Below are positions 1 to 64,000 of a stretch of DNA of 64,000 nt, piece after piece. The first letter of the stretch is position 1; the number at the start of each line of letters is the position of its first letter. Below the pieces are notes generated by a model. That model was not told the origin of the DNA. It saw nothing but the letters and a program-made list of their open reading frames with translations, and did no database searches. The stretch comes from Amphiscolops sp. MND2022 (taxonomy: Eukaryota): assembly GCA_964187785.1 (NCBI GenBank), contig OZ076409.1, positions 57,104,001 through 57,168,000 of the forward strand, in the 5' to 3' direction. Made by a program: the position numbers and the translations under genes.

Positions 1-539
1 TCAGCAGCGATAGATACTGCGAAACACACCGACAACTAGATAACAATAACAACGATGCCGAGGAAGGACCGAGCACCAGCCGCAACTTCCCGACAATGCC
101 CGCAAAGAAAAAATACAAACGGGTAACCGTTTACGATTCGTCCAACACAACCGACCATAGCTCAGGAGAAGACACCCCAAACTCCGATAGAGGAGAAGAG
201 GATCCGGAAGAGGCAGACCTCAGAGCCGAGATCGGACGTGAAATCGAAAGACTGCGGGAACAGACACCGGCACCCACAACACAAGTCGGATGTAGCACCG
301 GACGGGCCAATACTCCACCACAGCCGGATATTCAGGGCACACCGATACACCGCCAAACAACGCTCGACACTGGAATCGAAATCGCTGAACCAGGAGACGG
401 GATAACAGGTAAAATTAGGGCGGATCAAAACTCTTACTTTGAAAAAAATCAAATAAAATCAGAACCTGAACCGCGTAGATCCGAAAGGATAAAATCAGCA
501 CGAAGAGTAGTGAAACTAGGTGGGGTAGAATATTTTTAA
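1..539 (+). CDS. 3' end of a retroelement ORF (probable disordered C-terminal tail of Gypsy Pol/integrase), truncated by the window edge
   Basis: Low-complexity charged ORF ending ...PRRSERIKSARRVVKLGGVEYF*. It is followed ~120 nt later by a polypurine tract and an LTR-like TG start. No catalytic domain is visible in the window. Confidence 0.55.
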   Translation, partial: SSDRYCETHRQLDNNNNDAEEGPSTSRNFPTMPAKKKYKRVTVYDSSNTTDHSSGEDTPNSDRGEEDPEEADLRAEIGREIERLREQTPAPTTQVGCSTGRANTPPQPDIQGTPIHRQTTLDTGIEIAEPGDGITGKIRADQNSYFEKNQIKSEPEPRRSERIKSARRVVKLGGVEYF

Positions 540-657
540 AACCTTTACGTTTAGGAGACACCTACACTTTCACCACTCCAGCTCGATTCCCGTTCACCCC
601 CTTTCCACGAATCAAGAAAGACACTGCACGACAACAGTGGTTCCCTTAGAAGGTCCC

Positions 658-931
658 GGAAGAAGGGGAATGTGGCATGAAATGGCTAAACAAACCATAC
701 TGCCAAAATGGACAGTGAACTACCTGCCACTTTTATGACGTCATGTAACACTGATGCATATATAGAAAATGAGATGATAGATACTTTTTAGTTTTGCTTT
801 GATCGATACGTACTTGCTTATAATACACTGTATTTATCCTCCTGTTTCACCGAGTTACTTCATTCACGCTTCATTTTACCCTTACGGGCGCCTTCAACGG
901 AAACGGAAACGAACCGAACCACCTGGAAACA
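658..931 (+). mobile_element. Polypurine tract (658-670) and probable 3' LTR of an LTR retrotransposon (from 671; right end uncertain)
   Basis: GGAAGAAGGGGAA is followed directly by TGTGG; TATA-like CATATATAGA near 757. The end at ...GGAAACA (931) is a guess because the partner LTR lies outside the window. Confidence 0.5.
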
Positions 932-1888
932 GTCAATTAACTGCAAGCATGAATTGAAATGACAATCCACTTTCATTTTGAGTTCAAATCGCTTGCGGGC
1001 ATATCTGTGCTGATTTAGGCGCGTCAAAAAAGATTCGCATCGGCACCTCTAGAAATATCCAATATCACAGGAAGCTATCCTTTTTGCAAATTCAGTTCGC
1101 TTACCTTGTTAATTAAGATGCGGAAAATTTCCCTGGCAGACTTGAAAATTTTTGAAAAGTTTGAAAAGAGTTTGTGTTGGTGGAATTGAATGTTGGAAAA
1201 ATTTTTTAGTTCAACATGAAAGCAGTAAACAAGACTCTTTTTGAACGTTTTTTTTTCCTCCAAAAATGAGACACACTCTAAACTTCGCTCTGTTCTACTT
1301 TCAGTTAAAAGTCAGATTATCAAAACAGGTTGCTCATTTTCTACAAAATTGTTCATTGTTTTTCGCATTTGTTAACTTAATTCTTTTGTGATTTAATCTT
1401 TGTTCTAACTCGTTCCAAAACCGTCACTGTGAATTTCGAGTTTCATGTGGATAAATGTTTGGCGCATGAAAATACAGAACGGTACAGAAAGTTTACGCAC
1501 ACCTAGTTTTTTGGAGATTTCTCAATTTTTCAGCTAGAAAAACAAATTTTGTAGTCATGGTTCATTGTTTGTTTCAAGCATTTCTCGATCGAAGCATTCT
1601 ACCAACGGTACCCTATTTTAATAAACTTATCTCAAACTATTTCCCAAAATTATCTCCCACCAATGCAGAACAATGCGGAATGATTTTTGAATGATTTTTT
1701 TGCGAAAACCCAAGAGTATTAATTGACAAGAATTCGTGTTTGAAAAAGTGAGAGTCTAGATCTTCGATACCTTGATTTAACCGTGTGCAACTTTATTCAT
1801 TATATGGAATTCAGTCCGCGTACAATTATTCAGAGGTTTTCCACAATCTGAATTTAGATGGCCTCAATTTTATACTAGTTAAGCAGCC

Positions 1889-2570
1889 GGGGTACGGAAA
1901 ACCCAACACAAGAAAACTCAACACACGAAAACTCAACACAGAAAACTCAACACATAGTGAAAAGCAGAAAACTCAACACAAGAAAACTCAACACAGAAAA
2001 CTCAACACAAAATCTCAACACATTTAATTATTATTAGTTAACACCTCAATTGAGTTTAGTTTCTGAAATCTAACTAATTGTTAAATCCGTATAATTTCCG
2101 TTCACACTTAATCACAATTGCGACTCATTTCAAACACACATAAAATTCATTTTATTTTCCTTATACTAAGCTGTTTTTCACGTTAAAACGTTGCTTACAT
2201 TGGTCGAAACCATGAAACAAAACAATAGAAAAAGTCTAAACGCAAACACAAACATTCTAGAAAAATTGTGTCAAATGCATAAATTATCAGCAGTACTAAT
2301 TTTAAAAACACTAATGTAAACTAGATGAAATTCTAAGAAACTTTTATCTCTGATGTTTTTCAAAATTCTCGACCGATTTCGAGAAAATCGAGCCTGAAAT
2401 CGCCCGGGGGACGTTTTCTTAATCACAGTACTGTATATCACGATTATTGAAGGCTTAAAATGTGTTGAGTTTTCTGTGTTGAGTTTTCGTGTGTTGAGTT
2501 TTCTTGTGTTGAGTTTTCTGTGTTGAGTTTTCTTGTGTTGAGTTTTCTTGTGTTGAGTTTTCTGGTAATC
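1889..2570. mobile_element. Non-autonomous foldback/MITE DNA transposon (Mutator-like) with inverted arrays of a ~14-16 bp repeat
   Basis: Left arm of tandem GAAAACTCAACACA (1897-2022) and right arm of the reverse complement TGTGTTGAGTTTTC (2461-2562). Flanked by an exact 8-bp direct repeat AAGCAGCC (1881-1888 and 2571-2578). Confidence 0.8.
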
Positions 2571-5500
2571 AAGCAGCCAGACCAACTCTGTCAGTCCGCA
2601 AAAACATGACAGCAGCTTTCGTCTGCTTTGCAAATAGCCTGAAGCTGACACGAATACAAACCAGTCTAACTTGTCTATTTTGAGAGTTGACCTGCACCAT
2701 TAGATACACAAATGACAAAGTGTCAAAAATCGGAGATGAAAATGACTTTTGATAGGTCATCATAGAGGAAGAGAGAATTAGCCTAGAGCCTTCCTTGCGA
2801 AAATTCCAAGTTCAACTCATTTTCTATTGGAATAAATTCAAAAAGTGCTGAAAAGTCTTTCAAAAATCATTCACACATAGTTTGCATCTGATCGCTGAAA
2901 TTTTTACTGTGCATGGAATGGGAAGGCCAGGGGCTTTTCATGCAAATTTCTTTTACTAGTTGCAAATTTCGCTAGATTATAACACAAATTTACATGTCAT
3001 TGCTTTGCATTGATGTTTCATGATTCATGGGTTCGGCATGCTAAGAATAGTTCCATGATCATGTAAAGTTATGCATGATTTTTGATGAAAAACCATAATG
3101 CCATGGATGATCATGAGTGGAATGCCATGAATTCAACCTCACCAAATAGAAAATTTCCTCTAAATTGATGAAATAAACCTAGTAGTTCGACGTTATTTAA
3201 ATTAAAAGACAATGGTATCTGATTGGTTTCTGCTGAAATGCAAAAATTATCACATACTTGCTAGAAAGTTCCCTGCTTAACAAAACATGTAACTTTCTGT
3301 CATGAAACTTCATAGCTAAATCATGGGGTCTTATCATCGTCATTATCATGGTTAGTTCTTTGATTGGAATGTAATGAAATTTGAAAACCAGAAAGATTGA
3401 TGATAAATGAATTACCTCGTTGAGAATGGCCTTTCTTTAGGTTTTACATGCAGTCAGAAGGTTTTTACCCTAATGTATTCATTTGAAAAAGGGAGTCAAT
3501 CATTTTTCTGCAAGATTAACTTCGACCCAAAAGACTTCAGCCATTCTGCCAGGGAGTTAATATAACATCGAGGTCTTGTGCTAGTTTATCCTAATGAGTC
3601 GGACGCATTTGACATTTGGAACATATCCCTTGCTTAAAATACTTGATCATAAATCAAATCAATGACATAATCGAAAAGAGTTAATTCAATGAAATCAATA
3701 CTCCCCGGGAAAAAATTTCAAAGGAATGATGAAGCCTCTAGAAATAGTTTTAAAATAAAAGATACAATGAATAAAATATTCGAGCGAAAATCAATTTTAC
3801 GAAAAAGATGAGGGGAAAAAGTTTGATGATGTGTATGCCATATGGAACACAATTAGTTTTTGATTAACTTTTTGCCCCGAAAGCACGAGCTGTTAACAAT
3901 TTTCAGAAACTCCGAAGTAAACAAACTTTTTTATATTCTTTTTATGTTGCCGTAAATTTATGTTTTCAAACAAAACCCGACTGCATGATGAATAATTGTT
4001 GAATATGTCTAATTTTTAATACGTATGAAACCTAAATACAATTTTAAGTGTCTGTATGTGCTTCCATTTTTTCAGGGAAAAATAAAAATTGGAATCTAGC
4101 TGAATCCAAGTATCTGCTGAGTATTAGTATTTTTCCAATATGGACTTTTTCTAATATCAATTGAAGCCACGAATTTGAGGAAATAAATGAAAAGTCGTGT
4201 TTAGTTTGTTTATCTGTATTCTTTTCTTATTTCCCACATATTTTCCCGCGATTTTCCCGCTTTGTTCACATGCAGTCATCACCTATTTAATCCCTCCCCG
4301 GAATGACAGCGCGGAACCCCCCTCTCTCTGGAAAGAAGCTACGAGAAAGATGGGCATTCATTGATTTTTGATCAGCTGCAATTTTTCGTGGGAGGAATTC
4401 AATTTAGCTTTTATGCCACCCGTTCAAAAATGTAAATAGAAACATATCACGTAAGTAAACAAAGGTCACCTTGAGTGGATGATTATGAAAACCAGGTTGT
4501 TGAGTTAAGGAAACAAAATTAAAAAAGATAGAAACCTGTCAAAGGTATTGATTTTTTGGGAAGTGATTCAATCACTTGAGAATTATCTCGAGTGACTTCA
4601 ACTGAATGCGTTAATGCCATAGTAGGAAGAACCGAATCTGACCGGAGAAGGTTGGAGTAACTACAGAAAAATGTTTTTCTTCAATAATAGGGTATGAAAA
4701 ATAGAAATCTAGCATAATCAATAATACAACTTTCAGCTAAAATCGGACATCAAAATTATTTTTGGAGCCACTGGAAAATAGTATATTTGCTTATTTTTCC
4801 GCCAACTCTAACTAAACTTGCGTCCTCAAAAGGTTTTGAAAAAATTTCAATTTTATAGCTTTTTTCACAGAGAAACACTATTTCACGAAGTCGTCGGAAA
4901 AAAATCAAAATGAGCCAAAAAGCTGAAAGACACTAGTGAGTAAAAGTTGGAAGACATTTAATTAAGTTGGGTTTTGTAAAAGCATAAAAAACTCAAAACA
5001 ATATAAACGAGACGCCCGCTGAGCAGCGAGATATTTTCTGCCCCAAACTGTTCTACAACTACATAAATTTGAGGCTCATAAATAGCCAATGCACTATAAA
5101 AACGCAAAGAAGTTGAAGAAAAAAGCTTTGATTCATCTTAGCCCATTTTGAAGGAAACCCCTAACTTATTCATTCTGCGATAGCCGGCCAAGTTTTGTTT
5201 TTTTTGAAGTATGCAATTTACCGAGAAAAGAGAAAAATTTCATGGAATTTGTTTAAAATAAATTTCGGCAATCATTTTTTGCAGTTTTTAGACTTGAGGT
5301 TTTCTGTAAAGGAATCAAATTTATCGAGTCTTGAGGGAGACTTCTTTGTTACTTTTGATCATATGGAAAGGCGAGGTTTCTTATTGATTGTAGAAATTAC
5401 CTCTTTTCAGTTTTTTCGACCCTCTTTCCGAAACATTCTATTGGTCAAAGAGTACCCTTGCTTTAATAGCTGATTTCGGCTTGAGAAAAGAGTTCGGCCA

Positions 5501-7299
5501 TCATAAAATGTTACCGGAAATAAAAATTAGGCAAATTACTTTTTTTGATTCCTTTTGGGCAAAAAGTGGTTTCCTAGTCACAGGCGTACTTTTTGAGGCA
5601 ATTTTTGTCACTGAGAAAATGGCAAACAGCTTGGAACTAGGTCTTTTGCAAAATTGGGAAAGTTGAGCGATCCCGAATCGTTATGTTATCGCACATAATT
5701 TCACCAGAAGTGCTTAAAATTGGAAATAGGTTTGACAACTGTGAGGCCAATTTGAGGAATTTATCTAACATGAATCTACAGATGCCTCTTCAAAATTAAA
5801 CCTACTGGACACCGAATTTAACTTTTGTTTAATGTTTACACCATTCTAACCCACGAAATAGTTCAAAACGTTTTCCATTGGAAGGGTACTCCTTATCTAG
5901 TGACTTTGCTTTAAAGTTTTCGAATATTAAAAATCGGACAAATGAGGTCGAAACTTACGTTTTCAAGTAACGTTTCTGAAGGTTGTGCAAATATACTTGT
6001 CTGATATCTTTTCGAAACACTAACGGTAGCTACACGTTTCAATCAATCTTGAGCCTATGATATTTCTCATTGAAGTAATGTTGCGGAAAGTGTCCAATAT
6101 TGGCACCATGTTGTCGAACGTAAAGAAAGTTCGGAATTTTTGACACCTTTGTCGTAAACTCTATGCTTTTCATCCCACTTTTCTCCCATTTGCGTTTTGA
6201 AAACTCTTTTGTTTAAAACGCTCAGGTCATTGGAAGTTATATTCTCTAAAAACTTTTGTGGTTTGAACAAAAATTAGGATTGGTTTGTCAAACAACGTGG
6301 TTTTTGTTTTTTCATGGATTTTTGGGTGTTTTTGAGGCCAATAGTAACAAAAAATGCAGTTATCTCTTCAAAGTTGCCGACTGAAAATACCCGAATTAGT
6401 AATTGTTGAGTTTTTAAAACCAAAATTTTAAAACCAACCATTTCAATTTTTTTAGTACTTGGGCCTTTCTGAGCAATCTTTTGACTAGAAACTAGGCATT
6501 TTTTGAAAAACGTGCTTCGAACCTAATTGTTATCTCGAGCTTTTCGAAGCCTTTATTTTACCGAAATTTTCTAATTTCAAATGAAAAGTTACTGGGAATG
6601 TCAGAAGTCGACAAAAATTTTGACCTTTTCCACTTTTCGCGGTCAATTTTCAGCCAGTTTTCAACAAAAGTCTGCAAATGTTCTTCAGAAGCCTAATGGA
6701 TTATGAGTTCCGTCTTTGCTTAACGTTTGCCAACATTCTGACTTCAAAACTAACCAAAAAGTACACTAGTTGCCCAAAAACAAAGATGTTGAAATTTTTC
6801 GACTGCTCTGGAGTCATTCTGAAGTTTTTTGAAGCAAAACACTGCAATGTTTCCTTCAATAAAAGTAAAGCATAGCTGGTTGTTTTGTTTTTGACTTGAT
6901 TTTGTGGGAACTTAGGATGAACTTTCTCAGAAATACTACAAAAATTACATCAAAAAAGGCAAAACCTTCAATTTTTTGACAATTCAGGTTAATTTGAGGC
7001 AAATTTCTTTTACAATTTGAACTTATCGCGAAACGAAAGCTCACAGAAACAACAACTTTGCCCATGCCTTTGGCGTTTTATTTTCTACTCCGCGAAGTTA
7101 ATCGATTTTTTGACGAAAATTCAACAAAAATAGTAAAAATCGGAAAATCTTCGAAATTATGTTCTGTTTTTGATGTCGAATCCGGACAGTTTTTGTTTGG
7201 AAAACTGCGTTTATCTCTTTTTACATATCTGAGCTTACTTATCTAAGCGTTTGAAAAACTGCTTTTATCTCTTTTTACATATTTAAGCATATTTATCTA

Positions 7300-8340
7300 A
7301 GCATACTGGACAACACATTTTTTTTGACACTTTTCAACGTTTCAATTGACGAAGTCTGTTGAAATTTTGGGAAAAAAAGCATAAAATCTTCGAAAATTGA
7401 AAAATTTTGAGAGTATTGTCATTTTCGGCGTTAAAGGGAGACATTTTTATCAAAACATTAAAATTGTGTATTCATAAAAGACTACTGGACAACCAACCAT
7501 TTCTTTGTTGACCCTTTAAAACATTTCAATCCACAAAGTCCTTCAAAAATTTGGAAAAAATGCAAAAAATCTTCGAAATTTGAAAAATTTTGAGATTTTT
7601 GTCATTTTTGGCGTCAAATTGAAACATTTTTTCCAAAACACTGCAATTATCTCTTCATAAAGACTACTGGACAACCAACCCTTCCCTTTTTGACCCTTTA
7701 AAACATTTCAATCCACAAAGTCCGTCGAAAATTTGGAAAAAAGCTTAAAATCTTCGAAAACTGAAAGTTTTGGAAATTTTAGTCATTTTCGGCGTCAAAC
7801 TGAGACATTTTCTTCTGAAACGTTGCAATTATCTCTTCATGAAAGACTATTGCACAACCAATCCTTTCCTTGTTGACCCCTTAAATCATTCCAATCGGTG
7901 TCAATTTGAGACATTGCAACTTAGAAAACTGTACTAAACTTTTCGGTAAAGCCTACTGGATACCACATTCTTTCCTTGTTGACCCTTATCATTGTTCCAA
8001 TCCACAGAATCCGTCAAAAATTTGGAAGAAGATGCGTAAAATCTCTGTAAAATGGACAGTTATTGAATATTTGTCATTTTCGGTGTCAATTTGAGACACT
8101 TTCAATTAGAGAAAGGCAATAACCTCTCCGAAAACGACTACAGGACAATCAACTTTTTCCTTGTTGACCCCTTAAAACATTCCTATTCACGAAGTCTGTC
8201 AAAAATTTGACGAAAAATGCGTTAAAACTTTGAAAAATGGAAACATTGGGGTTTTTGTCATTTTAGGTGTCAATTTGAGATTCTTTTCTTTTGGAAAACA
8301 GCAATTATCTCTTCGGGAAAACCTACTGGGCAATACTGTT
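7300..8340. repeat. Degenerate tandem repeat, ~180 bp unit, about 6 copies
   Basis: Recurring ACTACTGGACAACCAACC..TTGTTGACCC(C/T)TTAAAACATTTCAATCCACAAAGTC..GTCATTTTCGGCGTCAA near 7305, 7483, 7665, 7846, 7953, 8137 and 8322. Confidence 0.75.
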
Positions 8341-9815
8341 TTTTTGTCTTTTTTGGGTCTTTTTCTTTCCACAAAAAAACTTTTTCAACTTTCTATTCCA
8401 CAACATCTATCGTAAAATTGACAAAAACTGCATTAAAAAGTAAAATACTTGAAAGTTTTGCAAATTTTCTTTTCCTGGTGTCATTTTTGGCTCATTCTGG
8501 GGTCCTTGGGGTCAACCAAAAAAGTCCAGAAATCTCCACAAATACAAATCGCACGAAGCTAATTCTATGTGAGTTGAATTCTATGGGTAACACTCTTAAA
8601 GCTAAATATAAATTTGGTGCTTGGCAAATTTTGTGAAAAAAAACCGTTTGGTTTAAATATTTTCCTTTCCCATATGAAAGATGGGCGGAAAATTATAAAT
8701 TCATTATATTCACAACACTACTTTTTGTTCTTTCACTCACACATGGGTATAAAAAATGAAACTGTCAGCCATTTTTGGTAGGCGCTTCTTGACAGCAAAA
8801 CAGATTTCACACTGAAAGAACTAGAAAACATCCAGAACTTCTTTGATCTCCTCAAGGTTTTTCATGTGGTCAGTTCGAAATTCCCTAGGATCACCCTATG
8901 AATAGTTTTCAGCAGCGTAAAATTTTAAAGAATTCTAAACAAACAGCATACACAAGGAACCTCCTAGTGTTAGGTCTATCATATTTCAAAACAAGGCCAA
9001 AAAAATCAAAACTCGGACCCTAGGACTGTTTTTTGCACGTGTTTCCAAAATATAGAAATATTCAAAGGGATCTCAGATAACCAAAAAAGTATCTATCCGG
9101 ATTCGTTATATTCGAATTTTATGTTATATGTTTTTTATCAGAAGATGTCATCTCAATCGAAAAAAAAAGATGAGAAGTTTACCGTAAGCTAGACTGGAGT
9201 CCACGCCTTCCGTCAGATGAGAGACAAAAAAAACAGAAATGAAGAATTCTGCATTTGAATTTTTGACGTTATACCCGAATTATCTCAATTTATTTATGTT
9301 CTGTCCAAAAACGCTACTTACAGAGTGCAATCAGAACAATCAACCAGAGCGGCATTCAGACCCACGTCAACAGGACACCACGACTTCAACTGGAACATTC
9401 CATTGGCTGCCAAATTTATTTTATAAGTTGTAAAGTCTAAATTTTACGCACTTCATAAGAAACCTCACTAAAAAACGACTAACAGGGAGGAAATACTGCC
9501 ACAATACTGTGGTAAATTGGAAACGGAAATTCCGATGGACGATCGGACAAAATGCTATCACGTAAATGACGAACATGGCCAGGTTAAGCGAACCAAGTCC
9601 AATACATTTACGCAAGCTCTTGGCACTGTTTCGATTTTTCTTCAGAAATGAAATCAACGTGCAACATAGCAGAGCAGACTTTGACCTAAAACTTTGAGGA
9701 AATGCAGAATCAGCAGCGGAAGTTTAGAAACGTATCCTAGAGGTGGAAAATGTTTCTGAATTTGAGACAATAGTCGCAACCGAACAGTTAGCCTCGAAAT
9801 TCTTCTTATCTCTCA

Positions 9816-10277
9816 TTAGGGAGTCAACCGGTCAATATGAGTTAGAAAAAAATAGCCGGGAAGGACACAATCGGGGTCACATCTGTTACGACATGCTATC
9901 GAGTCGTTTTGAGATGAACTTATCCTCACTGACTTTGTAGGGGTATAAAAGTTTCTAGTTTCTTCTTCTACCTCTTCCTCAGTATTTTCCCTAATATTTC
10001 CCCTTGTTTCAGGTTTTAGTAGTTTCAACATCTCTCTCTGGGATTCAGCAAGAAGAGTCTTAATTTCCGATGTTATCTCATCTTTCAAGGATGCCCTTAA
10101 ACTCTCCAAGAAACTATTTTCAATCCGAGGAGATTTTGATCTGGAAGGACCCGACATGTCTACGTCCTGGTTTGAAGAACACGAATTTTCTACCACTATC
10201 GGAGAAATAAAACCTTCACTTACGTCCTTGTCGCCTTGTTGCTCATTCCTTCTTTTCTGACTTCTAGTTGTAGACAT
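9816..10277 (-). pseudogene. Duplicate of the gag N-terminus carried in the 3' LTR; runs out into flanking DNA
   Basis: Nearly identical to the first ~131 aa of the 24357 ORF (MSTTRSQKRR...IACRN), diverging exactly at the LTR end (9884). Confidence 0.9.
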
Positions 10278-12370
10278 TTTGAAGAAAAGTTTTATCTTGA
10301 AGAATTGATTTTTCCAAAGATAATTTTCAACAAAGTTAGCTGAGATTAGAGTTTAGCGAAATTGAGAATTCAACTGAATTAAACAATTGCAAAAGACTGA
10401 GTCCCTGAGTCAATGAAAATCATCCTATATATACCCTCCTAGCATCATTTGATCACGATTAAAATCCTAATTTTCCCCGAACAATTAGTCATTTCCTGTA
10501 TTTTCGATGAAAAAATCATTTTGTTCCCTATTTTACGTCGATAACTCGTCAATTTTTGAGACACGACAATTTCAATCTAACATTAGTCATCAACCACGAT
10601 CATATCATTTCAGCTCGGCGTCCTTTGCTTTCCTCCCAAGCAGGAAGTAGATATTACTTCAGTCTGTCAAACCGGAAATGATTCCCTGTTTTACTGCTTT
10701 GGTTCGTAGGAAAATGACGCTGAGATGACGCTGACGTGAACAACTAATACCTGATTTTGAATTTTTACTTGAAGGAAATGCTATGACTAATGTTTTCAGC
10801 TTTGGAATTTCCAATGATGCTAGGAAAAGTGAAGGCAAAGCTATGGAATTAGCTTCAATTTTTTGAGTTGAATTCCCAATTCAAATAAATAGTAATTAAA
10901 CCAAATTAACGTAACACCAACGTTTACATTAGAAAACTAGAATGATTTGGCAACAGCTCTTGGCTACTACAAAATTGGCTGAAAAAAGGTGGACGGAGCT
11001 ATGACGTACCAAAATCAAAGGTATTAATGAGTATGAATTTCATAATTGAATTCATTCGTACTCAAGTTTAAACTCTGACGTCTTAACGTCGTTGGACCGA
11101 ACTAATCAAGGTGAAACAGTCAGTTGCCAAAAATGGTATGAAAATGATCACAACGAGATGTATAAAACGACAACAGGCACAGTTGTATTGGGGGGAAACC
11201 ACGAACATGAATATTATAAAAATATGACCTCATTATTAAAATATAATCTTTGCCGGTTCATAGCCCACAACTTTCAGATACGTCAGATTGACGTCAAGTT
11301 ATACGCAATCATATTTATGGTCTGCTTCAAACAGCATAAAATGTACATTAATAGCATTCTCCCTTGGAATAAACTGTGACTTTAATTATGAAGAACATGG
11401 AAATCCTAATCGGATCATTTTACAATGTGATTCCAAAAGATTAGTATTTTTATTGACGGGAACAGGACGTAAATTATCAAGTTTTATCCTTAACCTCGTA
11501 GAGCTCTAAAACATCTTTAAACGTTTCCCTTCCGTCAAATCCGACATATTAATATTCATTCAACTGAATTGGATGGATTAAACCGACTATTTTGATGGAT
11601 TTCGGACGTAACGTGGACGTACGTATTAAGATTGGCTATAGACCGCCGGTATTGGACGTAACGCGGACGTAAATTTGAAGTAAGAATTAGTCTGCGCCGA
11701 GAAAGCAATACCGTGACGTCACTGTGGCGGAAAATTGGAATGATTTTAAGTAGTGTCACTAATATAGGCGGTAAATTGGAATGGTTCTCTAGTGAGCACG
11801 GACGGAACGGTGACGTCATATTATATACTTTCAAGTCTGCTTTTTACCGACGCCTAATATACATGTATCCTTTATTTTGTTTACCTAGCGCAGTGCCGAC
11901 GTCCTAATCCGCACTAATTGCTGTTCAAAGTGCAATTAAGCCGCCTTTCTTAGAAAAGGAGTATATATTTCAGTGTGTCATCTCAATGTACTTTCTATTT
12001 TAGATCCAGATAATGTCCTTTTTCCAGTGGTGATTTTGGGTATATTTTCGTTTAGATCGGTCTATGGTCTTTATTTCAAGACGCATACTTAATTAAGCTT
12101 TCAGGTGGCGAATGTTTCCATTTTGACGAAATGAAAACGTCCTGCCGGAAGTGTGTGAAATCATTTTGGTTCATTTTAGTTTCTGTTCTCATTTTCATTT
12201 AAACTTTGCGCAAGTTAGACGTATTTTTAGTCACAGTTTATCCTAACATTAGTATGAAAGTTCGAGTCAGTAGCCAAAATACCTTTTCGAAAGTTTCGCT
12301 GTACAGCCGTGTCCTCGTCCGAACCCAATCCGCCTACATCCACAATCCAGTCCGGGAGCGGACTGTGACA
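9884..12370 (-). repeat. 3' LTR of element A (2487 bp)
   Basis: TGTTACGACA...ACTGTGACA on the + strand; matches 23964-26449 except about a dozen differences seen by eye. Confidence 0.96.
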
Positions 12371-13031
12371 GGGCCACTGTCATGGGTCGTATAACTCTCC
12401 CGGGTTGACAAAACTGGAACGGCTGATATTGATTGTTTTCCTTGTCGTCTCCTGGAGTACGTTTCGTTGTCGCTGGCTGTATTGGTGCTTGCTTTTCCAA
12501 GTCATTTAGTGGGCTAATCGGACGTGGAATTACTCTCTTCAGTGGGCCTGGGGGTGTCTCGAAAAGAGAAATATTGTCTTCTTCCCTGTGGATTTCCTCC
12601 AAATATTCGTTGATAATGCAGCTCGTGATCGATTGTGGGCTTGGTGCACGATGTCCTTCCACCACGAACACGTCAGGGTTCGATTTATTGTCGTCCTCTT
12701 CCTGTTCATCCGGACTGTCTGGACTCTCTTTCATTGAGCTGTATTCGGACTTCGGCGAAGCGTTGTTAAGTTCTCCTGATTCTAGGGATTCGAAAGACGA
12801 ACTCAGCCGCATTCTCTTGCAGTCCGCTTCTAACGAGTCCGCCGAGATGTCGAAATACTCTTCTTCGTCAGCTACTGCTCTGGCGGATGAATTTGAAGCA
12901 TTTAGGATGACTCTAATATTGGGTAGTGGCCCACTGGGAAGGGGAGTTGATGATCTCTCCGACGCCTCTGTTCCGTCTTCACTATCTGACGAGATGTCTA
13001 TTAGCTCGTATATTTCCAGTAGATGGGTCAT
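12267..13031 (-). CDS. Element A ORF3: acidic Ser-rich disordered protein with SIM-like motifs, overlapping the 3' LTR
   Basis: ~254-aa ORF from ATG 13031 (frame open further upstream to ~13150). Contains LIDISSDSED, YFDISADSLE and DVFVVE; the last ~34 codons lie inside the LTR. Confidence 0.6.
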   Translation of the reverse strand: MTHLLEIYELIDISSDSEDGTEASERSSTPLPSGPLPNIRVILNASNSSARAVADEEEYFDISADSLEADCKRMRLSSSFESLESGELNNASPKSEYSSMKESPDSPDEQEEDDNKSNPDVFVVEGHRAPSPQSITSCIINEYLEEIHREEDNISLFETPPGPLKRVIPRPISPLNDLEKQAPIQPATTKRTPGDDKENNQYQPFQFCQPGRVIRPMTVALSQSAPGLDCGCRRIGFGRGHGCTAKLSKRYFGY

Positions 13032-13099
13032 TTTCTTCAAGAAATTCTTTCTTCCTTTGCAGCGGACTTTTATCTTTGATTGTTCTTCAATGAATTCCG

Positions 13100-13500
13100 G
13101 ATTAATTAGGATTAAGGAGAATATTGGTATAAATCCCTCTATTCTGATTGGCTATTCAATCATTTTAATCCTTTTCAATCCTCAGGTGTTGACGTTATTC
13201 CGACGCCGTTTTTATTGGCTGCAAATTGAATTAATCCGCTTAGCCAAGATTGTCAACGTTATGCTGACGTCATTTTCGTTAGCTTAACTAACTTTTGTTT
13301 TGTCACCGTTATGATGACGTCATTATAGGTTATAGGATTAATAACCCAATAACCTTTTTGTCGACGTTATGCCGACGTCAATTTCGTTGATTTTTAATCA
13401 ACTTTTTGGTACTGACGTTATGCCAGCGTCAATTTCGTTGGTGGCTTACCAACTTTAAGTTTTGTCACTGTTATAATGACATCCATTTTGGTTGTTGTCT
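13100..13500. promoter_or_regulatory. Putative internal bidirectional promoter with degenerate tandem CRE-like repeats
   Basis: Lies between the divergent ORF3 (-) and the spliced gene (+). About 6 copies of TGTC(A/G)ACGTTATG(C/A)(T/C)GACGTCA.TTTCGTT at 13188-13490, and ATTGG (CCAAT) motifs near 13123, 13148 and 13214. Confidence 0.45.
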
Positions 13501-13540
13501 TCATCTTCGGGTTTGTTTTCAGATTCTGAGCTATTTGACG

Positions 13541-16500
13541 ATGGATTCACGTCCCACTGTCTCTTCAGTTGATCCCGGAGCCCAGAGTGGTCACGAGACT
13601 CAATACGTGTTCTCGGAGGGAGACATGCGTCAGAGTGACGCGGATGACATTCGACCTCGGGCTGTTGGTGAGTATTTCATTCCCTGATCCATTAAGCTTT
13701 TGTGAATAATACTACTATCAGATAGGCCTTTTTCTGATTCATATTTTCACAGCTTAGATTTTCTTGACGCGTCGATGCTGGGAATGTACCTTTTCTTTTC
13801 TAGAGCCCAAGGTGATTGCTACTCCTCCTGCTGGTGCTGAAGTGGGCGTTCCTCCTGCGACCATTTCTCCTGTGACGCCTTCTGCTGAGCTCGAGAGTGT
13901 TCCTTGTGGGTCGTCTGCTGCTGTCCCTGGTGGTGGAGAAACCCCTGTCGCGTCAGGTTCGAGGCCTGACGTCAATCTTACGGGCTTGCTCTCTGGTTCT
14001 CCTTGCGGAGGCGAGGTAATAACCCCCACCGGAGAGAAAGATGACGTCTTCGGGGCGGAATCTTCAGGAGCTGGGATCCTTGGGCAGACCTCCAGCTCAC
14101 CTCAATTGACTCCTTTCCTGACTGGGTTCGGGCAAACGTTCGGTGGAGTGACGCCTTCCGAATCCAGGAAAAGAGGTAAGGTTGATATATTTTGTTCGGT
14201 CTCGAGGTATTTCCCTGTTTGATTGTTTTGTGATACATGTTGACGTTATAGTTGCGTCCACTGCTGCAGAAAGGGCCGGGACAGGCTCATCTGGAAAAAA
14301 GAAGCGTCAGGTGCGCGTGCAGACGGCGAATCTGCAACTCGCGCAGCTTACTGTGAGCGGTAATAAAATTTTTCATTCTTGGGTGTTGGTTAGGCTATTA
14401 GATAGGCTATTCGAATGTGACTTTGGTTTGTTTCGTAGAATCTGGAGATTGTGCCGCTCAAGGGATTTCTGGTGCTAGTGACTTGGACGTGGCCCGGGCG
14501 GAGCCTTCTGGAGTTGGTCCCGTACTAGCAAGTGAGTATACCTTGTCATGACTGTAGTCGTTATCTGTATCACGTTGAAGTGGGTTCTGTAGTGTACATC
14601 TAGGCATTTGTTAGTTGTGGTAGTTCTGTAGGTATAGTCTGGTTAGTGCTAATCCGTCGTTATGTCGTTTTGTAGGAATGCAAGATCTGGTGTCTCGGAT
14701 GGAGAGCAGTTTGGAGGCGGTTGCTTTGCGTGAGACCCCCGTCAAGAAATACAGCAGCCGTCATCATCTGCGAAAAGATATGGTGGGGGACCATCCCATC
14801 TTCAGTCTGTTCGTCAGTGGGGTCAGCGACGGGTCGGCCACTCGCTTCCACTGCATTATTTGCAAGCGGGATGTCTCCATGCAGTCACGCGGGTCGAGAG
14901 AGTTCGTCCGACACTACTCCGGCGATCGCCACTGGATTCGAGATGTGACCTACCGGGTTCAGCAAGGTCTACCAGTGTTCGATCAGCTGATGAAGCCTCT
15001 CGAGCTGACGTCAGACCAGCGGGCCGAGTACCTGGGTCGAGATGCAGTGGAGAAAGGCGAGGGGTTCAGTTTCCCTGAGGACTTGCTGCCGTCTTGTACT
15101 CGGGTGGACTCGACGATTCCTCTGCTGACAATGGTGAACTGTGTGGCAGAGCTGTGCAGATGGGGTGGTAGTTACGTTTTGCTCCGCAAGCTGTGGGGCA
15201 ACTTCCGTGCCACTCTGGGGCGGACAATCCCCTATACAATCTCCACTGGAATCGTCCTGAGACACTGGTTAGTAATCCTCATAGAGATGATTTGTGTTGT
15301 TTTCCTTCATCAATGTGTCTTGCTTTTGTGTGTGGACGTCTTGTGGTCGGCGTAGGCGGGTTTGTGCATCTGTTGAGTGAGTTGATGCGTTTGTGTCTTA
15401 GTCGTTGATTTGTCGTGCTCTCTTTCCTCGGGTCCTGCGCTCCATCATTTCTCGCGTGACGACCTTCAACTGCTACAGTGTGCGGTTTGAGGAGCATGCC
15501 GATGGCCAGTACTGCTTCGTTTCGACTTGGGAGGGCAATACTTTGCTGGACGTCTGCATCAATGTCGAGCCCTTGGGTCAGCGAGTGCCCCAGTCTGAAC
15601 TGTCGTCATTGTCGCGCATTGTCACTAGTCTGTCCTCAGCTTCCCTCCCTATCAGCATTCGTGGTGCCAGTCCATCCTTCCTGCGGGTAGTCAACGACGA
15701 ACGCAGTGACGGGCATCGTTTGGTGTATGCTCGGGAATTCTCCTCTGATGTGTTCCTCCACTGCTATCGAATTGCCCATCAAGAGATCTTCGGGATGTTA
15801 GAAGTCACCACCATGGTCGACTTCTTGATGGTGCGTCTTCGTGGGGCTTTGCAGGAGCCCTGGATGGAGGACCTTCCCGAACTTCGCCGTTGTGTGGTCG
15901 TCGGACAGGTGACGTTCGCCGAACTGCGTGGTGTCGTGGCTGAGCTGGTCTCCATTTGGGACACTGTCCGGGAGTACGTTCGGTACACTGGTCCCCGACA
16001 CATCAAGAGCGAGGCTGACAAGGTGGGTATAGTTTTGTTTCAGGGAGCTGTTTTGTATTCTTGCGGTGGGGTGTCGTCTCTCTGTGGGTTGGCGAAAATA
16101 GTCATCTTGTTGTTGCTATTTAGATGCGAGGCACATACACGCTCGTCTACTCCGAGACGACAAACAAACTGCGACTGGGAATGCTGCTGCACGTTCTGGA
16201 TCTTTGTAAGTTGTACTTTCTTGTGACTTTCTTTCGTTATTTTTGGTTTTTTGGTCGTTTTTTTTCTTTTTTTATCGTAGCAGCTCGTTTGGTATGCTAG
16301 GTGGCTGATCGTCGTCGTCATCGGGTTGTCGTCTAGGTATCATAGTCTTGGTAATATGTGTACAGCCGTCTGTTGTGTTTAGATCATTGCACTTTCGTCA
16401 AACAGAAGACTGGACGTAGTGATTACGCCTTTCATGCCTACAGTGAAGTGTGTCAGTTCGTGTACTGCTTGCTCGTCCGCAGTCGTAAGGTGTCCAGTCT

Positions 16501-17701
16501 GCCTGCTCTCAATGATTGGGAGTCATATATGGATCCCAGCAAATTGCAAGCGTTTGAGAAAATCAGCACTGACGATTTCTTACAGAACTACGAGTTTGGA
16601 GCTGAACTACATCGTTCAAACACTGGTGAGGCGCGTGAGTTCCGCAATCGTTGTCGGGAATTTGTGGACCGGCTGGTGGACGTCATCTTGGATCAGCAGG
16701 TTGTGTCCTCGGATTTCTTCCAGGGGTTGTATTGCTTTTGCCCTGAGCTGCTTCTTGAGGGCGACGACCAGCATGTCTTTCAGTTGTTCTCTCGTCTGGT
16801 TCGCGTTCTTGAGCGATGTGGCTGTCTTTCCAGCAGTGATGCACAGTCGAGTCGTGAGGAGTTCGCCACATTCGTCGTCGATGCTAGGACGCGTCATCAG
16901 GAGTCAGAGCGAAGTGCGGAGCAGATCGAAGATGTTACTGAGTATCTGCTTTCGGACTACAGTTTCATGTCACGGAGAAGCCTCGTCCGGGTATTGAAAG
17001 TGTGCTGCTTGGTAGTGGATCGCCCTCGCAGAAAGATGCCTGACATTGAAATTGATCTGAAAGACTGTGCCGTTCCTGTTTCCGTCGTGACGTCGTCTCT
17101 GAGGAGCGTCCAAAGTCTTGTGTCTTCTCCCGGGTACAAGCAGGGTGCTTTCTTCACTCAGGGAACTATGGAAAGTGTTCGCAATGCCATAGCCAGCAGT
17201 CGGAGTTTCATGTCTTGTGCCAGTTTTGACCCTTGGGAGAGTGTGTCATGTGGCGGTCGTTCGGCCTTTGTGCGTCAATACTCTTCAGCCTTTGATGCTT
17301 ATCTGAGCCGCAAGAAAAGTGAGGCCACGAAGCAACTTCATAGTGCCAACCGTCAGCCGCGCCAAGTTCGTTTTTCGGAGTCTGGTGGTTCAGGCGGGTC
17401 AAGTGTTTGCAGTTCTCCTCGTGGTGGTGTGCTGCCTGCTACCTCATTTGCCATTTCTTCTCCTGTGTCTGGTTCCGATGCTGGGACGTCAAGGCAACGT
17501 ACCTATACTGCTGAGTCTTCCTTGGCTGCTATTCTTGGGCAGAAAAAAGAGCTGAAGCCCGTCAAGAAGACGTGTGTTGGTAAGAAAGAAGCAGGAAATA
17601 AAGGCGCAGAAAAAGAGTCCTCTAAAGATCAGTCACACGAGGAGCCAAAGAGTGCGAAGTCGATTGGAAGACGGTTGAGTCCTAAGTCCAAGAGTCACTG
17701 A
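13541..17701 (+). CDS. Antisense 8-exon gene inside element A; ~1104-aa hAT-transposase-derived protein (C2H2/BED-like finger, degenerate DDE); one 1-nt frameshift in this copy
   Basis: Exons 13541-13667, 13804-14175, 14252-14359, 14439-14531, 14676-15267, 15402-16022, 16124-16205, 16383-17701. All 7 introns are GT..AG and phase-compatible once one base is restored in the G-run at ~15217-15220. Motifs: CIIC..RHYSGDRH, YSVRFEE, FRNRCREFVDRLVD..LYCFCP. Confidence 0.8.
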
Positions 17702-17993
17702 GATGTGTAGTCGAGACTTGATACAACTGTTGTTGTTAAACTTTAGTAGTAGTCTTTTGTGCTTCTTTTATTGCAGCCTTTATTTATTTGATTGTAGTCG
17801 TTGCCTTTTGGCTATTTTTATTTTGATGGATTTTAAAATTAACTGATAGTGATGGACTCCCCAGCAAAATAGTAGAAAAGAAATTGGAGTCGAAGAAAGA
17901 AAAAAAAATCAAGAAAAAGAGGCCGTAGTATGCCAGTAATTAAAGTCGTCAGGTCGGTTCGATCTGGACACTTGATAGTGCTCTTTTCCCTTT

Positions 17994-20900
17994 CTATTGA
18001 GTCTTAGTGATAGCGTCAAGTCTTCTAAAGTCAGGATTAGTATTGGGTTTAGGATTAGGTCGTAGATTGTATTTCGCTATTTTCCTTGGATTATATCCAA
18101 CTATTGTAGGCGGCGATTTTGGGGAATAGGTGGGTCTTCAATGGGTGGGGGGCGTCGTATATATGGATTATCCCCCAGGTCTGTAGTAAGATTTGAAAAA
18201 TCCGGTGGTGGCGGCGCTTTGTCGTCCGTAGTTTCAGGTTCCTTGTCCAGTATTTGTTGCGTCGCCGTTTCGTCCTGCGTGTTCGCTACCTCTTGTGTAA
18301 CTGGTTGTTGATGATTGTTTTCATTTTCTCGCGACTCATGCTCGTCGATCTGTTTCCCGAAATCCATTTCCCATGAGACTGCGTACCACTCATTGTGTGA
18401 AATTTTGACATCTGGATCGGGAAGGTAATTGTCGGCTCGTACTGTGACGTCGGGCAAGCGTTGTTCTGGCACGTAAGGTCGTATGCGAATTCTGTGTAGT
18501 GTTTGTGTATATCGTGTGCCAAGTTTGCGTATTGTGTAGTTTTTATTGGAAAGGTCTTTGATCACTATGTACGGGCCAGTCCATATGCAGTCTTGGAATG
18601 CAAACTTCGTCGACTGGTTGTCGGCTTTCGGATTGAGTATGTAACAATAATCGTTGATCTTCAGTGGAGCTGCAGACGCTTTGCGGTTGTAATATTTTTT
18701 ATATTTGAGGTAGGATAGCATTATATTGTCCTTCGCTGTCGCTCGTACCTCGTCTATTTGTTTTTGTAATTGCTCTGCTATGTCCGAGTTGGGCGTTGTT
18801 TTCCATTTTGGCTTGATCCCCAATTTTAGGTCGAGGACATTGTAGGGTATTCGTCCGTGGAATACTGTAGATGGTTCACAGCCCAGAGTCTCGTGGTATG
18901 TTGTATTGTAGTTCATTACAGCTATTTGGACATACTTGTGCCACATTGAACGTCGTTCACCCGTCGAAATTTTTAGTGCGGTTTTGATTGACGCGTGTGT
19001 TCTTTCTAAAATTCCGATCGTCTGTGCATGTTTTGTAGACGCATGGCTGATTTGAATCTCGAGTATTTGGGCTATTTCTGTGACGACTTCTGATCGAAAT
19101 TGTGAGCCCTTGTCTGATAGGATTAGTGTTGGCAAGTATGCATGTCTTGTCATAACGTCGACAATGCATCGTCCGATTGTTTTCGCTGTGACGTTCTGTG
19201 TTGGATATGCAAATAGGTAGCGTGAAAATACGTCGATCATCGTAACGATGTTCTGGTATCCTGCAGAGCTTGGCAAATTTGGTAGTATGTCAATTTCAAG
19301 AATGTCCTCCGGACCAAGGACGTGTTCCGTATTGTTGATCATTTTCGGTCTGATTTGGCTGTTGTTGATTCGTTTGTATTTGATGCAGTCTTCACATTGC
19401 ATTACCCACTGTCTGATTCTTTTTGCTAGGCCGGGGTAATAGTACTTTGATCGGCATTCTTGAATCATTTTGGTAATCCCCGGGTGTTTTCCCATTTGTC
19501 CATGTATTGCCTTCAAGAGTTCTGTAACCAAGTGTTCAGGAATTAATATTTGGTGGTGGGTAACTTGTCCGCATTCGCCGTAGTACTTTCGCATTAATAC
19601 TCCATCTTTGACGATTAGTCTGCTTTCGTGGACTAGGAGGCGTTTGGCCGTCGGATCAGTTTGTAATAGGTGTTTGTCATAATCTTCAGAAATCAGTTTC
19701 TTTTTGATTGCTTTGAAAACTAGGTTTGAATCTTGTTCGACTCTGATGCGAGCATCTTCTTTTATTGCTCCAAAGGTATAAGATGCTTTATTCATTGGAA
19801 TTGGGGTGGTTTCTTTGATGGCTAATTTAATTTTGGACGTCTCCTCGTCGCGCGCATTTTGTCTAGCTTGTTCCTTTTGCAGTAGGATTTCTTCTTCTGT
19901 TTCAATTGTTTCATCCGGAAGGAAGAAAAGCTGTTCCTCATCCGCGACGTCCGTAGATTGGAGATTCACTTGAATGGGCCTGATTGTAATGTCCTCTCTT
20001 ATTTTCAATTCAACTCGTTCTTTGGGGGTAAGTTCAATGCGTGATAAGAAATCAGCCGCAGTGTTTTGCGTACCAGCGACGTGCATTATGTGGAAGTTGA
20101 ATTGTAGCACATAGTCACACGCGTTCCACAGCGTAGGCGGTATGGCTTTTGTTTGAAAGAAGCGTGTGACTGACCTGTTATTGGTCATTACGAGTGTTGG
20201 TAGCGTCGCTTCCCACAATATATGGCTGTATTCTAGAAATGCATGGTAAATTGCTAGGAATTCTTTGCAGTAAATAGACATTTTTAGTTGAGCTGGGGAA
20301 AATACTTTCGATCCGAATGCGACCGGCGCAAATGTCTTCTTTTTTGAATTGAGTTTTTTGTCGTTGTTTTCCTCAATCATTAGTGCGTAGCCGGAGGCTC
20401 GTTAACTGGCATCCGTCATCAGGACGTACTGTCGTCCTGTGATTGGTTGTTTGAGTGCTAAACCGCAAGCTTGCGCCAGTGCTGCGTTGATAGCTTTGTA
20501 GTGGTCAAGTAATTCTTCTGTGATTTTGATTTGTTTGTCTGCTTTCAACAATTCATAGAATCCAAGTAGTTTTTCAGATAATCGCGGGATGTAATTGCGA
20601 TAATAATTGACAAAACCAATGTATCTTTGTACCTGCTTTTTTGACTTTGGAAATCGTACATTTGCCAGAAATTTTTGTATTTTATGGTCTTGGGGGGCAA
20701 TTCCTTGTGGAGTGATTGTTCTTCCGAGAAATTCAACCTCAGTCACCCCGAAATGGCATTTTTCTATGGTTAGTTTAAGTCCCGCTTGTCTGATGCATTC
20801 GAAAACGGCTTTGATGTTACGTATCAGTTGCGTCACTGAATTGGCTGCGATCCCAATATCGTCCACATATTGTGCGCACTGGTCGGCTTTGATCAATTTG

Positions 20901-22930
20901 TCTAAGTATTCTCTCATGAAACTTGAAAATGCCGACAGAGCCCTGCTCAGTCCTTGTGCTAAACGTCTGTAGGCAAACGTCCTGCTTGCGAAGTTAAACG
21001 CCAGCATTTCAATGGATCTTTGATCTGCCATTTGTAAGCAGTGGTATGCTTGAGAGCAGTCTAATTTGCAAAATAGCTTTTTACCAGCTAGGTGTTGAGC
21101 CGCATCTGACAGGGTGCTAACTGGATGGTTATTGTTGATGTAGTCATCTGAGATTAGTGCGTTTATTTTTCGCAGGTAGACAAGTAGACGCAATTTGCCA
21201 TTTGGTTTCCTCTGTGCGAAAATTGGGCTTGCATACTTTGAAAATGGTAGGGTCGTTATTATGCCGTACCTGTGCATTAGCGCCAATTCGACTGTTAGGT
21301 CTTCTTTCAAATTGATTGGTACCGGCAAACTTTGCGTGTAAATCGGACGCTCATCTTTCGGAGTTAATTTGACTTTGAAGCTATTGTTGATTCCAATGTC
21401 AAGGCGGTGACGCGCAAAAATGTCGTTGTATTCGATTATTGTTTGTTCAAGTTGCTTCCTGTCATTGCCTTCGATTTGGGAGCCTTCCCACTGGAACATG
21501 TCAAGGAATTTTTGTCTCGATTCTGGGTCTTTAGTTGGATCTAAGTTTTCCTTTTGGATGAGTTCACGGATTTCCTTCAAGATCCGACGTTGGATTGGCG
21601 TATGTTCTTCTTCGTTCCCTGGATTCTCGGGTGTGGGGAACCAGAGATTTTCATCGCTTTGTTCATGTTCATTTGATTTCATAAGTTCGTTGATGTACAT
21701 GTGTGTGTCATCAGGATCTTCTAACAATTTGAGTGCGGCGGCGTCAACTGGTCGTATTTGTTTCGTGTCCTCAGGTTTGAGGATTTGTAGTTCTGCCAGC
21801 TTTGTATGATTTTTTATTGTATGTGGGAAATCCGTTAGGTTGGCGATTCTGATTTTGAGCCTTTTGTTATGGGCTGTCGCCAGGGCTGGTGCGACAATGA
21901 TTGTTGCTGTTTCGTCAAATTGTGGTAGTGGTTGTACCGCACCAGTGACGTCGTGCATGTTTGTGGTTAAGACTATTGCGTTTACTGTTGTTGTCTGTTG
22001 AGGCGGCAGTGTCTGATGTCCTTCTGCCATTATTTGAAGCGGTTTTGGGTTGCATTTTTTCATTTCGTCTGTCATGGCTAACGTCATTTCGACGTGCGGG
22101 AAATTGATGGTTCCGTTGGCAGTGTCAATTACTGCTTGATGGTTTCTCATGAAGTTCAGTCCTATGATAGGGAATGACGTTTTCGATAGGATGACGAAGG
22201 TATCCGTGAAGGTATATGTTCCAATATTGAACTGGATGTCCGCTGTGGCTATTGGTTGTTCTAGTTGTGCATTTGCGCATTCGATCTTGAAGGGGGGTTG
22301 AGGGTATTCTTTTATGACACAACTATCACTGTTCATTTTGATTGTGTTATAATCTGACCAGGACATGGCATTGATGAACGCGCCTGAGTCGACAAGTCCA
22401 TCCATTGTTATCTCGCCAAATTCGAGTGGCAAGTACAGCATTCTCCTTCTATTCTTGAGGACTATGGTGGAGTGGAGGGGTATGTATGTTTCTCCATCTT
22501 TTTCAGTAACATACTCTTTGATAGAGTTAAGAGATGTGGGGAAATCCTCTGGGAAGATAGGTGCTTGGGTGGAGCCGTAGGTATCTTCCTTTGTCTGTGT
22601 TGACGATGGTTGGTCGTCGAGGGTGTTTTCGGTTTGTTCTGTTTGGGTTATGGTGGATTGTGTTGTATTGGTGAGGGGTGGCTGGATGAGAAGATTTGGA
22701 TGTTGTTTGTGGTCGTCTCCATGATCCTCATCTTGTGTCAGTTCCTTTTCGGTTTGTATGAGGGGTCTTCGTATGGAAGCGAGTGCTTGACGTCTCAGCC
22801 AGTCCTCTGTTGGAGTTCCGTCGCATTCTACAGTTGTTTCGTTGGTGTATGTAGTAGGGGGATCATTTGGTGAATACGCCCTCGCGTCTACTGTTTCCCC
22901 GAAGCGCAGGCGCGGCGTATCTAGTTTTTT
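17994..22930 (-). pseudogene. pol: Element A pol (protease, RT, RNase H, integrase), entered by -1 frameshift; lightly damaged
   Basis: LVDSGA protease; YVDD RT; RNase H TDAS interrupted by in-frame TAA at 20402-20404; HHCC (H..H..CEDC) plus D-D-E integrase. A frameshift near 18120 separates the KYNLRPNPKPN tail, which ends at TAG 17994-17996. Confidence 0.93.
22872..22930 (-). other. Programmed -1 ribosomal frameshift signal (A AAA AAC plus downstream stem-loop)
   Basis: Heptamer 22930-22924 lies immediately before the gag TAG. The -1 frame is stop-free into the pol ATG at 22441. Downstream AUACGCC...GGCGUAU stem with inner GCG/CGC pairs. Confidence 0.85.
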
Positions 22931-24357
22931 GATTCAATGACAGAGTTAGCTGTCGTTGGTTGGGCGGGAACGTCCCTTTTTGATTCCGAGTTATTGTGAC
23001 GCTTAGGTCGTGGATCGTTGGCAGAGTTGGCTCCATTCCAACAATCTTCCGTTTTGTGGGGTTTGCCGCATGTGTCGCATTTAAGCGACTTGCCTGCACT
23101 AGAGTTGGTTTGACCATTGTTCTTCCTGATCTGCATCCATTTGTCTCTCTTCATTTTCCTACATTCCGCTTTGTAGTGTCCAAATTTGTTGCAGTAGAAG
23201 CAATATCCTTTTTTGACATTTTGCGTCGTGCTGTCGACTTGTTTGGACTCAGTTTTTGTTGGGGCCGGTTCTACTTTATTTAGTGGTACCAGTGATACTT
23301 CATCTGGCGCTCCAAGGCCGTTAAGCCTCATTTCTCTTTCCAAGTGTAATACAATGTCATTATATGGCTTGTCTTCGAGATACGCCCTGTTTAGTATCTT
23401 TTTTACATGGTCTGGCATTTTTGCGTATATTACCTTGTCAATGAATTGTTGGGCTTCAGATCCGAAGGCTTCTTTGGCCGTTTTTTGAAGTACGTCTAGA
23501 AATTCATGGAGTTTCTGGTTCGAGGGGTCAAATCTGAGTGCATCCCATTCACATCTTGCTTTGGCCGTAGACAGGTAGTCCCCGAAACGTCGTTTGAATA
23601 TCGTCATTATTTCATCAAGGGAATCTTTTTTCGCGTCTTCTATATTGCAAAACGCCTGGAGGGCGTCTCCTCTGAGTAGCGAGTGGAAATAGTTAATCTT
23701 CTGTATTTCCGTGAGATGGGGATACATTTTTATGTTGTTGCGGAAAAGGTCTTCGAATAACTCAAATTTTTCCGATTTCCCGTCGAACGTTGGGAGAGAT
23801 GCCGTTAGCGCCTTTGGCATGGGCAGTGTAGTGCTGTCACCTTTTTCCGATGTAAACAGGGTCCTTGCCACAACTGGACGTTCTTTTGACGTTGGCTGAC
23901 TTTGGGACCGGGCTTTCGTTTTTTTAGATTGGTTAGTGGAGTCGGTTAAAACTCCTGTCACCATGTTACGACATGCTATCGAGTCGTTTTGAGATGAACT
24001 TATCCTCACTGACTTTGTAGGGGTATAAAAGTTTCTAGTTTCTTCTTCTACCTCTTCCTCAGTATTTTCCCTAATATTTCCCCTTGTTTCAGGTTTTAGT
24101 AGTGTCAACATCTCTCTCTGGGATTCAGCAAGAAGAGTCTTAATTTCCGATGTTATCTCATCTTTCAAGGATGCCCTTAAACTCTCCAAGAAACTATTTT
24201 CAATCCGAGGAGATTTTGGTCTGGAAGGACCCGACATGTCTACGTCCTGGTTTGAAGAACACGAATTTTCTACCACTATCGGAGAAATAAAACCTTCACT
24301 TACGTTCTTGTCGCCTTGTTGCTCATTCCTTCTTTTCTGACTTCTAGTTGTAGACAT
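22921..24357 (-). CDS. gag: Element A Gag (478 aa) with two Zn knuckles; initiates inside the 5' LTR
   Basis: LPTFDGKSEKFELFEDLF capsid-like start; CFYCNKFGHYKAEC and CDTCGKPHKTEDC knuckles; intact ORF. Confidence 0.93.
   Translation of the reverse strand: MSTTRSQKRRNEQQGDKNVSEGFISPIVVENSCSSNQDVDMSGPSRPKSPRIENSFLESLRASLKDEITSEIKTLLAESQREMLTLLKPETRGNIRENTEEEVEEETRNFYTPTKSVRISSSQNDSIACRNMVTGVLTDSTNQSKKTKARSQSQPTSKERPVVARTLFTSEKGDSTTLPMPKALTASLPTFDGKSEKFELFEDLFRNNIKMYPHLTEIQKINYFHSLLRGDALQAFCNIEDAKKDSLDEIMTIFKRRFGDYLSTAKARCEWDALRFDPSNQKLHEFLDVLQKTAKEAFGSEAQQFIDKVIYAKMPDHVKKILNRAYLEDKPYNDIVLHLEREMRLNGLGAPDEVSLVPLNKVEPAPTKTESKQVDSTTQNVKKGYCFYCNKFGHYKAECRKMKRDKWMQIRKNNGQTNSSAGKSLKCDTCGKPHKTEDCWNGANSANDPRPKRHNNSESKRDVPAQPTTANSVIESKN
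23951..23963 (-). other. Primer-binding site of element A (TGGTGACAGGAGT; resembles a tRNA-Leu-type PBS)
   Basis: TGG-initial sequence directly abutting the 5' LTR terminal CA. The tRNA identity is unverified. Confidence 0.75.
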
Positions 24358-26449
24358 TTTGAAGAAAAGTTTTATCTTGAAGAATTGATTTTTCCAAGAT
24401 AATTTTCAACAAAGTTAGCTGAGATTAGAGTTTAGCGAAATTGAGAATTCAACTGAATTAAACAATTGCAAAAGACTGAGTCCCTGAGTCAATGAAAATC
24501 ATCCTATATATACCCTCCTAGCATCATTTGATCACGATTAAAATCCTAATTTTCCCCGAACAATTAGTCATTTCCTGTATTTTCGATGAAAAAATCATTT
24601 TGTTCCCAATTTTACGTCGATAACTCGTCAATTTTTGAGACACGACAATTTCAATCTAACATTAGTCATCAACCACGATCATATCATTTCAGCTCGGCCT
24701 CCTTTGCTTTCCTCCCAAGCAGGAAGTAGATATTACTTCAGTCTGTCAAACCGGAAATGATTCCCTGTTTTACTGCTTTGGTTCGTAGGAAAATGACGCT
24801 GAGATGACGCTGACGTGAACAACTAATACCTGATTTTGAATTTTTACTTGAAGGAAATGCTATGACTAATGTTTTCAGCTTTGGAATTTCCAATGATGCT
24901 AGGAAAAGTGAAGGCAAAGCTATGGAATTAGCTTCAATTTTTTGAGTTGAATTCCCAATTCAAATAAATAGTAATTAAACCAAATTAACGTAACACCAAC
25001 GTTTACATTAGAAAACTAGAATGATTTGGCAACAGCTCTTGGCTACTACAAAATTGGCTGAAAAAAGGTGGACGGAGCTATGACGTACCAAAATCAAAGG
25101 TATTAATGAGTATGAATTTCATAATTGAATTCATTCGTACTCAAGTTTAAACTCTGACGTCTTAACGTCGTTGGACCGAACTAATAAAGGTGAAACAGTC
25201 AGTTGCCAAAAGTGGTATGAAAATGATCACAACGAGATGTATAAAACGACAACAGGCACAGTTGTATTGGGGGGAAACCACGAACATGAATATTACAAAA
25301 ATATGACCTCATTATTAAAATATAATCTTTGCCGGTTCATAGGCCACAACTTTCAGATACGTCAGATTGACGTCAAGTTATACGCAATCATATTTATGGT
25401 CTGCTTCAAACAGCATAAAATGTACATTAATAGCATTCTCCCTTGGAATAAACTGTGACTTTAATTATGAAGAACATGGAAATCCTAATCGGATCATTTT
25501 ACAATGTGATTCCAAAAGATTAGTATTTTTATTGACGGGAACAGGACGTAAATTATCAAGTTTTATCCTTAACCTCGTAGAGCTCTAAAACATCTTTAAA
25601 CGTTTCCCTTCCGTCAAATCCGACATATTAATATTCATTCTACTGAATTGGATGGATTAAACCGACTATTTTGATGGATTTCGGACGTAACGTGGACGTA
25701 CGTATTAAGATTGGCTATAGACCGCTGGTATTGGACGTAACGCGGACGTAAATTTGAAGTAAGAATTAGTCTGCGCCGAGAAAGCAATACCGTGACGTCA
25801 CTGTGGCGGAAAATTGGAATGATTTTAAGTAGTGTCACTAATATAGGCGGTAAATTGGAATGGTTCTCTAGTGAGCACGGACGGAACGGTGACGTCATAT
25901 TATATACTTTCAAGTCTGCTTTTTACCGACGCCTAATATACATGTATCCTTTATTTTGTTTACCTAGCGCAGTGCCGACGTCCTAATCCGCACTAATTGC
26001 TGTTCAAAGTGCAATTAAGCCGCCTTTCTTAGAAAAGGAGTATATATTTCAGTGTGTCATCTCAATGTACTTTCTATTTTAGATCCAGATAATGTCCTTT
26101 TTCCAGTGGTGATTTTGGGTATATTTTCGTTTAGATCGGTCTATGGTCTTTATTTCAAGACGCATACTTAATTAAGTTTTCAGGTGGCGAATGTTTCCAT
26201 TTTGACGAAATGAAAACGTCCTGCCGGAAGTGTGTGAAATCATTTTGGTTCATTTTAGTTTCTGTTCTCATTTTCATTTAAACTTTGCGCAAGTTAGACG
26301 TATTTTTAGTCACAGTTTATCCTAACATTAGTATGAAAGTTCGAGTCAGTAGCCAAAATACCTTTTCGAAAGTTTCGCTGTACAGCCGTGTCCTCGTCCG
26401 AACCCAATCCGCCTACATCCACAATCCAGTCCGGGAGCGGACTGTGACA
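23964..26449 (-). repeat. 5' LTR of element A (2486 bp)
   Basis: Direct repeat of 9884-12370; followed on the minus strand by the PBS. Confidence 0.96.
24474..24512 (-). promoter_or_regulatory. Putative LTR core promoter (TATA plus initiator)
   Basis: Minus-strand TATATATAG at 24512-24504 and TCAGTC Inr-like motif at 24479-24474, about 120 nt upstream of the gag ATG. Confidence 0.55.
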
Positions 26450-26454
26450 ACATC

Positions 26455-26990
26455 TAAGGCTCGAAAATATTCAAGGAACAACTATTATGATGTTTTTCAA
26501 ATATCACCTAGTGCCGAAAAATACAAAAAAAGGTTTCCCCCGAAACCCGAAAACAGCTTCTTTTCTGAACTAGAAACGTCAGAACAAACTAACTTGTCTT
26601 TGGAAAAATTTTTAAAACAAGTATTTGGTGGAAAAAAGTCGCATATTGCCACAAAACTCAAAGAGAGACCCTTTAGGCTCAAAACACATTTTTTACGAAC
26701 CGAAATTTTCAACAAAATTCGATGGGTACCCTTTGAAAGGATTCAAACTTTTTCCAAAAAATGTCGTATATTGTCGAAAAAACCCAAAGGGCGGTTTCCT
26801 TTGGTATCCCATCTACTTTTGGAAGCATAAGAAAACTTTGCGGTTAGCGCGAGACTCGAACCCACGCTGTCCTGCATCTCAGGCCCTAGAAATTTAGCTG
26901 GCCAAAAAAGTTGAACAAATGAACCAATCGCGTTGAACTGACGAAAAAAAACTAGCCACTGTGAGAGTCATGCATTTTCAACGAAAACGC
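26455..26990 (+). repeat. Dispersed non-coding repeat interrupted by element A; related in inverted orientation to 38280-38680
   Basis: The rejoined empty site ...GTCACATCTAAGGCTCGAAAATATTCAAGGAACAACTATT resembles the reverse complement of ~38613-38680 (…TGCCATATCTAATGGTCAAAAATATTCAAGGAACAACTATT). Confidence 0.65.
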
Positions 26991-29900
26991 GACATGTCCG
27001 TGGAAGCATTAAAGGACGCCGTACGTTACAAATTTAATGACTAACCAGAGACATAAGATGAGATAGAGTTCGCTGCCTCAGCAAAATTAAAACAAAATGG
27101 ACAAAAGCAACAGATTGTAATAGAAAGGGGGCCCAAACAGGTTGCAAGAAAACAAAAGCCCAGCCAAAGGAAAAACGCCAAATGTAGAAAACTAGGTCAC
27201 TTCACAAAACATTGCCCTAGAGGAAAATCAAGAAAGTGTTCATTCAAAACCACAATAAAAATCTGGGAAAAAAGAAAGAGCTAAAAGAAGACGCAAAACT
27301 GAAACAATAACAGGGACAACAAATACGGATCCATTTACAACAGTCACAAAAGAGCGTCGAAAATTAAGTCAAAAAGGTAAAGGAACATGGCATCATAGAA
27401 AAAGCAAATGACATCGACGGCAATTGCCAGTAACAATGGCACTATCTACACACAACTTAAACAGTGAAGAACAAAACGCAATAATGGACGAGATACTTTC
27501 GAGAAAATCCAAAAATTGAAGACGGTACGGTGGACGAGACATGGTTTCCCAAATTTGACCTGTACTACGCATACGGACAAACGTTACTGGCAAGAGAAGC
27601 CTGAAATTTATGCATACTTGTCGTAACCGTTTTAACGGTGGACTTTTATCGGTTACTCCTGTTTCCCAAACGCATTCCATGATTTGGCCGACAAACCATC
27701 AATTTCCCGAGAACAAATCGACCGAACGTTGAAGCAAAAATCATCCAACGTGGTTAGATGACGTAATCGTGGTAACAGAAGGCTCAAAAAACAGCGAAAG
27801 AAAATTACCATTCTTCTGCAAAACAAAAGATTCAAACTGAGTGAAAACAAGTCCGAATTCTACAAAACGGAGATCAATTGGATCGGTCACAGAAGTTATT
27901 AGAGTGGCATCAGACCATTAAATAAAAACTACTGGCAAAGGAAGAGAGAGATGGAACGACCAAACAACGAAATAAAGCTCAAGTCTTTTCTGGTAGCCAT
28001 TGATTACCTTTCCAAGGATATCGATAATCTCTCAGCACAAAAAGACAGTCTGAGACAATTACTAATGAAAACTAGACAAAGTAAATAGACAGAGGGACTT
28101 ACAGCTGGATTTTAAAATTCCGGACAAAATATGACGGAAATACCAGGAACATGGACAAAACAACTCCGCCACAAAACATTGAAGACAGATTAGGACCCTC
28201 AACAGCCCCAATCAGACGCGACTATGAAGTACAGGTCTTCATATAGACTCTGTGACAAACCCGGACCGTCCATGCCAGACGTGCCGGCAGTCAACTGGGC
28301 ACAATATGTTGAAGCAAAGAGCGTCCAATATGTGAAAAAAGGACAAGCCCTAAGAGTAGCTGCACAAAAAGAGAACGACTGGGACAAAGAACGAGCCGTG
28401 AGAGAAACTGATAAAAAAACGTTTCAACAGACTTGCAGCTCATGATGACGGAGACAACAAACGCACTAGGTTTACTGAGGACACTAGTGTTTTGGAACGC
28501 CAGCGACACGATATACTACCAGAGGAGTACCAAGCATACAAAAAGAAACTACCGAAGAGGGTGGGTTCTGTCTTGAGAACCAGAGAATCTTCGAACCACA
28601 AAAATAGGCCAGTTACAGAAAGGACAACCCGCGATGAACAAGATGTCGCTGGCAACAGGCCACTTCTGGTGGCAAAAATGATGGAAGCAATTAGAAAGCA
28701 AGTCAAAATATCCTTTTCCCCGCAAAAGTTCCGATGAGAATAATTCTAATTTACATTAGACACGAAAAAATAATTTACATTACCACGAAAAAAATTCCAC
28801 AGTGAACCGTCCGAACAAAAAAAATAAATGGAGTTCAAAAGACCAATCTCATAGAACCTTCGCTGGTTTTCCATTTTCTTGTTCATTGACAGTTTTGGAC
28901 ATAGCCAGCTGCAAATTTTGTAAAACCACGGACGGGGAAACACGGACGGTAAAGATCTTGAACATTACGTTCAGCTGAACGGCGATCAGAACGGACAATG
29001 CCACAGCGTTCACGTGAAGCACCTTGCGTGATTTTTGCAAACGCATTACAATGAGCTAATATACGGAACACCGTATATACACACTCCTACGCGCCTGGTA
29101 GAACGAAGAATTAGATCCTTGGAAGAAAACCATTTAACAAAAATCGAATGCGGTGACGGTTCTCTAAAGCCTGGTAAATGTCTCTGATAGTAAAAAGGAA
29201 AACGACACCAACTAGGCTAACAATGTCTGCCTTTGAACTTCCTTATAGTCGAAAACCAAACACAGAGGTAAGCAACCAGCAGAAACTTGATATGTTGGAA
29301 AACCTAACAAAACAGTTACATTTCAGCAAAACCCGATACCTTGCAGGTAAGCTCCGTCTTTGGAGCTGGAGGTATGTCTGACCAGCCTCCAAGAAGCCAC
29401 GGAAAAAACAAGAGTTTGTGATACGCTTTTTTTCTTCCTTGAAACAAACACCAGATGTCGAAGCACGAGATCTCATATTGCGAAAATCCACAAATATCAA
29501 AATAGGGCACGGACCACACAATATATACCTCAAACGGCAATATTATCCATAGGAAACTATGAAAAAAAATTGAAGCATTGAAACAGGAGCAACAAAATAG
29601 AGGAGCTGGGCCTCGAGGTCCAGGCAGACGTTTTACAAGATCACCACCTAAATGACTGAGAGGGAATGTGACAATAATACAATCAGAAAGGGAGCCCGGT
29701 AGAGCACCATAAACATCCCCCTCCCTTTGGGGGAGCGCCCAAAGGCACCAGAACTTGCTGACAAAGCCACGGTACAGAAGGGTACGTTTGGCGGGGGAGA
29801 CCGAAGCTGATACGAAACCAAGTGAGCTCAACGTCTCGTCTGAGTTCACCGGGGAACGTACCGATAGAAGGAAGCACTGGTCCGTTGACAATCTTCATCG

Positions 29901-30031
29901 CCCATATGACGGATACGGAGATCGATCGTGCAGTAGACACACACCAGACGTTACAGTCCAGTCAACACGCTGACAACAATACACATGCTGTAAAAGGGTA
30001 ACCCGTCAACCAGACAACGGACCAATGGAGG

Positions 30032-30069
<38 letters not shown>

Positions 30070-30070
30070 G
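26990..30070 (+). pseudogene. Heavily degraded Gypsy-like gag-pol relic
   Basis: Fragments: CRKLGHFTKHC knuckle (~27183), RT-like DDVIVVT (~27757), INWIGH (~27874) and LKSFL (~27978), integrase-like pieces near 28900-29300; many stops and frameshifts. Confidence 0.7.
30033..30069 (+). repeat. (CAA)n microsatellite
   Basis: About 12 tandem AAC/CAA units. Confidence 0.9.
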
Positions 30071-30691
30071 ATAATTAGTCTTAAGAACTACTTAAATAGA
30101 GAAATGGTGAACTGAGTTAGTATACTCTATTAGTATACTATAGTTACAAGCCTGAAAAAGACGACATGTCCAATCGTTGCGAACTTTGTTTTATATAAAT
30201 ATAACGTTCTGAATCTGGTTCAACAAGTTGATTTTCAAATACTTCTGGAAAGTTTTCTTGATTTCATATTTGATATTTTCCCATAATTCCGCTGAATATT
30301 TTATATTAAACAAAATTCAATCCAAATGAACGCTCCTGGTTGGTGTTTAATGAATTGCATACATTATCACAGACTTGCTAAATGCAACTCACCTTCCGGA
30401 TTTCTTGATAAGAATCTTAACAAGATCTTGGCAAGAAATCCAAACAATTTTACACTGGAAAAACAATTGTTTATAGTCGATGACGAAATTCAAAACTCAT
30501 TTTTGACTTCCTTTCTGTGTGTCTTTTTTCATAGGACTGAGTACAAAAGGAGCAATTAGGTACACCATCTGACCGTTGGCATGCCCGAAACCATGATTAT
30601 TGAACGACCGAAACAATAAGTCATCACACTAACACTTGCAGTGATAAACGATTTATACAACTGAAACATTCAGTCAGCAGTTGATTGGAAA

Positions 30692-31092
30692 GGGGACGAT
30701 TCAAATCGTAGAATATTCAAAGCGTTGAAAGCAGTTTACACGCAGTAGATACTGCGCGTCATAGTCACGTGACCAAACTTTCATTCAATGAACCAATTAA
30801 ATTCAGTAAAAATGAATACCGCACAAGCGACGAACGATAGTGTAATCAGCTATGCTCATATACCACTAGTGCCCTAAATGCAGGAGCGAAGCGAAGCGGA
30901 GCGACGTGTCATATGGCCATGCCTCAATGTTGCTACTTGGCGAAGGGAGCGAAGCTACCGAGCCATACAACAAATATGCTAACCTCTTCAATTTATAACC
31001 TGGAAATAATCGCTCCTGTAAAATTCTTTCGACGCTTTGAATAGCTCTGATTTTTTCGACGGTTTGAATATTCTACGATTTGAATAGTCACC
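30692..31092. mobile_element. Mutator-like MITE, copy 1 (401 bp)
   Basis: TIRs GG(G/T)GAC(G/T)ATTCAAATCGTAGAATATTCAAA; 9-bp TSD GATTGGAAA / GATTGCAAA. Confidence 0.85.
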
Positions 31093-31202
31093 GATTGCAA
31101 ACGTAACATGTAATTTATAAAATTCGTTCAACTACAAGACGACCAAACCAGGCAGTCATGAATCATGAAATTAGCGCCACCTGTTCGCGTAATTGCGTAT
31201 TC

Positions 31203-31603
31203 AGGGACGATTCAAATCGTAGAATATTCAAAGCGTCGAAAGCAGTTTACACGCAGTAAATACTGCGCGTCATAGTCACGTGAGCAAACTTTCATTCTAT
31301 GAGCCAATCAAATTCAGTGAAAATGAATACAGCACAAGCGATGAACGATAATGTAATCAGCTATGCTCACATACCCTTAGTGCCCTAAATGCAGGAGCGA
31401 AGCAAAGTGGAGCGACGTGCCATTTGGCCATGCCTCAATGTTGCTACTTGGCGAAGGGAGCGAAGCAACCGAGCCATACAACAAATATGCTAACCTCTTC
31501 AATTTATAACCTGAAAATAATCGCTCCTGTATAATTCTTTCGACGCTTTGAATAGCTCTGATTTTTTCGACGGTTTGAATATTTTACGATTTGAATAGTC
31601 ACC
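31203..31603. mobile_element. Mutator-like MITE, copy 2 (401 bp)
   Basis: Same family and orientation as copy 1; its own 9-bp TSD TGCGTATTC / TGCGTAACC. Confidence 0.82.
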
Positions 31604-34600
31604 TGCGTAACCATACCAACCATGAGCATTCTCGCATCATTTGAATAATACTGTTTCATTGGTTACTGCAGTCACGTGACAGTTCCGTTTCTTGGCCGAA
31701 ATTCATGTAGAAAATTACTGGTGCGATGTTTACTAGAAATTTACTGTCAGTCATTATACTTTTGTGCTCAGAACGACCAGTAACTTTCAACGTCAAACAC
31801 CAGTTCAAATTTTATCCCAAGTGTTTCATACATACATTACTCTTAATTCAATTATTCTCAAATTCAATACTAGATAAAAATGAGTAACTACAATAGTAAC
31901 GATCTGGACAGCCTCTCGGAAGTTTTCACTATTCTTCTCAGCGACAATATAAATATTCCGATACTAAGCAAGAGAACATGAAAGAGTCAGTCAGGATAGA
32001 GCATCAATTTACAGAAATGAATCGGCAAATTTAGCGAACTGACGAATTTGGTCCGGACACCTACTGATAGAGTCACGTCAAATTGCCACGTCAGTGAAGG
32101 AAATGCCCCTGTAAATAGGGAAGCGAACGGTCTTAACGCAGTTAAAGTTGTTGCAGTGAGCTGTTCCGACACCAGGTCACCTGAGAATTAAAATCGCTGG
32201 TGCTAACCCCTTAAACTAATTTCTTTGCGTTGCACTGTGTTTCGTTACGTATGGTTATACAAAGATGCATCTATATCGCATTTTGATGAGCATTGGCATG
32301 TACTGCTTACACGAGGACGATTAAGCATTCGAAGAGTTCCACTGATTCCTAATCCGATATTACCGGACCAAGAATACATTTCTTGGTAGAAAAAAGTTTC
32401 AAATAAAAAAATGCGAAACACTATTTTCTGCTACTTTTTTGGAAACTAATGAACCCAAAAATAAAATTTTTTCAGCACTGTGCGATTTTTCGAAGGTTTT
32501 GGGGAACCCCCGCAAGAGGATATTTAAAAGAGTTTGAGATTTTCCATCCTCAAGCGAATTTGAACTATTCTCGGCTTGTTCCAAGAAGAAACTAAACGAT
32601 GCCAAAACTTCATCCAAAACCTGTCTACAATTCAACCAGAATAATTTAAGACCTTTGGACTTTGTATTCGCCACATACTTTCTCTCTGTGCTTTTTAGAA
32701 TTTTAGAATATCAGCAGTTATTGTGATGAATTTAATGCAATCAATTTATATATTGTGTCATTGGAAAAAGATGTTTTATTGAACTACTCAATTTTATTAC
32801 TGTCTTTGAACCTTTTGTATAACAGCAACTTGAACTGGTCGGATGTTGTCGTTGAAAACTCAAAGAATCAGATCAGAGATCAGTTCCTTTTTTGGGATAA
32901 AAGACATTTTTGTCACTTTTTCTGTGTAACTAATGTCAAAATTTTGACCTAAAATGGCAAAGCCACCTGTTTTCGAGTTTCTATATTGAGTTACTGCTAG
33001 CAGCAAGGTTGATTGAAAGTAGTCAAAAAAGTTGTTAACGCTAGATCTGTGGACTTTCAATCTTTTCGATGCAAATAGATTCAATGGTTGTATTTTATCA
33101 TTGAATTGAAAAACTTTCTTTCCTTTAGGCCCAACTTACTATTCACGCAGAGAGGTTCTTAATTGTCTGTAGCAGATTCAAAAGATCTTTAAAAGAAAAA
33201 AATTCAAAGAAATTGTCTTCAAAGCTGAAGAAGCTTTTCAACACTTTTTCAATCTGAGAAATTTTGTTGAGTGGTTTCTGTAATCTAATTTTCTCAGCTC
33301 TTTGACGATCATTGATGCATTTCGCCTTTTTTCTTTGATGCTTGAAACAAGAGGTAGAAAATTATTACGCGTTGTACTTATCACGTTGTAAGTGCCTGTT
33401 GTAACCTCTCTTCGAATCTCAAAAACATGAATAATTAGATTTTAAAATTAAAATAAGATTATGTAAATTCGGTCAAAATGAGCTTTATGCAAATTCATCT
33501 GAGTTTATCATTTGCTGAACACGAGTACTGAGCAAGAATAAAGTTTGAGTAGAGTATACTCCAGAATCAAATGGAACTTTTATAAATGCACGCGCTTAAC
33601 GCAACATGGAACTTTGTGCGATTTCATACATTGGACTATATGCTTCTATGCGATGAAATCTTACAGTTTGATAACATTGAATCAGTAGAAGCATATGGTT
33701 TCATGTATGGGATTGCATAGAATTCCATCTTGTGTTGAATTTTTGTATCAGATATTTTGTCAACATAAATAATCCATCGAATTACGGCTGTGAAAAAAGT
33801 AACAGTTGGCTCAATGTACAGTATGGCACGTGAAGAAAAGAGACATTTCAAACGGCAAGAGTTGTTGCATGATATCGAGTACACCTGTACCTAATTACCA
33901 CTGCCAAGGTCACATTATGCGAGCTAGCAAAAACAATTTTGTAAACATCTATGTCATTGACCAAATCAGTGGATGCTTTTTCAACCTCACTTTAAAAACT
34001 TAAAAGTTGCTCCGAGAAGCAAAGTTATACTTATAAAAAATATTCCATATGTAGTCGGTGATGGAAAAAACCAGGCGATAAATGCTATTATAATTGACTG
34101 GAAAGAAACGCTCTCAGAACAAAGCAAAAAAATAGCAAAATGGACGGGAGATTTATAAAATTGTTTAAAACAGGAATCAGAATAATCCGAAAAAAGCGAG
34201 AAATTCCTGCTCATTTCTTGACGTTTTAGTGACAATTTTTTTTCAGTTTTTGGACATTTTCGTAAGTTAGAACATCCATTGATCTCAACGTTAATACAAT
34301 GGGCTATGCAGTACGCTTTTTAGAAGTGAAAAATATAGTTTTTTAAAAAGTTCCTCAAAACTACCCAAAAAGCCAGAATTCTATAAATATAACCTGGAGA
34401 AACCTAGTAACATTCGCTTAGAACTCAAATTCTAGATTATGACTTAGCTATATATAGTCTTCAAAAGCAGCTCAATTTTTCCATCAGTTTATAGCTACTT
34501 GGATTAAAAGGCTGGAGAAGCGTGTCTTTAAACACTTTTTAAAACTTCTGACGGAAATGAACTTGATGTGTTGTTTCGCGTTGAACACCCTGTCACCTCC

Positions 34601-36654
34601 GAATATACCAGATAAAGTTTCTTGCTCAGAGTATAATTACTGACCGTCACCGTGAATAAAATTCTCATGAAGTTTAGCTGCAGTCGTTTTCTTAATTTAA
34701 TTATTTCTTCTACAGATAAATGTTTTTCTTCGATAAATTTGTGACTAACCTTCAGGCAATGAATTCAGTCAGTGAAGGCTGCTAGGAGGAACCCAAGGCG
34801 TTGAACATTAAAGTATTTCTTTAAAATGAAATTTTCGAGATCAAAACCTATCGATTTCGAGGAAAAATAATTCCTAACTAACTTTGTAGATGAAACAATG
34901 TTATGGGCACCTCTGCATGTAGTAAATAAAACCCAATTGGAATCAATGATGCATTTAATTTATCGACAAATTAATTCTTCTTTTGAAAGTTCTGCTGCGC
35001 AAATAGAAACAGGAACTTCATTTTCTGCTTTCGTCGCATGGGTTTTATTAATTTTTTCATCAATAAAAAAGGTCATATTTTATCAACGAACTTATCAGCA
35101 AAGTTGTCTGCAACATCCGTGTAAGCTTGAAATACTTAACAGGATTGGCTAGTTTCGCGGCTTTTTAGGTTCGATAGTCATTTGTTTGTAGTTAGAAAAT
35201 GTTGTGAACTAAAATTAAAACGTTCTCTCTGCGTCTTGAGGGAGCTCCAAGAGGAAAGAGGAATTCATTGAAAGAAGCTGTCGATATATCCCCTAGATAC
35301 TCTCATCAAGATATCAAGCGGTCGTTGGTCTCGGAATTAATAAGGCGTTTAATTTGATCCAAACTCGGAACTTCTTCAGTTGGCGTAGCAATTATAACAG
35401 CTTTATAGCGATTCAAAATTTAATGCTTGCCTATCTTTGAACGGTTCTACACAATCAAAAACCACTGTTTGAAGTCAACTGTGTCGGCAACGGACCAGCA
35501 AATTGGAAACAAAAATTTTCCAGAACGCAGCGAATTTTCCACAACAAGAACGCGGTAATTTAGGCCTGGATATCTTCAATTAGCTATTTCTGTAATTTGA
35601 AAGGGGACCTATTTGGGACTTATGGACGCTTCTTGAAGAATGAACATGATTTGAAGGATTCATAATTCATGAAAAGTCAAAAAATTTCAAAATTTTAACA
35701 GAGAAAAACGAAACACAAGTAAGTTCAAATTGAGTTGTAGAGCAGATAGGAGTTTTCAGATTGAGCTGATCAGTTACAAGGTATGATTGAAGTTCTGTTC
35801 TGATTCAAAGAATCAGTATGAATCTTAACTTCCCAAATTAGCTTACTTTTCAAGATCTAGCGCGGCAACATGCTTATATGCGATACAATTTCGCTCTGGT
35901 ATTTTTAAAGTTGAGGCTCCGAGCTTCGTGCGATGCCCATAAGGTGACGTTTTTTTCGCAGATTTCGCGACAATTTTCAAACTTCTGAGGCAAGTTTCTC
36001 GTAACCGAGAATATATATGAATATAATATTTTCGCTGGAAGTTGCACACGAACCTATGCAACATTTTTAGGAAAGAAGTTTTCAAAAAAAATCGACTTCA
36101 TGGTTTTTATGCGATGAAGTTTTGAAAAACGCAATTTTTGACTGTTCCCCATCTCTGATCTTCTATATCTCAGAACCGCGACCGAATACAGAGTCCATGA
36201 TTTTGTACCCCTAAATTGTGCACAGATTTCTAATTCTACATTTTATCCTAAAAATGACGTCAAAGTTTTTTTAATTGTGTTTTTTGGTTTAAAGAAAGGA
36301 ATGAAAACGTTGTTTCAATTTTTTTCCAGTTTATAGCTTAAATTTCTCAGAACTGAAACAGATGCGGAAATAATTTTCTCTTAGAAAATACGGCATAAAA
36401 TACGGCTTTGTTTACTATCAAAGTTTCTGTCATCAATATGACGCCTTCGTGTTTCTGCCAAAAACACTTTCTTTCTCTTTTATAGTTGGAGCTTTTTTAA
36501 GAGCGACTACAGCCATGGCTTTTCGTGAATTTTTTCGATACACCTGATCTGTCCAAAATAGCTCTACCAAAAGTTGTCCAATTTTGGTAATATCCCTTTT
36601 GGGAAGCCACATACTTCATTTGAGCTGTAAAAAGTGCTAAGGAGTCCCCTTAGA

Positions 36655-36748
36655 CAATAACGCAACGCATACCGGATATAACGTAAACCGGATATAACAA
36701 ATACCGGACATAACGTATGCCGGATATAAAGTATACCGCATACAACGT
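36655..36748. repeat. Short minisatellite, ~16-bp unit (TACCGGATATAACG)
   Basis: About 5 degenerate copies of ACCGGATATAAC. Confidence 0.7.
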
Positions 36749-36789
36749 TTCTTGGAGAGTTTTTCAGCGTTACAAAAGTCAGTCAGTCA

Positions 36790-38820
36790 GTCACTTGGCC
36801 TAAGTGTTAACGCGGATTTCCCGCGGTCTAGGGAGCAGGGGCACGTGGTGTTCGATCCTTTTTTTAAAATTCCTTTTTAATTGTTTCGGCACTATGCGAC
36901 TTTTTTCACATTTTTTTCCAATCCTTAACTCCCTCCATCGATTTTCAGCAGAAACAACAGCGTTTTGCAAGCATAGATGGCCACTTTTAGTTTTTTCGAT
37001 ACTACGCGACTTACCGAAGTAAATATTGCTTTTGTGCGGTTTTTTGTAAAAGAAACATGTTTCCCGAGTTTTGAAAGTGACTCCTTTGTTATTTTTCATA
37101 ATGTGGAACTGAGGAGTTTTCTTACTAATTGTGGAAAAAATCTTAGTTTTTTCCGGATCTGTGCATCTTTTTTTTCGCGCTCGCTTTCATAGCTGATTTC
37201 AGCTTCAGAAATGATAGTTTTCCGAGCCGAAACTTTTTTCGTGACTATGAGACTTTTTAAAAAAAACTGACAAAACGTTAACTTTCAACAATTGATTTTT
37301 AGTCGTCGCCTTTTCTCTTAAGGAAAAAAGCGCGACTATTACAGTGGGTAGTTTTTAGTCGGCGCTTTTCTAGTGAAAAGAGTCCGACTAGTACAGTGGC
37401 TAGTTTTTTTTTCGTCAGACTACAATCTCACTCTGATTGGGTCATTTTTCTTACAATCGAAACTACTAAAACTACTACCATAAGGCCAAGTCCGGTCAGC
37501 GGAACTTAGTGCAAAAGGGTCCCCCCTTCCATTTTTTACTTTTTTAACGTAACCGACAAAACCGGACGAGACTAAAGGGTCCCCCCTTTCGATTTTTTTT
37601 CGGCATTGTGCGACTTTTTTCGAAAATTTTTTAATGTCTCAAAAGAGTCCCCTTTTCGAGTTTTGTGATATTTTGCAACAGAATATATGTTAATAAAGCC
37701 CAAAGAGTCCCCTTTTTACATTTTTCGGCACTATGCGACATTTTTTGAAAAAAAAATCAAAAATTTCAAGTTTTTTTTCAAAAAAAGTCTTTTGCGCTTT
37801 TTGAGCCGACTTTAGACGTTCTTGTTTTTTCTTCAGACTACAATCCTCACACTGATAGGTCCACTTTTTTTAGAAACAATCCTGAAACCACCTAAGGGCA
37901 AATCCCGCCAAGACAAACTTAGTCCAAAGGGTCCCCCTTTAATTTTTTACTTTTTCAAGAAAAGCTACAAAACCGGACGTGCCTAAATGGTCCCCCCTTT
38001 GGATTTTTTCGGCACTGTGCGACTTTTTTTCGAAAATTTTTAAATGTCCCCAAAGGGTCCTCCCTTCGGGTTTTTCGATATTTTGCAACGGAATGAATGT
38101 TAATAAATCCAGAAGGGTCCCCTTTTTACATTTTTCGGCACTATGCGACTTTTTTTGAGGGAAAAAATGTCAAAAATTTCAATTTTTTTCCAAAAAAAAT
38201 TCTTTGCGCTTTTTGAGCCTTAGATATGGCGCCGACTTTAGACGTTCTCGTCTTGTTTCTTTTTCAGCTGACAATCTCACTCTGAATGGTCCTTTTTTTA
38301 CAATCTTTTTGTTCATTTGTTCAATTAAATTTCTGAGAAGCAGGAGATCGTGGATCCGATTCTCGCACTAAACCATAAATTTTTTTATGCTTCCAAAAAA
38401 AGAGGCGAGACCAAAGGGTCCCCAGGGTCCCCCCTTTGGTTTTTTTCGGCACTATGCGACTTTTGTTCGAAAATTTTCGAATTCTATCAAAGGATACCCC
38501 CTTGCATTTTTTTGAAGTTTTTGGGTCGTAAAAACGTTTAATGAGCCTAAATGGCTTTTTTTGAGTTTTTCGGCATCGTGCGACTTTTTTAAAAAATACT
38601 TCCAAATGTTTCCAATAGTTGTTCCTTGAATATTTTTGACCATTAGATATGGCACCGACTTGGGACGTTGCCGTCTTGTTTGTATTTCAGTCGGTAAAAA
38701 AGTGGTTTCCGAGTCTTATGCGTATCCTTTAAGGTATATTTCGGCACTGAGAAATTGGAGGTTTGACAATGACGTCCTTTGCATTTTTAGGAAACTTGAG
38801 CGGGCCGCTTGTTATTGATG
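36790..38820. repeat. Cluster of nested/tandem copies of a modular non-autonomous repeat family
   Basis: Recurring TTTTCGGCACTATGCGACTTTTT, AAAGGGTCCCCC and TAGATATGGC(G/A)CCGACTT modules; 37500-37830 is duplicated at 37915-38260; related pieces at 58800-59350. Confidence 0.65.
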
Positions 38821-39030
38821 GTTCTTCTCCAAAACGTCTGATCTGAGACTAAACCGGTTCAAATGGTTTTGCAATTTAGAATATACACATGTTGCAGCAC
38901 CTTCTGCACACCATTGAACGTATCTGCTGGAAGCCAAGCGCGTCATGCCGTGGCGTCTATGTGTTTTTTCTTTGCGGCATTCGTTTCAAAAATGTGGTTT
39001 CATAAATTTTAAACGGCCGGAACAACGTTG

Positions 39031-39443
39031 TGTGATGCCATGATGCATGTCCTCAAAGATTCTACAAATCTGAAATACTCTGAACTCTAAACCAAAGTAA
39101 TTAGTAAATGTAATCTCATTTGAAAGCTAATTATTCTAGAAGAAACTTCACTTAATATATCCTGTAACAAGCTTCTTAGATTCATCCTGTTGCTGTCACA
39201 TTGTTAATTGATGAAACCTACCCTAGTTAATAGAATATATCTACTTGGAGAAATTGAGAATTCATCCAGACAATCGGTCTTCTCTCCAGCACTTCAAGAA
39301 CTGAGATCTCAGAAATAGATTGTACTTAGAACTAGCTAGCTACCAGGTATAAAGTAAGACGACTCCGCTGTTATAATCTAAGACTTCTTATGTCTGTAAT
39401 CAAACAACTAAAAGAAACAACCACCACACTTTTTAACAGCTCA
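39031..39443 (+). repeat. 5' LTR of element B (413 bp)
   Basis: Direct repeat of 58141-58552 with roughly 15 differences by eye. Confidence 0.95.
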
Positions 39444-39445
39444 AT

Positions 39446-39460
39446 TGGTGCGACCAAGAA
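39446..39460 (+). other. Primer-binding site of element B (TGGTGCGACC...)
   Basis: TGG motif 2 nt after the LTR end; tRNA not identified. Confidence 0.65.
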
Positions 39461-39638
39461 AATTCTTCTTTCTCTCCCATTCATTTTACAACTCTACAAT
39501 TGTTGTACACCTTTTCTCGACTTTCTCATCCGATATCTCTTTGTTCGACACACAGTTTCTCCACCTCTCAATATCGCCTACCGTTATTAACTTCAACGTT
39601 GCAACTAATTTCCACTAGAAATGGATTCGTGTTGCTAT

Positions 39639-39768
39639 GGTTCTGACTACGTCTCCTCACGTTATTCCTGTCAGTTACAATTCTTGGTTCTGACTGCGTT
39701 TCTCAACGTAATTCCTGTCAGTCATTTTTCTTGGTTCTGACTACGTTTATTCGCGTAATTCTTGTCAG
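39639..39768 (+). repeat. Three ~46-bp tandem repeats in the element B leader
   Basis: TGGTTCTGACT(A/G)CGT...(A/T)ATTC(C/T)TGTCAGT x3. Confidence 0.8.
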
Positions 39769-40167
39769 TAAAAATTTTTCGTTCCAACCACCTCTGAAAG
39801 AATTCGTGTTGGCTTTCTCTCTTTCTTCCGTTCCAACCGCAGACGTGCGATACGTGTTGGCCCTTCTACAGTGCTATCCAGCGATACCTGCTAGTAAAAA
39901 AATTCTTTGGTTCTAGCCGCTAGGATCAACTTTAAAGTTGGCACATTTATATAACATATATTTTTACATAACACCATTATAACACTTTTCTTTCTCTCTC
40001 TTCTATAGTACAAACACCATACAAAACTCTTTCAAAACAAGTTTACGGATCCAAATACATAACAATTAAAATATATAACAAATATAATAAACTTCTTTTA
40101 TCCTACATCTATATAATACATTTTTATACAACCTCTTTGACGCACTCTTAATTGAACTCTATTGTAC

Positions 40168-40290
40168 ATGCCGTCATCAGTAGACATTGTAGTCAAGCTC
40201 ATTGTCTGCTTTTGGTTCTTTATTGCTATTGTTGCCGGTCTTGCACTTTTTCTTGACAAATTCTTATTTTCGTTCATACCAAAAGTTTAA
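40168..40290 (+). CDS. Small hydrophobic leader ORF (40 aa, single TM-like)
   Basis: MPSSVDIVVKLIVCFWFFIAIVAGLALFLDKFLFSFIPKV*, translated by hand. Confidence 0.35.
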   Translation: MPSSVDIVVKLIVCFWFFIAIVAGLALFLDKFLFSFIPKV

Positions 40291-40309
40291 AGTACAACCT
40301 TTTCCTTCT

Positions 40310-40552
40310 ATGTTAACAAGTATAGTACTACCTCTTTTTGGACTGCTTAGTATCTACCATACCTTTTATACACTTATCCAATATATACAAAACCCATTCC
40401 TTCTTTTCATAAGTACAGCACTTAAAATCTTCTTACAAGTTGTATTCATAGACCAAATCTTACCATATAATTCACAATTCAATACAAAATATCTTCTTTC
40501 ATCTATCCTTTATGGCAATCTTATTATACTAACTAAATCTTACACCATATAA
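40310..40552 (+). CDS. Second hydrophobic leader ORF (80 aa); its stop overlaps the gag start (TAATG)
   Basis: MLTSIVLPLFGLLSIYHTFY...TKSYTI*; TAA 40550-40552 overlaps ATG 40552-40554. Confidence 0.35.
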   Translation: MLTSIVLPLFGLLSIYHTFYTLIQYIQNPFLLFISTALKIFLQVVFIDQILPYNSQFNTKYLLSSILYGNLIILTKSYTI

Positions 40553-43500
40553 TGCTTCCTACTCCATTTACATTAAATACAGAAAAAAGACAAAACCGAT
40601 CTCTCATACAAGATGTAACACCTTTTCTGAATAACATCATTTTTCAGTACACAAATCCACTTCCATTTGAAACAGAACCCCATACAGTACATACTATTCC
40701 ATTAGCACGAGAACATTGTGATTCTTATCTTTATTGCATTCGATAAAAAACACTTGAAATAACATCATCACAAACCCCTTTCCAAGTTACTTTTAACCCG
40801 GTTAAGGGAATAAACTCTGGAACATTTTATAGAACCATTCACCCACAAATTATCAGACTTTCTATACAAGATGTTTTCCATACATATATGCAAAAATTCA
40901 TCCAATTCAATGAAAACCAGGACACACCACTCTATTATCCTTCTCACCTACAAAAACTGAAACACAGATCTGAATATTTCGAGGTCCCTGATCTTGACAC
41001 AAAAGTTCAAAGACATGATAACTCTCGTTATTGGCTACAACGAGATATTTTACAAATAAAAAATTTTCAATATATATTCTTTAACAACATTATCCTTACG
41101 GATGACACTATACCTCAAGTCAAAATTTTTACCCAAATCCTATTAAAGTTTCTTAGATTTAACTATCAATTACTTTGGGAACAAAAAGATCAACAAGCTT
41201 ACATTAACTTCCCTCAAATTTTAACACATATAGAACTTTTACCATATATTGTCAAAAATGAAAACAAACAGTTACAATACAGAGATCTTACATCATTCAA
41301 TGTTACACATTTTGAACAAATAAACTTAGATCACAACTTTTTGCTTGAACATTCTGAAACATCAGATAACAGACCTTTTATTACATCCGATACTTCTCCT
41401 GAAACAACTTCTGAAGAACAAACCTCTAATGTTTGAACCTTTATATACGAGACAACAATCAGAACAATCAGAACAAGAAGCCCTTGCTAACTTGTTTCAA
41501 AATTCTGATCCTCCTCAAGATCAACCACTATACCCACCACTATCACAAATCTGAGATATACAACAACCAAATCCGTCTGAAACAACTACAATTCAAGATA
41601 CATCAGAATTCTCTGAAGAAACAGTACAAAATACACGAAGTTTTACAATTACTGATGATTCAAATATTATAATAATTCCTGCACACAAAATTACACAAAA
41701 TGAATTTAACAACCAAAATCAAGACAACACTTTCACTACAAATCCAGACAATACCTCTGTTTTATCTACATCCAATTCTAATATTACACAACCTTCTCAG
41801 ACACAAGTACCATCTCCTCGAATTTATAATCCACCTCCTGTCCCACCTCAATTCTCAACTCAGATAAACACCCATAATTCTCCTCAACAAAGCTCATCAA
41901 ATACACACCATATTACACAGAACACTAATACAGTACATTTTCAAACACCAATCCCACCATCATCTACTGAAATACAAACTTCAACTTATACTCCAGCTCA
42001 AACTAATCCAGTACCAACTACACAACCTACATTAAATGTTAACACCATTCATTCCAACCCATCCTTTAATTATACCACTGCCAGACATCTTTCTTGACCT
42101 CCATTACAAACCATATTAACTAATCCATTATCGTACAGTCTTACCAATACTAATCCAAGTCATACACAACAATCTCAGATAAATTATAACACACCCAATC
42201 CATTAAATACTCTTTCTTCTCAACATACGTCTAATACAATCACACCTACATTACAAACTTCCCAATTTCAAATACAAAATCCTCCTTCAACAACAATAAG
42301 AACCAACCCTCACTTTCATAACACTTCTACTACTTCTTTAACTAATTTTTCGAATGATCCTACTGACAATACAATACCAACATCTACCGTATCTTATAAT
42401 ACTATGTCACAACCAACATATATTAACTCTTCTACTTCTATATCGGAACCCATTAAACCTTTCGATGGACTAGATCATAATTATACACCTGAAGAATATT
42501 TACAACATATTGAGGCACGTGTTACATTCTCTTTAGGTTTACAACCTACATCAGAACATGAATATAAATTTTGGCACGCTCGTCGCATAACTTTCATACA
42601 ATGCTCTTTAACAGGTACAGCACTTAGCTGGTATATTCGTTCAAACGACACCTATAAACATGATTGGCACGCTTTTGTACAAGCTTTCAAAAAACAATTT
42701 TCTTCACAAAAGAACGCATATTATGCTTAAGTTGAAGCCCTTAGTTTAACCAAAAAAGATAACGAAACAGTACGCCATTTTGCACTCAAAGTTCAACAGC
42801 TGGTTGAAAAAAGCTGGTGCAATGAGAATGCATCCACTATTAACCTTAAATGTAATGAAATCTTTACAAAAGGACTTCCAAAAAATCTCAAAGACTTTGC
42901 AAACAAAAGACAAGTAAAACACACTTCCACTGTTTTAAAACCTTCAATTCCTTTTCATACACTAGTAAAACTTGTTGACGCTGAAGATATCGCAAATGAC
43001 AAAATCAGAACACATGATCTTGCACTTGAAATTAATAATATTACAAAACAACTGAACACTCAAACTCTTGACCCTTCATCTCAAGAACAACTTATGTTTA
43101 CACAACCCAAAGATCCAAATAACAAAAGTAAACCTGCATATAAGAAATATTGCTCCTACTGTCATAGAACAAATCACTCCATTTCTGCTTGTTTCAAAAA
43201 ACAACGAGATGAAGAAGATAAACGATAAGCACATGCTCGATCTAAATCTCCACAAAAATCTTTTGTACAATACTTTCGTTCTCCTTCAAACGATAGAACA
43301 AAACACTATGATATTCGATGCCGAAGTCGAAGTACCTCAAGAGACAACTCTTACAATAAAAACTATTCACAAAATCGATACCGTTCTACATCTAGAGATA
43401 GATTTAGTTACGATAAAAGTACTACTCCTCCAGACTACTCTAGATCACGATATGAAACATACAAACGTGATTCCCGGTCCAACCGTTCTCCTTACAGATC

Positions 43501-46500
43501 TTCATACAGATCCTCATATCGACACAACTCTCGTCCTAGACACAGATCACGCTCCTATTCCAGAAACAACAAATTCACAAAATATACAATTTCATACAGA
43601 CCACCTTCAAGACCAAGAGACTGTAGATATTCTAGATCTCACACTCCAATTCTAGAAACAAAATTAATATGATACAACAAGAAGACCAATCTGACCCTAG
43701 AAAATTTGAAGTACACATGTATCACCCAACAGCAATGGCAAATGCTGTTACACCTACAAGTTGGTTTTATACACTATATGTACATACACCATCAAGTATA
43801 GTACAAAGAGACAACCCATCTAGATTGGAAAATGCGTTCCTTCTAGATAGCTGTGCTTCTATTTCTGTATTAAACTACCCAACATACATAACTCTTACGA
43901 AACTCTTAGATATCAGATCAAATCACACTTCCGATGTTGGACCAACTCGAAATTCCAAAACATTAACCGTTGCAAACCAAACTGAAGTTCCTATTTTACA
44001 CTATGCAAATATATTTCTGAACACTACTATTGATGAGAACTCCCGTTACTTTTCAGTACCTTTTGCAGTAGCTGATATCAAATACAACATTCTTGGCACA
44101 CCCTTCTTTGAAGATAATATACAAAACATAAACATACAAGACTTTACACTCGAATTCAAATACCAATCAAAAACACACCCAAATTATACAAAGTTCACAA
44201 CACTCCTATCTAAAGCTTATCCATATTTCTCTTACATTTATAGAATTAATTCAAAGACTCAAATACGCCTAAAACCCAAGTCTTCGAAAATTGCACACTT
44301 TCCAATAAAAAATTATCAAAACCTCCATTTTACAACTACACCACAAAACCACTTCTTCCCTTCAGTACCTCATACCTATTTTGCTACTAAGTTTCGTATA
44401 AATTTCAATTTTATGAAGTATTCACTGATGACAAACCAGATATCTGTGCAACTATCATCCAAAACACCTCACAACATGTTGCAACACTACCTACAGGACA
44501 TATTGGATACATTGAAGTTCCAATTACTAATGAAAAACCCAAACTCTTCCAAGTTATTGATATTAACACTTTAATACATAATGTTACTCATACCTACCAT
44601 CCTGAAATTACTGAACCAATTCCACAAACTAAATATATCGTACAATACGATGATCCTACAACCCTCCTCCTCAATTCTCTTTACATCAAATTTATAAGAC
44701 AAACGATGACATTCCAAATGAAACTTCTCCTTTATATACCATTCAGCCTACTTTTCATACTTCCGAAAAACGCATTTTTCCTTCTCTACCATACACTTCT
44801 GAAAATCTGAAATTTAATAAAAAAAATTTAACTTCCAATTTTCTGACCTTACAGACACCGAATACATTACTCTTTGCAATATGTTACTCAAGTATAAAAC
44901 ATGTTATGCAACTCATAAAAACGATGTTGGAAAAATCTCAACACCCTTCCGTATCCGACATAAACCTAATGCTCAACTTATGACACAACGTCCTTCTAAA
45001 GTCCCTATTCACTACCGAGACAAACTACATCAGATTATGAATATAAATTTTGGCACGCTCGTCGCATGGCTTTCATACAATGCTCTTTAACAGGTACAGC
45101 ACTTAGCTGGTACATTCGTTCAAACGACACCTATAAACATGATTGGCACGCTTTTGTACAAGCTTTCAAAAAACAATTTTCTTCACAAAAGAACGCTTAT
45201 TATGCTCAAGTTGAAGCCCTTAGTTTAACTAAAAAAGATAACGAAACAGTACGCCATTTTGCACTCAAAGTTCAACAGCTGGTTGAAAAAAAGCTGGTGC
45301 AATGAGAATGCATCCACTATTAACCTTAAATGTAATGAAATCTTTACAAAAGGACTTCCAAAAAATCTCAAAGACTTTGCAAACAAAAGACAAGTAAAAC
45401 ACACTTTCACTGTTTTAGAACCTTCAATTCCTTTTCATACATTAGTAAAACTTGTTGACGCTGAAGATATCGCAAATGACAAAATCAGAACACATGATCT
45501 TGCACTTGAAATTAATAATATTACAAAACAACTGAACACTCAAACTCTTGACCCTTCATCTCAAGAACAACTTATGTTTACACAACCCAAAGATCCAAAT
45601 AACAAAAATAAACCTGCATATAAGAAATATTGCTCCTACTGTCATAGAACAAATCACTCCAATTCTGCTTGTTTCAAAAAACAACGAGATGATGAAGATA
45701 AACGAGAAGCACATGCTCGATCTAAATCTCCACAAAAATCTTTTGTACAAAACTTTCGTTCTCCTTCAAACGATAGAACAAAACACTATGACAATCGATA
45801 CCGAAGTCGAAGTACCACAAGAGACAACTCTTACAATAAAAACTATTCACAAAATCGATACCGTTCGACATCTAGAGATAGATTTAGTTACGATAAAAGT
45901 ACTACTCCTCCACACTACTCTAGATCACGATATGAAACATACAAACGTGATTCCCGGTCCTACCGTTCTCCTTACAGATCTTCATACAGAACCCCATATC
46001 GACACAACTCTCGTCCTAGACACAGATCACGCTCCTATTCCAGAGACAACAAATTCACAAAATATACAAATTCATACAGACCACCTTCAAGACCAAGAGA
46101 CTCTAGATTTTCTAGATCTCACACTCCAATTCTAGAAACAAAATTAATATGATACAACAAGAAGACCAATCTGACCCTATAAAATTTGAAGTACACATGT
46201 ATCACCCAACAGCAATGGCAAATGCTGTCACACCTACAAGTTGGTTTTATACATTATATGTACATACACCATCAAGAATAGTACAAAGAGACAACCCATC
46301 TAGATTGGAAATTGCATTCCTTCTAGATAGCGGTGCTTCTATTTCTGTATTAAACTACCCAACATACATAACTCTTACGAAACTCTTAGATATCAGATCA
46401 AATCACACTTCCGATGTTGGACCAACTCGAAATTCCAAAACATTAACAGTTGCAAACCAAACTGAAGTTCCTATTTTACACTATGCAAATACATTTCTGA

Positions 46501-49500
46501 ACACTACTATTGATGAGAACTCCCGTTACTTTTCAGTACCTTTTGCAGTAGCTGATATCCAATACAACATTCTTGGCACACCCTTCTTTGAAGATAAAAT
46601 ACAAAACATAAACATACAAGACTTTACACTCGAATTCAAATACCAATCAAAAACACACCCAAATTATACAAAGTTCACAACACTCCTATCTAAAGCTTAT
46701 CCATATTTCTCTTACGTTTATAGAATTAATTCAAAGACTCAAATACGCCTAAAACCCAAGTCTTCGAAAATTGCACACTTTCCAATAAAAAATTATCATA
46801 ACCTCCATTTTACAACTACACCACAAAACCACTTCTTCCCTTCAGTACCTCATACCTATTTTGCTACTAAATTTCGTATAAATTTCAATTTTATGAAGTA
46901 TTCACTGATGACAAACCAGATATCTGTGCATCTATCATCCAAAACACCTCAGAACATGTTGCAACACTACCTACAGGACATATTGGATACATTGAAGTTC
47001 CAATTACTAATAAAAAACCCAAATTCTTCCAAGTTAATGATATTAACACTTTAATACATAATGTTACTCATACCTACCATCCTGAAATTACTGAACCAAT
47101 TCCACAAACTAACTATATCGTACAATACGATGATCCTACAACCCCTCCTCCTCAATTCTCTTTACATCAAATTTATATGACAAACGATGACATTCCAAAT
47201 GAAACTTCTCCTTTATATACCGTTCAGCCTACTTCTCATACTTCCGAAAAACGCATTTTTCCTTAACTACCATACACTTCTGAAAATCTGAACTTTACTA
47301 AGAAAATTTAACTTCCAATTTTCTGACCTTACAGACACCGAATACATTACTCTTTGCAATATGTTACTCAAGTATAAAACATGTTATGCAACTCATAAAA
47401 ACGATGTTGGAAAAATCTCAACACCCTTCCGTATCCGACATAAACCTAATGCTCAACTTATGACACAACGTCCTTCTAAAGTCCCTATTCACTACCGAGA
47501 CAAACTTAATATACTTCTCAAAGAACTCGAAAAATATAACATTATCAAACAAATTGGTTCCTCTCCACAAAACAAACCCGTTTATGGCACAACTTATTTA
47601 AACCCTCTCATTTTAATCCCCAAGGGAGATACTATAAAATGTGTATTAGACGCTCGACATCTTAACTCCAATACAGAACAATCTGATGAATCTTGGCCTA
47701 TTGAACCTCTCGCTCCACAATTAGCACGCGCAAACAAAAAGTACAAATCTGCTACTGATCTTATGTATGCCTATGCACATACACCTCTTGATGAAGACAC
47801 TATTAAACTTACCTGTTTCTCCTCAGGAGATAAACTTTTCGCTTTCATCCGAGGCTTTTATGGTCTCAAAGGACTCCCAAACTTCTTTACAAAACAAATG
47901 TCTACCTTCTTCAAAACTCTTATAGAACAAGGTTTTGCTCTTGTCTACATTGACGATATATTACTTTTACCTGACTCTAAAGAACACATGTTCCAACTCA
48001 TAAAACAACCACACATTATTAGTACAAAAAACAATCTTAAAATAGCCCCTGAAAAATCCTTTTTCATGCTTCTTAAAGTCAAACTTCTTGGACATGAAAT
48101 TGGTTATAACACAATTAAACCAATCCATTCGAAAATTGCAGCTATCCATAAAATCCCTTCTCCAACTGGCAAAGTTGCCCTGATGAGTTTCATTGGTGCA
48201 CTCAATTTTTACACCAAATTTATTGAAAAACTACATATTAACCTCAAACCATTTTACGATCTTTTACATGAGAACACTCCTTGGAAATGGACAGACGAAC
48301 ACGAAAGTCTTTTCCAAAAACTTAAAATGTCTCTCACTTCTGAAACAGAACTTACAATACCAAATACAAAACATCCCTTTTTCATTACAGTTGACGCTTC
48401 CCTTATTGGATTAGGCGCTGTCTTATTCCAATTAAATGAACAAAACAAAATGAAAGTTATATCGTACAACTCTCGTATACTTAACCCACAAGAACAAAAA
48501 CTCTCCACACTTGATAGAGAACTTCTTGGTATAGCACATGCCCTCCAAATTTATGAATTTCTTATCATTGGTTCTCCTCATCCAATACACATTTTTACTG
48601 ATCACAAACCTTTAATACATTGTTTTACAAAGAAAGGTAACCTTAGTCCTCGTTTCTATAGAGCTCAAATGCAATTAACAAAACTTTCAAAACTCAAAAT
48701 AATTCACACTCCTGGAAAAAATCTCTGTTGCCGATATGTTTAGTCGCTCTTTTACAAAAGCTGAGTTACAACTCAACCAATTAAAACATAAACAACTTCC
48801 ACCACAAATCCATTTTGCACTTCTACAAGATAACGCTCTTAAACCTGTACATTACTTAATTAAACATGAAGAAATTTTACCTCATCAAAAACATGACTCT
48901 CACCCAATTCTCAGTGATTATGGTACAGACCAATTCTCTATTCGTATCAATGATAAAGGAAATGACATTGTTGTCAAACCGTTACAATCTTTCTCATTCA
49001 AATCTATAACTCCTTTTCAAACCAAGTTCAAAACACCTATAAAAAAAACAATGAAACCCTTCATCAACAATCTCTCTTACTCAATGATACTGATGTTACA
49101 AGCGATGACGAAGATCATATATATATATATATATATATACCAGAATTCCAAAATCTGACTCTTCTTTCCTACATGACACAACATTACAAACAGAAAACTA
49201 TTCTACTCTTAAACAATTAACCCCAAATACGGCACAAAAATCTGTTTCTGCAATAAATGTACAACCAAATCTACCATCTCTCACACATTGTCCACAGATT
49301 ATACCTTTCTATGATACATCATTTTTTTAGTACAAAAACGACTTTCAAGGTTTTTTCCTCACAGATGACTATTCATTAGACATAACAACACTTCAGCAAC
49401 AACAATCCCAAGACCCGGTTCTTAGAACTGTTTATTCTTGGATCATAAGAAATGAAAAACCTGAGACTCTAACACCACTTATCACTGGCACTCCTTTTCT

Positions 49501-51256
49501 ACATCCTTTTTACAAACGATTTACAAAACTTTTTATAGATGACTCCGCAAATCTTATTAGCCTTTATACTAAACACCCTACTACTCTAAACCAATCTTCT
49601 ACTCCAGATTTTGTACGCGCTACTATTCGAATATGTCTTCCATTTCGACTCTTCAAAACTGTTTTTAACAAACTTCATGAACACTCCCATACAGGCATCA
49701 AAATTACATATAACACATTCACACAATACTACTACATTCCATTTGTTGAAAAATGGCTTTCCATTTTTATACATGACTGTATCGAATGTCAACGCAATAA
49801 ACACTTCAACAAGAAAATTCAAACTGCTCCTACACAATCCTTTCCAGAACATGCTCCATCCTTCAATTACCGCATTTCAATGGATACTAAAGGACCTATT
49901 AATCCTCCTTCCCACAACAAATCATATATACATGTAATAATTGACGCTTTCAGTCACTTTGTTGTTACAGTACCCATCAAATCAAACAACGCAAAGACTG
50001 CTATCAAAACTCTTCTACACCATTGGATTATTAAATTTGGACCACCTATATATCTTGTCACTGATCGTGGATCAGAATATGTTAATAAAGAAATGGCACA
50101 CCTTTGTACACTTATGGGAATTCGTCACTCTCCAAGAACAGCCTACTCTCCTTGGACAAATGGCCTTGTCGAAGTACAAAACAGAAATCTTGGTACACAT
50201 CTACGAATGTTCTTACATGACATACCTAAAGATTGGGCATTCCAAGTCCATATGTACGCTTATGCACATAATTCACAACCACTTTCAGAACTCAGTATTT
50301 CTCCAAATGAAATTGTTTTTCACACCAGACCCAGAATTCCCCTTACGTTCGATCTAAATCTTAACAGAGACACCTCTAAAACATGTATTTCACGCTATTG
50401 CTCTCAACTTCCAGAACACTCCCACTGTGATAAATCGGATCTTAACCCATTTTTTTATAAAACACTTTCAAAACCCATTCCACAATGGTTTCTCGCTGTA
50501 GAAACTGCTATGTTACAAATTTATTCCACCGTATACGAAAACACTTTACGAAAAATCAATTCACACGCATACATTACGAAAACATACCACGAAGGTAAAC
50601 CCCTTCCTATTGGTACCTTTGTTTTAAAACGCAATTTCACACACGTACACTTTTCTGACAAACTAAAACCCCTTCCGATTGGACCATACAAAATTATTGA
50701 TAGACTATCAGATGTTACGTATGAACTACTTGCACAAGATGGCTTTACAATACATGTTCATTGAAATCATTTAATTCCATATTATCCAAAAGAACCACTC
50801 TTATATCCACAGTTGCGTAGTTTCATGCGCTTTTCAGACACAACTCAATTCCAAATTCCACAACCTACCAAATATGCAAACAGTGATTCTTCCCCTTTTA
50901 ACTCAGACGAATCCTTGACAGACGAAGATTCTCAAACATTCATGACACCATCCACAACGGATAATTCTTCTCAAACATTTGTGACACCATCATCATTTAG
51001 AACGTCCAATCAAAATACACAATCTATAACATCCAATGACAAGTCTTTAACTTCCTCAACCAATGACAACTCCTTATATAAACATATAACTAACACCCCT
51101 CACACTAATATTTCTAGTGACAGATCAAGACACCCTTCTAATAACCAAACAACTTCACTCCCTCCTCTAATTGACAGAACTACTTAAACTACTTATAAAC
51201 TACGACAACAACCCAAATTAGATTATAGACTTTTTATTACACCCTCAAAACTGTAA
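40552..51256 (+). pseudogene. Element B gag-pol polyprotein, disrupted by stops, frameshifts and an internal duplication
   Basis: KPFDGLD capsid-like start, CSYCHRTNHS..AC knuckle, RS-rich region, LDSGAS protease, YIDD RT, VDAS/DRELL/TDHKPL RNase H, integrase MDTKGP...TDRGSEY...GLVE, tail YKLRQQPKLDY. Confidence 0.92.
42548..47506 (+). repeat. Tandem duplication of ~2.48 kb (42548-45026 and 45027-47506) covering gag C-terminus, protease and RT start
   Basis: Paired ORFs 43669/46149 and 43068/45548 are offset by 2480 nt; junction GACAAACT|ACATCAG. Confidence 0.95.
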
Positions 51257-51342
51257 CCTCATCATTCTACCCGTCGGCTCACTCGAAACTAGTCACTACA
51301 GCTGAATGAAAGATAACCAATAACAAGTTATCTCAAAGATAA

Positions 51343-52290
51343 CCTGTTGAAAACATTTCAAGAATCCTGGATTTTTCCACTGATATATCTCCATCAGCTC
51401 CAAGTATTCCTTCTACTTCTGAATCTTCAGTATCAAACACTACAAACTCTAGTAATGTAACTCCTACTACTCCTTCTAAAAAACCAAGATCATACGTTTC
51501 TGAAACAACATCTTCATCACTCCTTCATAGACCACCTATAACTGAAATACCTATAAACACTCATACTCAACAAACTCCTATTAACACTCCTATAGTACAC
51601 ATACCAAACCCTGAAAGTGCTGAACAATACGTAAATTACAAACATCCTACAGCTATCAAAACTGTTAGACTACAACCTCAGCTTAATCTTGTACAAATCC
51701 CTGATACTGAATATACAAAATTACCTTCACTGAAATTACCATCAGAACTTAGTACTACTCCTTCAAAACTTTATCCACCATTAAAACCTCTTCGAAAACC
51801 TTCTACATCACTCTCAAATCTTTTAGACAATACATCAGAATACACTCCATCACAAGATACAACAGGCTCACTTTTTGTACCACACCATAGATATAATCTT
51901 CTAGATCTTCCTTCACGAAGACTTAGTACAGACACTTCTACACTTAATCTATCTGCTCTTTCTAGCAATTCTACTTTAAGACTCCTACAACAACACGCAC
52001 AACCGTTGTCTTCTGAAACAAATTCTTCTGACTTTATACCTTCTCCATATTTTACATCTGGTTTTGACACCGCTTCTCTACTTTCCTCAGACGCTCAGAC
52101 TGCATTCCTTTCCGGAAATCTTTTCTCAGAAGTTATAATACCTACTCCTGTCCCCGCACATATTAGAATACCTGAATATTATACTGCAGATCAATCTAGA
52201 CCTCCAACTCCAAATTTTGCTGACTACCCACTTAGAGTCGATGAAATAACCAAAACTGTCCTGCTCATCACCAATTCGAAGTCAACCTAG
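51343..52290 (+). pseudogene. Ser/Thr/Pro-rich accessory ORF remnant between pol and env
   Basis: Stop-free frame of ~315 codons (PVENISRILDFSTDISPSAPS...); no ATG is retained. Confidence 0.5.
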
Positions 52291-54258
52291 TTAGTTGGCG
52301 ATTAGAAATTTCCGAAGTAGAACTTACTTATGATGACACATCTAATGACATGATAATAGATGGCCATACATTACCCTGCTAGTTTGCAGATGGTTTTTGT
52401 AAACCCACAACGAAAACCCCTTTTACTCTTGTTTGGTTCAATAATGACTATTGCCTAATTTTCACATTACAAGATTTCATTGGTCGTATGACTAAAATTG
52501 AAGATAGATATTGGATTGAAACAGACTCTCTTGTACATTCTCCACACTCAATAAAACCTAGAACAACTGCTGGTATCAAAGGTACAGAACATCCCTATGT
52601 TTATGCTCCTCATACACAACATCCAAATAACCCAAGTCTTTCAAGATTTGAAGTTTTTCCTACAGCACAAACCTTTTGAGGTAAACCAGACCCTCTTTAT
52701 TCAACACAATACTCAGACCTTTTTGTTACATACACTGAAGGTTTCAATATGCATACAGGACAACCCAATCCTCATTCTATGATTGATGAATATATTTCTG
52801 GTAAAATAGTATTGGACACTTCAAATAACAAATTTATATTCCCTGCATTAAATGTTTCAAACAATTTTGCTACCATTGACTATGATGCACATATAAACAC
52901 GAAAATAGATTACACTATTAAACATGTTTTTAGATCAATGACAGTACAAGAACTAAATACTCTGCATACCATATGCGAATTAGAACGAAATCAACTTCTT
53001 ACAATACTCGCAATGTCAGTACAAAATCCTCAACTTGCTGGTTTTCTTTCAACCGGTAATCGAAGTAATTTCTTATACGTTGAAGGCTCAACCGCCTGGC
53101 TTTATGACTGTCCTCATTTTTTATCTCCTTTATATAAAGCTGATAGATGCTTGGACCGTATACCTATACATTTTAAAGATACATTAAGGTACGTTGATCC
53201 CATTACAAGACAAACTTATGATTATGCTACACCAATCACATGTGATAATAATCCACGTAACATTATTGAACTGGATCCTGATTCAGAGGATCAAGAATTT
53301 TACATTCATGGACCTGAACCTATTAAACGCAAACCTCCACTAATGTTTACACCTTCACAAATTAAAACTACAATACGTCCTAACACTTTTACAGCTCAAG
53401 ATGCTGGTATATATTCTAATGCAGAACTCGACCAATTTGGGAATCGTATTTTAAATTTCCAAACATTCTGATTCTACACTTCAATTTCTAGGCAAATCTC
53501 TTAGCTATTCCTTCATTTCATCTAATACTCCTAATTATGATGCAGATTCCCCTCAAGATTCTGGTAATCCTTATAATACATTACGTATAGGACTACATGA
53601 CAAACTCTTGAATTTTACTCCTCTTTTTACGCCTATATGGTTTTCAGATGCTTTTATTGCACTTTTTGGATACCCTTGTTATATTCTCACACAATGTGGT
53701 ATATATTTTTCTACATTCCTTTTTGTACAAGCTACTCTTAAACTCATTGTCAAACTCTACAAAACAATATCAATTAAATATAATCTAAAAAATAATATTA
53801 CCATTTTCAGCTCCATAGCACATGGTTTTTTTAATGTTCTTACAACACGAATGGTTAATGACCTCAATGAGACTCAAAACAAAAAACCCAAAAATACACT
53901 TTTAAATTCCAAATCCTTAGATAATTTTATTGACACTTGAACAAATTTAATTAATCATTCTACCGATGTTACGTCCCCTCCACCTTTCAATACTAAACGT
54001 CCTAACAAAATTCAAATTCCTAATTTTAACTTGTTTCCGAAACGACACTACAATTCTCACCAAAAAACAGCTCCACTTCCTTTCTCTCCTGTTCAACATC
54101 CTCCACTTCCTAATTATACTCATAAAAACTTTCATCCCAATGACAATCTAACTACTCAACATGACACTTTAATTAACAATTCTGTCACCTCTACTACGGA
54201 TACACCAATTAGAATATATTCACGAATAAACTATCCTTTTCCTCCCGCATCTTCTTGA
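52245..54258 (+). pseudogene. env: Envelope-like class III fusion glycoprotein (chuvirus G / herpes gB-like), N-terminally truncated
   Basis: C.FADGFC...TLVW...C; ICELERNQLLTILAMSVQNPQLAG..EGSTAWLYDC..RCLDRIPI..YVDPITR..C pattern; C-terminal hydrophobic segment (FIALFGYPCYILTQCGIYFSTFLFV). Several stops and frameshifts. Confidence 0.72.
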
Positions 54259-54530
54259 ACACTCTCTCAGTTTTTTGCAAACTCTCTTCCAGCACACTTG
54301 CATACTACTTCTTTTCACAATTGCTACTCCTCCACCGCTCGAAACCCTTGCAGAAGTTCATCTTCCTCAATCCAATAACACCTCTCTCATCATAACAATT
54401 TTCAAAAACTCTTCACCTAAAATTGATAAATCCACTCGTTAGTTTCATTTAAAGTACTTTCACTTTAAAGTGATAACGCCTCTTGGAATAGATAACACTG
54501 TGACTGTTGATGTTTTTCTTTTAAAACACA

Positions 54531-55826
54531 ATGACACAAGCACAAATTGATCTACAAACACAGCTTGAACAAGCAACCCCAACAGATCTTATAACCAGAC
54601 CTCTTTCAAATGATTCTCCTGTTCTCTACATCGAGACTTCTGACCAAACACCTCCAACTTTTCTTGAACAAATGGAACACACAAAAATTGAACACGAAAA
54701 TTCAAAACCTACTCCTTCACAAGATGATAATGATCATACACAAACAACACCACCTCCTCCAAAAAAGCGATATGAAATTATGAAAGATCCAATCTTTCTT
54801 TCGTCACCAATATACCCTCCTTCAATACCTTCAAAAATTTCACTTTGCACGAATCGTGATGATCATTTGATCCCACTTCTTTCTAATGGCGATTTCGTCT
54901 TTAAAGCACAACTAACTTCTCTATATATGCATCCTACTGATTATTCATTCCGCTAATATGACAAAAATCAAGACTTCTTCACATCAATTGCCTCCAAAAT
55001 AATGGGTCCATACCAATATTGGCTCGATAATGGAGTTAAAATTTTCTCTCTACAATTCAATTTTCTCCGTCCTTCTATCTACGATCTCAAAACAGATGAA
55101 TCTGATCCATCTTTCCTTTCTATTTCACAAAAAGCTACTCATCATCAAACGTATACTAAATTTCTACAATACACCAAACCACAAAATCACATTTTCGTCA
55201 ATTACGAATATACATCACCGTTCACAATGACCAATATGTACACTCTTGACCACTCTTGTATAACAGGCTATCTTCGAAACTATGACCCTATAAAACAATA
55301 CTTCTGTTTGCTTCCGTACAATAATACTTCACGTCCACTTATTGTACCTCAAGAATACCTCATACATTACGATGACTTTTTGTTGCCTTGCAACATTCCT
55401 ACTCAAATTGTCAAACCTCTCACTGTTATTAAACACCTAGTATCCTCTCCACATGACGATAAAGATAGAACTTACTATACAGCACTCTACAAGCAAACGT
55501 ATTCCTACAATGAACTTCTCTTCATTTCTGCAAAGACTATTTCTTTTATGGTACAAGCTGAACAAAAAACAGAACATAAATCACACTCTTCACCTATAAA
55601 AAATGCTCCTGACAAACTTTCCTCTGTGCTGAATAGCCGAACACTTCGCGACATGACAAATTTACTTGAACCCTATAAACGAAACTCCTCTGAAACACCT
55701 ATCACACCACTCACACATATACTACACTGCTATGGCAGAACACACAAACTTCTTCAAACACTCGATTTAGATTCTCAACGATTCACTCAACCATCCCAAG
55801 CAATTCAATCTGCTTTGAAACTTTAA
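54531..55826 (+). pseudogene. Post-env accessory ORF of unknown function (one in-frame stop at 54954-54956)
   Basis: ORFs 54531-54956 and 55002-55826 share a frame with only one TAA between them; ~430 codons in total. Confidence 0.6.
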
Positions 55827-56283
55827 CTACTCTTTTTAACTCAACCAATCTTCATTAAACTCTTCTACAGGTAATACAAACTTCGTAATTTTTCTTCTCT
55901 GGTACACTCTATGATACATCTTTGACACAATATCAAAGGTATTTAGAATTTTACCTACTCAATCAAAGTAATATCTTGCTTTCTGAATGAAATCTCAGAA
56001 CTATCTTTAAAGTACATACTTCTTTCCTACAGTACATGTCAAAAATAACTATTTATGTCTAAAAACTACACATAAAACAATGATACAAGACATACAAGAC
56101 AGTATAGCACAAAACTATGTATGATACATTCTAGCACCTTTTTATATATAGTACTTCTCTTTTATTGTCGTTGTTCGATTTCTTACAATCCGTGTGTTTT
56201 AGAAACATCCATTCTTCTTCCTCCTCCTTCCATACTCTTTCAGAACATCTCCACTTCTTCTTCTTCTACAGCACACTCTCGTC

Positions 56284-56835
56284 ATGGCCCCCAACGCTGA
56301 AGTAGAAGATATAATCACTATGACTTCCAGTCAATCAAAAGTACACAGCCTCAAAGCCGCCATTTTTCATACAATGGCTTATAAACTCTCTCTTGAAATC
56401 AACAAGAATAAAATTACCCCCAAAACGATTATTGCTTTTCTAAAATTTCTCTACAATGTTGCCCAGATCAAGACGAAAAAAATTACTTTCCACCAGTACT
56501 CTCGCATTTATTTGGCTGGCCCAAAAATCGCAATTTGTGAGACTGCATCAAATGCTGTCTTCGTTTTGAATTCGGCGTTTACATCGAAAGATCAATATTT
56601 CCACACTGCCATACAAGAAGCAATCTTAGCCTTCAATAACGTTCTCAAAGATTTTGGGTACACCCAAGCCCTTGAATATTATGACTCTAATGTGCATCAA
56701 GCACATCCTCCGTCGCAATATCCTCTGTTTCAATATTCTACAAAAACTTCTACTCACTTTTATTTCACTCTTCAACTGCATTTCGTCTTCATTCCTTCAT
56801 CTTTCTTCGATGATGCACCGAAATGTGGTTGCTGA
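56284..56835 (+). CDS. Further accessory ORF of unknown function (183 aa) within element B
   Basis: ATG in good context (GTCATGG); globular-looking composition; inside the LTR boundaries. Confidence 0.5.
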   Translation: MAPNAEVEDIITMTSSQSKVHSLKAAIFHTMAYKLSLEINKNKITPKTIIAFLKFLYNVAQIKTKKITFHQYSRIYLAGPKIAICETASNAVFVLNSAFTSKDQYFHTAIQEAILAFNNVLKDFGYTQALEYYDSNVHQAHPPSQYPLFQYSTKTSTHFYFTLQLHFVFIPSSFFDDAPKCGC

Positions 56836-56984
56836 TCACTCCTCCAAAGAACTTCTCCTACACATGCTGACATTCTTCTTTACACCCCCACACGATGGTC
56901 AACATCATCCATCCACACTCTGGGTTCGCAGACGTTGCCAACATTCTTCTTGTCCTCGTCACTGGTCTTCTCAACCTGCCTCTC

Positions 56985-57078
56985 CACTGGTCTTCACACT
57001 CCAATGTCCGTCGACTTCTTCACTGGTCTTCACACTCCAATGTCCGTCGACTTCTTGACAGGTCTTCACACTCCAATG
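56985..57078 (+). repeat. 36-bp tandem repeat, ~2.6 copies
   Basis: CACTGGTCTTCACACTCCAATGTCCGTCGACTTCTT repeated. Confidence 0.85.
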
Positions 57079-58140
57079 GACTACACTCTTCTCCAAATAT
57101 CAAACAATGTGATTCAAATTGAGTCAATTTTCAAACTGAAGTATACAGTCAATTTTAACAAATATAACTTGTAGCTTATTGTAACCTATTTTAATCAAAT
57201 TATAACTCCAATACAGTGTAGTGCTATATACTCTTATATAAACTTAATCTTCTATAATCGTATTATAGTTACCCTCTGTTGCTAAATCCTTACAAAATTG
57301 TATCTATAATTATCTTTGTAACCGCAAAATATATCTTCCCAAATTATATCCCCATTGTCATGTGCATAATACATCTATTTAACAATTCTATAATCCCCAT
57401 CTTTTACAGAACACAAGTCCTGCTTACAGCACAATAAATTTTCTAAGATTGTTGACAAAAACTTTTTCTTTTACAAAACATGTTCTACAACTTTGTTTTA
57501 CTTCCCAAAAGCAATCCCCAAAAATTTTCAAAATTTTTCTTTTGAACTTTTCAAAACTGTAACGTTTCCTTTTTCAATGTTTGAAATCTGCAATTGACAG
57601 AGTTATTTTCTTTCTTGAACTTTTTGCTTCTGCTCTACTCTTCACTTTCGTTGAAAATGAACTCTCACTACAACCTTGACTTTTAGAAACTTCTTCACTT
57701 TTGGTTCACATACCCGCCAATGTTGGTTCACAACTCATTCACAACCTCACGCTTTAATTCTTCAACTTGAAAAGTTTTCAATGCTGACTAACTCATGTTG
57801 TTGAAAAAAATTTTTCAAACAAGCCGATGGCTGATACGAAAAGAAACATGAAATACTAAATAGTTGTCAACAATAACTTGACCGAAAACTGTCAGTCAAA
57901 GAAACTGAAAGAACTTGAACCTTTTTGCACCAATTGAATCGTCTATGACGTAAGAAGTCAAATCGTCTTAGGTTGTTCTCACTCCTTAAGTATGGTACAC
58001 TACAGAACGAAACTCATGCAACTCAAGTACAACACATATGAAACAAACCCATACATATAACATCTAAAACAAAAACGCTTAAAAACTCCTCAAACCCAAA
58101 GTGCATATATGTAATTTTAATTTTAAAATTCCCGGTTGAT

Positions 58141-58552
58141 TGTGATGCCATGATGCATGTCCTCAATGATTCTACAAATCTGAAATACTCTGAACTCTTA
58201 ACCAAAGTAATTAGTAAATGTAATCTCATTTGAAAGCTAATTATTCTTGAAGAAACTTCACTTAATATGTCCTGTAACAAGCTTCTTAAATTCATCCTGT
58301 TGCTGTCACATTGTTAATTGATGAAACCTACCCTGTTAATAGAATATATCTACTTGGAGAAATTGAGAATTCATCCTGACGATCAGTCTTCTCTCCAGCA
58401 CTTCAAGAACTGAGATCTCAGAAATAGATTGTACTTAGAACTAGCTAGCTACCAGGTATAAAGTAAGACGACTCCGCTGTTAAAATCTTAGACTTCTTAT
58501 GTCTGTGATCAAACATCTAAAAGAAACAACCACAACACTTTTTAACAACTCA
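58141..58552 (+). repeat. 3' LTR of element B (412 bp)
   Basis: Direct repeat of 39031-39443, followed by the TSD GTTG. Confidence 0.95.
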
Positions 58553-59670
58553 GTTGAAAAATAATTCAACACGTTCGTTTGATGCGGCTTACCTGTTAAT
58601 TTGCTCAAATATTGCTGCCCAATTGTCTATGTTAGCTAATCAATACCACGATTGTTCGCCAAAGCTATGAATGGGCCGTTAAATGTACAAAAATTGCTTA
58701 TAAGTAATTGCTTATTTTGAAACAAAATTTCAGGCAAACTTTCAATTTTTGCTTTCGGTATCAACTCAATGTCACTGGTTCCGTGACTTCTAATCTTTTT
58801 CTACTCGGCGCTTGTCTTTTAAAGAAAAGAGGCCGACTATTACAGCGACTAATTTTTTTGTCAGGCTCATTCTGGATGGTCCACTTTTTGTGCACTGTGC
58901 ACTATTACCATAAGTACCCAGTTCTTGATTTTGAAGGCATCCAAAGCCTCTAACATGAAATACAGAACCATTCCAAAGCAGAAGGTCCCCAGTTTTGCGG
59001 CATTATGAGACTGTTCCTCTTTTTCCTGCTTTGTGAGACTTTTTTTCAGAAACAAATTTTAATGTCTCTTAAGAGGCCTGAAACTTTACGTAATATCCGA
59101 AGTACTTTGCGTTTTACTAAGGAGGCGTCGGATTGAAAAAAAGCGCTCGCATTCTTCTCAAAACGCTATATCCGAACTTCTAAAGCGTGGTCCAATCACG
59201 AAAGGCACTTTTTTGGTGTTTGGAAACTTTTTCGTGAGTTTTCTCTCAAGTTTTTTCTCAAAAATTTTTTCCTCCTCGTTCTGAGTATAAAGTAAAAACT
59301 TCGCGTTTTTTGAGCTTCAGGTATAGCGCCGAAATGGGACGTTCCCGTTCTATTTTGTTTCCACTTAGAGTGTGTTCTGTGGACAAACGTTCAGTTTACT
59401 TTTTATGACGTAGAAAGTGCTTTTACATATGCTGTAATGTTCGTGTTTTGAGATCATTATACCGCCTCTTTTCAGTTTTCCAGTACCCATTCGACATAAT
59501 AAAACAATCGATGTATATTGGCCGATTTCTGTAAAAACGCAGCTTTTATTTCTTTACACAGTAGGGGTGTGCGGGTAAGGAAAAAATTAAACTCGGTCAA
59601 TGATCACTCAATGACTGCTTATTAATTGAAAAGTCGGTGAAAATCAATGAATTCAGAAAAGGTTGAAAAT

Positions 59671-60645
59671 TCATTGTTTCAAAAGATTTTCTTTGAGAAA
59701 AATTAACATTCTGAAGTTTGCTGGAGATATACTTTGCCTCCCACTGGAAATAATGTTACCTCCGTCACTCCATACTCTTTCACTGGGTACGGCTGTTCCG
59801 GGTATAGATAAGTACTCGAGAGCCAAGTTTGCGAGTGCCGGAAATTGAACCTGATTTTTTTTCCAAAACTGGAGCTCTTCTGTGCTAGAATCAGGTGGTT
59901 GTCTCAAATATCGATCCAGTTCGTCACTCGCTTTGTTTCTAAAATCGTTTTCCGATGTTTCTATACGCATTCTTTTTTGTCTAACCACTTGATTGACTGC
60001 ATCCCAAATCGATGAAAATGACTCGTTCGCAGCATTACTATTGTTCCTAGGGCTGACCTCACAAACTTCACCCTCGCCGATCATCAGTTTCAGAATCTCA
60101 TCTCGTATTGATGCAGATTGAGCATTGGTCAACAACACATCTTTGAATTTGAGAATCAATACCATGGATATGACATACAAATCTTTATCCATTAAATCAT
60201 TTGGAAATCTTTTCAAAAGCGAAATCTTTTGAAATCTTTTTGTAGCAAGACGCCGCCTGTAGATGTCCCCATCTTGTTCCAAAAATTCCAGAGACGTTCG
60301 TACTCCATATACAATAGGTATAATCTTTGAGAGAGATGCAAACTTTTCCCCAGAAGAAGCAGTTGTTGCCTCGAACAAAGGTTTCATAACCTTTACAAAT
60401 GTTGCTATTTGATCCCATTGCTGAGGGGACCTCATATATGGACACATAGTTTCCATCATTGAGATAACTAAAGGACCCTTGACACGTAAACGTCTTTCTT
60501 CTTTCAAAAAATCCGAATTCCATCTCGTTGGAACCGATTGGATTAAATCAAGTTCGTCATTGCCCAGTTCTGATTGATTTGATCGTAGATTGTCAGCTGC
60601 TTTGTGCGAGCGCTTGTAAAATGCGACGATGTTACTTCCAATCTT
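59671..60645 (-). pseudogene. C-terminal half of an Ac/ZBED-like hAT transposase
   Basis: LIQSVPTRWNS (frameshifted near 60510) and hAT dimerisation motif FPALANLALEYLSIPGTAVPSERVWS. A TAGGGGTG hAT-like terminus sits at 59562. Confidence 0.88.
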
Positions 60646-60959
60646 GTTACAGTCTGTACCTTGATTTTTTAACGTAATTTTTTAACAGCCTCTAATTGTT
60701 CTTCTAATGCTGTAGGTATATTTTGAGACTGTAAAAGTTTCATATTTGTTTTCGAAAATCTAGACTGTTAGTGTAATTTTATTATATTGCCTGTGGACAT
60801 TTTCCACGTTTTTAGGACAGCAGTTCAATGAACCGCCGATTCGCTGCCTTTGATTGAGAAATATTGTTGAACTTTCGCGAAACTGGTTTTCTCAAAAAGG
60901 AAGTTGCGCTTTTGATTGAAACGGACATACTTTAATACGAAGAGGAATGAATATGAGCA

Positions 60960-61530
60960 GAAAATATTTACAGCGTGATTTTCAGTTTAAAAAATAGGCC
61001 CCTCCGGGGCTCAGTACTATTTCTGCTTTAATCTTTATTTTTTTAAAACAAAAAATCATTAATAAAAGAATCATATCTGGAATACCAATACACTCCTGTT
61101 TAATCATTACTTAGAGCACAATTAATCACTGTACAAGTTTACACCGCCTTTAATTCTTCTCGGACTAAAGAAAATATAACTAAGCGTAGACGAAGTTTCG
61201 CATTCGCATTTGAATGCAGGCGAAGCTCTCAACGAACGAATAATTAACACTCATTCGCTTCATCTCAATGACGTCAGCATACGAATGGATAATTACCACT
61301 CGCTCGTTCTATCGCACTAGAATTGAATTGTTGTCGGCAGCTTTCCCACGCTTACACTCACTGCCGAACAAAATATCTGAATTATTCAGTAGGACGAAAT
61401 TTGACGACTGAAAAAAAAAAGGACCAACTTTGAGGTTACAATAACATTCCTGCTAAAGCAGAAATATTAAAAATGCAATTCGAGGCGACGTTGTGTCATT
61501 CAAAAATCGGCCTTCGGGGCTCAGTAAACT
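60960..61530. repeat. Dispersed ~550-bp repeat; second copy at ~62495-63080
   Basis: Shared CACTCCTGTTTAATCATTA, AGTTTACACCGCCTTTAATTCTTCT and TTCGCATTTGAATGCAGGCGAAGCTCTC blocks. Confidence 0.8.
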
Positions 61531-62138
61531 TGCAAACTCAAAAATTGAGCGTAGCAAAACCAAGTTAAGAAACTAGGTGCGTCGCCGGAGGGGACTGTGC
61601 GGGGCTTGGGCCTGAAGGAATGTCAAACTTGGTTCAAAATTTGGATAAAAGAACAGAACTTTCGACTTAAATAATGAATACTAGTAATTGATACTGATAT
61701 TTCGCATTCACTTCTTTGAAGAATGTCCACAAATACACACGGAGAACTTTAAATAATAGTCGTAAATCAATAATCATTAATCAAGGGCGACAATTGATCG
61801 GTTTTGAAAATGATTTCTGTTACGAGAAATTTCATGTATGACATACAATGGTTTTGAAAATGTAGTCAATTAGTGACTCAGGTGTTATATTGTCAATATC
61901 GTACCTATACCAGCCCTTCCGCTATGGCTGAGATCGAAGTTCAAATTGAAGCCGTCCAAAAAAGATATGAAAATTTTTTGCTTAAAAGCATTTTCAATAT
62001 TGCAAGTGAAAGAAACTGAGGTTTTTTTAGGACAGTAAGCGATACTTATTAGCTGTCTTCACTCAAAAATCATTGTCAATTGCACTCTGAGCTGAGGCTC
62101 TATTTGGTTTACATCATGACTTTCTTTGGAATTCAAAC

Positions 62139-63368
62139 TAGGGGTGTAACGGGCATCAAATACAGAAATATGTCCGATCCGGTATCCGACTGGACTTTTG
62201 ATGGAATCCACTGGACAAATATCTTAGCAAATGAATTGAAACAAACAAAGCTTGATTTGATGAATCGAAGACATCGTCAAAATATTTAGTGTAAAAATTT
62301 GTTCAATCAACATGAGACAATCTTCGATTAACCTTCATTTGGAAGGAAACATCTGGAGCTATTCTAAGAAAACCGATCTTTTATTTCGTCACAAAAAATG
62401 ACGTTTTTGCTACTTTCGATATAATTTCCTTCCTATGAACACTTCAGTCAAAAATGAATCGAAATATAGTTAGCGTATATAGTTATTAGAGAACACCGCC
62501 AAAAAATTGCGATTTAAAAAAAGCCCCTGCGGAGCACAGTATTGTTTCTGCTTTTTGGACTTTCATGTTCATTAATAGAAGGGTATCTCGAATAACTAAA
62601 CACTCCTGTTTAATCATTATATAACGCACAATTAATCACTCTACCAGTTTACACCGCCTTTAATTCTTCTGGGACTACAACTAAAAATATAACTACCAAG
62701 CGTAGACGAAGTTTCTTTTCGCATTTGAATGCAGGCGAAGCTCTCGGCGAACGAATAATTTAACACTCGTTCGCTTCATTTCAATAACTTCGCTCCATCT
62801 CAAAATGTCGGCGTACGAAAGCATAATTACGAACATTTGCTCGCTTCATCTCAATGATTTCGGCGCACGAATGCATAATTACCACTCGCTCGTCCCATCG
62901 CACGAGAAACGAATTGTCGTCGGCAGCTTGAGAAATTTAAATTCACGCTTATACTCACAGCCGAACAAAATATGTGAACCTTTCAGTAGGTACTCGAATG
63001 GCGTACGCAAAGTTAACTGAAAAAAAGTTGCAAAGTTCAGATTTCAATAATATACCTGCTATCGCAGAAATAAAAAATGAAAAAAGCTTTCCGATTTTGA
63101 CACACATGTATTCATTGCCATTATTGAACCATCATTTCTCGATAAGTAGAAAATTTTTGGCATTTTGATGTTGAAGAAAAAATGCAATAAAGTCTCCTTG
63201 TTTTGGAGCAAAACTTTACTTGGCTTTTCATCATACACACAGCCTAATTCTTGATAGTCTCTCATCGCTTATTATTTAGGATCATGTCGGACAGGCCACT
63301 ATCCGGCTTCAATCCGTTATTTCCGGTTGTTCGTCCAGACGGAAATTTTCCTGTCTTGTGCACCTCTA
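62139..63368. mobile_element. Non-autonomous hAT-like element with a nested repeat
   Basis: Termini TAGGGGTG... / ...CACCTCTA; 8-bp TSD ATTCAAAC / GTTCAAAC; subterminal ATCCGG-type repeats at both ends. Confidence 0.65.
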
Positions 63369-64000
63369 GTTCAAACGTGTAGGTGCTAGTTTTAAAGTAA
63401 CATCTTCTTTGATTTTGATAACGTAGTTCATGTGAATGTCCTGTACGTTTTTGAAGAAAACATTTTAATCATTTCTCAAAATCCAATCACCACATTTTCA
63501 TCCAAATCATTCAAAATTTGCTGGAGTCGAATGTGTTTGTTTGTTGCACATTGACAAGGTACTTGCTTAGATAGTTTGAACTTGCTCAAAACTCAACTAT
63601 GACGAGTTGAGCGAGATTCGAAGCTTATTTTGCACAAACACAGGTCTGACTTTTTAATCAGTACATCATGATCCATAAAAACTTTTGAAACCTTTTGACT
63701 CTTTTATTTTTGAAAAACTAAACTAATCCTCCAGAAAAACTTGTAAGTTGGTAACTGTTTCGTGTTCGATTTTGGTTTAGTCATAATACAAGAACATCAG
63801 AAGCTGAACAAGAAGTGCGAAATACGAAAAATAAAAATTTAGCACAATTTCCCTCATTTCACGCTTTTTTGAAGAGAAACGAACTGTTTCACTGAAAAGT
63901 TGTAAGGTAGCCAGTTTTTGTTGAATTTTGTTGATTTTCATACCCACAAAAACATGCAAATCTTTAAAAAAATTACCAAAAATTTCGTCGCCGTTCGCCA

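Follow-up and report, generated by a model that had tools for sequence, protein, structure and literature searches.

Apparent capture of a catalytically dead hAT transposase as an antisense accessory gene of a Ty3/Gypsy retrotransposon lineage

Results and Discussion

Structure of the Locus

The window, that is the whole stretch of 64,000 nucleotides analysed, contains an element with the features of the Ty3/Gypsy group (LTRs, a short target duplication, a PBS, and gag followed by PR-RT-RH-INT). The insertion is young, with LTRs 99.5% identical and a 5-bp target duplication. Between the integrase and the 3' LTR, antisense to gag-pol, lies an additional gene, referred to below as the cargo. The features of the element and the motifs of the cargo are the following.

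9879..9883, no strand: target-site duplication, 5 bp, left copy (identical 5 bases at 26450-26454)
9884..12370, minus: 3' LTR, 2487 bp (against 23964-26449: 99.48% identity, 12 mismatches, 1 gap)
12267..13151, minus: orfX, second accessory ORF, in gag-pol sense, diverging from the cargo; probable ATG near 13031
13152..13540, no strand: putative divergent internal promoter of orfX and cargo
13541..13667, plus: cargo exon 1, containing the ATG (gene model)
13804..14175, plus: cargo exon 2, low complexity, fast-evolving (gene model)
14252..14359, plus: cargo exon 3, with a basic stretch (gene model)
14439..14531, plus: cargo exon 4 (gene model)
14676..15267, plus: cargo exon 5, with the C2H2 finger of BED type (14846-14932) and the N-terminal hAT region for DNA binding/dimerisation
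14846-14932, plus: finger motif FHCIIC...GDRH, in exon 5
15402..16022, plus: cargo exon 6, RNase H-like fold, both catalytic Asp sites apparently lost; insertion domain begins
15474-15503, plus: cargo motif YSVRFEEHAD
15651-15671, plus: cargo motif ISIRGAS
16124..16205, plus: cargo exon 7, insertion domain (gene model)
16157-16201, plus: cargo motif TTNKLRLGMLLHVLD
16383..17701, plus: cargo exon 8, remaining insertion domain and a C-terminal region in which no catalytic Glu is conserved
16637-16690, plus: cargo motif EFRNRCREFVDRLVDVIL
16727-16744, plus: cargo motif LYCFCP
16979-17014, plus: cargo motif SLVRVLKVCCLV
18101..22933, minus: pol, with protease, RT, RNase H and integrase in Gypsy order (domain matches)
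22921..24357, minus: gag, starting within the 5' LTR and overlapping pol in a different frame
23945..23963, minus: PBS-like sequence starting with TGG and adjoining the 5' LTR
23964..26449, minus: 5' LTR, paired with the 3' LTR

The cargo gene comprises eight exons on the plus strand, from an ATG at 13541 to a stop at 17701 preceded by a basic low-complexity tail, and seven GT-AG introns. An earlier sequence-only reading had placed it at 14676..17300; this segment is real and represents the 3' part of a longer gene. The motifs quoted there were all found on the plus strand at the cargo positions given above, and the N-terminus of about 230 residues is in agreement with the 233 codons of exons 1-4. 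The GT/AG boundaries of introns 6 and 7 were retained in 19/19 other copies and those of introns 4 and 5 in 16/19 each; for introns 1, 2 and 3 the counts were just 12/19, 11/19 and 10/19, in a region of poor alignment. Independent support for the splice model of the core comes from the colinearity of exons 5, 6 and 8 with a natural intronless homologue of 861 amino acids (P0212). The introns survive reverse transcription because the gene is antisense.

The window copy is broken. Exon 5 carries a one-base frameshift near 15220, as judged against the sister copies L021 and L022, and pol contains a premature stop at 20402-20404 which was absent from the five copies checked; both lesions had been overlooked by the earlier reading. 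A host gene carrying an insertion was ruled out, the gene being multi-copy and enclosed by LTRs and a target duplication, and an env-like ORF by the antisense orientation and the hAT fold described below.

Relationship to hAT Transposases

Sequence searches did not place the protein. No Pfam match was obtained for the cargo in a search of the window exons, nor for 27 homologues or P0212, and 11 copies of exon 5 gave three weak, unrelated families only. Four profiles searched against PDB sequences gave unrelated proteins at best (E 0.05-0.7). The homologue searches listed only ENA proteins that carry neither a name nor a Pfam domain and point to no donor hAT clade, a further search covering 150 of its 635 hits; no longer homologues of exon 8 and no relatives in viral contigs were found.

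An AlphaFold model of P0212 (pLDDT 83) retrieved the Hermes hAT transposase at Foldseek ranks 1-10, with a best E of 1.7e-5. A VIA comparison with Hermes gave Z 13.7 and rmsd 5.2 over 397 aligned residues, as compared with Z 5.4 for the next unrelated entry; the match begins at residue 170-207 of P0212 and covers Hermes 136-609. The C-terminal region of the model aligns up to Hermes 609, without a Pfam match for the PF05699 dimerisation region. For the model of window exon 6, Hermes occupied ranks 1-4 (E 6.5e-3; Z 5.9, rmsd 6.6, 176 aligned) and was the sole row covering the whole exon. Both models contain an RNase H-like core with a large Hermes-like helical insertion. As a lead only, ESM Atlas language-model neighbours (scores 0.93, with recognition under threshold, and 0.86) listed FAM200/GTF2IRD2/ZBED5/KIAA0543-like clusters; 23 of the 30 Atlas neighbours belong to a set in whose best cluster 60% of members carry PF05699. 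A hAT origin, as first proposed from family motif patterns, is well supported by these predicted structures.

Similarity to the free hAT ORFs tested from the same genome was not detectable: hmmsearch of the cargo against these ORFs gave a best E of 0.47, and hhalign against a profile of six free hAT sequences a probability of 0.1%. PF14291 had no match in the host genome, and none in controls either. Around the window copy of the cargo three inverted 11-mers were found, against 0-8 in 10 shuffles, and none of the three is flanked by an 8-bp target duplication.

Catalytic Residues and the BED-Type Finger

The catalytic triad of Hermes is D180, D248 and E572 (PMC2533014). The corresponding registers were placed in the cargo from aligned ranges and strand order, not by residue-level superposition; counts cover 49-51 copies, and acids were also scanned independently of register. 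Asp was present in 0/49 copies at either inferred Asp column, the second being occupied by Gly in 48/49. No Asp was found on or after strand 4 in 14/14 family representatives. In the Glu segment acids did not exceed 7/14 representatives at any column, and the expected Glu-helix position showed neither a conserved acid nor a helix; the ERx[FW]S motif was missing from the last exon, as had been remarked for the terminal ERxFS Glu. The Trp of the TRW motif and the CxxH motif are conserved features of hAT transposases. In the cargo the inferred Trp column was Phe in 50/50 copies, and there was no CxxH within columns 320-338. All six free hAT ORFs examined from this genome, by contrast, share invariant D, D, W and E (6/6). 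Loss of the DDE triad throughout the cargo family, suspected earlier from the window copy, is strongly supported by these alignments. Neither outcome named beforehand as refuting a dead hAT origin, a lack of similarity to the hAT fold or an intact triad with homologues in free TIR-flanked transposons, was observed.

The protein might still be a nuclease or strand-transfer enzyme with a rearranged active site. Glu occupies the first Asp column in 27/49 copies, column 243 is acidic in 10/14 representatives, and several acids at other positions are invariant (D576, E608 and E470), in registers that are inferred, not superposed. Set against the missing Asp and Glu-helix acids, the Phe at the Trp site, and the lack of TIRs and of an 8-bp duplication, such an activity is very improbable.

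The finger is well preserved, its ligands C72, C75, H92 and H98 being kept in 49/49, 48/49, 47/49 and 49/49 copies, and R91 and E88 in 48/49 each. The C-x2-C-x16-H spacing and the Arg preceding His match Hermes C51/C54/R70/H71, whose helix lies in the DNA major groove (PMC10368747). The BED assignment is by motif only, the finger having no Pfam zf-BED match and lying outside the structural match. The finger (0.49) and the N-terminal domain (0.50) are the most conserved parts by mean identity, versus 0.33-0.41 elsewhere.

Distribution and Selection

The cargo is arranged tail-to-tail with integrase in 50/50 loci picked by the cargo and in 20/20 elements picked by RT. Among the 50 loci sampled there was no stand-alone copy. 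Copies are spread over all 13 large contigs. Position and orientation are unchanged in three clades sharing just 24-47% cargo identity, and the same arrangement occurs on a metagenome contig from another source (L154); the other six of seven metagenome loci (1.2-3.8 kb, no gag/pol match) are too short to show neighbours.

Across nine pairs with dS >0.9, dN/dS was 0.05-0.13, with 8 of 19 pairs not computable owing to saturation. Purifying selection on the cargo lineage is well supported by these ratios. A neutral passenger, in the sense of a hAT element that inserted into one LTR element and multiplied along with it, is likely as the origin event, and the frameshifted window copy, with dN/dS 1.0 against L021 at dS 0.013, fits it. 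For the lineage this explanation is scarcely tenable and is refuted by the low ratios between subfamilies, the conserved splice sites and the constant placement across the three clades and the second source; it is valid just for post-insertion decay of single copies.

Because of this fixed position, the purifying selection and the absence of TIRs and a target duplication around the gene, the cargo is taken to have been domesticated by the retrotransposon, as the earlier reading had supposed. Taking origin, selection and catalytic loss together, it is very probable that a hAT gene was captured, lost its DDE triad and was kept as an obligate gene. An ancestral Ty3/Gypsy element would have taken up the transposase gene in the interval from integrase to 3' LTR, in antisense orientation; the DDE chemistry would then have been lost, with the complete fold and the BED finger retained and the gene kept as an obligate accessory.

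Possible Function

Upstream of the cargo, short repeats rich in TGACGTCA/ACGTCA lie at 13191-13456, inside the putative promoter. ACGTCA/TGACGT preceded the BED exon by 1.2-1.6 kb in 20/20 regions, versus an occurrence in 12/69 flank windows, and may be no more than a host bZIP site; the tandem-like repeats are confined to the window's clade. The orfX product is acidic and Ser/Pro-rich, with an IDISS motif close to its N-terminus and no Pfam match.

The account preferred here, given somewhat less than an even chance once function is included, is that the captured dead hAT protein binds DNA and serves its own element as an activator or as an anti-silencing factor. An internal promoter common to orfX and the cargo would drive transcription, and the cargo transcript would be spliced. 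With the BED finger and the DNA-binding domain of the hAT part, the nuclear protein may recognise short LTR or internal-promoter motifs, and acidic or low-complexity arms would activate transcription or oppose host silencing of cognate copies in trans, on the model of TnpA and VANC in plant DNA transposons. Activation of cognate copies by transposases and their dead derivatives has precedent (bioRxiv 10.64898/2026.08.24.746577).

Selection on the RNase H and insertion scaffold is as strong as on the finger, which exceeds the needs of a simple DNA-binding factor and counts against an activator. Strong selection on the complete scaffold, including these DNA-cradling domains, would suit an integration cofactor that, bound to cDNA ends, target DNA or integrase, serves to tether, import or steer the pre-integration complex. 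The cargo's presence in every RT-picked element points the same way, allele swapping (see below) agrees with binding to a surface of a conserved integrase (mean identity 70% for INT versus 41% for cargo), and PMC13547354 models TnpA as a cofactor of the transposase. Such a role is nevertheless unlikely: the cargo would form a separate antisense transcription unit and therefore offers no hint of particle packaging, the target duplication is the usual 5 bp, and copies occur on all large contigs.

Among 43 pairs of near-identical RT backbones, 15 bear cargo alleles with no more than 52-65% identity. When the cargo allele is swapped within the window's clade, the backbone keeps its LTR end, orfX, promoter and promoter repeats; between the window and L032 orfX is 95% identical and the cargo 56%. 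Deeply diverged alleles are exchanged as cassettes between near-identical pol backbones. Because these alleles share a backbone while LTR end, orfX and promoter stay put, allele and target site are not in tight co-evolution, unlike VANC, which co-evolves with its target repeats (PMC5735166); this also counts against the activator.

Coexistence of many deeply diverged alleles on one backbone is expected under balancing or frequency-dependent selection. It could reflect a self/non-self factor that represses or excludes competing elements, or caps copy number, acting on other alleles or, through poisoned multimers, on free hAT transposons, which are present in the genome (150 Pfam matches scored). 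This is improbable, since the cargo has no detectable similarity to the free hAT ORFs tested and pol homogenisation by recombination could produce such a pattern even if the cargo were under no selection. A cognate toxin-antidote pair of orfX and cargo was ruled out, as the two genes swap independently.

A fuller version of the preferred activator/anti-silencing account, in which both genes form a module on one divergent promoter, is doubtful. Here the dead hAT protein would act sequence-specifically on its own element's DNA across the whole Gypsy clade, a disordered partner with a SUMO-interaction-like motif would oppose host silencing, and an arms race with the host would drive the exchange of divergent transposase alleles as cassettes.

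Comparison with Known Systems

The cargo shares with Hermes the fold and with hAT transposases the domain order (a finger, by motif, followed by the N-terminal domain, RNase H, the insertion and the C-terminal region), but only about 10% sequence identity with Hermes, and it lacks the DDE residues. Unlike hAT transposons it has no TIRs or 8-bp duplication and is mobilised by an LTR retrotransposon. In position, orientation, conservation and presence in most copies it resembles the aORF-3R, the antisense additional ORF between pol and 3' LTR. Reviews describe such ORFs as of unknown origin and function; they show no similarity to other TEs, hence a nested-TE origin is unsupported (PMC7264820). 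Grande provides a precedent for an aORF with its own promoter and a nuclear protein (PMC7264820, PMC11963269). The cargo differs from aORFs in that its origin is traced to a DNA transposase, it has up to eight exons, and a second divergent accessory ORF lies alongside.

Spm TnpA, which is transposase-derived, and VANDAL VANC are, like the cargo, element-encoded, non-catalytic accessory proteins that plausibly act on cognate copies, but they serve DNA transposons, whereas the cargo serves an element of the other class. TnpA has only its DNA-binding domain in common with the transposase of its own superfamily, whereas the cargo is a near-whole transposase; VANC is MAIN-related, so the analogy with the hAT-folded, putatively anti-silencing cargo is purely functional. 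The host-domesticated FAR1 and MUSTANG have likewise lost catalytic residues and kept DNA binding under purifying selection, and the hAT-derived DAYSLEEPER is listed as a further host-domesticated transposase. For these three the domesticator is the host, and for the cargo a multi-copy retrotransposon lineage. Bdelloid LTR retrotransposons with a captured enzymatic ORF3 (PMC5408684) are likewise animal Gypsy elements with fixed captured genes requiring sensitive searches, but their ORF3s are GDSL-like or DEDDy-like; the word 'transposase' is absent from the main text of that paper. No printed precedent for domestication of a Class II protein by a Class I element was found in the literature searched.

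Conclusions

The cargo would represent an antisense ORF whose origin is resolved: a transposase of Class II, domesticated by a lineage of Class I and not by the host. The route by which loss of catalysis turns a transposase into a transcription factor would thereby extend to element-on-element domestication. Direct tests are feasible, since the BED finger predicts which DNA should be bound and near-identical backbones carry many natural alleles. Pfam and sequence searches miss such a cargo; therefore, dead transposases may also account for further retrotransposon ORFs that lack an explanation. These results suggest that one kind of jumping gene has tamed the enzyme of another, most likely as a regulator.

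Host element and fixed position of the cargo gene

The following features were annotated in the window:

9884-26449, minus strand: Ty3/Gypsy element with LTR pair, target duplication, gag and pol
12267-13151, minus strand: orfX, second accessory ORF, beginning beside the upstream motif/promoter in 19 of 20 regions
13541-17701, plus strand: antisense accessory gene (cargo), eight exons and seven GT-AG introns
39031-58556, plus strand: second, unrelated LTR element with 417-bp repeats (96% identical), RT, integrase and many stops
59671-60681, minus strand: ordinary hAT transposase fragment (PF05699, E 7e-16)

The Ty3/Gypsy element has LTRs of 2487 bp with 99.48% mutual identity, a flanking 5-bp target duplication, a PBS-like site, gag, and a pol that encodes protease, RT, RNase H and integrase in that order and has a stop at 20402-20404 in this copy. 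The cargo and orfX sit back to back, with the integrase on one side and the 3' LTR on the other. The gag gene (22921-24357; LTR counterpart 9816-10352) begins about 390 bp within the LTR, so the PBS lies inside the gag coding sequence and the gag start is repeated in the 3' LTR; this start looks alike in the intronless clade and in the metagenome locus L154. No clear polypurine tract was seen immediately beside the 3' LTR (12371-12400). The density of GACGT was 9.7 per kb in the LTR (9884-12370) and 23 per kb at 13150-13540, with 0.6-1.8 in the flanks and the second LTR element. The latter contains a 2.5-kb internal duplication (42541-47506) and an ORF (52680-53468) matching PF24664, a viral fusion glycoprotein family (E 4e-17). 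Short tandem and inverted repeat arrays lie outside the Ty3/Gypsy element at 1894-2571, 7293-8347, 36872-38690 and 30693-31603, and comprise inverted 14-15-bp units, units of ~183 bp and ~420 bp, and a 400-bp duplication.

Five cargo queries returned at least 127, 125, 51, 97 and 124 matches in the same genome, in partly overlapping sets that were counted separately. When 1.84 billion representatives were searched with a profile, 635 matches had E ≤ 0.001, and the ten that were checked were all ENA proteins without a name. Fifty loci picked by the cargo were sampled over the full identity range, and in 50/50 integrase sequence was found tail-to-tail with the cargo; LTR pairs (98-99.9% identical) were present in the 10 long loci. 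One locus of this sample (L031) is rearranged and another (L072) retains the last exon only. In the reverse sample, 20 of 124 RT matches chosen as unrecognised from the cargo lists, all 20 elements carried the cargo, one (L131) with a partial deletion. The position of the cargo in the element is fixed. For the homologue P0129 no relative above 36% was present in the genome of the window among the matches listed, and its clade was found in seven metagenome loci. The only long one, L154, contains an orfX-like ORF, cargo and integrase (55% identity) laid out as in the window, and the arrangement thus reaches beyond a single genome.

Copies about 13.8-14 kb apart occur at G000:C149 10630-52892 and G000:C13 16515582-16554205 (both in the genome of the window), L045 and L154, suggesting tandem elements with shared LTRs. 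Two subfamilies in G000 hold many copies of equal score (537.1; 104.7), which suggests very recent bursts.

Structural relationship to hAT transposases

Pfam and PDB sequence searches with the cargo found no family, and its ESM Atlas neighbours, taken as a lead only, were hAT-derived clusters. The AlphaFold2 model of the intronless homologue P0212 (76-row alignment; pLDDT 82.9, pTM 0.72) gave Hermes chains at Foldseek ranks 1-10 (best E 1.7e-5). With VIA, model residues 201-698 were aligned with Hermes 136-609 (Z 13.7, rmsd 5.2, 397 aligned), the next unrelated entry reaching only Z 5.4. When exon 6 of the window copy was itself modelled (pLDDT 77.4), Hermes took Foldseek ranks 1-4 (E 6.5e-3); in a wide structure search Hermes came second (Z 5.9), level with generic RNase H-like folds, and was the only match listed that covered the whole exon. 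The models show a predicted hAT fold, and the hAT origin proposed in the sequence-only reading was borne out by these structural matches; the motifs quoted there were all found in the window sequence. No sequence similarity was detected between the cargo and the free hATs that this genome also contains, which points to an old capture or to a donor in a different hAT clade.

Catalytic residues

According to PMC2533014, Hermes activity requires D180, D248 and E572. The catalytic registers in the cargo are inferred, since structure comparison yields aligned ranges and not residue pairs. Cas9 RuvC ranges lay mostly at offset 232, by which D10 corresponds to model residue 242, where strand 1 ends; a second Asp would be expected after strand 4 (residue 300). 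Among 49 copies, column 242 was occupied by E (27 copies), R (11), V (five), L (three) or another residue (three) and never by D, and column 300 was G in 48. Scanning 14 family representatives without assuming a register gave no D at 294-304, D at 236-246 (a hairpin loop) in at most seven, and no position at 655-692 that was acidic in more than seven; within this last segment, residues 657 to 677 are modelled without a helix. The conserved Trp and the CxxH motif have roles in hAT transposases; the inferred Trp site was Phe in 50/50, and D, D, W and E were invariant in 6/6 free hAT ORFs of the same genome. Catalytic loss is strongly supported, and the earlier claim of a dead enzyme was right. 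Two observations speak against it: two clades have Glu at the first site, and several acids at other positions are invariant. It is very unlikely that the cargo is an altered enzyme. The cargo descends from hAT transposases, yet fails their defining DDE and TIR tests.

Conservation and gene structure

The finger ligands, E88 and R91 were present in 47-49 of 49 copies. The Hermes BED domain has a DNA-contacting helix, according to PMC10368747, and the cargo finger shares its spacing and the Arg before His. Conservation was highest in the finger (0.49) and N-terminal domain (0.50) and lower in the RNase H (0.38), insertion (0.41) and C-terminus (0.33), with RT at 0.83 and integrase at 0.70 for comparison. 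Of 19 pairs used for dN/dS, 8 were saturated; values were 0.05-0.13 in all domains in nine pairs with dS > 0.9, and 1.0 and 0.24 in two very close pairs. By these ratios the cargo is evidently under selection. That it is a passenger is extremely improbable.

Introns 6 and 7 were kept in 19/19 other copies, introns 4 and 5 in 16/19 each, and introns 1-3 in 10-12 of 19, in a region of poor alignment. A naturally occurring family whose core lacks introns (P0131, P0212) is colinear with exons 5, 6 and 8, to which it is 24-35% identical. The window copy is decayed, with a one-base frameshift near 15220. Intron content varies by clade, from none in the core of one to two or three in others (L041-L060; L061-L079; L151-L156), and the metagenome clade has an additional break near profile position 649; this is intron loss or gain within a retrotransposon.

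Upstream motif and orfX

The motif ACGTCA/TGACGT, which may be a CRE/bZIP site, was found 1.2-1.6 kb upstream of the BED exon in 20/20 regions, a range picked after the data were viewed, and in 12/69 flank and 5/14 pol comparison windows. In orfX, 11/19 versions have an (L/V)IDISS-acidic motif, which resembles a SUMO-interacting motif, and 11/19 a C-terminal ALSxxAPG-Cys-GRG motif. The seven orfX versions of the intronless clade gave no blastp match to other orfX; the orfX-like ORF of L154 has a comparable IVIIDSDS stretch.

Evolution and proposed function

Three large clades are common to the cargo and integrase trees, which fits one capture followed by co-divergence. Within clades, the alignments show exchange of the cargo as a cassette: L032, L033 and L037 share 92-94% DNA identity with the window on both flanks and ~65% or less across roughly 13800-17890. 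Among 43 (non-independent) pairs with RT third-position identity ≥0.93, cargo identity was <0.85 in 23 and <0.65 in 15.

The cargo would be transcribed from the internal promoter, and its protein would bind DNA in the nucleus and act on the element itself. Self-activation or anti-silencing of the element is the function that we tentatively favour. A role as an integration cofactor is possible, if rather unlikely, and one as an interference factor is improbable. By analogy, we think that the cargo may work like TnpA or VANC, plant transposon-encoded regulators, although it belongs to neither family.

The comparison literature comprised PMC7264820, PMC11963269, PMC5408684, PMC13547354 and PMC5735166. 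The literature searched yielded no description of an LTR retrotransposon lineage in which a hAT transposase has become fixed; Repbase, Dfam and supplements lay outside this scope and may hold prior annotation. The words 'LTR' and 'gypsy' are absent from bioRxiv 10.64898/2026.08.24.746577. The finding is real and of known kinds, an antisense accessory ORF and a transposase-derived regulator; its unusual aspect is the cross-class origin of the cargo.
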